Below are positions 1 to 64,000 of a stretch of 64,000 bases of DNA, one piece after another. Every line of letters starts with the position of its first letter. Within the stretch, counting starts at the first letter, position 1. A program made the translations under genes and the position numbers. The notes under the pieces are model-generated. The model had not been told where the DNA came from. It worked only from the letters and a program-made list of their open reading frames with translations, and ran no database searches. The DNA is from Bugula neritina (taxonomy: Eukaryota > Animalia > Bryozoa), in contig OZ037770.1 of the NCBI GenBank assembly GCA_964035545.1, forward strand, positions 3,504,662 to 3,568,661. The letters run 5' to 3'.

Positions 1-47
<47 letters not shown>
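1..47. repeat. (TA)n microsatellite
   Basis: Perfect TA run from the window start. Confidence 0.95.
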
Positions 48-50
<3 letters not shown>

Positions 51-224
51 GTAGTGTGTTCAGATTGTTAATGATACATATATATTTTTTTATTTAAAAA
101 ATCTCACATGACTATATAGTTTCGTACAGTAAACTGCACTCGTCAGGTGTTAGACTAAAAATAAATAAAATCTATGAAGCATACCTATTATTTAAATTTT
201 TACATAAAGAAAACTATCATAGTC

Positions 225-1323
225 TCAGCGGCGGTCTCCAGATCGGCCCCGCTCTAGGCGGCTAACACGTCTCTTGAGTTGCCCCAGCTCCTCCTCATAC
301 TTGCGAAGCTGCCGGCGTAGATGGTGTACCTCCTCTGCCAACTGGGCCGACGTCTGGTGTCTAGGGCGGACGGTGGTACCATGGGCAGGACGCCGCTGGC
401 GGTGCGTCTGCTTCTCGCCCGCTGCCGAGGGCCGGGGATCCAGGTCCGATGAATCGGCCCTGGCGCCTGGTCCGACCCGTGCCAGCATGACCCGAAGTGG
501 CTGGGTGGCTGCCGGTTGGGGTGTCGCGGCGGGCTCCCCTTCTTCCTCCCGAACAGGCCTACACGCGGGAAATTCCCAGGGCGAGAGCAGCCCGTTTATG
601 GGGATCCGCCACGTGGGGCAGCACCAGGTCCCGAAATTCGGGAAAGGAGGCCTGGTCTACAGCAAACGTGTAGCCCGTGTGGCAGTGAGCTATGCGTTGA
701 TGTCTCAACACATAGTCTCTCTGGTAGGAGAATTCCCCACACGGGCAAAACACGTTGATGTAGTGCTGTGGTGCGTGTACGCGCAACCGCCGTGCAGAGG
801 AGAATTTCCTCTTACACTCATGGCAGATGCGGTTGCCCGGCTCACCGCAAGCTTCACCAATCTTAAGATTGGTGGGTCCAGTCACTCAATACTGGCGGGC
901 GACCAGGGCCCGAGGCAGGGCCAGTATTGGGGAGTTATCTTCTTCTGCTGGCAGGTGATCGCCGTGTAGGATGCCCTGCTCCTCCCCGGCCGTGAGCTGA
1001 AGCTCGACCGGTTTGGGGTCAGGGCCACTAACGATGGCGGAATACACCTCTGTGGAGGAGGTGGCGGCCTGCTGGCTGTTAGAAGCCGAAGCAAGGGCCG
1101 GTGGGAAAGGGGAGTCGGACTGACTGGCCTTCTCAATGTCCATACGCTCCTCTAGAACAGATAGTAGAGGCTGTGATAAGCCGGTCTCACTATCGCCGAA
1201 ATTCGGCACAGGTGTGTATGGAGTTAAATTAAAAACCGAGGGCCGAGGTGTATCGCAGAAATTGACTGAGCCTACGTCATGATTTAACAAAGTATCAATG
1301 GCAGAGTCATCTCCAAGATCCAT
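225..1323 (-). mobile_element. Degenerate Gypsy-derived extra ORF (C2H2 zinc-finger pair + coiled coil), solo fragment
   Basis: GC-rich island. ORFs 886-1323 and 559-885 share a frame across one TGA; 225-488 follows after a frameshift. Motif CHECKRKFSSARRLRVHAPQHYINVFCPCGEFSYQRDYVLRHQ is homologous to the ORF at 11193-11903 inside an LTR element. No LTRs seen. Confidence 0.75.
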
Positions 1324-1802
1324 CTCGGTTCAAAGAAATCAGAACCAAGTAAGTCTAATAAAGACCAGTCTACTTTCTTCTACACTATGAGTTATTCATG
1401 CTGCATATAAATAGTGTAGTGCATAATACCCAACACTTATTCAATGCCAACAAGAAAATAAACTCCACTTCAATGTAAATTATAAATTAAAATAAAATTT
1501 ATTTCATCAGTTACCTAATTTCTGCTTAGCTGCTAAATTCTTTTGAAATTTAGATTGTTTTCAAAACAGCAATGTATATAGTTTTAGCTTGGTGAAGTTT
1601 AATTTAAAATTAGCTGTCAGTTGGTTGGTATTACTCTGGGCATGCTATTATTGACACTGCCGATTCATGTTCATTCTAGATCAAATATGAATTATCTTAA
1701 AACTCATGCTATATGTCTTCGTGGACTGAGGCTATATTTAATACATAAATTTATCATCATCCATCATATTTGTTGCCAATAAGTTTGCTAACTATTATTT
1801 AG

Positions 1803-2320
1803 GTAAACAAGACTATCTCAAGTCAAAGTCCAGTCTGAAGAAAGCCAAACAAATTGAAGAGTTGAAGAGATCAAGCACGCATTACCAGGTCTGTGTTATA
1901 TTTGATTAGACATCAAGTTATTGAGTTACAGCCTCTGGCCCAAGTTTAGCCTAATCATTATCAACTCGTGTGGGTTTATAGTCGCCATCCTTGTGAGAAA
2001 CTCCTTTCTGAAGGCTAAAAACTTATTATTCATTTGTGGCGAATGACTAAGTTTGCTAAGGGGTTTTACTGGGATGTGAACCACAAAGCCAAGCCATCAC
2101 TCTAACCCCTAGACCACTGTTACCCTCCTCTCCCCCCCCCAATATAGTGCTCGTGAAATCTCATTGGCACTCTTGGTTGTGCCTAATTTGTTTAATTGTT
2201 TTCTTTGTCACCTGACACTGTTTGTGCGTATTGTTGTAGGATATGATGATGGTAATAGGGACAGTGGCTATGGTGGTTGCAGGAATTTACGCTCTGTTTT
2301 ACTCCATCAGCAAGACATAG
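1803..2320 (+). CDS. TRIQK: TRIQK-like small membrane protein, last two coding exons (1803-1888, 2240-2320); first exon not found, probably upstream of the window
   Basis: AG/GT-bounded exons join in frame as (G)KQDYLKSKSSLKKAKQIEELKRSSTHYQ|DMMMVIGTVAMVVAGIYALFYSISKT*. This matches the TRIQK pattern as recalled: GKQDY, a basic stretch, then a single C-terminal TM helix ending YAxFY. Confidence 0.7.
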
Positions 2321-3506
2321 TGTAGATCAACACATTGTTGTAACTTTCTCATTAGAGCTCAATGTGGATCTCAATTTGCCTAATTGTAGTAATCAGTAGA
2401 AGTCATTGTGTAGTATTGGCTGACCTCATATTATGTATTCTACGTCATACCATTAAGTAGAGCTTCGGGTCAAAGGTTATGTTACTTTTAATTTGACAAT
2501 CATTTTATTGTGAACTCCATTGCATGTAGAGTTCTCCTTGTATTCAGAAAGACATGCGAGTGACAAGATGTAAATCTTGCAACTTTTTCTTGTCATTCTT
2601 TGTAATCAGTTTAAACTTACGTCAAGTCTACAATCGCAAAACATTTGAGTTGTGAAGCAGTTTAAACAATTTCAACACACAATACATATTATGGAGCCTT
2701 GCTACTTAAAACATTTAATATATCTTGTAAATTATTAGTTTTTTATTTTGATGGCTTGTGAGTTGTAGTAGTGCATTGTGCTCATTATCTTGTGGTCTCA
2801 GCATAGCATCACAATATTTGTTGTTTATCTTTGAAATTTCTTTTTTTTCCTCAATGATTCGTCCAAAATACAAACAACATTTCAGTGGTTGCTTTAAAAG
2901 GTTACAGACTGAATTTATAATTTTATAAAGATTTTATGCAAGATTACTTTTTGAAAGCTATTGATAGAACAAATAAATTAATTTATAGTAATTTGTCTTT
3001 CGGCTTTCATTTGCTGGCTTTTTGATATATCCAAGTGTTTTAAAAGTCCTGACATATATTATAGCAGCTCTTAGAATTGCCCGCAGCACTCACTGCAGTG
3101 GTTAGCTGTATTGCTCATGATGTAGATCTGTATTATAAAGGTTAAATTGACTATGATTTGGAAGAAAAGATGCAATATTAAATCTTGTTTGATAAAGGCT
3201 ACTAGTTAAAGTGCAACAATTTGAACTTGGATATATATTAATAGTTGCATAGTACATAATATTATATAAGTATAATATATTGTAATATATGCGTAATATG
3301 TAATTATATGCTGTAATACATATTATATTTGTATTGGCTATATAAGTGTGCATATATGTATTTAAAAGGCATCTGACAAAAATTACACAAAATACTACAT
3401 GCAAAAAGAAACTCTGTAATTACTATAAGCTATACAGAAATGTTACATCAAATTAAACAAAATATAATATACTAAATAATCTGGCTAATCTGTATTATTG
3501 AGTTTA

Positions 3507-3630
3507 CCCAGCTGTGGTGTGATGGTTTAGCTCGCCTGCTTGCAAGCCGGAGGTCTGTGGTTCGAATCCCGGTGTAGGGACAAATTTTTAACATATCCGA
3601 AGTTGCTGACTCCACCAGCTCTTCTGAAAG
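3507..3630 (+). mobile_element. tRNA-derived SINE-like element
   Basis: Box A TGGTGTGATGG and box B GGTTCGAATCC at tRNA spacing. The acceptor stem does not pair, so it is not called a tRNA. The 3' end is approximate. Confidence 0.6.
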
Positions 3631-4151
3631 TATATATTCATGCATTGAGGTCTCTGGTAAGTTGTGTATAGAGAGCTAATGTGTATTATCTTAATATATC
3701 ATTATGTATATATTATTAATCTTCAACTATACATAAGGCTCTAAAATGAAAAGCCATACAAATATGAAATTCTGACAATCATAATATTCTTACACAAATC
3801 CATGCTTCTTATAGATGTTAATATACTATATATTATATACTATGATATATATGCACGTTACCTAGTTGGGGTTTTATGTCACCTACCATTGTAAATTATT
3901 TTGATATTGAGTGCATTTTCTACTTAAATAAAGATAGGAAATTGATATGCCTAAACGGATAAATTGATATTATAGAAAAACAAAACTATTACTTGAATTT
4001 TTATGCTGAAAGCTACCTTTTCTTTAACTTTTTTGTTTTAATATATACATCTCATAGCTTTGGATGAAGATGAGATGAGTGGTGGGTGAAAGCATGGAAG
4101 ACTTTATGAATACTCTTTATGGTCAATATAATAATATAAACTCCAACATAC

Positions 4152-4454
4152 CAGACTGCCTACAGCAACTGATGCAAGAAACCTGCCTACCTAATAGGCT
4201 GAGAATACAACTCCTATGTAAGTCTGTGTTAAACCTCTCTTCAGGGCTATTTCTGGGAACAGAGGATAAAGGAAAGACTCTACGCACACTGCCCCACCCT
4301 GTAGTAACAGAACTACAGTTAATAGTCCTAAGTCTTTCCATCTCCAACCAACTCCTGAGTATTTCTGACTTTTTAAATATTCATTTGATTTGTTTATAGT
4401 CTTCTCTGAATTTTCAACCAAGAGAGACAACTCCTGCTTGATACTTACAGTCAT
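4152..4454 (-). pseudogene. MFS transporter (SLC18B1-like) N-terminal exon with an in-frame stop
   Basis: LLTVVLLLQGGAVCVESFLYPLFPEIALKRGLTQTYIGVVFSAY*VGRFLASVAVGSL then a GTATGT donor. This resembles MFS TM1-TM2. TAG at 4191-4193; no further exons recognised. Confidence 0.5.
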
Positions 4455-5956
4455 TTGAGCCGACTTGCCATCTGTTACCAAAGTTACATTTTTACAATTG
4501 AAACAATGACTCTATTTCATGTGCAAAGTGTTACAACTATATTTGATAATTATGGTAGCAGTTATAGCAAATGAGTTGATGCACGCTACAGCAAGCTACT
4601 ATATTATTTATGGGGCAGTGAAGTCAAGAATGGACTGAGCTACAGTAAGCAAGTTATTAAGAGTTTTGTGGAAACTACAAAATACCTTATTGTGTCAAGG
4701 AGGTAATCCTGGCTGTTTGCCAATTTTTTACTGAAAGTATATGTTGGCTTTAACTTAGCTTTTTGTAGTTTGTTTTTTGGCTGGTGCATGAAACTCTTTA
4801 GTTTGTATGATGATTGTTAGTAGTTCACTTGCCAGGAACAGGTTCAAAGGAGCTGATGTTTGTAAGTGTTGTTATAATTTTGAAGTTTTTGTTTTTTGTT
4901 GATATTATTTAAAGGTTACTCATTTATATGTTTTTGTATAGCAGGTAACTATTTTTAATATAGAGTACAAGACAAAGAGTGAACAATAAACTCAAAGATT
5001 AGGATTATTATACTATGCTTATTGCTATCCAACTCAATAAGCCATTCCTGGCACAATTCTTATATTATATAATATTATATAATATTATATAATATTATAT
5101 TATATTATATTATATTATATTATATGTTTACTGTTTACCTTTTAATATATTATATGTAATATATGTAGCCTAATTCTTGGAAAGCTACAAAAATGTAAAA
5201 TTTCTGAAAGACAAAAACACCATAAGCTAACTGCATGTTTAATCTCAGATACGCCATAAGACATTTATTAACTATTTTATGTGACATGTTCCATGTTTTA
5301 TTATTATTGAAAACTAAACTAGATATATTTGAACATCAATAAGTTAGGTATCATCATGGTATTATAGAAAGTGTCTAATGAAATATATATTATAATATAA
5401 ATTTAACAAATGGGCAACCAAATTATAAACACCGTGTTTGAGACAATTCCTATAACTCAAGGGAAGAAATCAGTTGAAGTTTGAAATTTGTAAGTGTAAT
5501 TATTGTGTTTACTTTTATCTCAGGTTTCTGTAAAATTATATAAGCATTATTTCAGCAAATTTCATTTCATTAGCTTGGCTTTGCAATGCACTGCAGGTGC
5601 TATAGGCAACATCTCTAGTACAGTGTTTTCACTACCCATCGGTACACTGTATGCATGGCACCTATTATATATAGCCTGTCACACCTCAAGTTGCAACTCA
5701 TGTTATATAACTATATACAAAGCTGTTATAACAATAATCATCTCTATGGTGATAAAAATGTAATTATATTCTAAAGGAGTTAATTAGTTGGTAAACATTT
5801 TACCTTATTCATAAATTTATCATAGAAGTGTTAGACTATTATTAAGTTAGCTCCCTAAGAAGGTTATAGCATGATACCGTTAGTTGCCTACATTACATGC
5901 ATGCATGCTATAATAGATATGCATAGTTTCATTAAAGTTTTTATTTTAGCATTATT

Positions 5957-6668
5957 TATATGATTATTTGAAGTATTTCTATAATTATTTGAAGTATATC
6001 TATGATTATTTGAAGTATTTCTGTGATTATTTGAAGTATTTCTATGATTATTTGAAGTATTTTTATGATTATTTGAAGTATTTCTATGATTATTTGAAGT
6101 ATTTCTATGATTATTTTGAGGTATTTCTATGATTATTTGAAGTATTTCTATGATTATTTGAAGTATTTCTATGATTATTTGAAGTATTTCTATGATTATT
6201 TGAAGTATTTCTGTGATTATTTGAAGTATTTCTATGATTATTTGAAGTATTTCTGTGATTATTTGAAGTATTTCTATGATTATTTTGAGGTATTTCTATG
6301 ATTATTTGAAGTATTTCTGTGATTATTTGAAGTATTTCTATGATTATTTTGAGGTATTTCTATGATTATTTGAAGTATTTCTGTAATTATTTGAAGTATT
6401 TCTATGATTATTTTGAGGTATTTCTATGATTATTTGAAGTATTTCTATGATTATTTGAAGTATTTCTGTGATTATTTGAAGTATTTCTATGATTATTTTG
6501 AGGTATTTCTATGATTATTTGAAGTATTTCTATGATTATTTGAAGTATTTCTATGATTATTTGAAGTATTTCTATGATTATTTGAAAAATTTCTATAATT
6601 ATTTGAAGTATTTCTATGATTATTTGAAGTATTTCTATGATTATTTGAAGTATTTCTATGATTTTTTA
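5957..6668. repeat. 21-bp minisatellite (CTATGATTATTTGAAGTATTT), about 33 copies with 22-bp variants
   Basis: Directly visible tandem array; it produces the spurious YFYDYLK ORFs. Confidence 0.95.
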
Positions 6669-6977
6669 AGGCATTGAAACAGATAAAAAAGCTGTGGCAT
6701 TTTACAGATGTATAGCGACCATTAACACTGAATAGATGCCGTAAAAATCAATTTATATGAAAGTCTAATTGCAGTCTTTATGTGCATGATAGCAAAATTA
6801 GCTGTACATAAGCTGTGCCATACTAAATACAGAAAAGCATAGAATATAGTTAATGTAGCTATGAAACTCTAATTAAAGTTATAATGATGCGTGCTTGTTG
6901 TTTACATATTAAAAAATTGTATCAAAAGCTTTTATTACTCATAAAATGTTCCAACAGTAACCAAGGTTGCTGACATA

Positions 6978-6984
<7 letters not shown>

Positions 6985-7034
<50 letters not shown>
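6985..7034. repeat. (TA)n microsatellite
   Basis: Perfect TA run. Confidence 0.95.
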
Positions 7035-7057
<23 letters not shown>

Positions 7058-7194
7058 CACTACAATTGAGTTGTATTCAATGATATGCTATTAGTTTTGG
7101 GCAAAGACCCATATCCATTAGCAGCTAAATTGGGAAAATATCTAAAAACTGGAGATTTTGAGTGTGTAATAAATTATGCAAAATGATCCTTTTC

Positions 7195-8933
7195 TGTTTG
7201 CACCTTCTACTGCTTCTTCCGCAGAATCTCATAAGCCGTTGAAACCCTCTCAATCAGCTTTCTCACGTATTTATGTATCGAGGCCTTGGGTACTGAAACA
7301 TGGTCTGTCAGGTGCTCTGTGACTCGGGTCTTTCGGCCAAGCATCATGAGGTTTGATGTCTGCTGGATACTGAAGCGTATTGAGCTGTGGTATTTTTGCA
7401 TGATTTGTGGCAGAACCAAGTCCCATTCCTTCTGACTTCTGCCCAAGAGTTCCTCTGGCCGTCTCCATGCATACATGCTGTTTTTCCGCTTTACAATTTT
7501 GTTTCCTTTTGGGTCATATGCGGTTCTCCAACTCTAATTCACCCCCTATAATATTTGGTAAAAGTCACTCATCAGCTGACACTGGAACTGAGTATCTTGA
7601 TACATATAGACTTTATCTGGTAGCCTGAAAGAACAGAAAGCACCTTGGTTTGGCGCCCAGGCTAATGTGATGGCCAGAGTATTGACCCACTTGGTGAAGT
7701 GGTCTGTGAGCACCAGAATCCAGGTGTGTTCTTCTGTCACATAACAGTATTATAGGCCCGACTACTCCCACTACCCCTATTTGCCATGGTTGGCCAGCAT
7801 GCAGGTGGGGCTGCCCATTGGCTTTTGTTGTTGGTTATGTTTACTAGCCTGACAAACTTTGCACTGAGATATACACAGTTGCATGCCTAGAGTTGATTCA
7901 GCCAGTACCAGCGCAGCTGTAGACATAATTATGCTTACTCAACTTGCGCCATCATGAGCCTGCTTACGGGTGTCCCAGATTAATTCTTATTGCAGGCCAT
8001 CCACTCCCTCTCCTAGTGTCAGCTGCCAGTAAAATGGTTAACAACTCATTCAGGTTCAACCTAAAGGAATAACAACGACATCAGTTGGAACTAAACGCCT
8101 CCTAATTGTTGCTGCCCTTTACTGGGTTATATTTCCTTTTTCTTGGCCTGCAATATGTCTTCTACCACATCACAGAGTGTCTTCTAAAGTCTGTTCAGCT
8201 CTTTGACGTTTCGGTACCGAGTTGGGTTAGCACGGAAGGCGTTGACAGCATATGAGTGGGTTTCACACTGCAGGTGGCCCTGCTCCCAGTTGTAGGCGCT
8301 AACCTTCTCCAACTGCTCTTTAATGTCAAATCAAGCGAGTCCCCTATTTTGTCTCTCTATGTGCAAGCACTGCTTAAAGTCCCCCTTTGGATGGTGGCTC
8401 AGGTCATCAAAAAAATTTTATGCTCCTTGCCCGCACAATTCTCTATTTGGTAGGAGAACTCAGCAAGGATCACCAACCAACGACTAAGCTGGCTTGATGG
8501 TTCAGCACGCTCATATCAGTGATGCATGGTCAGTTCGCAACCTACACGTTTGCCCATACAGATTTGACCGGAAGTGCTTCACCACCTTGAGTACTGCTAT
8601 GCGTTCCTACCTTGTGGTGCAATAGTTCTTCTTGTCAGCCAAATGAGTCTAGCTGTAGTAAGCCGCTACCACCTTTCTCCTACCCTGAACTAGGGACTAT
8701 ACAGTCCCAACTTGTGTTTAGCTGCGTCTGTATTCAACATATGCTCTTTGGCCGAGAATGGGTAAGCGAGGATGGGTACCTCTACCAGCCAGTCTTTGAT
8801 GTGGTCTAATGCCTGCTGCTCTTTCTGTGTTTTGTGATACTCTTCCAAACCCCAGACTGCACTGCTTATAGTACCTTTCCAGGTCCCGGAATGCCTACAA
8901 CTCATGTAGGTCTTGAGGAACACTTCACTCCTC
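7195..8933 (-). mobile_element. Degenerate Ty3/Gypsy pol fragment (RNase H + integrase)
   Basis: Broken ORFs with PILAYPFSAKEHMLNTDA (RNase H), WILVLTDHFTKW (integrase core) and NLMMLGRKTRVTEHL...AYEILRKKQ (integrase C-terminus, homologous to 12857-13000). No LTRs found; boundaries approximate. Confidence 0.8.
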
Positions 8934-10252
8934 CACAGTACGTACCATCTTTTGATTCATAGCAACTCTATCTCAGCCGACCACATGTTCCATATATTTG
9001 ACCTTTTGCCATAGAAGTGAACACTTAAAGGACGTCATACTCTAGAAGTCAGATGCTGTCTGATTTTTAACATTTAGCATCCTATTTCGAACAAATTCGT
9101 CTTCCGGAAATGAGATTTGAGCATCTGATCCGCCAAATCAGATGCCCGATTCAAAACCGGACAAATTCAAATTTTGGTTATAAGAATGATGACTATACAA
9201 TATTAAAAGGTTCTTGAAAATGTTAAAAAAAGTTATTCCAAAGGCTATTATAAGGATTCAAGCACAAGTAGACATGAAAAGGGAGATAATTCCCAAAATA
9301 TATTATATATAATATATACACTTCTGTCTCAATTTTTTCCGCTGAAAGAATGCTATGTCCGAGCTTGCAAAGCTAATCTGCGAAGAGATTACATTACAAA
9401 GTACACCTGTATAATCCAATCCAATTAATCTTTCTAGCTCAGTGCAAAGTTTTGCCTTTGACTTCATGAAGGAAGTTCCACTTCATACTAACCAATCGAG
9501 CTGAAAGATAGACATTCATGAAATGTATTAGCAAAACCAGAGTTATAATTTTCTAAAAGAGGCATAAATTTCAATCAATGAAAAGACAACTACCATAGAT
9601 CTGTAAGAGTTGCTATGCAACCAACAATAATATTATTTGTATATAATAAGGAAATAAATCATGCAGACATGAATGGAAAACACTCAATTAGTTAACATAA
9701 TTACTGCAAGCATACAAAGCCTAATGCAGTTGAGACGAAATATTGCTGGTGTAGCAAGGTGAATGAGGTGTTGGTACTTAAATAAATGCATGTATTACTC
9801 ACTTGTTAGCACAACGTCTTCATGTGAGTTTAATTGTGAAAAAAATCAATGAACTTTGCTAGATAGGGTAACTAGCAGCTGGCACATCTATGTAGTGACT
9901 ATACTGAGCAGGTGCTTTTATTTCATAGCCGTGACACATTTTTTAAGAATTTTTAAGATGCTATACACTTAAGAGCCTTCAAGACGTCGGGTTATGTAAT
10001 ATGTTATTAGTATTCCCCTTACATGTTGCCTATATAGCCACCGTACAAGTTTTCTTTTGATCTTGAAATGTAATCAGTTTTGATTTCAACACGTAATTTG
10101 TTTTATACAAAATAAATGTAGATGGACAAAATACAGTAAAAAAAGAAAAATTATTAAAATAAGACTATACAGTAAAGTGCAGCAAATCTACCAAACAAGA
10201 AAATAACTTTCCTTAGTAAGCATTGATATTTTAACAACTTACTGTTAAATAT

Positions 10253-13200
10253 TGTTATTATTTTGCGATTATAATAAGAGTGGGAGTTCGTGTATTATCT
10301 AGTTATCCACGTTGCATGTTGCAGTACTAGACAGAGAGTTGCGATAGAAGATATATTTAATAGACTAATAGAATACTAGTAACACTGGTCGAGAATATAC
10401 ATATAAAACATAGGACTTCTGATTACATACAGCATCACGCTCTGACTGAGCACACTAACCATACACAAACTAGAGTCTAGTTATAATGCCGGGAACAGAT
10501 CACGTGTCGTACGTGATTGGCTAGTGAGCGCATGGCCCTACTCTTCACTGCCCACTACACCGTCCCCTCCAGCAGGGAGCCCACTTCCTGCTAAAAAAAT
10601 ATAAAACAGGAGGGAAGCGTAGAATAAAATGATACACACACAAAAAGATGTAAATACCTATATACAAAAAAACAGAAGTAGAATCCAGTTACATACAAAA
10701 AACGTGCATAAAATAATACTGAGATATACTGAGTAATTGGTAAGTCTTATATATAGAATACGTTCCACGGTAACACCGGTGTGACGCCACGGAGAGGTAG
10801 AGATGGGGTAGAGGAGAGATAGTCCAGGTCCAAAAGGTTAAGATAAGGAAAGGAGGTCGGAGGGGTGTAGGGACCCATGTTAGTCTTGGGTCGCTCGCCT
10901 CAATTGACGAATGGATTCCTGTAATGACCGGAGTTCACTAAAGGCTGTTTTGATGCCGGGAGCTAACCGGTGTACTTCTTGCTCGAGCTCGTTGGCTCGG
11001 GTCTCGACCTCCCGCAGATTGCGGGAGGTCGAGACTGTTGGGGTCTATGTCTTTTCCGTTCAGCTGGAGGAAGTGGGGGAGGGAGTGTGTATGCCTGAGT
11101 GTCGACTCTCTGTAACACGACACGGGGAAGTGTCTGCGGTCGACGTATGGAGTCGGGGGGGGGTGGAGAGATAGAGGACCCAGGGGGTTTGACTACTGGT
11201 CCTGGGGTGATTGGTCTTGGTGGAGGGAAGCCTTGCTCCAGGGTCTAATGAGGTTCAGAAATGAGAGGTAAGAAAGTTCATCCACGTCGTAGATGTGCCC
11301 CTGGAAACAGTGCATTGTCCGTTGGTGTCGTAACACGTAATCCCTATTATAGCTATACTTTCTGCAGGGGCAGAATGTTGTTATGAAGTGCTGCGGCAGA
11401 TGGATTCTCAGCCACCAATGTGTCGTGAAATGTTGTTGGCATAAGCGGCATCCCCGGTTGCTGTCGTCACCCCGGTACTTCTTTATCTCTGTCTCCGTGG
11501 CGGGAGTAGTCCAGCTTGGTCTGGTTTCCAGCTGGTGTGGTAGGTGTTTAGTAGTGGAAAGTTGTGAGGTAGGTTCCGGATCCCATGCCATCTCTATTGA
11601 GGGCATCCCCGGAGAGCCGGGAGCGAGTGTGTCTTCTACAAAAGTAGAATTATTGTCAGATCGTGGTGGATCTTTATAGCATAATTCTGGTGACGGTCGA
11701 CTGTTACTAGTATGAAAGTCACAACTTTTATAAGGCACTCGAGAGACCAGTTGACCACGTGTAGACTGACCAAGAAGGACAGTGTTTAGCTCCAGATCTA
11801 ACAGACCGTCGGGCATTACTGTGTCCTCGTCGTCATTCACGTGAAATGTGGTCTCCACTAATTCTGATTCAATCCGACTGATTAGTTCAGAATTTACTAG
11901 CATCGAGCCTGTTTCTGTGGATAGGAATACAAGACTTATACTGGCTTACCTGTGAACTTGGTATTAGCTTCCATACTCAACGTTCAATGGTAATAGTTTG
12001 AGGTAGTTGCAAGGTACGTCTGCCCTTGGCGATGTCAGCGTAGGAAAAGGCTGGGCAGTGTTTCTGTGGCACGAGGTTGGAACTATTTGCTTCACGCGCA
12101 TTAATTCCTCCCACTATTCCGCCCTTGCAAAAGTTGATATTTGCGTAGGGCTTACAACTCCTACATTTTCCTGCTAGTTTTCTTATACGGTTTTCCCCTA
12201 GACTTTCATACGCGCCGCTTTTAATGCAGTCACATACAAAGTCTTTTAAATATGATGGGGGTTGCCTCGTACGTTGTCCCCGCTCCAGGGAAGGTGGCGC
12301 ACTCACTGGTGGACGGACTAGCAGGGGCCTCTGGCTGTGCCCCTACTTCACCGGTAGTGGTTACTTCTTCCTGTTCTCCGGATGGAGCCCCGCCCTCCGT
12401 GTGGGTTTGCACTTCCGGAGCCGGCTCGGTTTCTGGAAGTGACGGAACCAGACTTGGCGTAGGAGGTGGCGGACGCACTTCTGTAGGCAAAAGCGGTCGC
12501 TCGTCTCGTACCAAGTCTTCTTTCTGTGGAATGACCACTTCATATTCAGGTCCATGCCGCCGTCGCCCGCGCATTGTCGTCTGCCTCCTGGGCTCCAACA
12601 ACGGGGGGCTTCTCCCACTGCATCTGGGCTGGCCCAATACGGCTTCAAGCAAGCCTCATTCTGGATAGACACCTGTCCTGAGCGCTCGATCTTGTAGGTG
12701 TGGTTGGGCATAGCCTCGACTATCACGTAGGGTCCCACGAACTTAGGCTGTAACTTAGCCAGCCGCCTGTGCGCGACGCCTACGGTAATTGACCATCCAC
12801 ACCCAATCTCCTGTCTGATAGAGGGGTGGCTCCTCGGAATCCTCGCACCGCACCTGTCACTGCTTTTCTCGCAGTATTTCGTGTGCAACCCTCATCCGTT
12901 CCACTAGTTCGCTGGCATACTCGCTGACCGAGTTGTCTTGCTCTGGAACGTGGTAGGTAAGATGGTCAGGGACACGAGTCCCTCTCCCGAGCATCAGTAG
13001 GTTTCCGGCGGCGTGGTTGGCGCTGGTGGGGCTCGGAGCTCCCCACTGGACCTTCCGGCTCCTCTTCTTGAGGTAACCAGTGGAACCGGTTAGCGAGTGG
13101 CAGGGAAAAGGTACTCGGCCGCCGTGAGGGTCGGCTAGTCCTACGTGGTACCTGCCACTCGGGGGGGGGGGGGGCATACCGTCGTGTTTGTACAGACAGG

Positions 13201-14469
13201 CGACGGCGTGTCTCACCATGTTCCTTCAGTCTTGGCTCGCGGAGAGGGAAGGCATCCGCGGGCCGTGACAGTTTAACACCCCCTCGTTCTGGGGTCGTCC
13301 TTGCTGTGTGCGGCTCTGGCCGCCACAGGTGCTGGGGACAACCGCGGGGCCTGGCCGGGGCCAGTGTTAGCAAGAATTGCTACTAGCTGTCCCAGCATCT
13401 CTACCATACAATCTACTTCTGCTTCCAAGGAGGGAGCTTCGGGGACCGCCGTAGCTCGAGAAGGAGATTGTAGCGCCACAGGTCCTCTTGCAGCATTAAC
13501 TCCAACCGGCGGCGGGTTTCCTTGTCCTCGATGCAGTTGGGTAGCCAACATGTAAGCCTCTCCTGCCTTCAGGGCATCCTCCACTGTGGTTATTCTTTTG
13601 GCTTGTAGTTGGTGGTGTAGGCCCAGGTCATTCAATGACTGGACGAAAGGGTCCTAGGTGTAACGCTCTTGGTGTTGTGCTGGTAGGTCGCCATATGCAA
13701 TCAGCGCCAACTTCTTAACCATAGCGGCATACTCTTGTAACGGGGTCCGCCGGGCGCGGCACAACCTTTCTAAACGGACCCTGACATCTACTGCGGAGAT
13801 GCCAAAGCGGGCCCGCAGCGCAGCAAATATCCTGTCTACGTCCGTTCCTAGCCCGTACGGCTTAGCTTGCTCCTCCAATGCCCTCTGCAATTGGATAAGG
13901 GCCACTCTCTGTGGCCATCGAGCAATATCCATTACTTCTCTGAACTCCTGTATAAATTGTTCAACATCTTCCGACCCAGTTAAGGTGGGAGCTTTCAACC
14001 GGTAGCGATAAGCCTCCTCCTCTTGTAATGCTAGGCCCTCTGGAACTATTATAGTAGCAGGCTCACATTCTCCTCGTCGAGTTGGTGCTCTCGCCATCTT
14101 GGTTGTCGTCTTCAGTTTAGTTGCATTCGTGTTAGTATACAGAATCCCACGGCTGCCACCACTGTTATAATTTTGCAATTATAATAAGAGTGGGAGTTTG
14201 TGTATTATCTAGTTATCTACGTTGCATGTTGAAGTACTAGACGGAGAGTTGCGATAGAAGATATATTTAATACACTAATAGAATACGAGTAACACTGGTC
14301 GAGAAAATACATATAAAACATAAGACTTCTAATAACATACAGCATCACGCTCTGACTGAGCACACTAACCATACACAAACTACAGTTTAGTTATAATGCC
14401 GGGAACAGATCACGTGTTGTACGTGATTGGCTAGTGAGCGCATGGCCCGACGCTTCACTGCCCACTACA
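10253..14469 (-). mobile_element. Non-autonomous Ty3/Gypsy LTR retrotransposon (gag, pol largely deleted, extra zinc-finger ORF)
   Basis: 307-bp TG..CA LTRs at 10253-10559 and 14163-14469, about 17 mismatches by manual count. 4-bp TSD ATAT. tRNA-Leu-type PBS TGGTGGCAGCCGTGGGATT; PPT next to 10560. gag at about 13273-14098 has one in-frame stop. Integrase tail carries GPY (LQPKFVGPY). Confidence 0.92.
11193..11903 (-). CDS. Retrotransposon extra ORF with tandem C2H2-like zinc fingers (continues frameshifted to about 10880)
   Basis: CRLCQQHFTTHWWLRIHLPQHFITTFCPCRKYSYNRDYVLRHQRTMHC, lying between the pol end and the 3' LTR. Confidence 0.65.
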   Translation of the reverse strand: MLVNSELISRIESELVETTFHVNDDEDTVMPDGLLDLELNTVLLGQSTRGQLVSRVPYKSCDFHTSNSRPSPELCYKDPPRSDNNSTFVEDTLAPGSPGMPSIEMAWDPEPTSQLSTTKHLPHQLETRPSWTTPATETEIKKYRGDDSNRGCRLCQQHFTTHWWLRIHLPQHFITTFCPCRKYSYNRDYVLRHQRTMHCFQGHIYDVDELSYLSFLNLIRPWSKASLHQDQSPQDQ

Positions 14470-15546
14470 ATATAAAAGCATTTGTAGTCTACGTGAATGC
14501 TAGACAAGCTATTTGTTGTAGAGTAGGCAGTGAGCAAAGTGTGAGAAACAGAGATCTTTGGCTTTAAATATCTGCAAGTTAATAGTAGTTCAGTTCTTTC
14601 GGTGAAAGTGCACAGATTTGTTTTGTATGCAATCTAAATATATTTCGACAGGCATTACAGAACAGTCTCGTATGAATTTCTTTTATTTTTTTTTACACTG
14701 ATACTGTATTTTGCTGTTTCCAGTCGTTTTAGTTACGAAGGGCTACTTTTACCAGCTGACACAAGTACTTGTTTTGTAATGCAGTGTATAAAACTAGAAG
14801 TTGAATTTTGCACATTCTAATGCAATATTTTGGCACTTCATTATAGCCTGCTTGAAAGATGAATAACTTGCAGATGTATATGAATAAAATTTGACAGATT
14901 TTATAATTGATATTTTTAGATTATAAACTTATAATTTTAATCACAGGTTACTGAAGTTTGATTTTAACATGCCAATTGGAAATATCATACAAGCAAACGT
15001 CAGCTGTTATTTTTAGATTATGGATTGATTATTGCAGTCACCAAGTATACTGAAGTTGAACTCTAAAAAACCTTGAAAACCATTTAAAAGCAAACATTTT
15101 AACATATTATATTCGAATAAAATTTATTGATAAAATATGAAGAGCAAACTTTGATATACTAACAAGCTAATTGATATAATAATATTGATAACATGGCAGT
15201 TAGAACATGTGCTTGAGGCTTAACCTAGTCAGAACTTAGTGTCACATCAAAATAGAAGGAATAATGAAATTGGCTAAATAAAAGGAGTGATATAAGTAGA
15301 GATTGGTAATGTTTAAAAAAGCATAAAATCAACTGTTACAGTATATTAATAACAAATAGTATAATATAGCAATCTCTATACTGTAGGTATAATTAAAATA
15401 TAGCAGTTAAAAGTCTTTGTTAGGTAGTGTGGCTGTCAAGTAATAGTAAACAAGTCACACAGACTCGCTCTTATATGTTTGAAGTCAAGAATCTTAAATA
15501 GTTAAATAAAGCTTTGTGTAGCTTCAAATAGGAGTTATGTACTGAG

Positions 15547-17418
15547 TTAAGGGTTGTTCTTTCTATTAAACCCATCGAAGCCAGGAAAAAGGTAAAGTAT
15601 TTTACCATAAGGAAGAGTATTCCAGATTACAATCAAACTTCCGTTTCTCTCTGAATCTTCATCTGCATAGAGTTTCTTCACTAGTTTAGTCTGTACCTGT
15701 AGAGTAAGTAATGACTAGTAAGATTGTTTATCAATTCACTATTATAGCTGAGACAAGACGTAAAACTAAAAATGTTATTAAAACTAAAGTAGATATTTTT
15801 TTTCAGAGGACAAAAGGATTCAAACATAGAAATGAATAGAATGATATGATGAGAAATAATATTTTGATTTCTTAAATAAAAATTGAAATAGCAAAAAAAA
15901 TTTTGATTTTTAAACATGCCTGCTGGAAGATGGTGTAGAGATCACGGTGACAGGCATGTTTGTAGATTGAAGATACTAGGGCTCTAATCATAGGAGATCC
16001 ATACTTAAGATGTCTTTTTGATGCTAAAATAAAAGTATATGTTGCAGCTCAAAGCATATGGTGTAGACAGAGCAAGCTTAAAATTGTGTTGAGTTTTTTT
16101 TCTGTTTTTAGCATTAGCACGCAATATGGTTAGTACACGGAAAAGCTTACATAACATAGTCAAATTAACTTTAGAAAACAGGCAACAAACTTTTACATTG
16201 ACAAAAAACTGTAGTTGCACACTACTAATAAATAACTATCTCTTGTTATACTTACAGCAGACGTTACTCTTTAGAACAAGAAGATCATCTATATCTCGTA
16301 AAGTTCTACACTCTTCTATTCTAGGTTCTGGTGGTGAGACAGGTCTGATTGGTCTTATCACACTGGGTGTTTCAGGATATACAATATCATCATTAGCTTC
16401 AGAATGTGTAGAAGAGACAGCTTCAGTTTCTTCTTCTTGAGCTGCTGCAAGACTTGATCTGTCTGGACTCACCTCAATGTCTGCTGTGAGACAAACATTG
16501 CAAATATCTTAACTTTGTGAACTAAACAATCTCGAGACACCTAGTTGCTCAAGCATCAAAACTGTGAATCAAGTTAAAGTGTATATTGATTAGATGACTG
16601 GTCTCTGACAGGAAGTCTTCACTAGTTTAACCATTGAACTAAAAGTTCCAGTTTATACTACAAAACAACTACCTCCATTGCTGGCTTCTAGGATGACAAC
16701 TTTAGGTTTTCTCTTCATTCCATCGAAATACAAAGGAGTAAGTAAATCATGAAGTTCAGTGAGGTTGACCTTCTTAAGGTCAGTTCCATAGATGCAATTA
16801 TCTTCCCCACCATGAGTCATGACAACCAGCATATGACATCCCAAGTCTCTGTGTGTTTCTTTTTTCACCTCAGTCTTCACAGTAGACAGCATTTCCTACA
16901 AATTTGAAAATATGTATATAACCAACATAATAAATTCACTTTATTTCAAGTTTCCAAATGACTGTGATTTATGCAATGCAAACAAAAACTTTTCACATGA
17001 ATCTATCTATCGAAAGACCAAACAGTGAAAAAAAAACCAACAAGCTCCAGAAATTTTGATGCAGTTGTAGAGATATTCTAAGAACAATAAAAAAAAACAT
17101 AATTTAATGGATGTAAAAAATAATTTTATTTTGCTAAAATATTTTACATGCTTCAAAAATATTTGATTAAAGGACAATAAACATTATATATGAAAATTTA
17201 CTTGATGGTCAAATAGTGTTCGCATTACCTTCACCATAACAACATACCTCTGCCTTTAGGTCTGTGTGTGTCTCAACATCAAACTGAAGAGATTTCAACA
17301 TGACAGACATATTCTCAACATCAGCATCTGAACCTTCCCTGCATAAGTCTGGTCTTTCAACAAAGTTCTTATTGTTTATTATCAAAGCTCTTCCTCTCTT
17401 TCCGGTCATACTGAACAC
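15547..17418 (-). CDS. Caspase (peptidase C14A) domain, 5 exons, catalytic Cys replaced by Ser
   Basis: p20: VFSMTGKRGRALIINNKNF..REGSDAD..FDVETHTDL, LVVMTHG, IYGTD, MKRKPKVVILEASNG. p10: DDLLVLKS, SKRHLKYGSPMIRAL, NTLPYGKILYLFPGF. Stop at 15547-15549. Confidence 0.88.
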
Positions 17419-20400
17419 CTGGATATAAATATAGTTAGAGTATCACATACAGTAGTGACACACATGAGCCAAAGTTGAGAGTACATAGATAGTGGCATAG
17501 TTTTAAAATAAATAGTAATAGTTAATTCAGATCTCAAGATGCCATATATGATGCCTCCAATTTCTAGGTCTGACAAAAAGCAGCAAAACACTCTGTTAGT
17601 TGCAAAATCAACTTTATATCTTTATGCTTAGTTTTAGGCTTGTTACTTTTTAGGTTAGGTGAACTAAGCAAACTCTTGTTTAAGAGACCAGTTGTCATTT
17701 TTTCCAACAAAACATGTAAGTAGTCAACTAGGCATGCTGGTTGTTTTTACAAAAGTCATTCAGGATATTATTGAGGTTACTGCATGATTCTACTTCATTG
17801 GAAATAGCTTATATTTAACGTTAAGTTTTTACAAACCAAGCATGTATTTGCAAGGCTGTAGAAGTAAATAAAAACAATTTATTGCTATAATAAAATTTCT
17901 TTGCATATAACACTTTACTGGCCCAAAATAGACTATGGTCTATTTTATGCAATCAAAGTTTCTAAGACCATCTGCAAAACATTTACCTAACTTACAAATA
18001 CAGTTGATCGAAATAGAAAATTATGGTAAATTCAACTTCAAGCTAAAAGGTCAGAAAAGAAATTATAATATAAAATGTTTGCCCCACTAGGATTACTCTA
18101 TGACCATAGGAGTTACTGGGAAATCCCAATCCTTCATTCTAAGCAATTCTTTTGAACTCGATTTACAACTCCTTCAGTCTTCAGGTTCTCTTAGCTTCTC
18201 ACCTCCTTAGAAGCACTGCTACTGCTACTACTACTCTTTACAAAAGGTTAAAAGAGCCCACAAAAATGCCTCTCCCGACGAGAATTCAAATGGCAGAAGT
18301 CCAGCTTTCGAGCATGCAAGGCAGGATAAACATTACACCACAAGGACGAAGAAGTAATCTCTACACAAAAGATGCTTTCTAATCATGACAAGCAATTGAA
18401 CCCTAAACTAATAAAAGCAGAGCAGAAACTGTTATGGTGAAACCAAAACGTATAAGTATAGTAAAATGATGGAATTTGAAAATCTGCATGCCTTCAGATC
18501 AATTGATTTTTAAATCTAATTGAACTGCACATGACAATCTCAGTAAAAGAAGTTTTTAGAGACCGAAGTAGTCTACTGGGTGGAGAAAGGAGAGCTGCTA
18601 TAACTTGTGTTCATCAACTGATACGTTCACCTTGTCAGTGTTTGAGAAAAGTTGTTTTATCCTTGGGTTGGTTGTTGGCTTTAGTTCAAGTTGTACCAAC
18701 TTCATGTCTTTCTCATTCTCTTCATCAGGGTACAGATTGTCATCATCTTCAGAGAGATCACTCAGATTATCATCATCAAATTCATCTGCAGTCATATGGT
18801 TAGACAGATTATCGTCAACATTTGAAATCGTAGACTGCGTATCTCGCCTAGTCAACAGAAGCTGAAGCAAATAATTTTAAAAGAAACAATTAGACATGAT
18901 TTGCAGATAATTGTAAGGCAAAATTTGCAAAGCCTATTATTTTACTAATAATGTGGGTTTGAAAATTTAGTCCTGTCTAAAAATTTTACCATTTGATTTG
19001 TTCTGCTCTCTTCGAACTTTGAGCTCAGAAAGAAACTTCTTCAATTGATTTGTTTCTGCTTCAGACAAAGTCTCACCTGAGCAAAACAGACATAATTAGT
19101 AACATTAAAACTGGATGAGAGGCATTAGAAAAATATGAGACATAATCAAAAGCTCATGTATCAAGTTTATACTTTATAAGTCAGCCTAGAAGTTCAATAG
19201 AGTAGCTGTGTAGTTTGCTAATGTCCATCTAGCTGCTATTAAAATTTATCAATGCATGAAAAAACAGTAAATACTATTTAAAAACATTTGGGCAAACCAA
19301 TCAAAATTGAATCATAGTTGTAAACATACATGGATGAATTAGAGCACTGGGTATTTCTTCATCGTTACACAATATCTTTGAAGATCCATGACACTTCTTG
19401 ACATTTGGTGGCAGTTGGTTTTTTGGAGAACGGAGACACCATTTAGGATGCAAAAGCTTTTTAGGGCAAGAAACCCCCAGTAGCATGCAGTGAGCACAGA
19501 TGCAGGCAGTAACTGGTCGACTAGCAGTCCAAGTTCCCATCACATGTCTGAGAATGTTGTTTGTGGCTGAAATGAGTTTTTCCCACATCCTTGGAATGTG
19601 AGGAGCATCGGATGACACATAGAGTAAGACTCTTCTAGATTCATAATCATGTGTCAGCTGTGTGTATGTCTCATCTTGATAGACATTAGCTCCATTTCTC
19701 TTCACCTTCATTGTAGCAAACTCTTTAGAAAACAGTTCTAGCAAACCAACTGTCATTTGATGGTAGACATGCTGCGGTAAAGCCAGGCCCTTAAACTTTA
19801 TCTCAGTGTGAAGGGCCATTTCCTTTGGTGAGGTGTATGACACACCTTGATGTTCCTTAGCAAACTGAGGGATGATGAAGTACGATTCATGGACATCATT
19901 TTCCAGAGGGCCATACAACAAACGGAATGTTTTAAGCAAGCAAACAGCAGTTTCAACATCATGGGAGCTTTTGAATAATGTTTCCTTTGCGATCAAATAT
20001 GTTAGAAGAGATTTCATCATCAAGCCCGTTGTTTTGAAGCAATTCACAGACTCTTCAAACTCTTCTGTTTCAATTCTCAACCCTTCTTCGGAAATGCATG
20101 ATTGGAAGTGATCAACTCTTTTCTGCCAGATCTCTGGGTCATGATGATACAAGACACAGAGTAGTTTGGTAACTTCCGTGATCTTCTGAAATATGTATGG
20201 TTTGAGTGCTTCAATATTCTTATACCACAAGACTTTACCGCAGTCGTGCATGTATGTGAGAATAGTATCTAGCTGATGTGGCTCAACCTCAATACCTTCT
20301 TTTCTCAATTCTAGCAGAATAAATGAAAAAGAGCTGAAAGCTCTGGTTAAAGACAAAACTTTCTCATTCACTTCTTCCCAGATCAGTGGCAAAAGCTTAA

Positions 20401-23400
20401 CAAAGTGCTGACTACTTAGAAGGAGCGAGCTCTTTATCATTTCAAACTCAACATACTTGTCATCCTTTCCAATCTCATAAACATCTTCACTGGCAAAAAC
20501 CTTTCCATTTGATGAATTGAAATGCTGAATTTTCGAAAAATCTCCATCTGAACTTTTCTCTTCATCAAGAACCTCTTTGCACAGCTGTTCAGATACTTCA
20601 AGAAAGTTTTCTTTAAGCTGTTGGAAGTGTTGACTCTGAAACTTATCCTTGTGTGTGAAGACAAGCTTAGGTGGGCCAAGAGTAGGATGGGCGAGATAGA
20701 GGTGAGACATAAAGTCAAAGGCTAACTTTCTGACAGCCTCTTTGTTTGTAAACTCATTTGAAATCTGGTCATACTGCTCCATGTTGACAACAATTACCGG
20801 TACACAATTCTGTCTCAGTGTTAAATGGTATGTGATATGATAGACCTCCTGGCCTCCCATGTCTATGAGACGAAGAGTTGTACCATCCACCTCCACCTCT
20901 TCCACCTTAACCCTTACGCGATCAATGGACCATATATGTCCCTCAAAGCGACACTATCCACAGATCAATGGACCATATATGGTCTTTTAGGTAAACAAAC
21001 AATAGCGCTTACTTTAAACTTCCAGTTTTCAACCGAACAGCCTAAAAGTTTTTGTAATTGATGCTGATACTGTAGCTTGGTAATTTTGGGATAATTATAG
21101 CCAATAAATTTGATTAAATTAATAGCTACCAAGCCAGCTAGTTGCTTTTCAATTTAATCCTTAAATTTCAAAATTATCGGTAAATTTTAACGCTACTTTC
21201 AAATGCAAGAAATTGCTGTCAAATTATAGAGAGCCAGTTTATTTTATTTAAATACCATTTAGAAGAACATCTAAATAAACAGAAATGTTAAAGTCACTAT
21301 ATTTTGAATCATATTATAAATTAATTTTTTCATTTTGAGTTTTCAATTTTAAAATGGCGGTTCTGAGAGGTCAAATTTAAATGACTGATTTTAGCTAGAA
21401 TTAAGGTCTCCCTTCGCTTTAAGAAGCTTTTTATAATAGAAAACACTCTTAAAATTATAATAACCAGTTTATTTAGGGCCAAAATCAAGTGTAACTTTTA
21501 ATAATGAAATTGAAAGTTATGCAAAATTTGCTAGCAAAATTCGCGATAAACTCAAACGAGGCATAAAATTACGTAACTTCAAAGTTGATCGCGAAAGGGT
21601 TAAACACTTTTGTGGTCTCATCATACTCTGCATTCGAACTTCTGTCAGTCAGAACTCTCCTCCTGTCAGTGCTCTGTAATGTTCTGATTAGACTGGTTTT
21701 ACCTGCCATTGTGTTCCCCAACACCACTATTGTAGCAAATGGCAGATTTCTACCAGCACCCTTAACCAAATCTGTGTAGTATTGTCGCACAGCATCTAAT
21801 CCTCTTTCACAAACTTCTAGTGGAGGAGATGTAAGAGCATTGCAATCATCTGTATCCAGTCTGTGAAGACGTGTTAGCTGTAGTATCTCAGGGTTCAAGG
21901 ATGTCATGGATCTGTTGTCGGATATATTCAGTGTGTGCAGATTACTCACCGTGCACACTGAAGATGGGAGACTGGTGAATTTATTGGAAGATATGTCAAG
22001 TATCTGTAATTTTTGTAGATTCTGTATCCTAATAATACATTACATTCATATTATCAGCACATACTAGATGTGAGTGAGATCTAATTATAGCTGTCATAAA
22101 TCTACAATGATAGTGAAGCAATTATACACAGAATTTGGACGTATGAAGTGGCAATGGCTACAGTGACCTTATAATATAAAACCCTTTAAAGTAGTATGGG
22201 ATATAATTGTAATTCTAGAATTTTCATTTATTGATATTCTCACAATTATCAAGTGCTATTTTTGATATTTTAAATCATTTACAAAACTACAATTACAATG
22301 AATTGGTAAAAGATATTAAAAAAGTAATTTAGTGTCACAATTCATAATGCTTCCATAGACAATGTTGTTTTATATAACATGTAGTTGAGTATAACTGCTT
22401 AGACTGATATTTTATTAGATATGTGTAGTATATATATTATAAATATGTACCATGTATAATACAGTTATAATCAAACTATATAGAGGCAAAGTTATTATAT
22501 ATGAGTCTGCATGAAGTATTACAGAAAGTATGCCAGGGAAAAACACAATTCTCAGCATTACACTTTAACAAACAATGCTAAGAAATACACATTAATATTT
22601 GTTGAACAGAAAGTTCAATTTTTATCAATTTTGCTATATGATGAACTACAAGTTCAGGGTACCCTTTTACTATCTTGCAGGGATATTACGTGTGCATTCT
22701 TTAAAAGAAAGTTTTGTAATTTAAAAAGGAGAGCAAATCATTGAACATGTTATAGATATGAACAACTTGTCATGTATATACCATTTCTAGCTTTACATAG
22801 GAGAGGTATGAACACCATAATGTAGTTTAACTGTGTTGACTATTCTGCTGAAAAAAATGTTTTAAATGTGACACACAAACCTCTCAGGTAGAGTAGATAG
22901 TTTACATCTCCTCATATTCAACTCTTTAAGTGATGTGAGAGATGACACAACTTCTGGTATTGTGTTGAGAGAAGTACCTCCTATGTCTAGTTTCTCTAAC
23001 TGAGTCAGCTGACACAGACTGTAATATAAAGTGTATGATATATGTAGTCTGCATAACTATAGTATTTTATACTATATACACATTTTGTTTTCAACCAGGT
23101 AAAATTATATACAACTTAACTACCAAGCGACTGATTGTAGCATTGTACATGCAAAGCATGAAGAAATATCAGTTCATTATAATAATGTGAAAGTATAAAA
23201 TTATTAAACTCAGTGAATGCTAATAAACTAAAAATAACTGCTGACTATTCACTAAATTTTATAGCGCAAGAATATATAATGGCCTATCTTAAAATTATGT
23301 TATTTCCACCATATATACAAACTACTACATATATATAAATTCCTTTAAAAAAGTACATTTCATGTTGCAGAGCATGAGAAGTTAACAGTTTATTACAATA

Positions 23401-26400
23401 GTATACAAGTATTCAATTATTATATATACTCAGTGTGTGAATACTAACCAACTATACAACTGCTTACTATTATTTACATTTTATAGCACAAGAATATATA
23501 ATGGCATACCTTAAATTATGTTGCTTTTTCAATATTACAGTCTATATTTCATATAAAATTAAAAAAAAATTGCATTTCACATATTTTTCAATTAAATAAT
23601 GACAAGCCCTAGTTTTACTTGGTAGGAAACTCTTTTATGATTTCAAGTATTAAATTCTTTAAACAATACAAAAACTGTGACAAACAAACCTCTCAGGTAG
23701 AGTAGATAATTTACAGTCCCACATATTCAACTCTTTAAGTGATGAAAGTGATGACACAACCTCTGGTACTGTGTAGAGAGGATTCCCTCCTATGTTTAGT
23801 TTCTCTAACTGAGTCAGCTGGCACAGACTATAAACATACAGTGTTTGATATATATTTTAGTTTTACTTATACAGAGTACAATTACTAGAGTTGCTATAAC
23901 TACCACATGATTATGAAGGATAAAAAACTATACTATCAATTTATTCCTTCATAACAGATCTATATAATGTAACATACTATCATAACGCTGGACTGCTAAG
24001 TAAAAATATAACAGTTTATTATAATAGTACACAAGTATTTATTTTTAAACTCAGTGAATACTAATAAACTAGAAATTATTGCTTACTAATAATTACACTT
24101 TTATAGCACAACAGTATATAATGGCATATAACCTTAAAATTGTGTTATTCCCACAATATTATAAACCATTGCATATATATATGTGTGTAACTTCAAAACA
24201 TTGCATTTCACATTTTTCCAATTATTTTTCAATTATACAATGGCATACCATATAATTACACTTGGTAAGCATATAAAGTTGTCAAATATTAAATGTTTCA
24301 AACAATACAAAAACTGTGACAAACAAACCTCTCAGGTAGAGTAGATAATTCACATATCCTCATATCCAACTCTTTAAGTGATGTGAGTGATGACACAACT
24401 CCTGGTACTGTGTTGAGAGGATTGGACCCTATGTCTAGTTTCTCTAACTGAGTCAGCTGACACAGACTGTAATATAAAGTGTATGATATATATGTAGTCT
24501 GTATTACTATAATATTTTATACTATATTCACATATTGTTTTCAACCAGGTGAAACTATATACAACTTAACTACCAAGCAACTTATTAAGTAGCATTGTAC
24601 ATGCAGAGCATGAGAAGTTAACAGTTTATTATAATAGTATACAAGTATCCAATTATTATATATACTCAGTGCATGAATACTAATAAACTATACAACTGCT
24701 TACTATTATTTAAATGTTCATAGCACAAGAATATATAATGACATATACCTTAAAATTTCACTATTTTCCCAATATTACAGACCATATTTCATATAGAATT
24801 CAAAAAAATTGCATTTTACATATTTTTCAATTGTATAATGACATGCCCTAATTACACTTGGTAAGAAACTATTTTATGATTTCAAGTCTCAAATGTTTCA
24901 AAAAACACAAAATCTGGGACAAACAAACCTTTCAGGTAGATGAGATAATTTACAGTTCCACATATTCAACTTTTTAAGTGATGTGAGTGATGACACAACT
25001 TCTGGTACTGTGTTGAGAGGATTCCATCTTATGTTTAGTTTCTCTAACTGAGTCAGCTGACACAGACTATAAACATACAGTGTTTGATATATTTAGTTTC
25101 ACTTATACAGAGTACAATTACTAGAGTTGCTATAACTACCACATGATTATGAGTGATAAAAAACTATACTATCAATTTATTTCTTCATAACAGATCTATA
25201 TAATGTAACATACTACCATAACGCTTGACTACTAGGTAAAAATATAACAGTTTATTATAATAGTACACAAGTATTTATTTTTAAACTCAGTGAACACTAA
25301 TAAACTAGAAATTATTGCATACTATTAATTACATTTTTATAGCACAACAATATATAATGGCATATAACTTTAAAATTGTGTTTTTCCCACAATATTATAA
25401 ACCATTGCATATATATATATGTGTAACTTCAAAACACTGCATTTCATATTTTTCAATTATACAATGGTACACCATAATAACACTTGTTATGCATATAAAG
25501 TTGTCAAATATTGAATGTTTTAAACAATACAAAAATATTGTGACACAAACCTCTCAGGTAGAATAGATAATTTACAGTTCCCCATATCCAACTCTTTAAG
25601 TGTTGTGAGTGAAAACACAACTTCTGGTACTGTGTTGAGAGTATTCCAACCTATGTCTAGTTTCTCTAACTGAGTCAGCTGACACAGACTGTAATATAAA
25701 GTGTATGATATATGTAGTCCTCATTACTATAATATTTTATACTTTATTCACATTTTGTTTTCAACCAGGTAAAACTATATACAACTTAGCTACCAAGCAA
25801 CTTATTGCAGCATTGTACATGCAGAGCATGAGAAGTTGACAGTTTATTATAATAGTATACAAGTATTCAATTATTATATACACTCAGTGTGTGAATACTA
25901 ATCAATTATACAACTGCTTACTATTATTTACATTTTTATAGCACAAGAATATATTATAATGGCATACCTCAAATTATGTTATTTTCACAATACTACAGAC
26001 CATATTTCATATAGAATTAATAAATTGCATTTCACATATTTTTCAATTATATAATGACATAACCTAACAATACTTGGTAAGAAATTATTTTATAATTTCA
26101 AGTATTAAGTGTTTCAAACAATACAAAAACTGTGACAAACAAACCTCTTAGGGAGAGTAGATAATTCACAGTTCCCCATATTCAACTCTTTAAGTGATGT
26201 GAGTGATGACACAACTTCTGGTACTGTGTTGAGAGGATTCCATCTTATGTTTAGTTTCTCTAACTGAGTCAGCTGACACAGACTATAAACATACAGTGTT
26301 TGATATATTTAGTTTCACTTATACAGAGTACAATTACTAGAGTTGCTATAACTACCACATGATTATGAGTGATAAAAAACTATACTATCAATTTATTTCT

Positions 26401-29400
26401 TCATAACAGATCTATATAATGTAACATACTACCATAACGCTTGACTACTAGGTAAAAATATAACAGTTTATTATAATAGTACACAAGTATTTATTTTTAA
26501 ACTCAGTGAACACTAATAAACTAGAAATTATTGCATACTATTAATTACATTTTTATAGCACAACAATATATAATGGCATATAACTTTAAAATTGTGTTTT
26601 TCCCACAATATTATAAACCATTGCATATATATATATGTGTAACTTCAAAACACTGCATTTCATATTTTTCAATTATACAATGGTACACCATAATAACACT
26701 TGTTATGCATATAAAGTTGTCAAATATTGAATGTTTTAAACAATACAAAAATATTGTGACACAAACCTCTCAGGTAGAATAGATAATTTACAGTTCCCCA
26801 TATCCAACTCTTTAAGTGTTGTGAGTGAAAACACAACTTCTGGTACTGTGTTGAGAGTATTCCAACCTATGTCTAGTTTCTCTAACTGAGTCAGCTGACA
26901 CAGACTGTAATATAAAGTGTATGATATATGTAGTCCTCATTACTATAATATTTTATACTTTATTCACATTTTGTTTTCAACCAGGTAAAACTATATACAA
27001 CTTAGCTACCAAGCAACTTATTGCAGCATTGTACATGCAGAGCATGAGAAGTTGACAGTTTATTATAATAGTATACAAGTATTCAATTATTATATACACT
27101 CAGTGTGTGAATACTAATCAATTATACAACTGCTTACTATTATTTACATTTTTATAGCACAAGAATATATTATAATGGCATACCTCAAATTATGTTATTT
27201 TCACAATACTACAGACCATATTTCATATAGAATTAATAAATTGCATTTCACATATTTTTCAATTATATAATGACATAACCTAACAATACTTGGTAAGAAA
27301 TTATTTTATAATTTCAAGTATTAAGTGTTTCAAACAATACAAAAACTGTGACAAACAAACCTCTTAGGGAGAGTAGATAATTCACAGTTCCCCATATTCA
27401 ACTCTTTAAGTGATGTGAGTGATGACACAACTTCTGGTACTGTGTTGAGAGGAATCGATCCTATGTATAATTTCTCTAACTGAGTCAACTGACATAGGCT
27501 ATAAACATACAGTGTTTGATATATTTAGTTTTACTTATACAGAGTACAATTACTAGAGTTACTATAGCTACCACATGATTATGAGAGATAAAAAATTATG
27601 CTATCAATTTATCCCTTCATAACAGATCTATATAATGTAACATACTATCATAACGCTTGACTACAATATAGGTAAAAATATAACAGTTTATTATAATAGT
27701 ACACAAGTATTTATAATTTAAAACTCAATGAACACTAATAAACTAGAAATTATTGCTTACTAATAATTACATTTTCATAGCACAGCAATATATAATGGCA
27801 TTTAACCTTAAAATTGTGTTATTCCCACAATATTATAAACCATTGCATATATTTGTGTAACTTCAATACATTGCATTTCATATTTTTCAATTATATAATA
27901 AATGACATACCGTAATAACACTTGGTATAAGCATATAAAGATGTCAATTATTGAAGGTTTCAAACAATAAAAAGAATTAGCAATACAAACCTCTCAGGTA
28001 GAGTAGATAATTTACAGCCCCCCATTTGCAACTCTTTAAGTAATGTGAATGATGACACAACTTCTGGCACTGTGTTGAGAGGATTATATGCTATGCCTAG
28101 CGTCTCTAACTGAGTCAGCTGACATAGACTGTAATATAAAGTGTATGATATATATGTAGTCTGCATTACTATAATATTTTATACTTTATTCACATTTTGT
28201 TTTCAACCAGGTAAAACTATATACAACTTAACTACCAAGCAACTTATTGCAGCATTGTACATGCAGAGCATGAGAAGTTAACAGTTTATTATAATAGTAT
28301 ACAAGTATTTATAATTTAAAACTCAATGAACACTAATAAACTAGAAATTATTGCTTACTAATAATTACATTTTCATAGCACAGCAATATATAATGGCATT
28401 TAACCTTAAAATTGTGTTATTCCCACAATATTATAAACCATTGCATATATTTGTGTAACTTCAATACATTGCATTTCATATTTTTCAATTATATAATAAA
28501 TGACATACCGTAATAACACTTGGTATAAGCATATAAAGATGTCAATTATTGAAGGTTTCAAACAATAAAAAGAATTAGCAATACAAACCTCTCAGGTAGA
28601 GTAGATAATTTACAGCCCCCCATTTGCAACTCTTTAAGTAATGTGAATGATGACACAACTTCTGGCACTGTGTTGAGAGGATTATATGCTATGCCTAGCG
28701 TCTCTAACTGAGTCAGCTGACATAGACTGTAATATAAAGTGTATGATATATATGTAGTCTGCATTACTATAATATTTTATACTTTATTCACATTTTGTTT
28801 TCAACCAGGTAAAACTATATACAACTTAACTACCAAGCAACTTATTGCAGCATTGTACATGCAGAGCATGAGAAGTTAACAGTTTATTATAATAGTATAC
28901 AAGTATTCAATTATTATATATACTCAGTGTGTGAATACTAATCAACTATACAACTGCTTACTATTATTTACATTTTATAGCACAAGAATATATAATGGCA
29001 TACCTTAAATTATGTTGTTTTTACAATATTACAGTCTATATTTCATATAAAATTCAAAAAAAATTGCATTTCACATATTTTTCAATTATATAATGACAAG
29101 CCCTAGTTTTACTTGGTAGGAAACTCTTTTATGATTTCAAGTATTAAATTCTTTAAACAATACAAAAACTGTGACAAACAAACCTCTCAGGTAGAGTAGA
29201 TAATTTACAGTCCCACATATTCAACTCTTTAAGTGATGTGAGTGATGATACAACTACTGGTACTGTGTTGAGAGGATTCCCTCCTATGTATAGTTTCTCT
29301 AACTGAGTCAGCTGGCACAGACTATAAACATACAGTGTTTGATATATATTTTAGTTTTACTTATACAGAGTACAATTACTAGAGTTGCTATAACTACCAC

Positions 29401-32085
29401 ATGATTATGAGGGAGAAAAAACTATACTATCAATTTATTTCTTCATAACAGATCTATATAATGTAACATACTATCATAGCGCTGGACTGCTAAGTAAAAA
29501 TATAACAGTTTATTATAATAGTACACAAGTATTTATTTTTAAACTCAGTCAATACTAATAAACTAGAAATTATTGCTTACTAATAATTACACTTTTATAG
29601 CACAACAATATATAATGGCATATAACCTTAAAATTGTGTTATTCCCACAATACTATAAACCATTGCATATATATGTGTAACTTCAAAACATTGCATTTCA
29701 CATTTTTCCAATTATTTTTCAATTATACAATGGCATACCATAATAACACCTGGTAAGCATATAAAGTTGTCAAATATTATTTGTTCCAAACAATACAAAA
29801 ACTGTGATAAACAAACCTCTCAGGTAGAGTAGATAATTCACAGCTCCACATATACAACTCTTCAAGTGATGTGAGTGATGACACAACTTCTGGTACTGTG
29901 TAGAGAGGATTCCCTCCTATGCCTAGTTTCTCTAACTGAGTCAGCTGACACAGACTGTAATATAAAATGTATGATATATATGAGTCTGCATTACTATAAT
30001 ATTTTATACAATATCCGCACTTTGTTTTCAACCAGGTAAAACTATATACAACTTAACTACCAAGAAACTTATTGTAGCATTGTACATGCAGAGCATGAGA
30101 AGTTAACAGTTTATTACAATAGTATACAGGTATTCAATTATTATATATACTCAGTGTGTGAATACTAACCAACTATACAACTGCTTACTATTATTTACAT
30201 TTTTATAACACAAGAATATATAATGGCATAAATACCTTAAATTATGTTGTTTTCACAATATTACAGACCATATTTCATATGGAATTAAAAAAAATTGCAT
30301 TTCACATATTTTTCAATTATATAATGACATGCCCTAATTATACTTGGTAATAAGAAACTATTTTATGATTTCAAGTAATAAATGTTTCAAACAATACAAA
30401 ACCTGTGACAAACAAACCTCCCAGGTAGAGTAGAAAATTTACAGCTCCTCATATCCAACTGTTTAAGTGATGTGAGTGATGACACAACTTCTGGTACTGT
30501 GTTGAAAGGATTATCTTCTATGTGTAGTTTCTCTAACTGAGTCAGCTGACATAAACTGTAATATAAAGTGTATGATATATATGTAGTCTGCATTACCATA
30601 ACATTTTATACTATATTCACATTTTGTTTTCAACCAGGTAAAACTATATACAACTCAACTACCAAGCAACTTATTGTAACATTGTACATGCAGAGCATGA
30701 GAAGTTAACAGTTTATTATAATAGTATACAAGTATTCAATTATTATATATACTCAGTTTGTGAATACTAATCAACTATACAACTGCTTACTATTATTTAC
30801 ATTTTATAGCACAAGAATATATAATGGCATACCTTAAATTTTGTTATTTTCACAATATTACAGACCATATTTCATAAAGAATTAAAAAAATTGCATTTCA
30901 CAGATTTTTCAATTATATAATGACATAACCTAATTATACTTGATAAGGAACTATTTTATGATTTCGAGTATTAAATGTTTCAAACAATACAAAACTGTGA
31001 CAAACAAACCTTTCAGGTAGAGTAGATAATTCACAGCCTTCCATATTCAACTCTTCAAGTGATGTGAGTGATGACACAACTTCTAGTGCTGTGTTGAGAC
31101 GATTCCATCTTATGTCTAGTTTCTCTAACTGAGTCAGCTGACATAAACTGTAATATAAAGTGTGTAATATATGTAGTCTACTGTATCATATATATAATAA
31201 TATAATCTGTACTCAGCTATAATGTAAATTATGGAGCAAACAATTTTGTTGAAACAGGGTACAGCAAAAAAAAGCTATTATGCCATGTTATACGTGTAAT
31301 GGGTGCCCTGTGTAGAATTGAGTGATTAGATGTACATGTATAAAGACATCCTGTAAGTTTAATAGATAAGGGGTACATCTACAATGTAATGCGAGTATAT
31401 AGTATGATTTATAATAATAAATGGTTTACTTTGTTATAGCTAATCCGACACAAATTAGCATGTATTTAATATTCCGAAAATATTTTATTTTTAAGTATAT
31501 ATGGCTACATATAATATGCTTATAATATATTATGTGTTGCAGATAAACACCTTCTGTATAATCCTACATGTATACATGTACTGCAATAATATGTTACTTC
31601 TGTATTCAACTACATAAAACATGTTTTAATTTATGATAGCGTGTGTAACACTACAGTTTCCCACTGTCTAATTTCTACAACTCGTTCAGCTGGTAGAGAT
31701 ACAATGTTATACATATTACTATAGCTTTATATAGTGCATGATTACATCATGAGTATAAGAATGTACTTCAGCATTGACCCAGATACATGCATCGTGGGTG
31801 ATAATTACCACAACTAAACTCATTTAACATTTACACAGCTATCATAATAGACACTCACTTGTCTAGACTTGCTCTGTCAGTCAGGTGAGAAACACGTAGA
31901 CGCAGGGCTTTACCAGCAATCTCTCCAATGTTGTTTGGAATTCTCCCTTCCAGTTTCAGATCTCTGATGCAATTTCTCCCAACTTCATGTTTCACCTCAG
32001 CAGCAGTATATGACTTGGTATTAGCTTTCCATACATCCCACCAGTCTACAGGAGGCTGACCAGAATGTCTGAACCAGATTCTCAT
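15547..32085 (-). CDS. LRR-Roc-COR (Roco, MFHAS1-like) protein with C-terminal caspase-like module; this copy is disrupted by a piggyBac insertion and a +1 frame break
   Basis: Exons in transcript order: 31859-32085; 14 LRR exons; 21604-22028 joined to 19330-20910 (TE removed); 18990-19076; 18631-18861; 17248-17418; 16673-16895; 16256-16483; 15920-16023; 15547-15696. Intron phases are compatible except at 18990/18861. About 1785 aa if repaired, or 1421 aa to the TAG at 18848-18850. Confidence 0.8.
19330..22028 (-). CDS. Final LRRs + Roc GTPase + COR exon (interrupted by TE at 20911-21599)
   Basis: G1 GNTMAGKTS, G2 ETT, G3 DMGGQ, G4 THKD. COR motifs LTYMHDCGKVLWY, LLKTFRLLY, YFIIPQF. LRR cap LTSPPLEVCERGLDAVRQYY. 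Confidence 0.9.
20911..21599. mobile_element. Non-autonomous piggyBac-type element (689 bp)
   Basis: TTAA TSDs at 20907-20910 and 21600-21603. TIRs CCCTTACGCGATCAA / CCCTTTCGCGATCAA (14/15). Subterminal direct repeat GATCAATGGACCATATATG. Precise removal restores ETTKVFKVEEVEVDG. Confidence 0.92.
22881..31147 (-). repeat. Tandem array of 14 LRR exons (138 nt, 46 aa, phase 2/2) within about 600-bp exon+intron units
   Basis: Exons: 22881-23018, 23690-23827, 24329-24466, 24929-25066, 25551-25688, 26145-26282, 26767-26904, 27361-27498, 27991-28128, 28589-28726, 29184-29321, 29817-29954, 30418-30555, 31010-31147. All are open with AG/GTTTGT boundaries. Consensus SLCQLTQLEKLxIxxNPLNTVPEVVSSLTSLKELxMxxCxLSTLPE. 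Confidence 0.95.
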
Positions 32086-32814
32086 ACTCTCTGTAACATC
32101 ATACAATGACAGTTTAATTATTACACAGTGTTAGCAGGTGATGTCTGTCATTCTGAAACCTGTCACATATATCTATTATTTGCTGCATGTGTGTCAGTCA
32201 CCATAGCTATATATAGACATATCTGACTACTTTAGGTTTATGAAAGTAAAATCTGCAAATTTAAAATGATCTCTATTTTTTTAAAAACAACTGCTTTGTG
32301 TAAAAACTTTGAAATTATGCTGCTTCAGTTTCAATGAAGATCTTTTTAAATAATGTTGACATATATTAAAAATTATATAAATATATTAATACATTTTAAA
32401 ATTGTTGTATTCTTACCTTCGTATGATGATGTGAACGTTGCAGTCAATGACAAGTACGTTACTAGTAGTAAAATAAGAATTTAAAAGTATTTCTATGGCT
32501 GGCCAGCCGAAACCTAAACTTGACTTCTAACATTCGAAATCTCGCTTCTGCCCCGCTGGGGGTATATCCGGTGTGACATTGTAACACTAAACACAACATC
32601 CTCCCTCTCAACAAAGAACGGTGATAACCCGTGTAAAATAAACGTAACATCCTTTACCAGTAATATGACAGTAACAGTGAAGATGAACATGGAAAGAAAT
32701 AAAATAAAAAGTAACATATATGTGTAGAATCTCCAAAGAAGACAGGACAATAAGAGCTAACTGACTGAGTGTAGTAAAACAAACTATGTACAAAGTAAGG
32801 AGTATCAAAGCCTC

Positions 32815-35800
32815 CTAGTTCATATCAAAATCTTTAAATCTTGATGGAAGCACCCCTCTACTGGACCTAACACCTCGCCTACCGATAGGGGGGACAACAC
32901 TGCGAGTTGGGGTAACTGCTTTAACTTCCTGGTCTGACACAACTGGTGTTGGAAGATTGGGGTTTGGTAGCTCTTCAGTATCCGTTGGGCTAGAAGAGTC
33001 CAGCTCGGAACTAGGACGAACAATCGTGTTATTGGGTTTCAAATGAACTCGATTTCTCCTTAGGAGTCGAGACCCATTATCAACGAGGTATGACCTCGGT
33101 GCACCATGATGTCCAACCACACATCCAGGTGTCCAGATCTTTTCTGGACCAGCTCTCATAAATACTTCAGAGCCTAGGGGTAAATTGGGTAGTTCCTTTG
33201 TCCGCTGATCGTAATATGCTTTAGCTGTCTGTTGTCTTGCTTTGAGAGCACCAGTGGAATTTACTGTACTTGGAGTCAGGAATGCGGTAGTCGTCGGGAG
33301 TCCAGTTCTCAAATTCCTGCTGAAAAGCATCTCTGCTGGACTATATAGACAACCACTCAGTGGTGTCTCTCTGTAGACTAGTAGAGAGTGATACACATCA
33401 ACCTGAGACTGTTCACACTTCCTTAAAAACTGCTTCACAGTCTGAACATACCGTTCAGCAAGACCATTTGACTGATGATGGTGTGGACTGGAGGTAACAA
33501 TATCAAAACACCAATCCTTACCAAACTGTTTCATCACATGACTTGTAAAGGGCATATTGTCCGCCATAATGGATTTGGGCACGCCATGAATTGAAAATAT
33601 GGATTTCAGGGCCATGACAACATGTTCTGCAGTTTTTCCACCTAATAAACGTAGTTCGGGAAAGTGTGACATGCAGTCAACTACTAACAAGTAGTCCTGA
33701 CCGCGAAACTGCATTATATCCATGGCTACAGTGTACCACGGCAATGTGGGCGTGTCATGAGGCATAAGTGGCTCCTTTGACTGCCTGTTCGCAAACATAG
33801 CACACTCACTGCACAGGCTAACCTTTGAATAGATGTCCTGATTCAGTCCCGGCCAACACAGTTGGTTTAAGGTCATACTTTTCATTTTCTGGCTCTTTGC
33901 CAGGTGCTTTATGTTCTATATGAACAATGTTCCACTGATAGCTCGAACAGGTTGAATGTCACAGGAACAAAAAAAATATGAAAAGATAAAGAAATTTATG
34001 TTCTCCAATATACTTTTTTATTTTTTTCAAAAGCCAATTCATGTTTAAGTTATAGCTTGTTGAAAAACACAGTCCCCCTTCCACATTCTTTTCAATTTAT
34101 ACGCTCCTGACTTGTTATTGTGTCTCAATATGCCTTGTATTTGAGTGCTTGTTAGTCTCGCTTCACTAACTTTGCCTATACTTCACAAGTGCCAGTGCTG
34201 CTGGCTCAAAAGCTAAATGTTATAAACTGTCAGCTAAAACCCAATCTTGTATTCCTAGGTTGGTTGGCCTAAATAAAACAATAGTCAAATCATGATTTCA
34301 TGTTTTAAAAATTTACTCTATTCTAACCTGCTGCCTAGCTAGTTCTATTTTTGATGTATAATTACAAAATTTGTGATACATTTTTTTGGCAACCATGTGA
34401 TTTATAAAATGCAGTAATGGTACTTATAATATTATATTATTATCATTATAATATATTATATAGTATTATGTGTGTTTTTATTATACTGCATAATATCTAT
34501 TTTATTATTGTTGTTGTGCAAACAAGTGCAATTAACCTAGTTTTCAAAATGTACCTCTAAATTATCAGAATATCAGTTTAGATATTTTCATGCTTTGTAA
34601 GGTAAACCTAAAAAAAGAGGCTGTATTCCCAAAGTAAAGGGTGTTGAACTATGAACTATATTAGATTAGCCACTCTGCTACCAAGTGCGTCAGTATAATA
34701 TTATATGAATAGCTCTGATGCTTTGTCTCCGGTGGCTGGCTGCGATATGATAACTTGGCCAACTTCCAAGAGTTTAAAATTGGCGCAATTATTCAAGAGG
34801 TTACATACTGCACAGAGCTAGCAGTGATAGTAACCTTGCTATTGGCAGTACTTATTACAACTGCCAGCATATAAGCTGCATTGTAGAATGCCGTTGGGGT
34901 AGGCTATTAAAACCAAATTCTGCTCTCTAATATACCTAAGACACAATGCAGCAACATAATTGTTCATTTCAAATTACATTGCCACCCTTACATGAGCTGT
35001 GGGCTTCATAAAGATTCATATGATTAGAGATTTATGCTATAGGCTAGCTATGATGAAAATAACACACCATTGTCAAAGTTAACTTCAAGTATGTTGTTTT
35101 CCAGAAACTCAGTAATGTCCATTTATCTCTCGCATACAAATACTTATGTAATAGCATACAGTTTAAGTTTTATTTTAAAGCACATCTGCAAACTCTACAA
35201 TAAGAGCTTGCTTCCAGTCTATTTCAGACCTGTTTTTGTAGCTAGTAATACGCAAGCTACTTATTTTTAAACTTTTGGGTTATTTGTTCAAAACCATTAG
35301 CTTTGCTAGTAACCCGAGACTATTGCAACAGTTGACTGCTATCAACATGAATTGACAGCCTAATAATTATAACCCGTTTGCGCGCGAAATATTTATGTAA
35401 TGATAGTGACTCATATAGTGAGCAACCCATTAACGATGACTGCGTGGTCTAGAGGTTAGAGGCGTCAGCGACGAGTTGGTTGGTCATGGTTCAACCCTGT
35501 TTTGTTGCAATTTTTTTTGTCAATTTATGCAAATCCTACGCATGTATAATAAATATGGCTATAAGTGTAAAGTTTTTTTTTTAACTTTTGTTCAACAGTA
35601 AGACAACATACATGCATAATAATTAGATACTGAACGCTGGACTAAACCTTAAATTGATCTTATAGAATACAATGTACTTAAAATAATCATATGTGAATTA
35701 GAGAAACTGAAAGTACACCTGCTGTGCTATAGACCTTTACTGACAAGACTGCAAAGTGAAGTGATTTAGCTGAAATTAACTCTGCCAAACAAACAAAGAA

Positions 35801-38752
35801 TTATGTTGTGCTAAGGCATTTTCAATATATTATTGTAACATAGTGAGATGATTCAGCTAAGTGCTAATGTAAAACAGGGAACATTATCTTGGCAGAAATC
35901 CAATAGATTGCCAATTTGTGCGAGAGGGTACTATATGTTATTGTGATAGCGCAGAGCGGCAAACGTACTAGGAATGTTATAATTAGTCACAGGAGCGTAG
36001 CTAGAACCACCATATGAAGAATTTAGAAAATTGCAGTGAAACTTGCAAAATGGTGTATGTTTTTACCAAATTGTGAAGAGCATAAACAGAATTTCAAAAA
36101 ACAAAGAAAGTATATTAGAGAAAACATATCAAGGAATGTCAAGTTTAACTTTTAGACTTTATAAAATGAATCCCCTGTGCTACAGCAGTGGAACATGGAG
36201 GGTATAAAATTTTACTTATTATGCAACAACTTTCTCAGAAAATTTTTTATTGAAAAATTAAAAAAGTATATGAAAGAGGAATGCAAGAGCTATCTTTTCA
36301 TGTAAAATTTGTTAATGTGAGACAAAAACTGTTCGAGCTATCCCCTGGAAACCGTTTATATATAACATAAAGCAGTGCTTGAATCTGGAAAGTAATGACC
36401 TTAAACTAACTGTGAATAAACAGACCTACGGGCTCGCTCTTTACACTTCTGTATTCCCAAATGTCCCTGGTGAATCTTGTTCAACATTTCTTTTCGTGCA
36501 CCAACCGGAACAACTAGGCGCTCACCTACGAAAAGAAAACCACCAGCTTCATATAGTTCATCTCTTACCAACCAATAGGGTTGTAGGTTGGCAGGTGCAT
36601 GACTACGATGCGTCCAGTCCCAACCCTCTTGGCACGCCTGCTTGAGATCCGACATTGTTGTGTCATCCGAATATGCCGTACTCAACCAGTCACTCATCTC
36701 ACTTGCAACCTCCAGCGAGTGAACCATCACTACTTCATCCTCCAGGTCAGCTTGGGTCGACGGAGTCTTAGTGCTATACGCTCTAGACAGAGTATCAGCA
36801 AGATAGAGATATTTCCCTGGGACATAGGTGACCTGGGCTACTTCATAACGTTGTAATCTCAGGAGCAGTCGTTGTAGCCGTGGAGATGCTTTATGTAAAG
36901 GTTTCTTCATTATGGATAACAAGGGACTGTGATCAGTCTGTAGTGCTATAGGACGACCATAAACATAGCTATGGAAGTACTCACAGCCAAAGACCATAGC
37001 TAGTAACTCTTTATCAATTTGGGGATAATTGATCTCAGCACTGGTCAGGGCCCGAGAGCCATAGGCTACAGGCCTACCCTGCTGTAGTAGCACAGCACCA
37101 AGCCCAGACTTTGAGGCATCTACTTGGAGATTTACCGGCTTGTTTACATCAAAGTACTTCAAAACACTGTCATTCATGAGAACACTTCTGATATTGGCCA
37201 TGGCTGATTGCTGTTCTGGACCCCAGAACCAATCCACATCCTTCTTCAAAAGGCATCTGAGAGGTTCAGTAATTGTGGACATATTCGGGATGTAGTTCCT
37301 AAGAAAGTTGACTGTGCCCAACAGCCGTTGTACACCATTTCTGTCTGTGGGTTCAGGCATGTCTGCAATAGCTGACACCTTGTTTGGGTCAGGCTTTAGA
37401 CCATCTACGGACACAATATGCCCAAGGTAGTTGACTTCTTGCCGATTAACTTGAATTTTTTCTTTGTTAAAACGCACATTGCACTCCCGGGCTCTCTGCA
37501 ATACTTTGTGGAGGTTATTGTCATGTTCCGCCTGCGTGCGACCGGCCACAATTAGGTCATCAAAGTATATGGAGACCGCTAGATCACCAAAAATCTGTTC
37601 GACACGTTTTTCGAACACTTCGGCAGATGAGTGAAGGCCAAATGGTAGTCTTTTATAGCAATATCTGCCAAATGGCGTGTTGAACGTAGTGAGAAGACTA
37701 CTTTCAGGGGATAGGCGGATATGCCAATAGCCATGCTTCATATCCAGAATAGTAAAGCGTTTCATGCCATTAAACCTGGTGGCAGCGGTATTTGTTTCGG
37801 CTCCTGTGTCAACTTTGAAAGAATTTCTTTCACTGTCCTTCAACTTGACATCCACAAACCACGACTTCTTAGCCTCGACTGTCTCTACCATTCCGATAAA
37901 CAAGGTTGAAAGATTTTTATCCAGCACTTCTTCTCCAGTCTCGACTCCAACGGCATGAACGAGCTTTTTTGGGCATCGTTTTTCAAAGTGATTTAAACCA
38001 TGACAACTGTTACACTTTTTGCCATATGCCGGACATTTGCCGTAGACATGTTCATACGAACAGAATCTGCATTTTATCTTCTTGTCAGTGGTAAGTCCAC
38101 CCTTGTGAATGGGTTTGTTGACAACAGTGGCAACCTGTCTCATCGCTAAACTAGACTTATCCCCATCAGCAATCAGGCTCAGCTGTGCTTCAGTCATCTC
38201 AGTAGCCCGAATATCCTCTACGGCTTTTTCTAAAGTCATCGTGTTGTCACGAAGTAATCTTTCCTTCAGCTTTACAGATGTCAAGCCAAAAACGATACGA
38301 CATAGCAACATCTTTGACTTCACACCCTCTGGAAAGTCACACCGCGATGCCTGTGACTTGAGTCGCTTTAAATATACATCTATAGGCTCACTTTCAGTCT
38401 GCGACATCGACCAGAACACAAACCACTCATAGAGCTCATTTTTTCTCGGGTTACAATATGTATCAAACATATCCAGTACATCACTTAGTACCGTCTTACT
38501 TTTCCCAGCTGGGGCCTCCAACTGTGAGAAAATCTCATTGGTCTCGTCGCCAGCAATATGCAGAAACATTGCTATCTGCCTCCGGGATATGGCTGCATTG
38601 CCGGCAGGTTCAGGGTCTGTGGGATTCGCTTTGGGAGTTAGAACTACATCAATAGCCATCAAATAATTTTCAAAATTTCTGCGGAATCGTTTCAAGTTCT
38701 CCGACACATTGCCCTCAAAACACATCCCAGAAGGCTGTCTGAGACCATCCAT
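32815..38752 (-). CDS. gag-pol polyprotein, split by the nested insertion and carrying an apparent in-frame PR/RT deletion
   Basis: ORFs 36401-38767 and 32815-33885 rejoin as KERARRSVY-WPGLNQDI once 33857-36414 and one TSD copy are removed. The protease FKVDTGAETN runs almost directly into RT FTILDMKHGYW. Confidence 0.85.
33857..36414. mobile_element. Non-autonomous CAC..GTG DNA transposon (CMC/EnSpm-like) nested in the integrase
   Basis: TIR CACAGTTGGTTTAAGGTCAT vs CACAGTTAGTTTAAGGTCAT (19/20), extending imperfectly to about 90 bp. 2-bp TSD AA. No transposase ORF. Confidence 0.85.
35437..35520 (+). mobile_element. tRNA-derived SINE-like remnant inside the DNA transposon
   Basis: Box A TGGTCTAGAGG, box B-like GGTTCAACCC, then a T-run. 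Confidence 0.45.
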
Positions 38753-39894
38753 GACTTTATCAAACAACGGACAAATTCACAAATAACAAAAGAAAACCAC
38801 CACAATACTAAACTCAAACTGCAACCATCAAAAGAGCCGCAAGTTCAACATAAAAAGAAAAAACAAACACAAAACTTCAGGCAGAACAACAGCAAGTATC
38901 AAACAAACAATTCAAATCACTGGAAGAGTAGAGAAAAGCCGTCAATGAATTGATTGCTCACAACCAGTGAATCATATAATCAGACTTAATCTGCAGCTGA
39001 AGTTAGTACGCGCTGCCACCATGTTGTATTCTTACCTTCGTATGATGATGTGAACGTTGCAGTCAATGACAAGTACGTTACTAGTAGTAAAATAAGAATT
39101 TAAAAGTATTTCTATGGCTGGCCAGCCGAAACCTAAACTTGACTTCTAACATTCGAAATCTCGCTTCTGCCCCGCTGGGGGTATATCCGGTGTGACATTG
39201 TAACACTAAACACAACAAAAATGATTTGAATTTAAAGCAGCCAAAAGACGCCAAATTATTATTTCATATCTATGCATGCACAAAAAAGGTACAAATAGCA
39301 ACATCAAGTTAAAACTTTTTATATCTGACACTGCATACTTCTTACCCTATGAGTCACACAGTCAATATTTACAGGATGATTCTAGAAATACATGGACTAG
39401 TATATAGCTAGAACACTTTCTGATAGTGAGATATATAAAGTTGATTATTTGAATGTTACTCATATGTTTACTATGGAAACAAGCAAACTACCACAGAAAA
39501 GTTTTTGAAAACTCATGTCCCAATAGTTAAAACATTTACTAGTTTTGCTAAAATGAAACTCACACCCATGCAGAGCTAAATTTGTTTAAACCTATATTCA
39601 TAGTAACAACCAGTAGATAACTTTGGTTGAAAGCAAAACTTGTAACTAAGTTTTTCATCAAAAATCTATCAAAACAACTCACCATCTGTTGCCATGGTTA
39701 CTAAAGATTTTACTGCTGATTTATTTCAATTCTGTACATCTAAAGGTTGGCAGCCCCATCTCTACAAAATGTACATGCAGATTCCTAAAAAAATGGCAGG
39801 TTTGAAAATAATAGATTAGCTGCAATATTTTTAACTGCCACTATTAAGCACTTTATACACAAATTTGTATAATAGTCAACAGTTATTTAACTAA

Positions 39895-42800
39895 TGTAAT
39901 AAATTAGTGAGGTTGGAACAATAACGTAAAAACATAACTCCTTGTAATTACTAGAAAAGAAGGTATCTTGAAATGTGTAGAAATAACTTTATTGTAGATA
40001 GCAATATCTAAAAGTTATCTGTATCTGGTGAGCTCCAGCCTTAGATTCACTCTACACTACAAGCTCCCCTCCTTCTCCACTCAGGAAACAGTCCTTTCAA
40101 AAATTTCTACCAATTTTCGGTTACAAATATCTTATGTCAGATGTGATGGAGTCTCCGATAGAACGCCGACACTCCGACATGATCGCCATTGGTCAAATCG
40201 AACAAGTAAGAGCTTTGACTCAAATGTCCGACATGCCTTATGTCAGACGAAGACCGGTTTACAGCATACAAAAGTAGAAGAGGCCAAAAAAGAATAAGAA
40301 TATTGTTGCGCTAGGGTAAATAATAGTAAAATAAAAAAGAACTCCAAAAGTCCCACCACTCACCCCCCCCCCCCCATTGAAAAGTATCTTTTTTTAATAA
40401 CTACCAAAAATGACACACAGAAAAACAAGATGCAAAGAACAAAATAACATAATACAAAAAGTCAACACACACCAGAATTGCAAAAAACAAAGTTACACTC
40501 ACACATACATATAATAAGATTAAACCAAATTTACAAGCCACCACTGGATTAAATAATGAATTAGGTAAGAATATTGTTCATACATGATTATTAAAGTGTA
40601 CATAATACAGTCCCCTCTCTCCTCGATGCTCAAGGCAAGAGATATGTCGCTTGAGGTAGAATAACGTCTCCTAATGGCGGCACATCGGCCGCCTCAGCTG
40701 ACATGCTTTGCTTTTGTAGGAGCTACATCTGCTGCTGGAGTAGCCTGCTGTTTCTTGACTTTTTCTTCTGTGTTGTTGTTGTCTGCTTGGGTACCGGACT
40801 GCCGTTAACCCGAGGTTGGGTGGCCGCTGACAGGGTGGCAGTGGCTGGAGTGTTCTTCTTGTTGGTCTTGTCAATTGTTGGCCGGAAGGCCAGAAATCCT
40901 AGAGCAAGAACTGCCTGTTTGTGGGGTTCTCCACGTCTTGCAAGATTAGCTCTAGGAACTTGTGGAATATGCCCTCATCGACCACAAATGTCTTGCCCAT
41001 GTGGCAACGGGCTATGTGCTAGTGGGGCAGTATCAAATTCTGTTAATGGTAGGAATACTCACCACATTGGCTAAATACACTGCTGAAATACACTGGTGAC
41101 ATGCTGACAAACGTGTACTCTCATTCTCCGGTAGGTGGAAAACCTCCAATCGCACTTGCGGCATTTGACATTACCCTATCCACCACACATTCGGTAAATC
41201 TGGAATCGTGTCTTGCTGGCTGTCCAGTAGCGCTGCAAGGTGAGGAGCCTGTGTAGCCTTAAAACATGACGGCCTTTTTCTTTGCCATCAAGTTAATTGG
41301 TGGTAGCTGCCCTACCGCTCAGGATGGTCTTTTCCTCTTCGTCAGACTGTCGCAGATCTACAGGGTCAAAAACAGACTCATCAAGGATGACTGGGGAGAC
41401 CACTTTGAGCTGTTAATAGCCGTGCAGGGTTTTGAGGAAGGTAAGAGTCAATGGTGTCAAGGTGCCTTCATACACTCAAGTAGCTCAGGCATACCTAGGA
41501 GAGTTATCAACTCTGCTTCCTAATCTAGAAGGTAATCATAAAGAAACTCTCTTCCCAGTTCCACCCGAGCCTCCTCAAAATCCACCAACTTAGTTTCAAT
41601 CCAACGGATTGTTTAATGAGTAATTTAAGTCTTGCTATACTCTTAAGGCAAAGGATCTAGCCCGAAAGAAATACCTGGCTGACTAAAGCTAGTGTTTTCT
41701 GGCAGAGTAAATCCCATGTCGTGGCAACAGTTATCCGAAAAAACACGTCTGCTCGTTGGGGAGTATTTAGTTAAAGTGCCTGAACCACATGTTATCAGGT
41801 TTTTATCTGACAACTTTGCGGTAACGCGCCCTGTCACCCAGTTCACTAATTATCACAGGGACAAATCTGAAGAGTGGAATTCCTTTAAGTTTTGACACCG
41901 TTCTTTAGCCACTTTTTGGGAATTTCTTCTTATCCCAGGATTAGTCTCAGTATTGGACTTAAAGCATTTACCCGTACTGAGTGTACAACTCCTCCCCTGG
42001 TAGCATCTCCAGGTGCCCAACATGGTAGCCAACCAGATACCTGGGCGATTCCCTACTTTTTTTTGGCTTTCATCTAGAACTACAGGTATTGATGAGGTTT
42101 GTTGTTCTGCAGGTTCTACAGGTGGACTGGTCTAGCCCTCGCCCACCTTAAGGATACAGGGCATCCTTTACCCCTAAAGCCACTGGGGCAAGCCTCAGAG
42201 CTGGATGGACCAGCGTTTGGATTAAGGAGCGGTTCCAGTCCGCTGTTAGGCCTAGAGATAAAGATCTGCTATTTCCTGGGTTGAACTGTGTTCTCTCTTG
42301 TGATGTGCCACTAAGCTGGCTCTTGTAGTAGAGGTGCTTGTCCTGCAGCGTCTGGGCCGGCTCTGAATAGCTTTAGCCGCTGCTTACAATAAACCGAGAT
42401 TTGTTCAGAGTGCTCCACTCAATAGTTGTGGTTGGGCAAAACCTCCACCACACCTTAGGGTCTAACAAATTTGGCAGGAGGCTTAGCAAACTGTTCGTGA
42501 TGCCTACGATAACTGATCATCCAAACCCAGTCACCTACCTGTTACAGAAGAGGGGGTTCTCTAAGTCTTCCATCGGCACTTTTCATTGTTTCTCCTGCAG
42601 AACTTCATGAGCTGTACTAATTCTCTCTATCAGTTTCTCCACATACACATGTAGTAGGGAATTGGGCACTGGAACAAAATAAGACAGGCATTCTGGAACC
42701 CTGGTCCCTCGGCCAAGCATCAGAAAATTTGGAGTTCCTCGGCCAAGCATCAGAAAATTTGTGGTTTCTCGGCCAAGCATCAGAAAGTGTGCCACTCGTT

Positions 42801-45113
42801 TTTTTGACCAACATTACTGGTGAGCTTCACACATCGTGGGCTGGCTCAATCAAGTCATGGTCAAGAAGGTTTCGCACCTGTCGGCCCGCTCTTTCTCCAG
42901 GCCCTGCGGTTTAGTTGGCTGCCTTATTGGCACAGTGCCTGCTGCCATGGGAATCTCATGGTGGATAATTTTAGTCAACCCCATATCATCACCTCCACAG
43001 TTGAATATGCCACTGTACCCTAGGAGTAGTTCAGCCAGTGTTTGGCACTCTGAGCAACTTGTACAGCTTCCACAAGCTCTTTCATACAGGTAAGCCACAT
43101 GCTGCGAAACCATTCTCTGTATGGTCCAAGAGTGGGTTCCCTGGGCGCTGGTCACTTTTTCCAGTACCAGTCTCACATCTTCTTCTTGGATAAAGTAGTA
43201 GTTTGCTACCAGTGCACCAGTCAGCAGTTTGATGGGTTGATGCATTGCTCGAGAAGCTCCCCAACAGTCTAGCCAACTCAGGCTGTTTGTCAGTTGAGTC
43301 TTTCTATACATGCCTTCCACCACTTCAAACTACGTAATCATCCTGCAGTTGACTCTGCAGCATAGAGTCACCTGAGATTGACCTGGTACCGTGCAGTTCT
43401 ATATTACTTGGGTTTTTCCCACTAAGGACCTGCCAAATTTGTCAACACAGATAAGTTTTTCTCCCAGCCATCACAATAGCTGACTTTTAGAAATCCATGT
43501 GACACTGGTGTTTCTCCAGAAATAAAATGCCAAAGATGGCATTCTCCTTTACCTAGTTGAAGATGAAGGTCTTGTAGATCACCTGATCATGAACTGGCCT
43601 AGGTAGTGTAATGATGCCGTAGAAAGGAAAGCCTGACCAGTCTGCTAGCGTACCATGTGCACCTTCACACGGCTCACGGCTTGCCGGGTTCTGAGCTCAA
43701 AAAGTTTTGAAAAGATCCTGATTCACCATGTTCATTGTGGACCAGTAGGAAAACCCCAGTTTTACCTGTAATCTAATCGAGTAGAAAGTAGCTGCCACTG
43801 TACGACTGGGTGCTCCTAAAGCTGCCAGTGTCTGGTGGAAACACTTCTTGGGTTCTTGACCAGACAGGAACATTCCATGGCCGGGCATATGCTGACTAGC
43901 TTGAGTCTGCAGCATTTTTATCACCGCTGTCTGCAGGTCCTTTACTGTATCCAGCAACATGGGGATTTTTGTAGAGGCCGGCTAGTTCGTGGTATCAGCC
44001 GCGACTTGAGGTCCTGGCTTGGTGGGTTTGACCGCCTCCTGTGCTGTTTCTTCGTGATTGTTAGCAAGCAAATGTTCTCCTTTGGTCTTTTCACTTGGCT
44101 ATAGGTTTTTCCCATCTCTCCTGCTACTTCAATAGAGTCCACCTTAGCCACCAGGAAATAGCGCAGTAGTCCTGCATTATTTAGTGTTTTTAAAACCTAC
44201 TCATATGCCAGGTTTTGTGCTATTTCTTGTTGGTTCGACTGTTGGCAGTTTGTGACAACCTCTCTATCTGATTATCGCGAACTTGAAAAGTTGTCCTACG
44301 GTCTCTTTTGAGACTCTGCAGCTTTTCTCCTGCGTCTTGAGCGGTCATATCAAATTATATCCCTAGGGCCTGAAAGATGTATGTGGCTCACGTCAGGACC
44401 CAGGTCTTAACAATTCGCCTTTTCTGTTAAGCAGGTCCAGAGCTGGAAGAGTCCCATCGGCGCCAGCAATTTGGCGATGGTGGCCACATTTTCAAACTCG
44501 AAACTGTTTGCAGATGCCGCCTGCCCAGTCCGGCTGACGTCTCATGGGACTCTAACCTATGTCTTCATTGTGAGGGCTCCTTTTTTTGGCCGTGCTCCTT
44601 CTGCACTGCTCATCTTGCCCTTCTGTCTCTCTATTTAAGATCACCTAATTGTTCCAAAACTCCATCGCTGCCACCAATGTAATAATTTGGTCTAGTTAGA
44701 ACAATTAAGTGGAGAACATAACTCCTTGTATTTAATAGAGAGAAGAGAGTATCTTGAAATGTGTAGAGATAACTTTATTGTAGATAGCAATTTCTAAAAG
44801 TGGTTTTTGTCTGGTGAGATCCAGCAGTTGAATGGCTCTACACTGCGAGCTCGCCTCCTTACATACACTGGAAACATTTCTTCCAGAAGACTCTATCGGT
44901 CTTCGGCTGAAAGTTGATCATGTCGGAGTCTTCAATCAGACGCCCGACATTCCGACATAACCAACATTGGTCATGTTGGACGTGTCGCAGCTCCGACTCG
45001 ATTGTCAAACACTCCGACATGCTAGATCTCGGACAAAGACTGTTTCTTTCAGTATAAAAAAATAAAACAGCCCAAAAAAAGATTACCGTTGCGCTAGGTT
45101 AAATAATAGAACA
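39895..45113 (-). mobile_element. Old degenerate Ty3/Gypsy LTR element related to 10253-14469
   Basis: Diverged LTRs start at 39895 and 44678, sharing CATAACTCCTTGTA, GTATCTTGAAATGTGTAGA and GTTGCGCTAGG; their far ends are uncertain. PBS TGGTGGCAGCGATG at 44663-44676. Remnants of gag, protease, RT start (IIHHEIPMAAGTVPIRQP), integrase tail (FLMLGRGTRVP), and a zinc-finger ORF at about 41055-41170. Confidence 0.8.
42708..42786. repeat. 30-bp tandem repeat (about 2.6 copies) in the integrase remnant
   Basis: CTCGGCCAAGCATCAGAAA occurs three times at a 30-bp period, encoding FLMLGR x3. Confidence 0.85.
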
Positions 45114-45960
45114 GTAATTATATACTGAAAAATACTGCAATATGTTGTAATATGCTGATTCATACTGTAATAAATTGTAATACACTGTGTTATACAGGAA
45201 CAGATTGTAATATACTGAAAACTACTGTAATGCATAGTATTATACTGATATGTAGTTTGATATTTTGTAATATACTGTAACACACTGTAGCAGATTGTAA
45301 TATACTAAAAATACTGCAATCCAACATAATACGCTGCAATATACCACAATAATATAATACACTGTAACAAATTGTCAGACAATGTAGTATCCTGCTTAAT
45401 ATTCTGTAGGAAACTGTAAGACATGGCAATACAATGTAATGAAATGTAATATTGTTGTAGTTTTCAAAACTATGTGATTGTGGGTACTTGTGCATGTTTC
45501 TAATTAGTACATCTCCAGGATGTTATGCAATTAACTTCATGATAGATCAGAAGCATAAGAATAAAGTGTATTAAATAATAACAATATAACAAAGAGAAAA
45601 CTCTACTACTTTCGCAGGAGGCACACAGCTATTATTTATCTCTGGACCACGTGTTGATATCCAATCCTGATTGGAGGGAACAGTTTAGTATGACCCAGTC
45701 CCATTGCCCCCCCCCCTCCCTGCATATGTCAAGCTGGCAGACTAGAAGGCAAACGCTATGACGTACTAACTAGATTATGTAGCATATGTGTTAGTGTCCA
45801 TAAAAAGAGAAAGAGACGAGTCCCCTTTTTGGCTCTCTATGAGCCATTACAATATATAGTATAATACACTGTAATACACTGTAATATACTGTAATATACT
45901 GAGATATACAATAATACATTGTTATACACTGCAATACACTGTAATATACTGTAATACATT
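45114..45960. repeat. Degenerate ~10-bp AATA(T/C)ACTGT repeats (two patches: about 45114-45450 and 45860-45960)
   Basis: Recurrent ATACACTGTA / ATATACTGTA units. Confidence 0.6.
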
Positions 45961-47964
45961 CTACTAGACAACTCCAAAGCTCAGCAAACTATGCACTCCT
46001 AATCATTTTCCCCAGAACCATTAGAATCAGTGGCTATGCCTGCTCAGTTACATATAATGCATGCGATATGTTGATCACATTTTGTACTACTTGCATTTAT
46101 ACAATGCACAGCTTTGTGTAGCTATTAGTGACTGTGAAACAGGTTCACTAGAAGTAAACTATAAATAAAAGCTTATATAGAGTTATTATAAAATACAAAA
46201 CCTTGAAACTTACTTGGCATGATTAGTGTGAGCTGTTGATTGCTAGTTGCCACCTGCTAGCTACTTTCCAGCTGCCATTTGCTAATTGCCAGTTGCCCTT
46301 TGCTGATAGCCAGCTACCATTTGCTAGTTGCTGTTGTAGTTTCTACACCTAAATGATCCTGCAACCTCGACTTGCAATGTTGAAGTAAAACTCAACTGCC
46401 TGTTGATTTGTTACTCCTCCTGTTACTATGCAGCTGTAACAAAAACATATAATTGAAATACTAATGCATATACTGAGTGCATAGCAACATACACAACAGT
46501 TAATAGAAATTTTAGGGTGTTGTTTAGATTTGCTGGCTCAAATATTAATGATCATTGTGCTCAGCCATTGTGTATATTTTTACAGCATTGTTTAGATTTA
46601 CCAGTTCAACTAAAAAGTTCTTTGAAAGCAGAAATAATACTCAATATAATTTTAATTAAGAAGTAATGCTGCATTTTGTTCTCTTTGTGAGAAAATTGTA
46701 TCGGTTAGAGCTAACAATAATGCTGTCAAATTTAAACATACAGAGTCAACTATTTGTGTTATTCTCTCACACAGTTTAAATACCTACTAATATTATAGCA
46801 GTAAAATAAGTTAGAGCAGGTAAAGAAGTTCCTATATAACACAAAGCACAAGCAGTGCATAGAAGTTTTTACTGAAAAGAGTTACAGAGAAGTATACTAT
46901 GAAAGCCATAAAGCCATATACTCTTGTGTCAGCTTTCCATGTAACTTGATGAGAGTCATCTACATTGCTGTCACAATAAAATTAGTCAGCTATAAGTTGA
47001 CAACTTATTCAATCACCTTGATCAAAACCGAGCCATGATTCCCTCTACAAACCTAGTCTTTCTCCTTTGCTTGTCCCACGACCTATAGGAGTGGTAATTA
47101 GTAAGATTGTTAGCTGTGCTGTGTATGCAGTGGTTAAAACTTTGTTACTGTTAAAACAACAGTGGTTAAACTACTATAAAAATATGTTCACTAAACTTTA
47201 TAGCTGGGCTTTTTGTGAGAAACTCTTGATGGAAAAGGGATTTTGTTAAATATCGGCTAAAAATAGTTGAAAAAAATTTATTATATGCCACAAATTTTCT
47301 TGTTTGTGATAATATTATATTTAGTTTATGAGTATTGAATTTGTTATTTAAATTATACACATAACTCTTGCAACAAAATAGAATTATGTCTGTGAATATA
47401 TTCTAAGGATGAAATCTGGACAATATGCATCTAATAGCTGATGCTGTCTTTTCATCACAGTATTTTACAAACTTGTTTTATATATTTCTGTTAATGTGAC
47501 ATTCATCATAGTCATTGAGCTGACTGTGAGAGAATATTATAATAAATAACTTGTATAGTCAAGCTTTAGACCCTCATGGATAACTTATATATGATACTTG
47601 GCTCTTATTGAGTTATTAGTGCTTTTACCGAGTGTATATAGCAACATGAACAAGATGTATTATATATTATTGTATCAGTTATATTGTGTATATTATTATA
47701 GCTTAGTTAAAGAATATATATTGGTATGTAGTATAGAAAGGAGTATTGAATTAAGCAGGTGAGCATCCACACTAGCTTTTGCTTAACTATTTGCTAGTTC
47801 AATGAACAACTATGTGAACTAATAATGCAAAGTCCTATATTAACCCAAAGTATGGAATTTGTGTTTACACAAAGAAGACTATTGAAGACTATATAATAAG
47901 CTGCTTTACTTCTTTGTGCAGTTTAAATTGCTTGCAAAAAATGATTTAGAGCAAGCTTTGCCTA

Positions 47965-48056
47965 GTTGTGTGTGTTGTGTGTGTTGTGTGTGTTGTGTGT
48001 GTTGTGTGTGTTGTGTGTGTTGTGTGTTGTGTGTTGTGTGTTGTGTGTTGTGTGTG

Positions 48057-48105
<49 letters not shown>

Positions 48106-48132
48106 GTGTGTGTGTATTGTATGTTGTGTGTG
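47965..48132. repeat. Compound (GTTGTGTGT)n/(GT)n microsatellite
   Basis: Directly visible. Confidence 0.95.
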
Positions 48133-48914
48133 AGTATCAGAAGTTTTTACTACAAATAGAACTTTGCCACCCCCCAATGTTAAGCCTCGCCCAACTGATA
48201 TCTACTATAACTATATGAAATGTTATATTTGGGTTCATGTTGTAAATATGAATTATATTATTTCTTGCATTACTAATACTAAAACATATGAATGGCTGTT
48301 GCGTAATAATAGTAATAATTACAAAGCTAAAACATATAAGTTTCTGCTACATAATAAATGTAAATTATGATATTTGTGAGATTTGTATAACAGTAAACTA
48401 ACAAATATTTTGATAACACAAATGCTCTGCTATTATATGCATAAGAATGGTTGGCCTCCAGCGACACCTAAAGTGTTTCCAAAAATAAATTCTTCAGAAA
48501 AGAGTTTAAGTGAGTCCGATTATGGAAAAAAAACAGTGCACAACAAAAATGATCATGAAAACTATAATTAATCAACCGTGAAGCACTTATTTGGAGAGTT
48601 GTCTTCCTCAAAATTGGTGCAAAGAGCGAGACTTATGTTACCAAAGTTCAACGTGCAAATAGCCACTAAGCTACACGATGTTAAATATGCCGCTTCAGTA
48701 AAAGCTTTACCGAATCCATGTCGTACACTTCTACACCTAAGTCGGTTATTAAAACATTGATCATAAAAATTAATAGTTAATTTAAGTGCTCCAGTATCCC
48801 ATATAATTCTTGTTTACTTTATGATCATACATTTTTAGAACATGTCCGGTGACATTAATAATGCTCATATAGTTATATATAATTATTGTTGGTAATGCTA
48901 ATTTTAATAGTATT

Positions 48915-49480
48915 TAGTACTACTAATACTAATAGTAATACTAATAGTAATAGTAATTATTTATTGTAATACTAATACTAGTAATAGTAATACTAATACT
49001 AATAGTAATAGTAATACTTAAAGTTATACTAATACTAATAGTAATACTAATAGTAATTAGACTTAGTAAATGTTATTACTAAAACTAGAAGTAAAATTAA
49101 AAGTAAATTACTGTTAGTATTACAGTATGAGTATTAGTATTACTATTAGTAAAACTAAATTAGGTTAAAAATTATTATTAAATTCAATTTGTAAATTGAT
49201 ATTATCATAATTTTAATTATTATTAACAAAATCATTAATATTCATTAAACTTGAACAATACAATTGATATCCTAATCGTTGAAGTTGATAAACTTCAGTG
49301 TCAGTGTTAGACTAATACTATAGTAATACTAATAGTAATACTATGATATTCATAGTGACTTATGCTATTAGTATTAGTATTACGATTAGTATTACTCACT
49401 ATTATTATTAGTATTACTAATACTAATGGTAATAGTAATACCATTACTATTAGTATTAGCAATACTAATAGAGTAATAGT
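48915..49480. repeat. TAATAC/TAATAG low-complexity repeats
   Basis: Degenerate 6-mer runs in both orientations. Confidence 0.7.
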
Positions 49481-50198
49481 GTTAGTGTTTTAGTATGACT
49501 CATGTTGATGATAATATTAAAAGTGACTTCATGTTATACCCGATCACAATGAATATGATTGACAAACTTATAATGCTGATATGGTACTGCATTATGAATC
49601 TTTTGCTTGTATTATATATGATGCTCATACACTTTGACTTACACTGATTCCTATTAATTTCCATAATGATCATCAGTGATGATGTTATTGTAACTGATTA
49701 GTGGGTTGCAAAGACTGATGAGTGAATGATTATTACGAATCAGTAGTATTTGATAGTTTATTGTTGTAATCATGTCGTCATTAACACAGCTACAATACTT
49801 CATTACTGATCATACTCGTAGTGGTACTAATAACCTAATAGTAATAGTGGTAGTGCTAATTATAATCATCATGATGCGAGAATGTTAAGTGATCACTCTG
49901 GTTAGTTGAACTTAATAAATATTTTACCTTCAATATTTACTGAAAAGCTGTTTGATGAAGATGTGTTCTTATTTTGTATGAACACTCGCAATGACACTGT
50001 CTACTGTATTTGTCAGTTATATATCACGTTTTCATTGAGATCACAATTTTAAAAATGACCCCAAATTGTTTTACTTCTGTCACTATTACTATCATTTTAT
50101 TAATTTACCTTTAAAATTAGATTTCTAACCAAACTTATCATTGATTTAAAAATACCATTTACTTTTTAGGGATATGTGATGTAGTCTGCCATTGACTG

Positions 50199-53100
50199 AT
50201 GATGCTATCTGACAAGCTATGTCTTGGTCTGTTGGTGGCTGTGTGTCTTGTAGTGTACCAAGGAGCTCTCCACTGTGACTTTGTGTTTGATGATGTGTCT
50301 GCGGTTAAGGAAAATAAAGACCTCAGGCCAGACACATCATATCTTAACTTGTTCTATAATGACTTTTGGGGCACTCCCATGAATAAAGTATGTTGTTTAT
50401 TCTAGTCCTCATATAGCTTATCAAACTGTTCAGTAACTGAGTTTATTTAATAATAGAGTTTCCTGATTGGTCAGCTGTATATCTAGCTAAGTTTTCATAC
50501 AGATTCTGTTTGTTGCAATAATTTGGTTTTTCTTAAAGTTCATGAACTCAGCTCCTTGATAAAAGTAAGTTTTCTTTGAGTTTATATAATGATATGTTTG
50601 AAATTTATCTCTTTGTATGCTTTTGTGGTAATAATTTAGTGTTTTATTTTGGTATTTGTTTATTTTGTGTCGCCACTTTATTTTCTCAAGTTACTCAAGT
50701 TGTTATGTTTATTTTTTAGGCTGCACTAACTATACATTTATGTTTTTAGTTATTGATTAATCAATGTTAGTCTCAAAAACCTGTAAACCTTTTGAGTAAA
50801 TACTTTTGTGATTTTATGATAATTTCAACAGTTTCCCGCATTATAATTCTGAGATATTTCTTGTAGGAGAAAAGCCACAAATCCTATCGACCTCTAACTG
50901 TACTCACTTTCAGATTGAATTACTGGTTTGGAGAACTGGAGCCGTATGGATATCATCTTCTCAACGTCATTCTACACTCATTAGTCACTGTCCAGTTTTA
51001 TTGGTGAGCTCAGATTTTCATTGTGTGGATTAGATCTTGAATATAATAGGTTTTTTGTTATACTCAAGTATTGTATACTCTCAGGCTATGTAGAGATATA
51101 CTCAAGTATTGTATACTCTCAGGCTATGTAGAGATATACTCAAGTATTGTATACTCTCAGGCTATGTAAAGATATACTCAAGTATTGTATACTCTCAGGC
51201 TATGTAAAGATATACTCAAGTATTGTATACTCTCAGGCTATGTAAAGATATACTCAAGTATTGTATACTCTCAGGCTATGTAAAGATATACTCAAGTATT
51301 GTATACTCTCAGGCTATGTAAAGATATACTCAAGTATTGTATACTCTCAGGCTATGTAAAGATATACTCAAGTATTGTATACTCTCAGGCTATGTAAAGA
51401 TATACTCAAGTATTGTATACTCTCAGGCTATGTAAAGATATACTCAAGTATTGTATACTCTCAGGCTATGTAAAGATATACCCAAGTATTGTATACTCTC
51501 AGGCTCTGTAAAGATATACTCAAGTATTGTATACTCTCAGGCTATGTAAAGATATACTCAAGTGCTGTGCGATGGCTAGCCTCAGTTCCTCACTCTTATT
51601 TGCCGTTCACCCGGTGCATGTTGAAGCTGTGACTGGCGTTGTGGGTTGGGCCGAACTACTTTCTGCCTCACTGGCTTTATTAGTCATGCTGGTATACGAT
51701 AAGTCAATCCACAGCAAAGGAATTGCCAGTAAGTGTTTTGCCATTAGAGTTATCTTTCCTATTTTATTCTAATACAGTGCTCCCTCCATATCTCACTAAG
51801 CTGCGGGTCCTGAAACCTCAATTCATGACATACTAGATTACTAGATTTAACTCATGGATCTATTAAAGTCACCCATCTTGTCCCTATATACATGTACATA
51901 AGGGACAAAACAGGGTCCAAGCTCTTCTAGTGAATTATGGGATTCCCTGAGATATGGAGCCGTGAGATATGGAGGGAGCACTGTATTTTCATGCTGACAC
52001 ATGTCAATGAGGTCATCACTAATGTTTCAGAGACTAGGATCAGTCTAATTGATTTAATCATCTATTTAATTCTCTATTCAATTTAGTCCTTAGCTACATG
52101 AGTTTACTATTACAGCATGAGTCAGCTTTGTGTTCAGTTGAAATGGGGTTTTGTATTCTAAAGCAAAAAGAGTATTTCATGGAGTACTTTCATTTTTAAA
52201 GTACAAACTTCATTTTCACATGAAATATGTTTTGGAGTTGTTTCCTTTTATACCAACTGATCAGTTTGCCTATCTACCAATATATTTTGTGTTTATTTCT
52301 ACTTTGTGAATGGCAGATAAACAGTCTACTAGTAATCACTCTCCTGTATCTTCACTACTCTGCTACCTGTTAACTCTGAACCTTTCAGGTATATTTGGTT
52401 ACCTGTGTACTGTACTGTTGCTGTTGGCTGCCACTCTGTGTAAGGAACAAGGCATCACCATCTCTGCCGTCTGCCTGCTTTACGATCTATTTATAGTACA
52501 ACAGGTAAGAAGTACCTGCACCTTGGTGTCACTCAATGCGTGAATTACAGCAAAGCTGGCCAACAGGTGGCCCCAGGGTCGGATGTGGCCCCCAGCTTAC
52601 ATTTATGTGGCCCTTGAAGGCATAACAGATAAACTTATATATGAATTAGAGTAGGAAAACCTCCCTTTAAATGTCTTATCTTTATATAAATTAAAAACAT
52701 GCAGCCTGCAGTAGTGATAAACACTTTATTGTGTAATGATTCATAGGAATTTGGAATAAAGTTATTAGAAATTTACTGATACTTTGGCTCCCCCAGCTCA
52801 AGCTAAATTTACAATGTGGCCCTCACTACCAGAATATTCCCTTTCAGTGACCCTGAAAAGGTTGGACAACCCTTAATTACAGTTTAGTGATAAGTGATGA
52901 CCTGTTTAGTAGTACCAAGTATTTAATCAAATACAGTCCAGGCTGCATCACCTAAACTCTATGGAAATGGTAGTAGATTCTAACCTACACTGTGGTTGCT
53001 ATGGAAACTCATTATATACTATAATTAGACCAACCAAGTGTTTGAAAATATGCTGCAGTCAATTTTACATAATGCACATTTATACAGTTGATTTTGCCTT

Positions 53101-56100
53101 CCTGTAACATAAGATGTACTTTTCTGGTGCACATAGTTTCTTTACTCAGTAAATCTTAGCATTCTATCACAAAGTGCCAGTTTACAAATGAACTTCAAAT
53201 TAAAATGTCCTTTAAATAGAATATGTTAATAAAACATACAAACTTAGACCAGAGTATTAGTAATGTTGATGTTAATGAACACGAATATGGCATTGTGATG
53301 TCTTATTAACTTGTATTGCAGATGGTATTGAAAGATGTGTTGGATTTAGCAAAGAAAGTGTTGACTTTGAAGTTGTCTTCCCTTTCCTCGTCACACAAAC
53401 AGCTGATATACAGAGCTGTGTTCATGGTTACTTCAGTCATTCTGATTTTGATACTTCGAGTTGGTGTCATGGGGGCACAACTACCTGTATTTACCACGTG
53501 AGTTATGAAATCGTCTATAAGCAGCTCCGAGTTCGGGGTGACTGAGTGCAGTAATTTGAGATTCTCAATTTTGGAGCTGGGGGTTCCAACCTGAAGGCCT
53601 AGCCTCACGCTTGTGAGAATCACAAGGAATTTCGTGACGATTTTCGTGAGTTTTCCTCTCGTTATGACCAGCCACACACTCGTTCGACGAAAAACATATT
53701 AAACAGCTTGTGGATAAGTCTTGCACAAGGTACAAACAGCAACGATTCTCTATTGTCAAATAGATAATCGTAGTAAAAATGAAATAATTGCTAAAATTCT
53801 ATTGACCAAATAAATGGTAAGCTACTTATTGTCGATTGTGATTTTTTGTCCATTGTTGTGTACACCCAACGAAAACGATTTCGTTTGAATTCCCTCACTT
53901 TTCCTCGTTCGATTATTTTTTTCGTGTCAAATAGACAATTTCGTGGCCAGACCTTAAGAGTGCCAGTGTGTAAAATCAAGTAACAACCTGAGAGATAGTT
54001 AAAATAACAAAAGAAACATAGTATATGCCCTAACAGTGCTTATACTTCCTCCTGTTGAAGTTAAACTGTTAGAGAAACGAGGTAGAAATCAAATAATTAC
54101 TGTTGCTAAATTTCTGTTGACCAATCAAATGGTGTTTATCGTTGATTGTAATTTTTCTTCCATCATCTTCGTTGTGTACACCCAACGAAGATGATTTCGT
54201 TTGAATTCCCTCAAATTTTCTCGTACGAATGTTTTTTCGTGTTAAATAGACGTCTTCGTTTGATTCTCCTGAGTGGGTGGCAAGTCCTCATCTTCCAACT
54301 ACTGCACTCAGTTACCCAGTAAGCAGAGCTGCCTATCCGTGAGGTATAATGTTGGGTTGATAAATATTGTTTCATGTAAGTAAAATTTCATTCCAAGTTC
54401 TTATAAATTTAGCATTAGCAAGTCTGCACTGTTGACAAATTCTTTTTAACAAAGTGTAATATCTGATTTATTTTGCGCCCTCAGCTACGTTGGAAAGTTT
54501 TGCAAAGTGACTTTATATTGTTTAGCCTGAGTGTCTGCTACTCCAGTCTTCTTACTTTTCGGGTGCCGGTTTAGCAAACCTCATTTTCTAGACGTTTTCA
54601 GGAAATTTTTTTTTCAACCAATTTGCACTAATCAGTGATTTCCAAATCAATACTTGATGCAAAAATTGTTGTGTAGTTTGGAAATTCAGTCAATTTGTGT
54701 TATAGCCTCAGTCCTAACCCTAGTTTACAGAGTTTGGTAGATCTCAGACTTGCTTTATTATTAGTAAAACGAAGCTGTAAATGCTATACTCTCCTCATAA
54801 TATTCTCCCTTCTGTTTATTCTGTAGATTTGATAACCCAGCTAGTAATGAGACAATTCCGTACAGACAACTGACTTACAACTATCTAGTAGCTGTTAACA
54901 TGTGCTTGCTGGTATGCCCCGCCTACCTCTGCTGTGATTGGTCAATGGGTACTGTGCCTGTCATACAGTCCTTTCTAGACTATAGGAATGTGTGTACAGT
55001 TGCAGCATATATAGCAGTCTTCAGACTAGTCAAATACTCCATTCAGTTCAGATCTACCTTCTCAGACAGGATGTTTATGGTAAATAGCTCTTTATAGCTG
55101 AAAATATTTAACTTTTTGAAACTATTATGATATATTGGTGTAGTTATCTTTCCTTAGCTTACACTGTTTCACCAGTATAGTTAATGATTAAACCATTGTC
55201 TATTGTCTTGTATGTTGTAGTCATTAGTGCTGATAGTATTTCCATTTCTACCTGCCAGCAACCTGTTCTTCCCTGTCGGCTTTGTTATAGCTGAGAGAGT
55301 GCTTTATATACCTAGCTTAGGATACTGTCTTTTGATTGGCTCAGTATTCACCTACCTGTATAACCAACATAGGTAAATATACATATCTGTGTGTGTGTGC
55401 GTGCGTGCGTGCGTGTGTGTGTGTGTGATAGCGCGCGCGTGTGTGATGGCGCGCTCGTGTGTGATTGTGCGCGTGTGTGTGATAGTGCGTGTGTGTGTGT
55501 ATCAGTGTTGCCATGGCGTAATGGTAATTGGTTGTAATAAGTTAATTTTTTTAATTAAATGAGTGTAATTTTTCTATTTGTCCCTTGTGAAGACAAAAAT
55601 AATTGTAATTACATTACATTAGCATATAATTGTAGTTAATTACATCAATTTTAACTGTAATTATAACTGTAATTGACAAATTTTCATTTAATTGTAATTT
55701 TAATTAATTAAATTCATATGTTATTGGCCCCAACCCTGGTATATATATACTTGTATATGTGTCCATATAAGGTGTGTTCATATAAGGCGTGCGTGTGTCT
55801 TCGTGCCTATGTGTGTGCGTGTGTGTGCTTGCGTGCATTCCCATGTATATAACTATTATTTTGAAGTTCTAATCTCCATATTTAAAAACATAATTTGCAT
55901 ATTTTTAACCTCCCTTTTAATTAGGAAGGAAATATATAAACTATTATTATAAACTGTTGTACTATATCATAGTTGTTATGATGTTATATTATATAACTAC
56001 TTCTCTTGTAGACAGTCTATATACAGGTATATCCTAGCAGGGAGTTATCTTCTCCTCATTATCTCTGGTCTCATGAGAACTGTGTCCAGGAATAAAGATT

Positions 56101-59100
56101 GGGAGAATGATTACTCATTATTCAACTCTGCTTTGAGGTTAGTTACATTCTATTATATAACATTCATTAGTACGAATTCTATTACAATTATATATTATAT
56201 AATTACATTGTTATATTAGAAATAATTAATTAATTAATTAAAACAATTTATTATAATATTATTTTATTATAATTTAGTTTGACATTGTTTTGTGACTTAT
56301 TGTTGCAGCTGTAAACAGTAAGCTCCAGTAACTGATAATGTAAACAAACTACAAAGTAAATAGGTAGCTATGATGTCACAATAAACTATAATAGTAATAT
56401 AGAGTAGTATTGTATAGTAGTTGACAGGAAATGATGTAATAATGTAAGATGAGTCATCATGTTTAAGAGAGTTGAAAAACTGAAATATGGATTCAACTTG
56501 TTCACTTAGGAATAGTTGAATTCAGAAATATTTGTCTATTCTGAGTTGTAGTATTAACAAGGTATAAGGTTATTATATTACATTATATTATATATAATAT
56601 TATAGTATATTGTATCATATATCATATTATTTATATATAATATTATGTTATATATAATATTATATATAATATCATGTTATATATAAAAGTATATATATAA
56701 TATATATAATCTAATATTATATTATATATAACAGTATTTTATAGCAAACTTTTAGCAAAATGCTTAACACTTCTCAGCTATCTCTCCGAGGTTCTACATC
56801 TCACTGTTATATAAGCAACAGAATAAAGGTGCTGCTCATTGTTACTGACAGCTTGTGATATTCATTCTACTCAAAGCTAAATTTTGCTGCTACTCATTTA
56901 GTACACCTGCACCTGTAACATGGATGTCAACATGTTTTCATGACAAATCTTCTCATTCCATACGTTTAAATTTTAGATTTACTGAGCAGAATGCTAAAGC
57001 GTGGAACAATGTGGGACACTCTCTTGAATCGGAGGGAAAGTTTGAAGAAGCCTTGCACTATTTCTACAGAGCTGTTAGGTAGTTATCTTCTCCTACTTGT
57101 ATCTAAGATGTTATTATAAAATAAGAGATATTGTACTGCTAGTCTTACACTCATTACAACAGAGTACAGCCGGATGATATTGGGTCACACATCAATGTAG
57201 GCAGAACACTGAAGGAACTGGGAGACAACTCTGGTGCTGAAGTTGCCCTTCGTTCAGCCTTGGAGCTTCTCCCACCCGTGAAGAAAGGTGAGTCATTTAA
57301 GGATCATATCAAATGTATTTTATTGTTATTGAGATTCGGGTTAGATTTTTTAGTGTTATTGATATTTTAGTTAGGCGACACGTTTAACATGTATATTATT
57401 GTGGTGTGTATTTTCTAGGAAAGTCTTACACTGCTAGAGTTGCCCCCTCTCATCTCAAAGTGTTTCTCACACTCGGAAATCTCATCTCCCAGAATGCTTC
57501 TCGTTACTCAGAGGCTGAAATGCTCTATAAGAGAGCTATTAGCATGAGACCGGAGTTTATTGACGTATGTTAAGTATACATAAACATCTATAAGCATCTA
57601 TAAGCATGGGAACTGTAAGCATATAAATATTTTTCTGTGTGGAGGGAACCAGTTACTGCTGTTAATCTATCTAGATTATCTCAAAGTTGCTTACTTTGGC
57701 CAGTTTCACTAACAAACAAGATTTCCCTGTAAAAGTATAAAAGTTTCCTTTCAAATGTCATAGCAGAGTAATAGTTTTGAAATACAGTGCACCCTCCATA
57801 TCTCACGAATTCTCATAGGGAAGGAGAAGAGCTTGGACCGCCATTTTGTGGCTTATGTGTATGTGTAGGGACAAAATTTAACAGAACCACAAGTTGAATT
57901 TGGTATTCTACTATATCAGAAATTAAGGTTTTGGGACCCGCATCTCAGTGAGATATGGAGGGAACGGTGACGGTCATACTTTCTCCCAATTAAATGTGCT
58001 GCTTTTTGTACCATTCTGTTGAATTAAAACAATTCCGATGTTTTTTTCAGGCATATCTGAACTATGGTGAGTTGTTGATGAAAATGGGACGTAGGAAAGA
58101 AGCCTCAACCCTCTACAATAAGGCCTTAGTCTATGATAAGAGAAATGCTGACTTGTACTACAACCTAGGAGTTGTCTTCTTAGAGCTCAAGGATGCTAAG
58201 CAGGCTATGAGTCACTTTGATTTGGCTCTCTCTATCCACTCCAAGCATCAGGTATGTTAAGGCAGCGTAACAGAGGCAGCGTAGGCAGATAGGAAAATGA
58301 ATTCACCAACTGCTTTGAGTTCTTTAATTTGATTTGTCTTTTATCAAAGTTAAGAGAAGCATTTGACTTGTAATTTTGTTGTATTCTGTGGAATCAGTTT
58401 ATAAGATTTTACTGGTGAGAGTTTGAGGGTTTTCTTGTTGCTGGTTGCTTCACTTGACAAAGTTATAAGCTATTTTCTATCTAGTAATTTTATTTAATTA
58501 ATTTTACTTGTGTCCTCACCTGGGAATTGTCATCTCGTGGTAACATCTTTTTTAGTCAAACTAATATAAAGTAGAAAGTATCTATATATTGTAACATGTT
58601 GCAGTTGGCTCTCTACAACTCAGCTCTGCTCATCCAAGAGTCGGCCCAACAAGAACTTTACGGGGAGGGGCTGAGACGCCTCGATCTCCTCATTGAACTC
58701 GACCCTAAGGAACCCCGCAACTATTTCTCCGCCGCTCTGTTGGCCACCGACAGCCAGCAGTTTGCTTTGGCTGAAAGATATTTTATTCAGTGTTTAGAGG
58801 TGAGAGATTTCCCTCTAGTCTAGTCAAACGTCTTTCAGATGTTCTGACTTTTAACAACAAATTTTATTCCGAACTAAAGGCGGAGATTTTGAAGGACTTT
58901 TTGTGTGAAAAAAAACAGAATTTATTCAACTGTTCCTCAGCTTTTTATATCCTAAAACTGATTTCATTTCCTTGTATTTTGTGGTGTTCTCTTCCACTAA
59001 TATTTTCTGCTTTCCCTTCAAAACTGTGTGAGGTAAACTGAAGTTGCCCTTCTTTTTCTCTAATGCTATTTCACAGGCTGATCCTAGTTTCAAGGGAGCG

Positions 59101-61525
59101 CTATTTAACTTAGCCTTACTTCTAACAAACAGTTTACAGCGGCCGTCAGACGCCATCCCCTACCTGAATAGAAATATCCAACTATATCCTGACCATGTTA
59201 AGAGTTACCTTCTCCTGGGAGATATCGCCATAAATCATGAGAAAGACCTCCAACTGGCTGAACAGGTGAATTTCTGATGTATATTTAGTATTTCAAGTCT
59301 CCCTTGTCACTTTTAGAGTTCAAATCAACATTTGAAGAAAACTGGTGTAAAAAGCATGGCTTAGTTTTATTTATTTCTATTTATTATTAATTTGTGTTAA
59401 AATTAGAAGCAAAACAGACTTGTTAATGTTGATAATTTGATAGCGAGTAGAAAGTTGAACTGAGTGGTTCTATAAGCAGCGCCAAGTTGGGGGTAACTGA
59501 ATGCAGTAGTTTGTGTTCTCGTGTTTGGAGTTGGGGGTTTCAATAAAGCAATAAACTCCAACTCTAAAGAGAACTGCTGCACTCAGTGACCCCCAACTCA
59601 GAGCTGCTTATAGAACCATTCAGTTGAACTAGTTTACTTTGTATACATGGTATTATTTACTGCTTCCCTCAGTGTGTTGCATTTCATGTACAACCAAGTA
59701 TTTAGAAATATTAACTAATGGATATGCAACATCAAATCTATATAGGCCTCAGCTATTCAATATAAATCAATTAATTTATATAACTATACAGTTGTATATG
59801 CATATTGCTATGTAATCAATAGTAGTAGTATGAAGTACTGTATATAACAGTGTTGTACTGTGGGTAGTTAACCTATAGTATAATATTATAAGTACTTCAC
59901 ATAGTAATATGAACTCTATTTAGTCTAGTGTCTAGCTATATTCACATTTCTTCTAATCAATAGTTCACCCACCTTTCCCTCAATAACTACCATTTCTAAC
60001 TATAGATTTATTCAACATTGATGATTTAGAAATCTAAGAGTTGTCTTCCTTTGAAGACAGTTATAGTTAATCATTACGACACAGAAATTAATTAATAAAA
60101 AGGATATTGGTTTTGTCTTTTTTTTCATTTTTAAACATTCAATTTTTACTAGTTATGAATTTTTAATTATGTTTCAACTTTTATTGACCTTCTGTGTTTC
60201 TATATAATATAATGTAATATAATACCATGTTATTATGACCATTATGTTATTATAATTATATATTAAAAAGTTAGTTATATATAGTAACATAATCACAGCA
60301 CACTATCCTATATATCACAGACCAAGGCTACATATTTGCATGTTCTTCACAACTTGGTAGTAAAATACTGCTAATTACAGGCAATTATTCAGACATTACT
60401 TTCACAACTCTTTCCCCTGGTAACTATAATATGCTATTTATTGTTATCCTCCATCTCTGTGTAAGTAGTGTTTAGCTACTGTAGGTTATGAGTCTCTGCA
60501 GAGTTGACAACTTCATGTTATTGATTGCTCATATAACAGTTTATTAGTTACATCTCTATTCACACTTCATTAGTTACATCCTTCTCACATGCTGCCTGCT
60601 GTCATAGCTACTTCTGTCTTCATTTTCTAGCAGCTGCTTAACTTTGTAACTCCATTTCACTTTTGCAAAGTCCTTGAAATCTCTCGTCATACTAAACTCT
60701 TAAACAAAAAATAATGTAATTCAAAAAATTGACGTCAATTTAAATTAAAAACTTGATTTTAATTTAAATTAAAACTTTCACATATAAGCATTGAGCAATA
60801 AGTTGCACCAGATGTAGAAAATAGTATGCTTCAATTTAAAGAGACTGTTATAGATAGAAACTGGGTCCCTTGTTATACTCAGGTTACCTCTAAACTTGTC
60901 AGCTTTGAGCACTGGACCAACTATTCAATGTAGACAATTGCTAATATTCTAAGTGATGGAAGTTCTGTAAAATATTCTTTAGTGTAGTATAATTATTGCT
61001 CTTATGCATAGGCCTTCCTCAAGTAAACATTGATGTCACCAGTTTATGCCGTGATGTCACTAGTTTAGGCTGTGTTGTCTCCGATTTCTGTAGTATTTAT
61101 ATAATTAACTTATCCATTGCTTTCACTATAGAATAGAATAATCAAATAATGTAGTCATGTCAACAGTTTGCACAGTTGACATTAGTTTATATTATGGTGT
61201 CACTAGTTTATGTTGTGATGTCACTAGTTTATGTTGCGATGTCACTAGTTTGTGTGGTGATGCCACTAGTCTATGTGGTGATGTCACAAGTGTATATATA
61301 ATGAAGTCACTTGTGTTGCAGTGTTTCTCCAAAGTAAAGAGTCTAGAACCCAGTAACATCCAGGGCCAACACAACCTCTGTGTAGTCTATGTGGAGAAGG
61401 GAGAGCTGGACCTAGCCGAATCTTGTCTTGCTGCCATCATGGCTGCCGCCCCCACTGAGCATTACGTTCAGCAGCACCTTGCCATTGTCAGACAGCGTCT
61501 GGCAGATAAACTAAGACCTACCTAG
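50199..61525 (+). CDS. TMTC3: Protein O-mannosyltransferase TMTC3, 15 coding exons, about 832 aa
   Basis: Exons 50199-50387, 50867-51003, 51541-51728, 52389-52504, 53322-53497, 54827-55079, 55221-55372, 56012-56137, 56977-57078, 57163-57287, 57419-57564, 58051-58251, 58605-58799, 59077-59265, 61322-61525; all GT-AG and phase-compatible. Motifs [43 protein letters not shown]3-type TPRs [15 protein letters not shown] and [10 protein letters not shown]. Confidence 0.92.
51059..51563 (+). repeat. 38-bp minisatellite (about 13.3 copies) spanning the TMTC3 intron 2/exon 3 junction
   Basis: Unit TATTGTATACTCTCAG|GCTATGTAAAGATATACTCAAG; the AG recurs every 38 bp from 51083 to 51539. Confidence 0.95.
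51775..51983. mobile_element. Tc1/mariner-type MITE
   Basis: 22-bp perfect TIR CAGTGCTCCCTCCATATCTCAC flanked by TA on both sides. Confidence 0.88.
52551..52874. mobile_element. hAT-type MITE
   Basis: 8-bp TSD AATTACAG (52543-52550, 52875-52882), imperfect short TIRs, TGTGGCCC subterminal motifs. Confidence 0.75.
53513..54340. mobile_element. Inverted-repeat-bounded non-autonomous element with an internal ~150-bp direct repeat
   Basis: Ends AGCAGCTC..GGGTGACTGAGTGCAGTA and TACTGCACTCAGTTACCC..GAGCTGC; same family as 59460-59623. Boundaries approximate. Confidence 0.6.
55503..55738. mobile_element. hAT-like MITE within a GT-rich microsatellite
   Basis: Ends CAGTGTTG and CAACCCTG, GTAATT-rich interior, imperfect 8-bp flanks GTGTGTAT / GTATATAT. 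Confidence 0.55.
57785..57969. mobile_element. Second, inverted and more diverged copy of the Tc1/mariner MITE
   Basis: CAGTGCACCCTCCATATCTCAC ... GTGAGATATGGAGGGAAC; internal AAGAGCTTGGACC is the reverse complement of the first copy. Confidence 0.78.
59460..59623. mobile_element. Palindromic MITE
   Basis: About 45-bp imperfect TIR CTGAGTGGTTCTATAAGCAGC... / ...GCTGCTTATAGAACCATTCAG, flanked by TTGAA on both sides. Confidence 0.7.
61176..61295. repeat. 21-bp tandem repeat (GTGATGTCACTAGTTTATGTT) just upstream of the last TMTC3 exon
   Basis: About 5 degenerate copies, plus two more near 61031-61070. Confidence 0.8.
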
Positions 61526-64000
61526 TTATTTATTAGTCTATAGGGTAGTTATCTGGGATGTTATTATATTACTCTGTAAATCTACACTCACTTATCAGGA
61601 GCATTAATCATGAATCTCATTAATTCTAGAATTTATTTTTGCAAAAACCTATTCTATACTGTTTGCTAGTGCTGAGCTGGTATCGTGGATGTCTTAGCAT
61701 TTTCAGTACTGATTCTTTAGTTCTGAGCTTTTGGTGTTTTCAAATGTGTTCACTAAATACCAGAAGAAATCTTGTGTATTTTGAGGTTAAGTTACGTAGT
61801 GCTGAAAACAGCAATTACCTAAAATGTCAAGAACTTTTAATAGGCCCAAAACTTAAAAGTTGTTACCAAATACTGTTACTGGTGCAGCCCTACTATCTGC
61901 TTCACTGATAGCACAGCTCTAAAGACATTAAGTTACGGATTAGCTTAGCTTACTTCTATATTATGTATACTTAATAACTGTTGAGAATTGAACTAATGAT
62001 ATTAGAAGAGCATATATTATAAAACTAGTTTTTGTACATTTTATTTTATTGTTGAATTTCCATTTTACTATTAATTTGCTAAGCAGGGTATCATTCTAAC
62101 TACTTGAATTATGATCTGTACATTCCTACTCTGTGATGAAATAAAATATATTTTGTAAATTGACATGTTATCAGTCTTCACATCCTGTGTATGATCTGAA
62201 TCCACCTTTGATTCATAATCACTGAGGAGGTCAATTTTTGTGAATAAATACCTCTAATAACTCCAAACCAGGTGTTTATGGTTTGTGACTTGAAACTTAC
62301 TCAAGTTTGACTCTTACATGACTTGTAACTACTTGATGGTCACCCATCCTAATAAATTTCACAGCATAATAAATTACAGTATAATTTAAAACACCTTCAA
62401 TATAGTATAGGCTATCTTTTTCAGTGCATTGAACTATATATGTCATTTAGACTTAATTCTGTATACATACCATCTAGAGTTTAGACTCAGTTTTATATTA
62501 TGTTCTAGTTGTTGGGACTTTACATAAGCTGGGAAAGCTTTTCCCTAATGCATTATAGCTTTTCACATATCATCTCAGCTATGCCAGCTTTTTCCACATT
62601 CATTATAGCTACTACACAATAGCTAACTTCTTTTACTAGTATAAAAACCCAGCATTTTTCACTTGTCCACATTCTGGTCTCACACTTGCAACTTATAACT
62701 TATGATATAACCTTCTTCACATTGCTATTTTCTTTCATCATGTGATAATAAATATTTCTATACACTTAAAACACAACACTAGTTAGACTCAGTGCTATAT
62801 ACACAATTTAGACTGAGTATCATATGCTAGTTAGACTATTTGCTATGTTATTTTACAAAAAGTGGTGGTGCTAACCCCCCCCCCTATATCAGGGACTGTG
62901 GGCTGTAAGGATACCAGTCTATATTCTATTAATATGATTCAAGTGCACTTAGTTTACAGCTCCTGTCTGGAATTAGTAATTTGGAGTGGCTCTTACATAA
63001 TGGACCCTGACCTCTGAGAACTAAGGCTAATCTTATTAGTTACCTGCATGAAGAATTCAGTCTCTTTATTACTCTATATTACTCTACCTGCAGTCTACTC
63101 AAATTGTGGAGTTTATTGTGTGATTATATGAAGCCCCTCCCTGAATACCCTTCATCCACTCCTTTATACTTCTACTCACTACTTTTACTAATTACATAAT
63201 TGTTTAATCTATACTAAAGTCGAAATTTTATTGTATGTTTCTTAAGTTTTGATATGGGAGGGATTTGAAAGAAACTTATTTTGTTTCTGTAACAAAAGTT
63301 TCTCATGTAACAGTGTAACTGTGGTACTACTATATGTATATAATACTTAGATCTAGCTGTAGTGCAGTTCCATACTAAACACATATAACTTGCATATTAT
63401 ATTATATGTGTTTAATATTTAAACATGAAATAAATTGTTCTTTGTTCAACAAGTTTTATCTGGCTTTGTTCAATTTTCCCATATATTGAGTATAAAAGGC
63501 AAATTGTGAATAACTTGTATTGTCATTATTTATATAATATACAATGTGACAATTCATATGTTCTCTCACTCCACCCTTCTGAGTGAGCTTGAATATTACT
63601 TTATCTACTTGCGTGGCATTAAATTAACTATACTTCCACACCGTGACTCAACTGAATAGTATTTTATATAGTTAATAGGACTCACAATGCTATATATAAC
63701 ATATTACACGAAATAATATAATATATTCAATTCTATAATATATATTTTAATATACACACAATACAGCATACCTACACTGTTTGATATACATATATGCAAT
63801 ATGTTATTGTATTCTTTATATTTAATATATATTATAGTGCATCATATAGCATTGTGTTTTAATACACACTGTTACACAATGTAGCTTGTAAAATAAATCG
63901 TATAATACGTTATATATATTTTATATTAACATAGGTTTTTGGAATATTACTTATTTTTAGATAAAATGCTTTTTTGCACCTTAAAAGTTTGCAGGCAGGC

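Follow-up and report, generated by a model that had tools for sequence, protein, structure and literature searches.

Gene Structure of the Locus

The window analyzed here, a 64,000-nucleotide stretch of the Bugula neritina genome, carries on its minus strand a series of exons running from 14 leucine-rich repeat (LRR) array exons through three further LRRs, a Roc-COR module and an acidic linker to a p20/p10 caspase fold, with every junction in phase. The original prediction had described one exon series of this kind, and its order stands, although a single intact frame does not, owing to a transposon inside Roc (see below). Profile and fold searches were made with exons taken singly, and exons were joined solely for frame tests.

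The start codon is probably located at 39695, outside the coordinates first proposed, in a putative 13-nt first coding exon (39683–39695, minus strand as all exons below) with a phase-1 donor (GTGAG) that is in frame with the next exon; the Watersipora ortholog has a 10-codon first exon. A Gypsy-type LTR retrotransposon (32403–39217, minus strand), recognizable by its identical 196-bp LTRs and a 5-bp target duplication (ATTTT), occupies the presumed first intron. The N-terminal cap exon (31859–32090), which contains the ATG originally predicted at 32085 and has 62 homologous exons in the genome, ends in phase 2 and precedes the LRR array (22881–31147). The array comprises 14 exons, all 138 nt long and symmetric in phase 2, flanked by AG and GT and encoding two 23-aa LRRs apiece (exon starts at 31147, 30555, 29954, 29321, 28726, 28128, 27498, 26904, 26282, 25688, 25066, 24466, 23827, and 23018), which yields exactly the 28 array LRRs that had been claimed.

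The other predicted parts (about three more LRRs, Roc-COR, acidic linker and caspase exons) are likewise all present, with Roc motifs G1 to G4 readable. By motif reading, the 5′ part of the large exon (21600–22028) encodes three LRRs, Roc G1 (GNTMAGKTS) and the G2 threonine, and its 3′ part (19330–20906) holds G3 (DMGGQ), G4 (THKD) and COR, the latter part supported by the Pfam Roc and fold matches of an intact paralog exon. A helical exon in phase 1/1 follows COR (18990–19076) and is also found in Watersipora. Next comes the acidic linker exon (18631–18785, phase 1/0), whose junction with the caspase (SNTDK/VFSMTG) is phase 0/0, in phase as proposed. The COR-to-linker junction, not mentioned in the original prediction, is in frame with the acceptor at 18785; all 10 of the closest paralogs retain this acceptor, and several carry stops upstream of the equivalent position. 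The first obvious acceptor of this exon, at 18861, was rejected, being out of phase and having stops in the paralogs.

Contigs from the RNA runs cover exons and contain both cap-to-LRR and LRR-to-LRR splices; they derive from paralogs as much as from the window copy. Some join the cap exon to an array exon (loose end at 23022), and others show array exon-to-exon splices (joint 23018 to 22881), in a type of contig that cannot reveal exon skipping.

A Family of Fusion Genes in Bryozoans

The genome of Bugula neritina contains at least 87 Roc-COR exons, spread over seven chromosome-scale contigs, and 30 of the family genes form a cluster of 3.7 Mb that surrounds the window. In 87/87 cases a caspase exon is found downstream on the same strand. 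Such an exon within 16 kb is expected at about 0.5% of random sites and was observed at 82/82 (87/87 with later additions). In 19 of the 20 paralogs read, the frame is open from Roc G3 (from COR at one partial locus) through to the stop codon of the caspase, and the splice sites keep phase; the other loci of this genome were assessed from coordinates and short motif matches. Outside Bugula, two RefSeq proteins of Watersipora subatra (XP_067947674.1 and XP_067948342.1) and seven more models of this species combine Roc-COR and caspase in one chain, XP_067948342.1 having the same exon order as the window gene. Contigs from other species, at 38–39% identity, have the same domain order with the motif QACAG. 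The genomic linkage, the open paralogs and the Watersipora models together establish the LRR-Roc-COR-caspase fusion as real for the family, and no described animal family of this architecture was found in the literature searched.

That the Roco and caspase parts could be adjoining, separate genes appears highly improbable. The frame through the rejected acceptor at 18861 stops right after COR, as do four of the Watersipora models, and no RNA contig bridging COR, linker and caspase was found among the matches listed. Against this stand the conserved in-frame acceptor at 18785, the caspase exon opening on a phase-0 acceptor with no start exon of its own, the unbroken linkage across the genome and the full-length fusion models in Watersipora, one of them with the same exon order.

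Searches with the caspase region among long proteins retrieved Watersipora only; these were word- and length-limited, so other taxa may be missed. No caspase was seen in any of the non-bryozoan Roco matches examined, and a search of the ESM Atlas for the fusion outside bryozoans gave leads only, the top feature match being a cyanobacterial COR-CHAT cluster (score 0.86).

Variation of the LRR Array

The LRRs had been proposed to be variable, and at the level of the family this holds. Variation is concentrated on the concave face of the LRRs, where pN at six codons reaches 0.41, compared to a pS of 0.13 over all codons and a pN of 0.06 at scaffold codons. The array also contains exact internal duplications with periods of 598 and 1216 bp, which show that exon duplication is still changing it.

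The Roc-COR Module

The window and 19/19 paralogs have motifs G1 to G4, the window Roc being split by the transposon. An intact paralog exon matched the Pfam Roc profile with 34.7 bits, above the cut-off of 27, and the single-exon score for COR-A was under the cut-off. The predicted 571-aa fold of this exon (pLDDT 91.7) places COR directly after Roc, and its first matches are the Roc-COR of LRRK1, LRRK2, and CtRoco (E-values from 7e-16 to 1e-13, TM 0.5–0.6).

The Caspase Domain and Its Serine Variants

The caspase is encoded by five exons and has a fold with both subunits. The large subunit comes from two exons, the first (17248–17418) keeping the S1 arginine in the motif REGS and the second (16673–16895) carrying the motif EASNG, aligned to QACRG of solved caspases; both match Pfam Peptidase_C14 (E 3e-10 and 7e-8, respectively). 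Three more exons, delimited by exon reading and by comparison with paralogs, encode the inter-subunit linker with the first small-subunit strand (16256–16483), a small-subunit segment keeping the second S1 arginine (15920–16023, with a GC donor here and GT in most paralogs), and finally the small-subunit helix, dimer strand and stop codon (15547–15696). The p10 exons taken singly gave no Pfam match and correspond to Watersipora domains that cover positions 1–230 of the 233 in the profile. The closest solved structures are caspase-3, CED-3, caspase-9, and caspase-8.

In the window copy the catalytic His is kept (16812–16814), and a Ser (AGC, 16680–16682) stands at the position of the catalytic Cys. 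The His-Cys dyad (QACxG) is thus absent and this copy is a pseudo-caspase; the dyad is present in 12/20 paralogs and in Watersipora. Of the 28 genes scored in the local cluster, 10 have Ser at the catalytic site and 18 have His and Cys. Both residues are also kept in the contigs from other species and in most Watersipora models. The S1 pocket residues Arg179 and Arg341 are retained in all 21 copies read. Gln283 is replaced by Glu in 18 of the 21, the window included (EACSG in most Bugula members), so that activity may be altered or weak even in the Cys members.

Ser has arisen twice in the cluster, with two different codons in two clades. The main Ser clade has a dN/dS of about 0.27, indicative of purifying selection, against 0.29–0.34 for Cys members, figures which come from pooled, non-independent pairs with evident gene conversion. 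Random decay of a single pseudogene was ruled out as the origin of Ser, which is common to at least eight genes at that dN/dS and has a second origin from another codon. The purifying selection on the main Ser clade and the double origin make the Ser members, the window copy included, look like a maintained class of pseudo-caspases alongside active-type members.

The same data could be read in another way, namely that the whole family signals without proteolysis and uses the caspase fold as a scaffold or interaction module (as in cFLIP or the scaffolding role of MALT1), the Cys being repeatedly lost because it is dispensable. The frequency of Ser in the cluster and its two codons, equally strong purifying selection with or without Cys, and the Gln to Glu change in the S1 pocket of most members would fit such a role. 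We consider it quite unlikely, given the 18 local genes, the other-species contigs and most Watersipora models with His and Cys, and the invariant S1 arginines.

Fate of the Window Copy

Between Roc G2 and G3 lies a 689-bp element (20911–21599, no strand assigned) with 15-nt terminal inverted repeats (CCC..GGG) and a duplicated TTAA target (20907–20910 and 21600–21603). At least 40 further copies, 91–97% identical, are dispersed in the genome, and these features together identify a non-autonomous, TTAA-specific transposon of the piggyBac type. The site is empty in 19/19 paralogs. An ordinary intron of about 690 bp was excluded as the explanation of the gap in Roc, the insert being a dispersed TTAA transposon missing from all paralogs. 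If the element is retained, the frame ends after 878 aa; the gene has no other break.

As it stands, the window copy cannot work as the sensor-protease that had been proposed, because the transposon splits Roc and Ser replaces the catalytic Cys. Neither the catalytic-site substitution nor the transposon figured in the original prediction. Most likely this copy is a recently disabled allele or a young pseudogene, from which nothing longer than a truncated LRR protein of some 878 aa would be expected. We regard as unlikely that it is still functional, either by removal of the transposon as an intron or through an empty allele in other individuals. A GT at 21607 and an AG at 20906 are available as an in-frame pair at the cost of three residues, the remainder of the gene is unbroken, and contigs with the empty site occur in both RNA runs (the joint, with 693 bases skipped, was seen in a contig of run X2). 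However, that acceptor lacks a pyrimidine tract and is paired with a weak donor, the residues lost include the Val-Phe that follows the G2 threonine and is conserved (F45 being nearly invariant), no 21607–20906 joint was present among the RNA-run matches listed, and the empty-site contigs may derive from paralogs, which are 92–96% alike.

Proposed Function of the Family

Initiator caspases are switched on by being brought together. On balance, judging from the gene sequences, we lean toward viewing the family as single-chain sensors of immunity or cell death that COR would activate by bringing them into proximity, and that would have inactive partners comparable to cFLIP. The proteins would be cytosolic sensors whose LRR arc recognizes a ligand of foreign origin or one derived from damage, and binding would shift the Roc-COR cycle, modeled with a GTP-bound monomer and a GDP-bound dimer (PMC6337361). 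Pairing of COR with COR would then juxtapose the caspase domains at the C-termini without any adaptor or death-fold prodomain. Roco proteins are for the most part dimeric when purified (PMC6337361), and a dimer-triggered model would therefore need a brake, none of which is evident in the sequence. Ser members, presumably unable to cut, would use COR and the dimer strand of the caspase to pair with Cys members, whose activity they would modulate in the way that cFLIP-L does for caspase-8, either by conferring their own LRR specificity on the active partner or by damping its response.

A more elaborate version, which we put forward only tentatively, is an innate, adaptor-free, GTP-gated receptor system comprising some hundred single-chain sensor-caspases. 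Their ligand surfaces might be remade through duplication of exons, crossover within exons and exon skipping, and conserved Ser members could act as sensors or brakes heterodimerizing via COR with active members. So read, the system would be a sensor/helper network of animals that relies on a Roco GTPase instead of NLRs.

Two other roles can be envisaged for such genes. Hypervariable sensors of variable copy number tied to a death protease might serve colony self/non-self recognition (fusion or rejection) in place of pathogen sensing. Known invertebrate allorecognition proteins are, to our knowledge, surface proteins encoded at one locus, whereas this family extends over seven chromosome-scale contigs and its exons, read by eye, have no evident signal peptide or membrane segment. 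Hence we find this role improbable, even if allo-incompatibility cell death is attributed to colonial animals, bryozoans being named among them (PMC8195603). Slightly less credible still is a function in programmed tissue turnover (polypide regression, brown-body formation, and metamorphosis), with an expansion unrelated to immunity. Judged by its best solved matches, the caspase is an ordinary animal one, and DAPK1 is a precedent for a Roco protein acting in cell death, but a housekeeping death trigger needs neither 87 paralogs, nor amino-acid change on the concave face, nor rapid exon turnover.

If the sensor-caspase reading is true, animals would have a third means of coupling recognition to the activation of caspases, in addition to death receptors and STAND apoptosomes/inflammasomes, and it would lie in a phylum with immune genes that have received almost no study. 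Caspase activity would be a direct readout of dimerization and a natural reporter of how the Roc-COR cycle, the switch of LRRK2, controls a C-terminal enzyme. The presence of active and dead members together permits a test of pseudo-enzyme regulation, for which the window copy is a poor bench candidate, intact Cys-type paralogs and the Watersipora models being preferable.

Comparison with Known Systems

The architecture had been thought uncharacterized in animals, and indeed no paper on an animal Roco-caspase was found in a literature search that mostly lacked coverage of subscription journals. Descriptions of the LRR-Roc-COR-caspase design were found for bacteria only, and the bryozoan architecture is therefore not without precedent (PMC8195603). 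In the predicted counter-invader system of bacterial AP-GTPases, caspase is one of at least 24 effectors (Kaur et al., 2021, PMC8195603). Those proteins resemble the Bugula family in having fast-evolving N-terminal LRRs, AP-GTPase (Roc), COR and a C-terminal effector in the same order within one chain, and several paralogs per genome (PMC8195603). They differ in being prokaryotic, with an effector that varies among paralogs, whereas the Bugula genes are spliced animal genes with exon-array LRRs and a single effector type in 87 copies, a metazoan-type p20/p10 caspase and not CHAT. Common descent of the two fusions looks unlikely.

The exon-shuffled LRR-ROCO genes of brown algae, reportedly treated in earlier work by Zambounis in 2012, are a second point of comparison. 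Like the Bugula genes, these candidate immune receptors have tandem symmetric phase-2 LRR exons and concave-face diversification, but their exons are of 72 bp with one LRR (138 bp and two LRRs in Bugula), and the proteins end after COR, caspase being absent from the paper (Teng et al., 2024, PMC11378527).

Among animals, the LRR-Roc-COR core is shared with MFHAS1/MASL1 (the Watersipora relatives are labeled 'MFHAS1 homolog' in RefSeq) and with other invertebrate Roco proteins, which carry Death, TIR or GT4. The nearest non-bryozoan matches are LRR-Roc-COR-Death of Owenia, LRR-Roc-COR-GT4 of Branchiostoma and LRR-Roc-COR of Lingula, and Aplysia has a Roco-TIR (PMC9334734). The bryozoan effector is the enzyme itself and no adaptor.

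Caspase-8 with cFLIP-L provides the example of a proximity-activated caspase beside a catalytically dead paralog, and Apaf-1/caspase-9 and the NLR inflammasomes that of a sensor-switch-effector logic. The Bugula family would share these features, but has no DED/CARD prodomain or adaptor, replaces the STAND ATPase by a Ras-like GTPase and is contained in a single chain. The label 'NLR-like' given to it originally is an analogy at most, since NLR/STAND proteins have a central NACHT or NB-ARC ATPase, an N-terminal effector and C-terminal repeats, and here the order is reversed (LRR, switch, effector) around a Ras-like Roc. By this analogy, the family may operate like an NLR without being one.

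Gene structure of the window copy and its family

The minus-strand gene in the window (the window copy) likely starts at the ATG of a 13-nt exon (39695-39683), in frame with an N-terminal cap exon (32090-31859) that precedes an LRR array (31147-22881). This array comprises 14 exons of exactly 138 nt, each with AG and GT ends, phase 2 on both sides and two 23-residue LRRs, which makes up the 28 array LRRs of the original prediction. Downstream there is one large exon with three LRRs, Roc and COR, followed by seven small tail exons coding, in order, for a helical segment, an acidic linker, the caspase large subunit (two exons, searched singly, matching Pfam Peptidase_C14 with E 3e-10 and 7e-8), an inter-subunit linker and the small subunit (two exons). 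As had been proposed, the linker and caspase exons join in phase. At first look the COR-side junction seemed out of frame, a reading overturned by the paralogs, which place the real acceptor at 18785 and so restore the frame. Without the transposon insert (see below), the exons, when joined to test the frame, amount to 1766 codons with a single terminal stop. As for the continuous LRR-to-caspase series originally described, its exon order, phases and caspase exons have held, but Roc is split by a transposon and the catalytic Cys is a Ser.

The paralogs are numerous, with at least 82 Roc-COR exons in the 216 Mb assembly and at least 87 when a profile search is included (both lower bounds). Every one has a same-strand caspase exon less than 16 kb downstream, within 7.6 kb for 79 of the first 82, against a chance expectation of about 0.5%. 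A cluster that surrounds the window and spans about 3.7 Mb includes thirty of them. Nineteen of 20 paralogs are open through to the caspase stop with matching phases (18 from Roc G3 and one partial locus from mid-COR), while the remaining one has a stop in Roc-COR; one acceptor among the paralogs is ambiguous. A second bryozoan, Watersipora subatra, independently supports the fusion: its RefSeq proteins XP_067947674.1 (1419 aa) and XP_067948342.1 (1413 aa) carry Roc-COR and caspase in a single chain, as do seven further models, and most of these nine keep the LRRs and the His-Cys pair. The genomic layout of XP_067948342.1 matches that of the window copy: a tiny first exon leads to a cap exon and a set of exons with two LRRs each, then LRRs, Roc and COR share a single large exon, and the seven tail exons correspond. 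The same arrangement, with the motif QACAG, occurs in metagenome contigs of further species at 38-39% identity. In their gene models, both paralogs and orthologs show the predicted fusion.

Contigs from two sequencing runs were available; one of the runs is presumed to be RNA. This run has depth on exons and zero in unique introns, and its contigs contain a splice from the cap exon into the array as well as splices from one array exon to another, a family-level result, as origin from the window copy is not provable. No COR-linker-caspase joint appeared among the RNA matches listed. Given the linkage, the conserved in-frame acceptor and the single-chain proteins, separate Roco and caspase genes would be a very improbable arrangement.

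The predicted Roc-COR model of an intact paralog (pLDDT 91.7) best matches LRRK1, LRRK2 and Chlorobium Roco, which settles the identity of COR despite a Pfam COR-A match below cut-off.

Some clusters have cap and caspase exons and no Roc-COR among the matches listed (G000:C1:32.79-33.67 Mb, which additionally has LRR array exons, and C7:5.03-5.11 and 7.58-7.73 Mb, on contigs of the same assembly). Either their Roc-COR exons are unscored or diverged, or their LRR-caspase genes have a different domain in the middle position. Three Watersipora proteins (P0055, P0182 and P0185) start with a myristoylation-like MG...S ahead of the common WYRH cap motif, which raises the possibility of membrane anchoring in some members; such an N-terminus is missing from the window copy.

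Transposable elements and repeats

The Roc domain of the window copy is interrupted by a TTAA transposon (20911-21599), which carries terminal inverted repeats of 15 nt and is flanked by a TTAA duplication. Its full-length copies across the genome number at least 40 (91-97% identity), the site is uninterrupted in 19 of 19 paralogs, and an empty site is seen in the DNA-like run X2 (693 bases skipped). The inverted repeats, target duplication, dispersed copies and empty paralogous sites rule out an intron. If kept in the transcript, the insert would truncate the protein to 878 residues, with the break between switch I and G3. Splicing at a GT..AG pair could excise it and keep the frame, but would delete three residues, one of them a nearly invariant Phe, and the acceptor lacks a pyrimidine tract; no splice joint removing the transposon was found among the RNA-run matches listed. 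Function of the window copy, through splicing or an empty allele, seems unlikely. Other copies of this transposon lie in or near family clusters (G000:C8:4873475, C5:11547167, C1:32827771 and C6:6216387).

A second recent insertion in the gene is a young Gypsy-type LTR retrotransposon (32403-39217, minus strand), with identical 196-bp LTRs and an ATTTT target duplication, and with about 2.5 kb of other sequence interrupting its pol. It sits between the 13-nt exon and the cap exon, about 310 bp upstream of the latter, in the presumed first intron. Direct repeats of 307 bp, 94% alike (10253-10559 and 14163-14469), flank a gag-like ORF (14178-13654), the whole being the remnant of an older LTR element (10253-14469). 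The window also contains a 21-bp tandem repeat (5953-6667, 34 copies, 93% matches) and a plus-strand multi-exon gene (about 50200-61500, ORFs by eye) resembling TMTC-type protein O-mannosyltransferases with TPR repeats, with a 38-bp tandem array (51059-51563) in an intron.

Turnover of the LRR array and tail exons

The 14 array exons vary mostly at codons 11, 13, 14, 34, 36 and 37, which encode the x residues of xLxxN and lie on the concave side. These six codons have a pN of 0.41 and a pS of 0.27, while pS over all array codons is 0.13 and pN at scaffold codons 0.06; since exon pairs are not independent, this pattern strongly hints at diversifying selection but is no formal test. Two exact duplications, with periods of 598 bp (607 bp of identical sequence) and 1216 bp (1265 bp of identical sequence), reveal very recent array growth. 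The breakpoints of the latter fall within exons, exon 9 being a hybrid of exons 11 and 7. The distance from cap exon to Roc exon varies several-fold among paralogs. The tail exons are also mosaic (a paralog with 99-100% identity to the window copy in the small-subunit exons has 84% in the linker exon), and trees from the catalytic exon and from Roc-COR conflict, both of which point to gene conversion. With such a variable array, a role in allorecognition can be envisaged, although we regard it as improbable.

A conserved class with serine at the catalytic site

The caspase motif of the window copy is EASNG, compared with QACRG in solved caspases: His is kept and Cys is replaced by Ser. This copy is a Roco protein but not an active caspase. 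In the local cluster the catalytic residue is Cys in 18 genes and Ser in ten, with two unscored. At least eight genes with Ser encoded by AGC form one clade (support 100/100 with this codon masked), and the two genes that use TCC belong to another. AGC-clade pairs up to pS 0.27-0.30 have dN/dS of 0.24-0.29 over the caspase exons, similar to Cys members (0.29-0.34), which argues for an old loss of the active site and continuing selection on the fold. Both S1 arginines are kept in 21 of 21 copies and the S1 Gln is Glu in 18 of 21. There are at least two caspase types in the family. The second (HACSG in the sequence L045:5549-5770) has about 15 paralogs on contigs C1 and C3, joined to Roc-COR exons about 65% identical.

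We slightly favor a mechanism in which binding of a ligand to the LRR arc would favor the dimeric state of the switch and the acidic linker would allow two caspase domains to meet, leading to cell death or signalling, with Ser members widening or dampening the response through mixed dimers. That the fold acts as a non-proteolytic scaffold, as the Ser class might suggest, is unlikely given the Cys members; a role in developmental turnover appears less probable than either this scaffold or allorecognition.

Comparison with known systems

No paper on an animal Roco-caspase was found in the literature searched, and sequence searches, of limited reach, found no fusion outside bryozoan or likely bryozoan sequences. 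Within the family, this locus adds evidence of visible turnover in a long array, of pseudo-caspases conserved as a class and of a gene freshly knocked out by a transposon. The fusion protein is not an NLR, but may work like one. Brown algae have exon-shuffled LRR-ROCO genes which, in contrast to the bryozoan family, have no caspase (PMC11378527). In other invertebrate Roco proteins the C-terminal domain is Death, TIR or GT4, e.g., the GT4 glycosyltransferase of Branchiostoma belcheri LRR-Roc-COR proteins (P0161 and P0177) or the Death domain in Owenia (P0156). In bacteria, LRR-AP-GTPase-COR proteins with a caspase effector form a predicted counter-invader system (PMC8195603), and effector swapping on animal Roco proteins (GT4, Death) resembles that seen there. 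Since its caspase is of animal type, the bryozoan fusion was probably assembled independently of the bacterial one.

Follow-up and report, generated by a model that had tools for sequence, protein, structure and literature searches.

Do the few codons that differ among the nearly identical LRR exons of a tandem array owe their diversity to selection, and is this diversity laid down in the germline or produced within the individual? The question is raised by a locus of the bryozoan Bugula neritina lying in a window of 64,000 nucleotides, by which we mean the whole stretch of DNA that was analysed. The original prediction, made from the letters alone, described fourteen freely skippable exons whose hypervariability was confined to the concave face of the repeats, and proposed diversifying selection with possible splicing or shuffling of the exons.

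Organization of the cassette-exon array

As the period of the array is greater than 500, Tandem Repeats Finder gave no output and the units were located by repeat search instead. Exactly the 14 exons of 138 nt and phase 2/2 that had been described were found, all on the minus strand, and the four-letter variable motifs listed for LRR-a and LRR-b were reproduced letter for letter in all 14 + 14 cases (given in brackets below in this order). The exons and the array that they form are the following:

22881..31147, minus strand: LRR cassette array, 14 exons and 13 introns (introns of 454-671 nt each)
31010..31147, minus strand: cassette exon 1 (DIRW / NMEG), with an identical counterpart in paralogue L010
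30418..30555, minus strand: cassette exon 2 (HIED / DMRS), 1 mismatch to L010
29817..29954, minus strand: cassette exon 3 (GIGG / YMWS), 138 nt
29184..29321, minus strand: cassette exon 4 (YIGG / NMWD), 138 nt
28589..28726, minus strand: cassette exon 5 (GIAY / QMGG), identical to exon 6
27991..28128, minus strand: cassette exon 6 (GIAY / QMGG), identical to exon 5
27361..27498, minus strand: cassette exon 7 (YIGS / NMGN), 138 nt
26767..26904, minus strand: cassette exon 8 (DIGW / DMGN), identical to exon 10
26145..26282, minus strand: cassette exon 9 (NIRW / NMGN), a chimera
25551..25688, minus strand: cassette exon 10 (DIGW / DMGN), identical to exon 8
24929..25066, minus strand: cassette exon 11 (NIRW / NMWN), 138 nt
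24329..24466, minus strand: cassette exon 12 (DIGS / DMRI), 138 nt
23690..23827, minus strand: cassette exon 13 (NIGG / NMWD), 138 nt
22881..23018, minus strand: cassette exon 14 (DIGG / NMRR), 138 nt

Every exon is open, is preceded by AG and followed by GT, and encodes two 23-residue LRRs, for a total of 28 cassette LRRs. The first letter of each completes a codon, as its third base, and the closing AG supplies the two opening bases of another; the donor at this point is of the AG/GTTTGT type in all 14. The introns belong to two types, type A (introns 1, 2, 4, 7, 9, 11 and 13) and type B (introns 3, 6, 8, 10 and 12), while intron 5 is a hybrid. As arithmetic, the statement that any subset of exons splices in frame is correct, and phase 2 is found in the first coding exon and in the last LRR/Roc exon as well; in a tandemly duplicated exon that keeps the frame, however, symmetric phase is automatic and alone is no evidence for skipping.

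The remainder of the gene

The array is part of a gene with the predicted domain order LRR-Roc-COR-caspase-like, whose other elements are:

31859..32085, minus strand: first coding exon, with the ATG just past the acceptor, a 75-codon N-terminal cap and a phase-2 donor
21600..22028, minus strand: start of the last LRR/Roc exon (acceptor of phase 2), with three LRRs of non-cassette type and the P-loop GNTMAGKTS
20911..21599: 689-bp piggyBac-type MITE within the Roc exon, flanked by a TTAA target-site duplication
19301..20910, minus strand: remaining Roc (switch II DMGGQ) and putative COR region, the limits being those of the ORF and not mapped exon ends
16653..17418, minus strand: caspase-fold (Peptidase_C14, PF00656) domain in two exons (E 4e-10 and 1e-7)

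In an alignment of the first coding exon with 15 paralogues, its TTACAG acceptor, ATG and GTGAGT donor are conserved; compared with L010 the exon is 87.7% identical, and the flanking non-coding DNA 91.5-95.6%. The cassette LRRs and the terminal LRRs lie N-terminal of Roc in the same frame and phase. The presence of a Roc GTPase is indicated by the P-loop and switch II, and by homologues at 38-92% identity that carry PF08477. The COR-A profile gave a weak match (19 bits, E 0.0013, under the 35.3-bit cut-off), and PF16095 COR-A was found in the more distant homologues P0033, P0035 and P0037. In the caspase-fold domain the His is kept (THGG) while the pentapeptide of the Cys reads EASNG, so that this copy lacks the His-Cys dyad (QACxG); the pentapeptide is EASSG in the two closest paralogues and EACSE in a contig of a related species.

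Location of the variable residues

The hypervariable codons are 11, 13 and 14 in LRR-a and 34, 36 and 37 in LRR-b, to which codon 39 is added when the whole family is considered. They correspond to positions 5, 7 and 8 of the LxxLxLxxN/C motif in both repeats, and family-wide also to position 10 in LRR-b. Across the 14 cassette exons 21/45 residues are invariant, and about 39 framework codons are nearly identical throughout the gene family. The proposal of hypervariability over the concave face thus holds for positions 5, 7 and 8 (and 10 in LRR-b) but not for positions 2-3 (E-K and K-E), which are conserved, as is the convex side.

One exon aligns with the LRR structures of SHOC2, LRRD1 and Leptospira LIC (E 1e-18 to 3e-28). 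These proteins share the 23-residue LRR class and register and provide a structural frame for positions 5, 7 and 8, although they are single-copy scaffold proteins without hypervariable cassettes. Placed by the canonical LRR register, the variable residues would line the concave beta-sheet and the ascending loop. An AlphaFold model of one exon, built on a 12-row alignment, was discarded (pLDDT 54, with spurious helices).

Selection on the variable codons

With the NG86 method, dN was 0.59 at the six hypervariable codons, against an exon dS of 0.145 and a dN of 0.063 elsewhere; this dS, and the many four-fold codons that are unchanged in 14/14 exons, bear out the expectation that synonymous changes are few. 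Using our own implementation of the codon models, not PAML, model M2a was preferred over M1a for the 14 exons (LRT 41.1, p 1e-9, omega2 8.7 on 12% of sites), and where about six sites had been expected, the sites identified were exactly codons 11, 13, 14, 34, 36 and 37. The same comparison was significant in 8 paralogous arrays too (LRT 8.6-83), with the same sites recurring, but the arrays are not mutually independent, and in such short, recombining sequences with poorly resolved trees recombination can inflate likelihood-ratio tests. When 138 unique exons were pooled from 21 loci, piN was 2.3-5x piS at codons 11, 13, 14, 34, 36, 37 and 39; at the other codons it never exceeded 1.3x piS.

A comparison that does not depend on trees was made between pairs of units with the same type of flanks. 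In these pairs the introns differ by 4.8% and 8.9%, the non-hypervariable exon bases by 6.1% and the hypervariable codons by 35%, about 5x (4-7x) the difference seen in the introns beside them and similar to the behaviour of rapidly evolving immune receptors; conversion of introns and framework could make old, protected hypervariable codons look fast, and this would still be selection for diversity, with a different dynamic. Variation in the hypervariable codons amounts to 0.46 at position 1, 0.27 at position 2 and 0.15 at position 3, and every base change is represented. A mutational hotspot was rejected as an explanation, being unlikely because of the variant codons 98 are non-synonymous and 4 synonymous, compared with 109:45 elsewhere (Fisher p 9e-8): the excess is confined to positions that change the amino acid, and synonymous sites are not elevated. 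Both the tree-based and the tree-free tests therefore favour the diversifying selection proposed for the binding-face codons.

Duplication and exchange in the germline

The genome assembly, from which the perfect duplications were read, contains one that involves several exons:

24973..27453: perfect 1216-bp tandem duplication (2.04 copies), an exact 1265-nt run at offset 1216

Its breakpoints lie inside exons 11, 9 and 7. Exon 9 joins the 5' half of exon 11 to the 3' half of exon 7 (half-exon distances of 0), so the duplication explains both this chimeric exon and the identity of exons 8 and 10. Exons 5 and 6 are covered by a 607-nt stretch that recurs exactly at an offset of 598 (27703-28309 = 28301-28907). 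More generally, exon halves assort independently. BLAST detected no long blocks of at least 95% identity shared with the sampled paralogues, and only pairwise alignment revealed a near-perfect 730-bp conversion tract common to the array and paralogue L010. Germline shuffling, as suggested beforehand, is thus visible as chimeric exons, perfect duplications of units and a conversion tract with a paralogue.

Origin of the diversity

We consider it probable that the array is the sensor arm, encoded in the germline, of a single-chain LRR-Roc-COR-caspase-fold protein, with its binding-face codons under selection for diversity. The arm grows and changes through tandem duplication of exon-plus-intron units of about 600 bp, through unequal crossing-over within exons, which gives the chimeric ones, and through sequence exchange with paralogues hundreds of kilobases distant, while selection for amino-acid diversity drives 6-7 codons per exon apart or keeps them so. 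Together, the variable residues of the 28 repeats may form a long surface of about 90 residues that binds ligand. A ligand signal would pass from there by way of the Roc-COR GTPase switch and reach the caspase-fold domain, in the manner of NLR-like receptors of immunity or self/non-self recognition. Diversity would then arise in the germline, among exons and paralogues, not inside one individual. The protein may have an immune or allorecognition role.

A different view of the same data would have the x positions unconstrained and the remainder kept alike by concerted evolution or a recent burst. The x positions indeed outvary the framework in any LRR protein, overall omega is about 0.8-1.2, and non-hypervariable distances of 0.067 within arrays and 0.069 between arrays indicate strong homogenisation. 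This absence of positive selection is nevertheless very unlikely, as the hypervariable codons exceed the neutral rate whether it is taken from the flanking introns or from piS, the excess is found only where amino acids change, and the other solvent-exposed x positions (motif 2-3 and the convex side) are conserved. Diversity could also be generated by combinatorial alternative splicing, cells skipping different subsets of cassettes to give many isoforms per gene. In agreement with this, the frame is kept by every subset, first and last exon junctions included, the donors are alike, and brown-alga ROCO genes have been reported with alternative splicing of LRR exons (PMC11378527). We regard it as unlikely: symmetric phase necessarily results from exon duplication, intact sites and open frames in 14/14 exons are equally expected under constitutive inclusion, the protein libraries yielded no spliced protein of the same species, and the array-bearing copy has a stop-bearing MITE in Roc. 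Somatic diversification, either as a VLR-like rearrangement of cassettes or as a hypermutation-like change of the binding-face codons, could draw on near-identical cassette-like units with many donor-like exons close by, and the same idea has been raised for brown algae (PMC3341825). It is extremely improbable here, given that the germline gene is already complete, in frame and provided with splice sites, unlike the incomplete germline VLR, that the diversity observed belongs to an assembled genome of germline type, and that the hypervariable codons show neither a deaminase-like spectrum nor elevated synonymous sites. Combinatorial use of the arrays in each individual or colony by exon skipping or somatic rearrangement, giving a variable repertoire of intracellular receptors, is accordingly improbable; if true, it would mean a colonial invertebrate with an individually variable LRR-GTPase-protease repertoire for immunity or colony self/non-self recognition.

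An explanation with a better claim concerns this copy alone, namely that the array is the relic of a family member recently inactivated by the MITE; this is a serious possibility, although we hold it to be somewhat short of probable. The insertion contributes an in-frame stop and splits the Roc domain, so that the array-bearing copy may not make a full-length protein: its open frame is 550 aa, versus 681-694 aa in the paralogues. The MITE is absent from the two closest paralogues, L021 and L022, and the copy is 2.0% from a 15-copy consensus of its family, which has more than 112 candidate genomic copies at 91-96% identity. On the other hand, no damage is seen in the 14 cassette exons, their splice sites or the other exons, an argument that is weak because 2% neutral change makes zero stops in 1.9 kb not unlikely, and the MITE could be confined to some alleles or be removed by splicing. 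A dead copy is compatible with the sensor-arm explanation for the family.

If functional, the family would be an animal counterpart of receptor evolution in brown-alga LRR-ROCO and fungal NLR proteins, in which an invariant scaffold stays recombination-competent while a few binding-face residues diversify, here with scaffold, GTPase switch and caspase fold united in one chain. Invertebrate immunity, or allorecognition in a colonial animal, would gain a class of receptor. The family also offers a clean natural experiment on the coexistence of concerted evolution with diversifying selection.

Relatives and known systems

The LRR-Roc-COR-caspase-like family has at least 81 genes in the genome, and they are clustered. 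Searching protein libraries with one exon returned only distant LRR-Roc-COR proteins (at most 48%, amphioxus), and a search for related loci with the exon alignment only four distant metagenome loci. JGI contigs from a related species contain Roc-COR relatives at 81-92%; their best match in the genome reaches 87-89% nucleotide identity, and there is no LRR array on these contigs. In the literature searched we found no description of such a hypervariable LRR-ROCO-caspase family in animals.

The closest published analogue is the LRR-ROCO family of candidate receptors in the brown algae Ectocarpus and Saccharina (Zambounis et al. 2012, PMC3341825; Teng et al. 2024, PMC11378527). The two systems share the order LRR-Roc-COR (with COR putative in ours), short and near-identical phase-2 LRR exons in tandem arrays, exon shuffling and duplication, and clustered genes, pseudogenes included. 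In the algae PAML models M2/M8 assigned positive selection to roughly four sites on the concave face of each repeat (PMC3341825, PMC11378527); here too we found positive selection at predicted concave-face sites, and shuffling within and between loci. The algal exons differ in having one LRR per 72 nt (PMC11378527) instead of two per 138 nt, and peculiar to our locus are the animal host, the C-terminal caspase-fold fusion and the introns of two alternating types, duplicated along with the exons. Unlike in the brown-alga genes, no opposite-strand LRR exons were seen in the window. It is unlikely that both groups have the exon design from a common ancestor.

Fungal NLR proteins (HNWD and other STAND proteins) carry WD, ANK or TPR repeats with more than 85% internal identity (Dyrka et al. 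2014, PMC4986451). Their repeats evolve in concert, exchange within and between paralogues, vary in number and are under positive selection at three to five binding-surface positions each (PMC4986451), but they have no LRRs, possess NACHT or NB-ARC in place of Roc-COR, and do not have each repeat in an exon of its own. The LRRs that match the exon best belong to animal LRR-Roc-COR proteins (MFHAS1/MASL1-like; amphioxus), with an identity of 48%; these have up to 29 repeats, and Roc and COR followed by a variable effector domain; the effectors are other ones, for instance OTU or GT4-conflict in the amphioxus expansions, and the literature searched held no report of exon-cassette hypervariability in these proteins. 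The VLRs of lamprey and hagfish are extracellular, lack GTPase and caspase, and are made by somatic assembly of flanking cassettes into an incomplete germline gene, while the germline gene is complete here. They nonetheless resemble the array in their LRR scaffold, invariant framework, hypervariable concave positions and cassette-like units, and one exon aligns to VLR structures with an E of about 1e-8.

Organization of the exon array

The 14 exons of 138 nt were found exactly where the original prediction had placed them, and the residue lists it gave for the first and second leucine-rich repeat of each exon (LRR-a and LRR-b) are both correct. Fourteen direct repeats, each roughly 600 bp long and with a spacing of 592-639 (809 for the last), make up the region, in a background of 27-30% GC; every one of them (14/14) contains one open 138-nt exon on the minus strand. 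The exons, numbered here in transcript order, lie between a pyrimidine-rich tract that terminates in AG and the sequence GTTTGT. Each begins on codon base 3, and its final AG supplies bases 1-2 of the next codon, which gives phase 2 on both sides; the 46 codons correspond to two 23-residue LRRs, LRR-a with an Asn-type and LRR-b with a Cys-type motif. Two pairs of exons are identical (5 and 6, 8 and 10).

The 13 introns measure 454-501 nt, except the last one (671 nt), and belong to two types in alternation; divergence is about 30% between the types and only 0-11% within a type, and intron 5 is a hybrid. The low divergence within types indicates that entire exon-plus-intron units were duplicated, partly as double units of 1216 bp. 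That any subset of exons would splice in frame, as had been proposed, is true by phase, but this property is a consequence of the way in which the array arose. The coding features around the array are listed below.

Coding features of the LRR-Roc-COR-caspase-like gene outside the array (window coordinates)
32085 (conserved ATG, just past an acceptor) to 31859, minus strand: first coding exon, with a phase-2 donor, common to 15 paralogues
phase-2 acceptor at 22028, minus strand: last LRR/Roc exon, 3' of cassette exon 14, with three non-cassette LRRs and the Roc P-loop
20910-19301, minus strand: Roc switch II and COR-like region, 3' of the P-loop exon
C-terminus, two exons: caspase fold (PF00656)

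The first coding exon, which encodes the N-terminal cap (31859-32085), shows 87.7% identity to L010, a paralogous locus, compared with 91.5-95.6% in the flanking non-coding DNA. From these identities, this exon may also be fast-evolving.

Position of the variable residues

Of the 45 residues, 21 do not vary among the 14 exons, and each of codons 11, 13, 14, 34, 36 and 37 (counting the junction codon as 0) shows 4-6 different residues. These codons are positions 5, 7 and 8 of the LxxLxLxxN/C motif in each repeat. The same pattern was observed in a family sample of 155 cassette exons (138 unique), obtained from 20 paralogous stretches of 10 kb: here the six codons, together with codon 39 (position 10 of LRR-b), show 8-16 different residues, mostly D, N, Y, H, G, W, R, S, E and K, and all codons outside these seven are nearly fixed.

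The cassette exon aligns in register with 23-residue LRR proteins of solved structure (SHOC2, LRRD1, Leptospira LIC and VLRs). In the canonical LRR fold, positions 5, 7 and 8 belong to the beta-strand and to the loop following it, on the concave side, and the motif register accordingly places the hypervariable residues on that side. The proposed hypervariability of the concave face was confirmed for positions 5, 7 and 8 but does not extend to motif positions 2-3 (E-K and K-E), which are conserved, so that just part of the classical exposed set is variable.

Selection on the hypervariable codons

By the Nei-Gojobori method, the 12 unique exons gave a dS of 0.145 and a dN of 0.59 at the six codons and 0.063 elsewhere. 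Site models were fitted with our own GY94 implementation on the IQ-TREE topology. For the window array, M2a (lnL -632.8) was preferred to M1a (lnL -653.3; LRT 41.1, p 1e-9), with an omega2 of 8.7 assigned to 12% of sites; these sites coincide exactly with the six codons, in agreement with the expectation of omega above 1 at about six sites. The test was also significant in 8 of 8 paralogous arrays (LRT 8.6-83), with the same sites recurring; it should be noted, however, that all these codon models rely on trees of poor resolution, on recombining sequences and on arrays with a common history, and for these reasons more weight was placed on two tree-free measures, the family-wide diversity and an intron yardstick. 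Across the family, piS is 0.124 and piN is 0.29-0.62 at the seven codons and at most 1.3 times piS elsewhere. In 19 pairs of units with same-type flanks, the upstream 200 nt of intron differ by 4.8% and the downstream by 8.9%, the non-hypervariable exon bases by 6.1% and the 18 hypervariable bases by 35%. The hypervariable codons therefore differ 4-7 times more than the adjoining introns, an excess that unconstrained sites could not reach. Site models, family-wide piN against piS and intron yardstick all support the diversifying selection that had been suggested.

A mutational hotspot at these codons is unlikely on two counts. Variation within the hypervariable codons drops from 0.46 at position 1 to 0.27 at position 2 and 0.15 at position 3, with every kind of base change represented and without deaminase-like bias. 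In addition, a count of distinct variant codons gave 98 non-synonymous and 4 synonymous, compared with 109 and 45 at the remaining codons (Fisher p 9e-8). As for the selection itself, the hypervariable codons may turn over quickly, or old differences may be protected at them while conversion homogenises the remainder; each of these amounts to selection for diversity.

Shuffling of exons and half-exons

The original prediction left room for combinatorial splicing and for somatic or germline shuffling. Germline shuffling is supported by several observations. In the sequence as assembled, an exact run of 1265 nt recurs at an offset of 1216 (24973-26237 equals 26189-27453), and its ends fall within exons 11, 9 and 7, so that exon 9 is chimeric, combining the 5' half of exon 11 with the 3' half of exon 7. 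The identity of exons 5 and 6 is accounted for by another exact run, with an offset of 598 as assembled. Family-wide, the two exon halves assort almost independently (half-distance correlation 0.05), and in 15 exon pairs one half is identical and the other at least six changes apart. Exchange between genes is indicated by the non-hypervariable distance, which is as large within arrays (0.067) as between them (0.069). Moreover, window positions 28956-32402 form an identity mosaic with L010:1662-5094, in a paralogue at a distance of 670 kb: the 730 bp that span exons 1 and 2, with intron 1 between them, contain one mismatch and lie between flanks that are 88-97% identical, suggesting a recent tract of inter-paralogue conversion or exchange. 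Combinatorial splicing of the cassette exons and somatic change of the array are, on priors, both unlikely.

The gene family and comparison with known systems

Across the 216-Mb genome, at least 81 matches to the Roc-COR ORF were scored (113 candidates), about 30 of them on the same contig within 2.5-6.3 Mb. Candidate copies of the 138-nt exon number more than 351, with 88-100% identity. In the paralogous array L003, two cassette exons start 256 nt apart, and the intron between them is about 118 nt long, against the usual 450 nt or so; this short-intron pair is present twice (3097-3490 and 4490-4883), within a higher-order repeat of 1393 bp. The protein libraries contained no spliced protein of the same species, and the nearest relatives in them are amphioxus LRR-Roc-COR proteins (48% identity), which carry OTU or glycosyltransferase effectors. 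Two contigs of a public JGI metagenome sample (3300002729), L024 and L025, encode Roc-COR-caspase relatives with 87-89% nucleotide identity to this genome, indicating that the same family exists in a related species.

The closest published system is the LRR-ROCO family of brown algae, where phase-2 exons of 72 nt encode one LRR each and undergo exon shuffling, about four concave sites are positively selected and alternative splicing has been reported (PMC3341825, PMC11378527). Fungal NLRs show the same evolutionary mode on WD, ANK and TPR repeats (PMC4986451). The present family differs in its animal host, in the two repeats per exon, in the co-duplicated introns and in the fused caspase fold. 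Our literature search, whose coverage was incomplete, found no published account of such arrays in animals.

Insertion, active site and surroundings of the window copy

A piggyBac-type MITE of 689 bp, which has a TTAA duplication and whose terminal inverted repeats start CCCTTTCGCGATCAA, lies inside the Roc exon (20911-21599) and introduces an in-frame stop. It is not present in the two closest paralogues (L021 and L022), and it differs by 2.0% from a 15-copy consensus of its kind, of which the genome has more than 112 candidate copies. The window gene may have become a pseudogene recently, or it may represent an insertion allele. The active-site pentapeptide of the caspase is without cysteine: it is EASNG in the window (16653-16892), and both of the closest paralogues have EASSG (L021:991-1227 and L022:3413-3649). 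The related-species contig has EACSE (L024:5001-5228); the histidine (THGG) is retained in all four. The window copy is redundant within its family and possibly broken.

Directly upstream of the first coding exon, long minus-strand ORFs (32815-38767) belong to a Ty3/gypsy-like retrotransposon and encode integrase, reverse transcriptase with RNase H, and a gag-like product. Further retroelement-like ORFs are found in the window at 11-14 kb and 40-44 kb.
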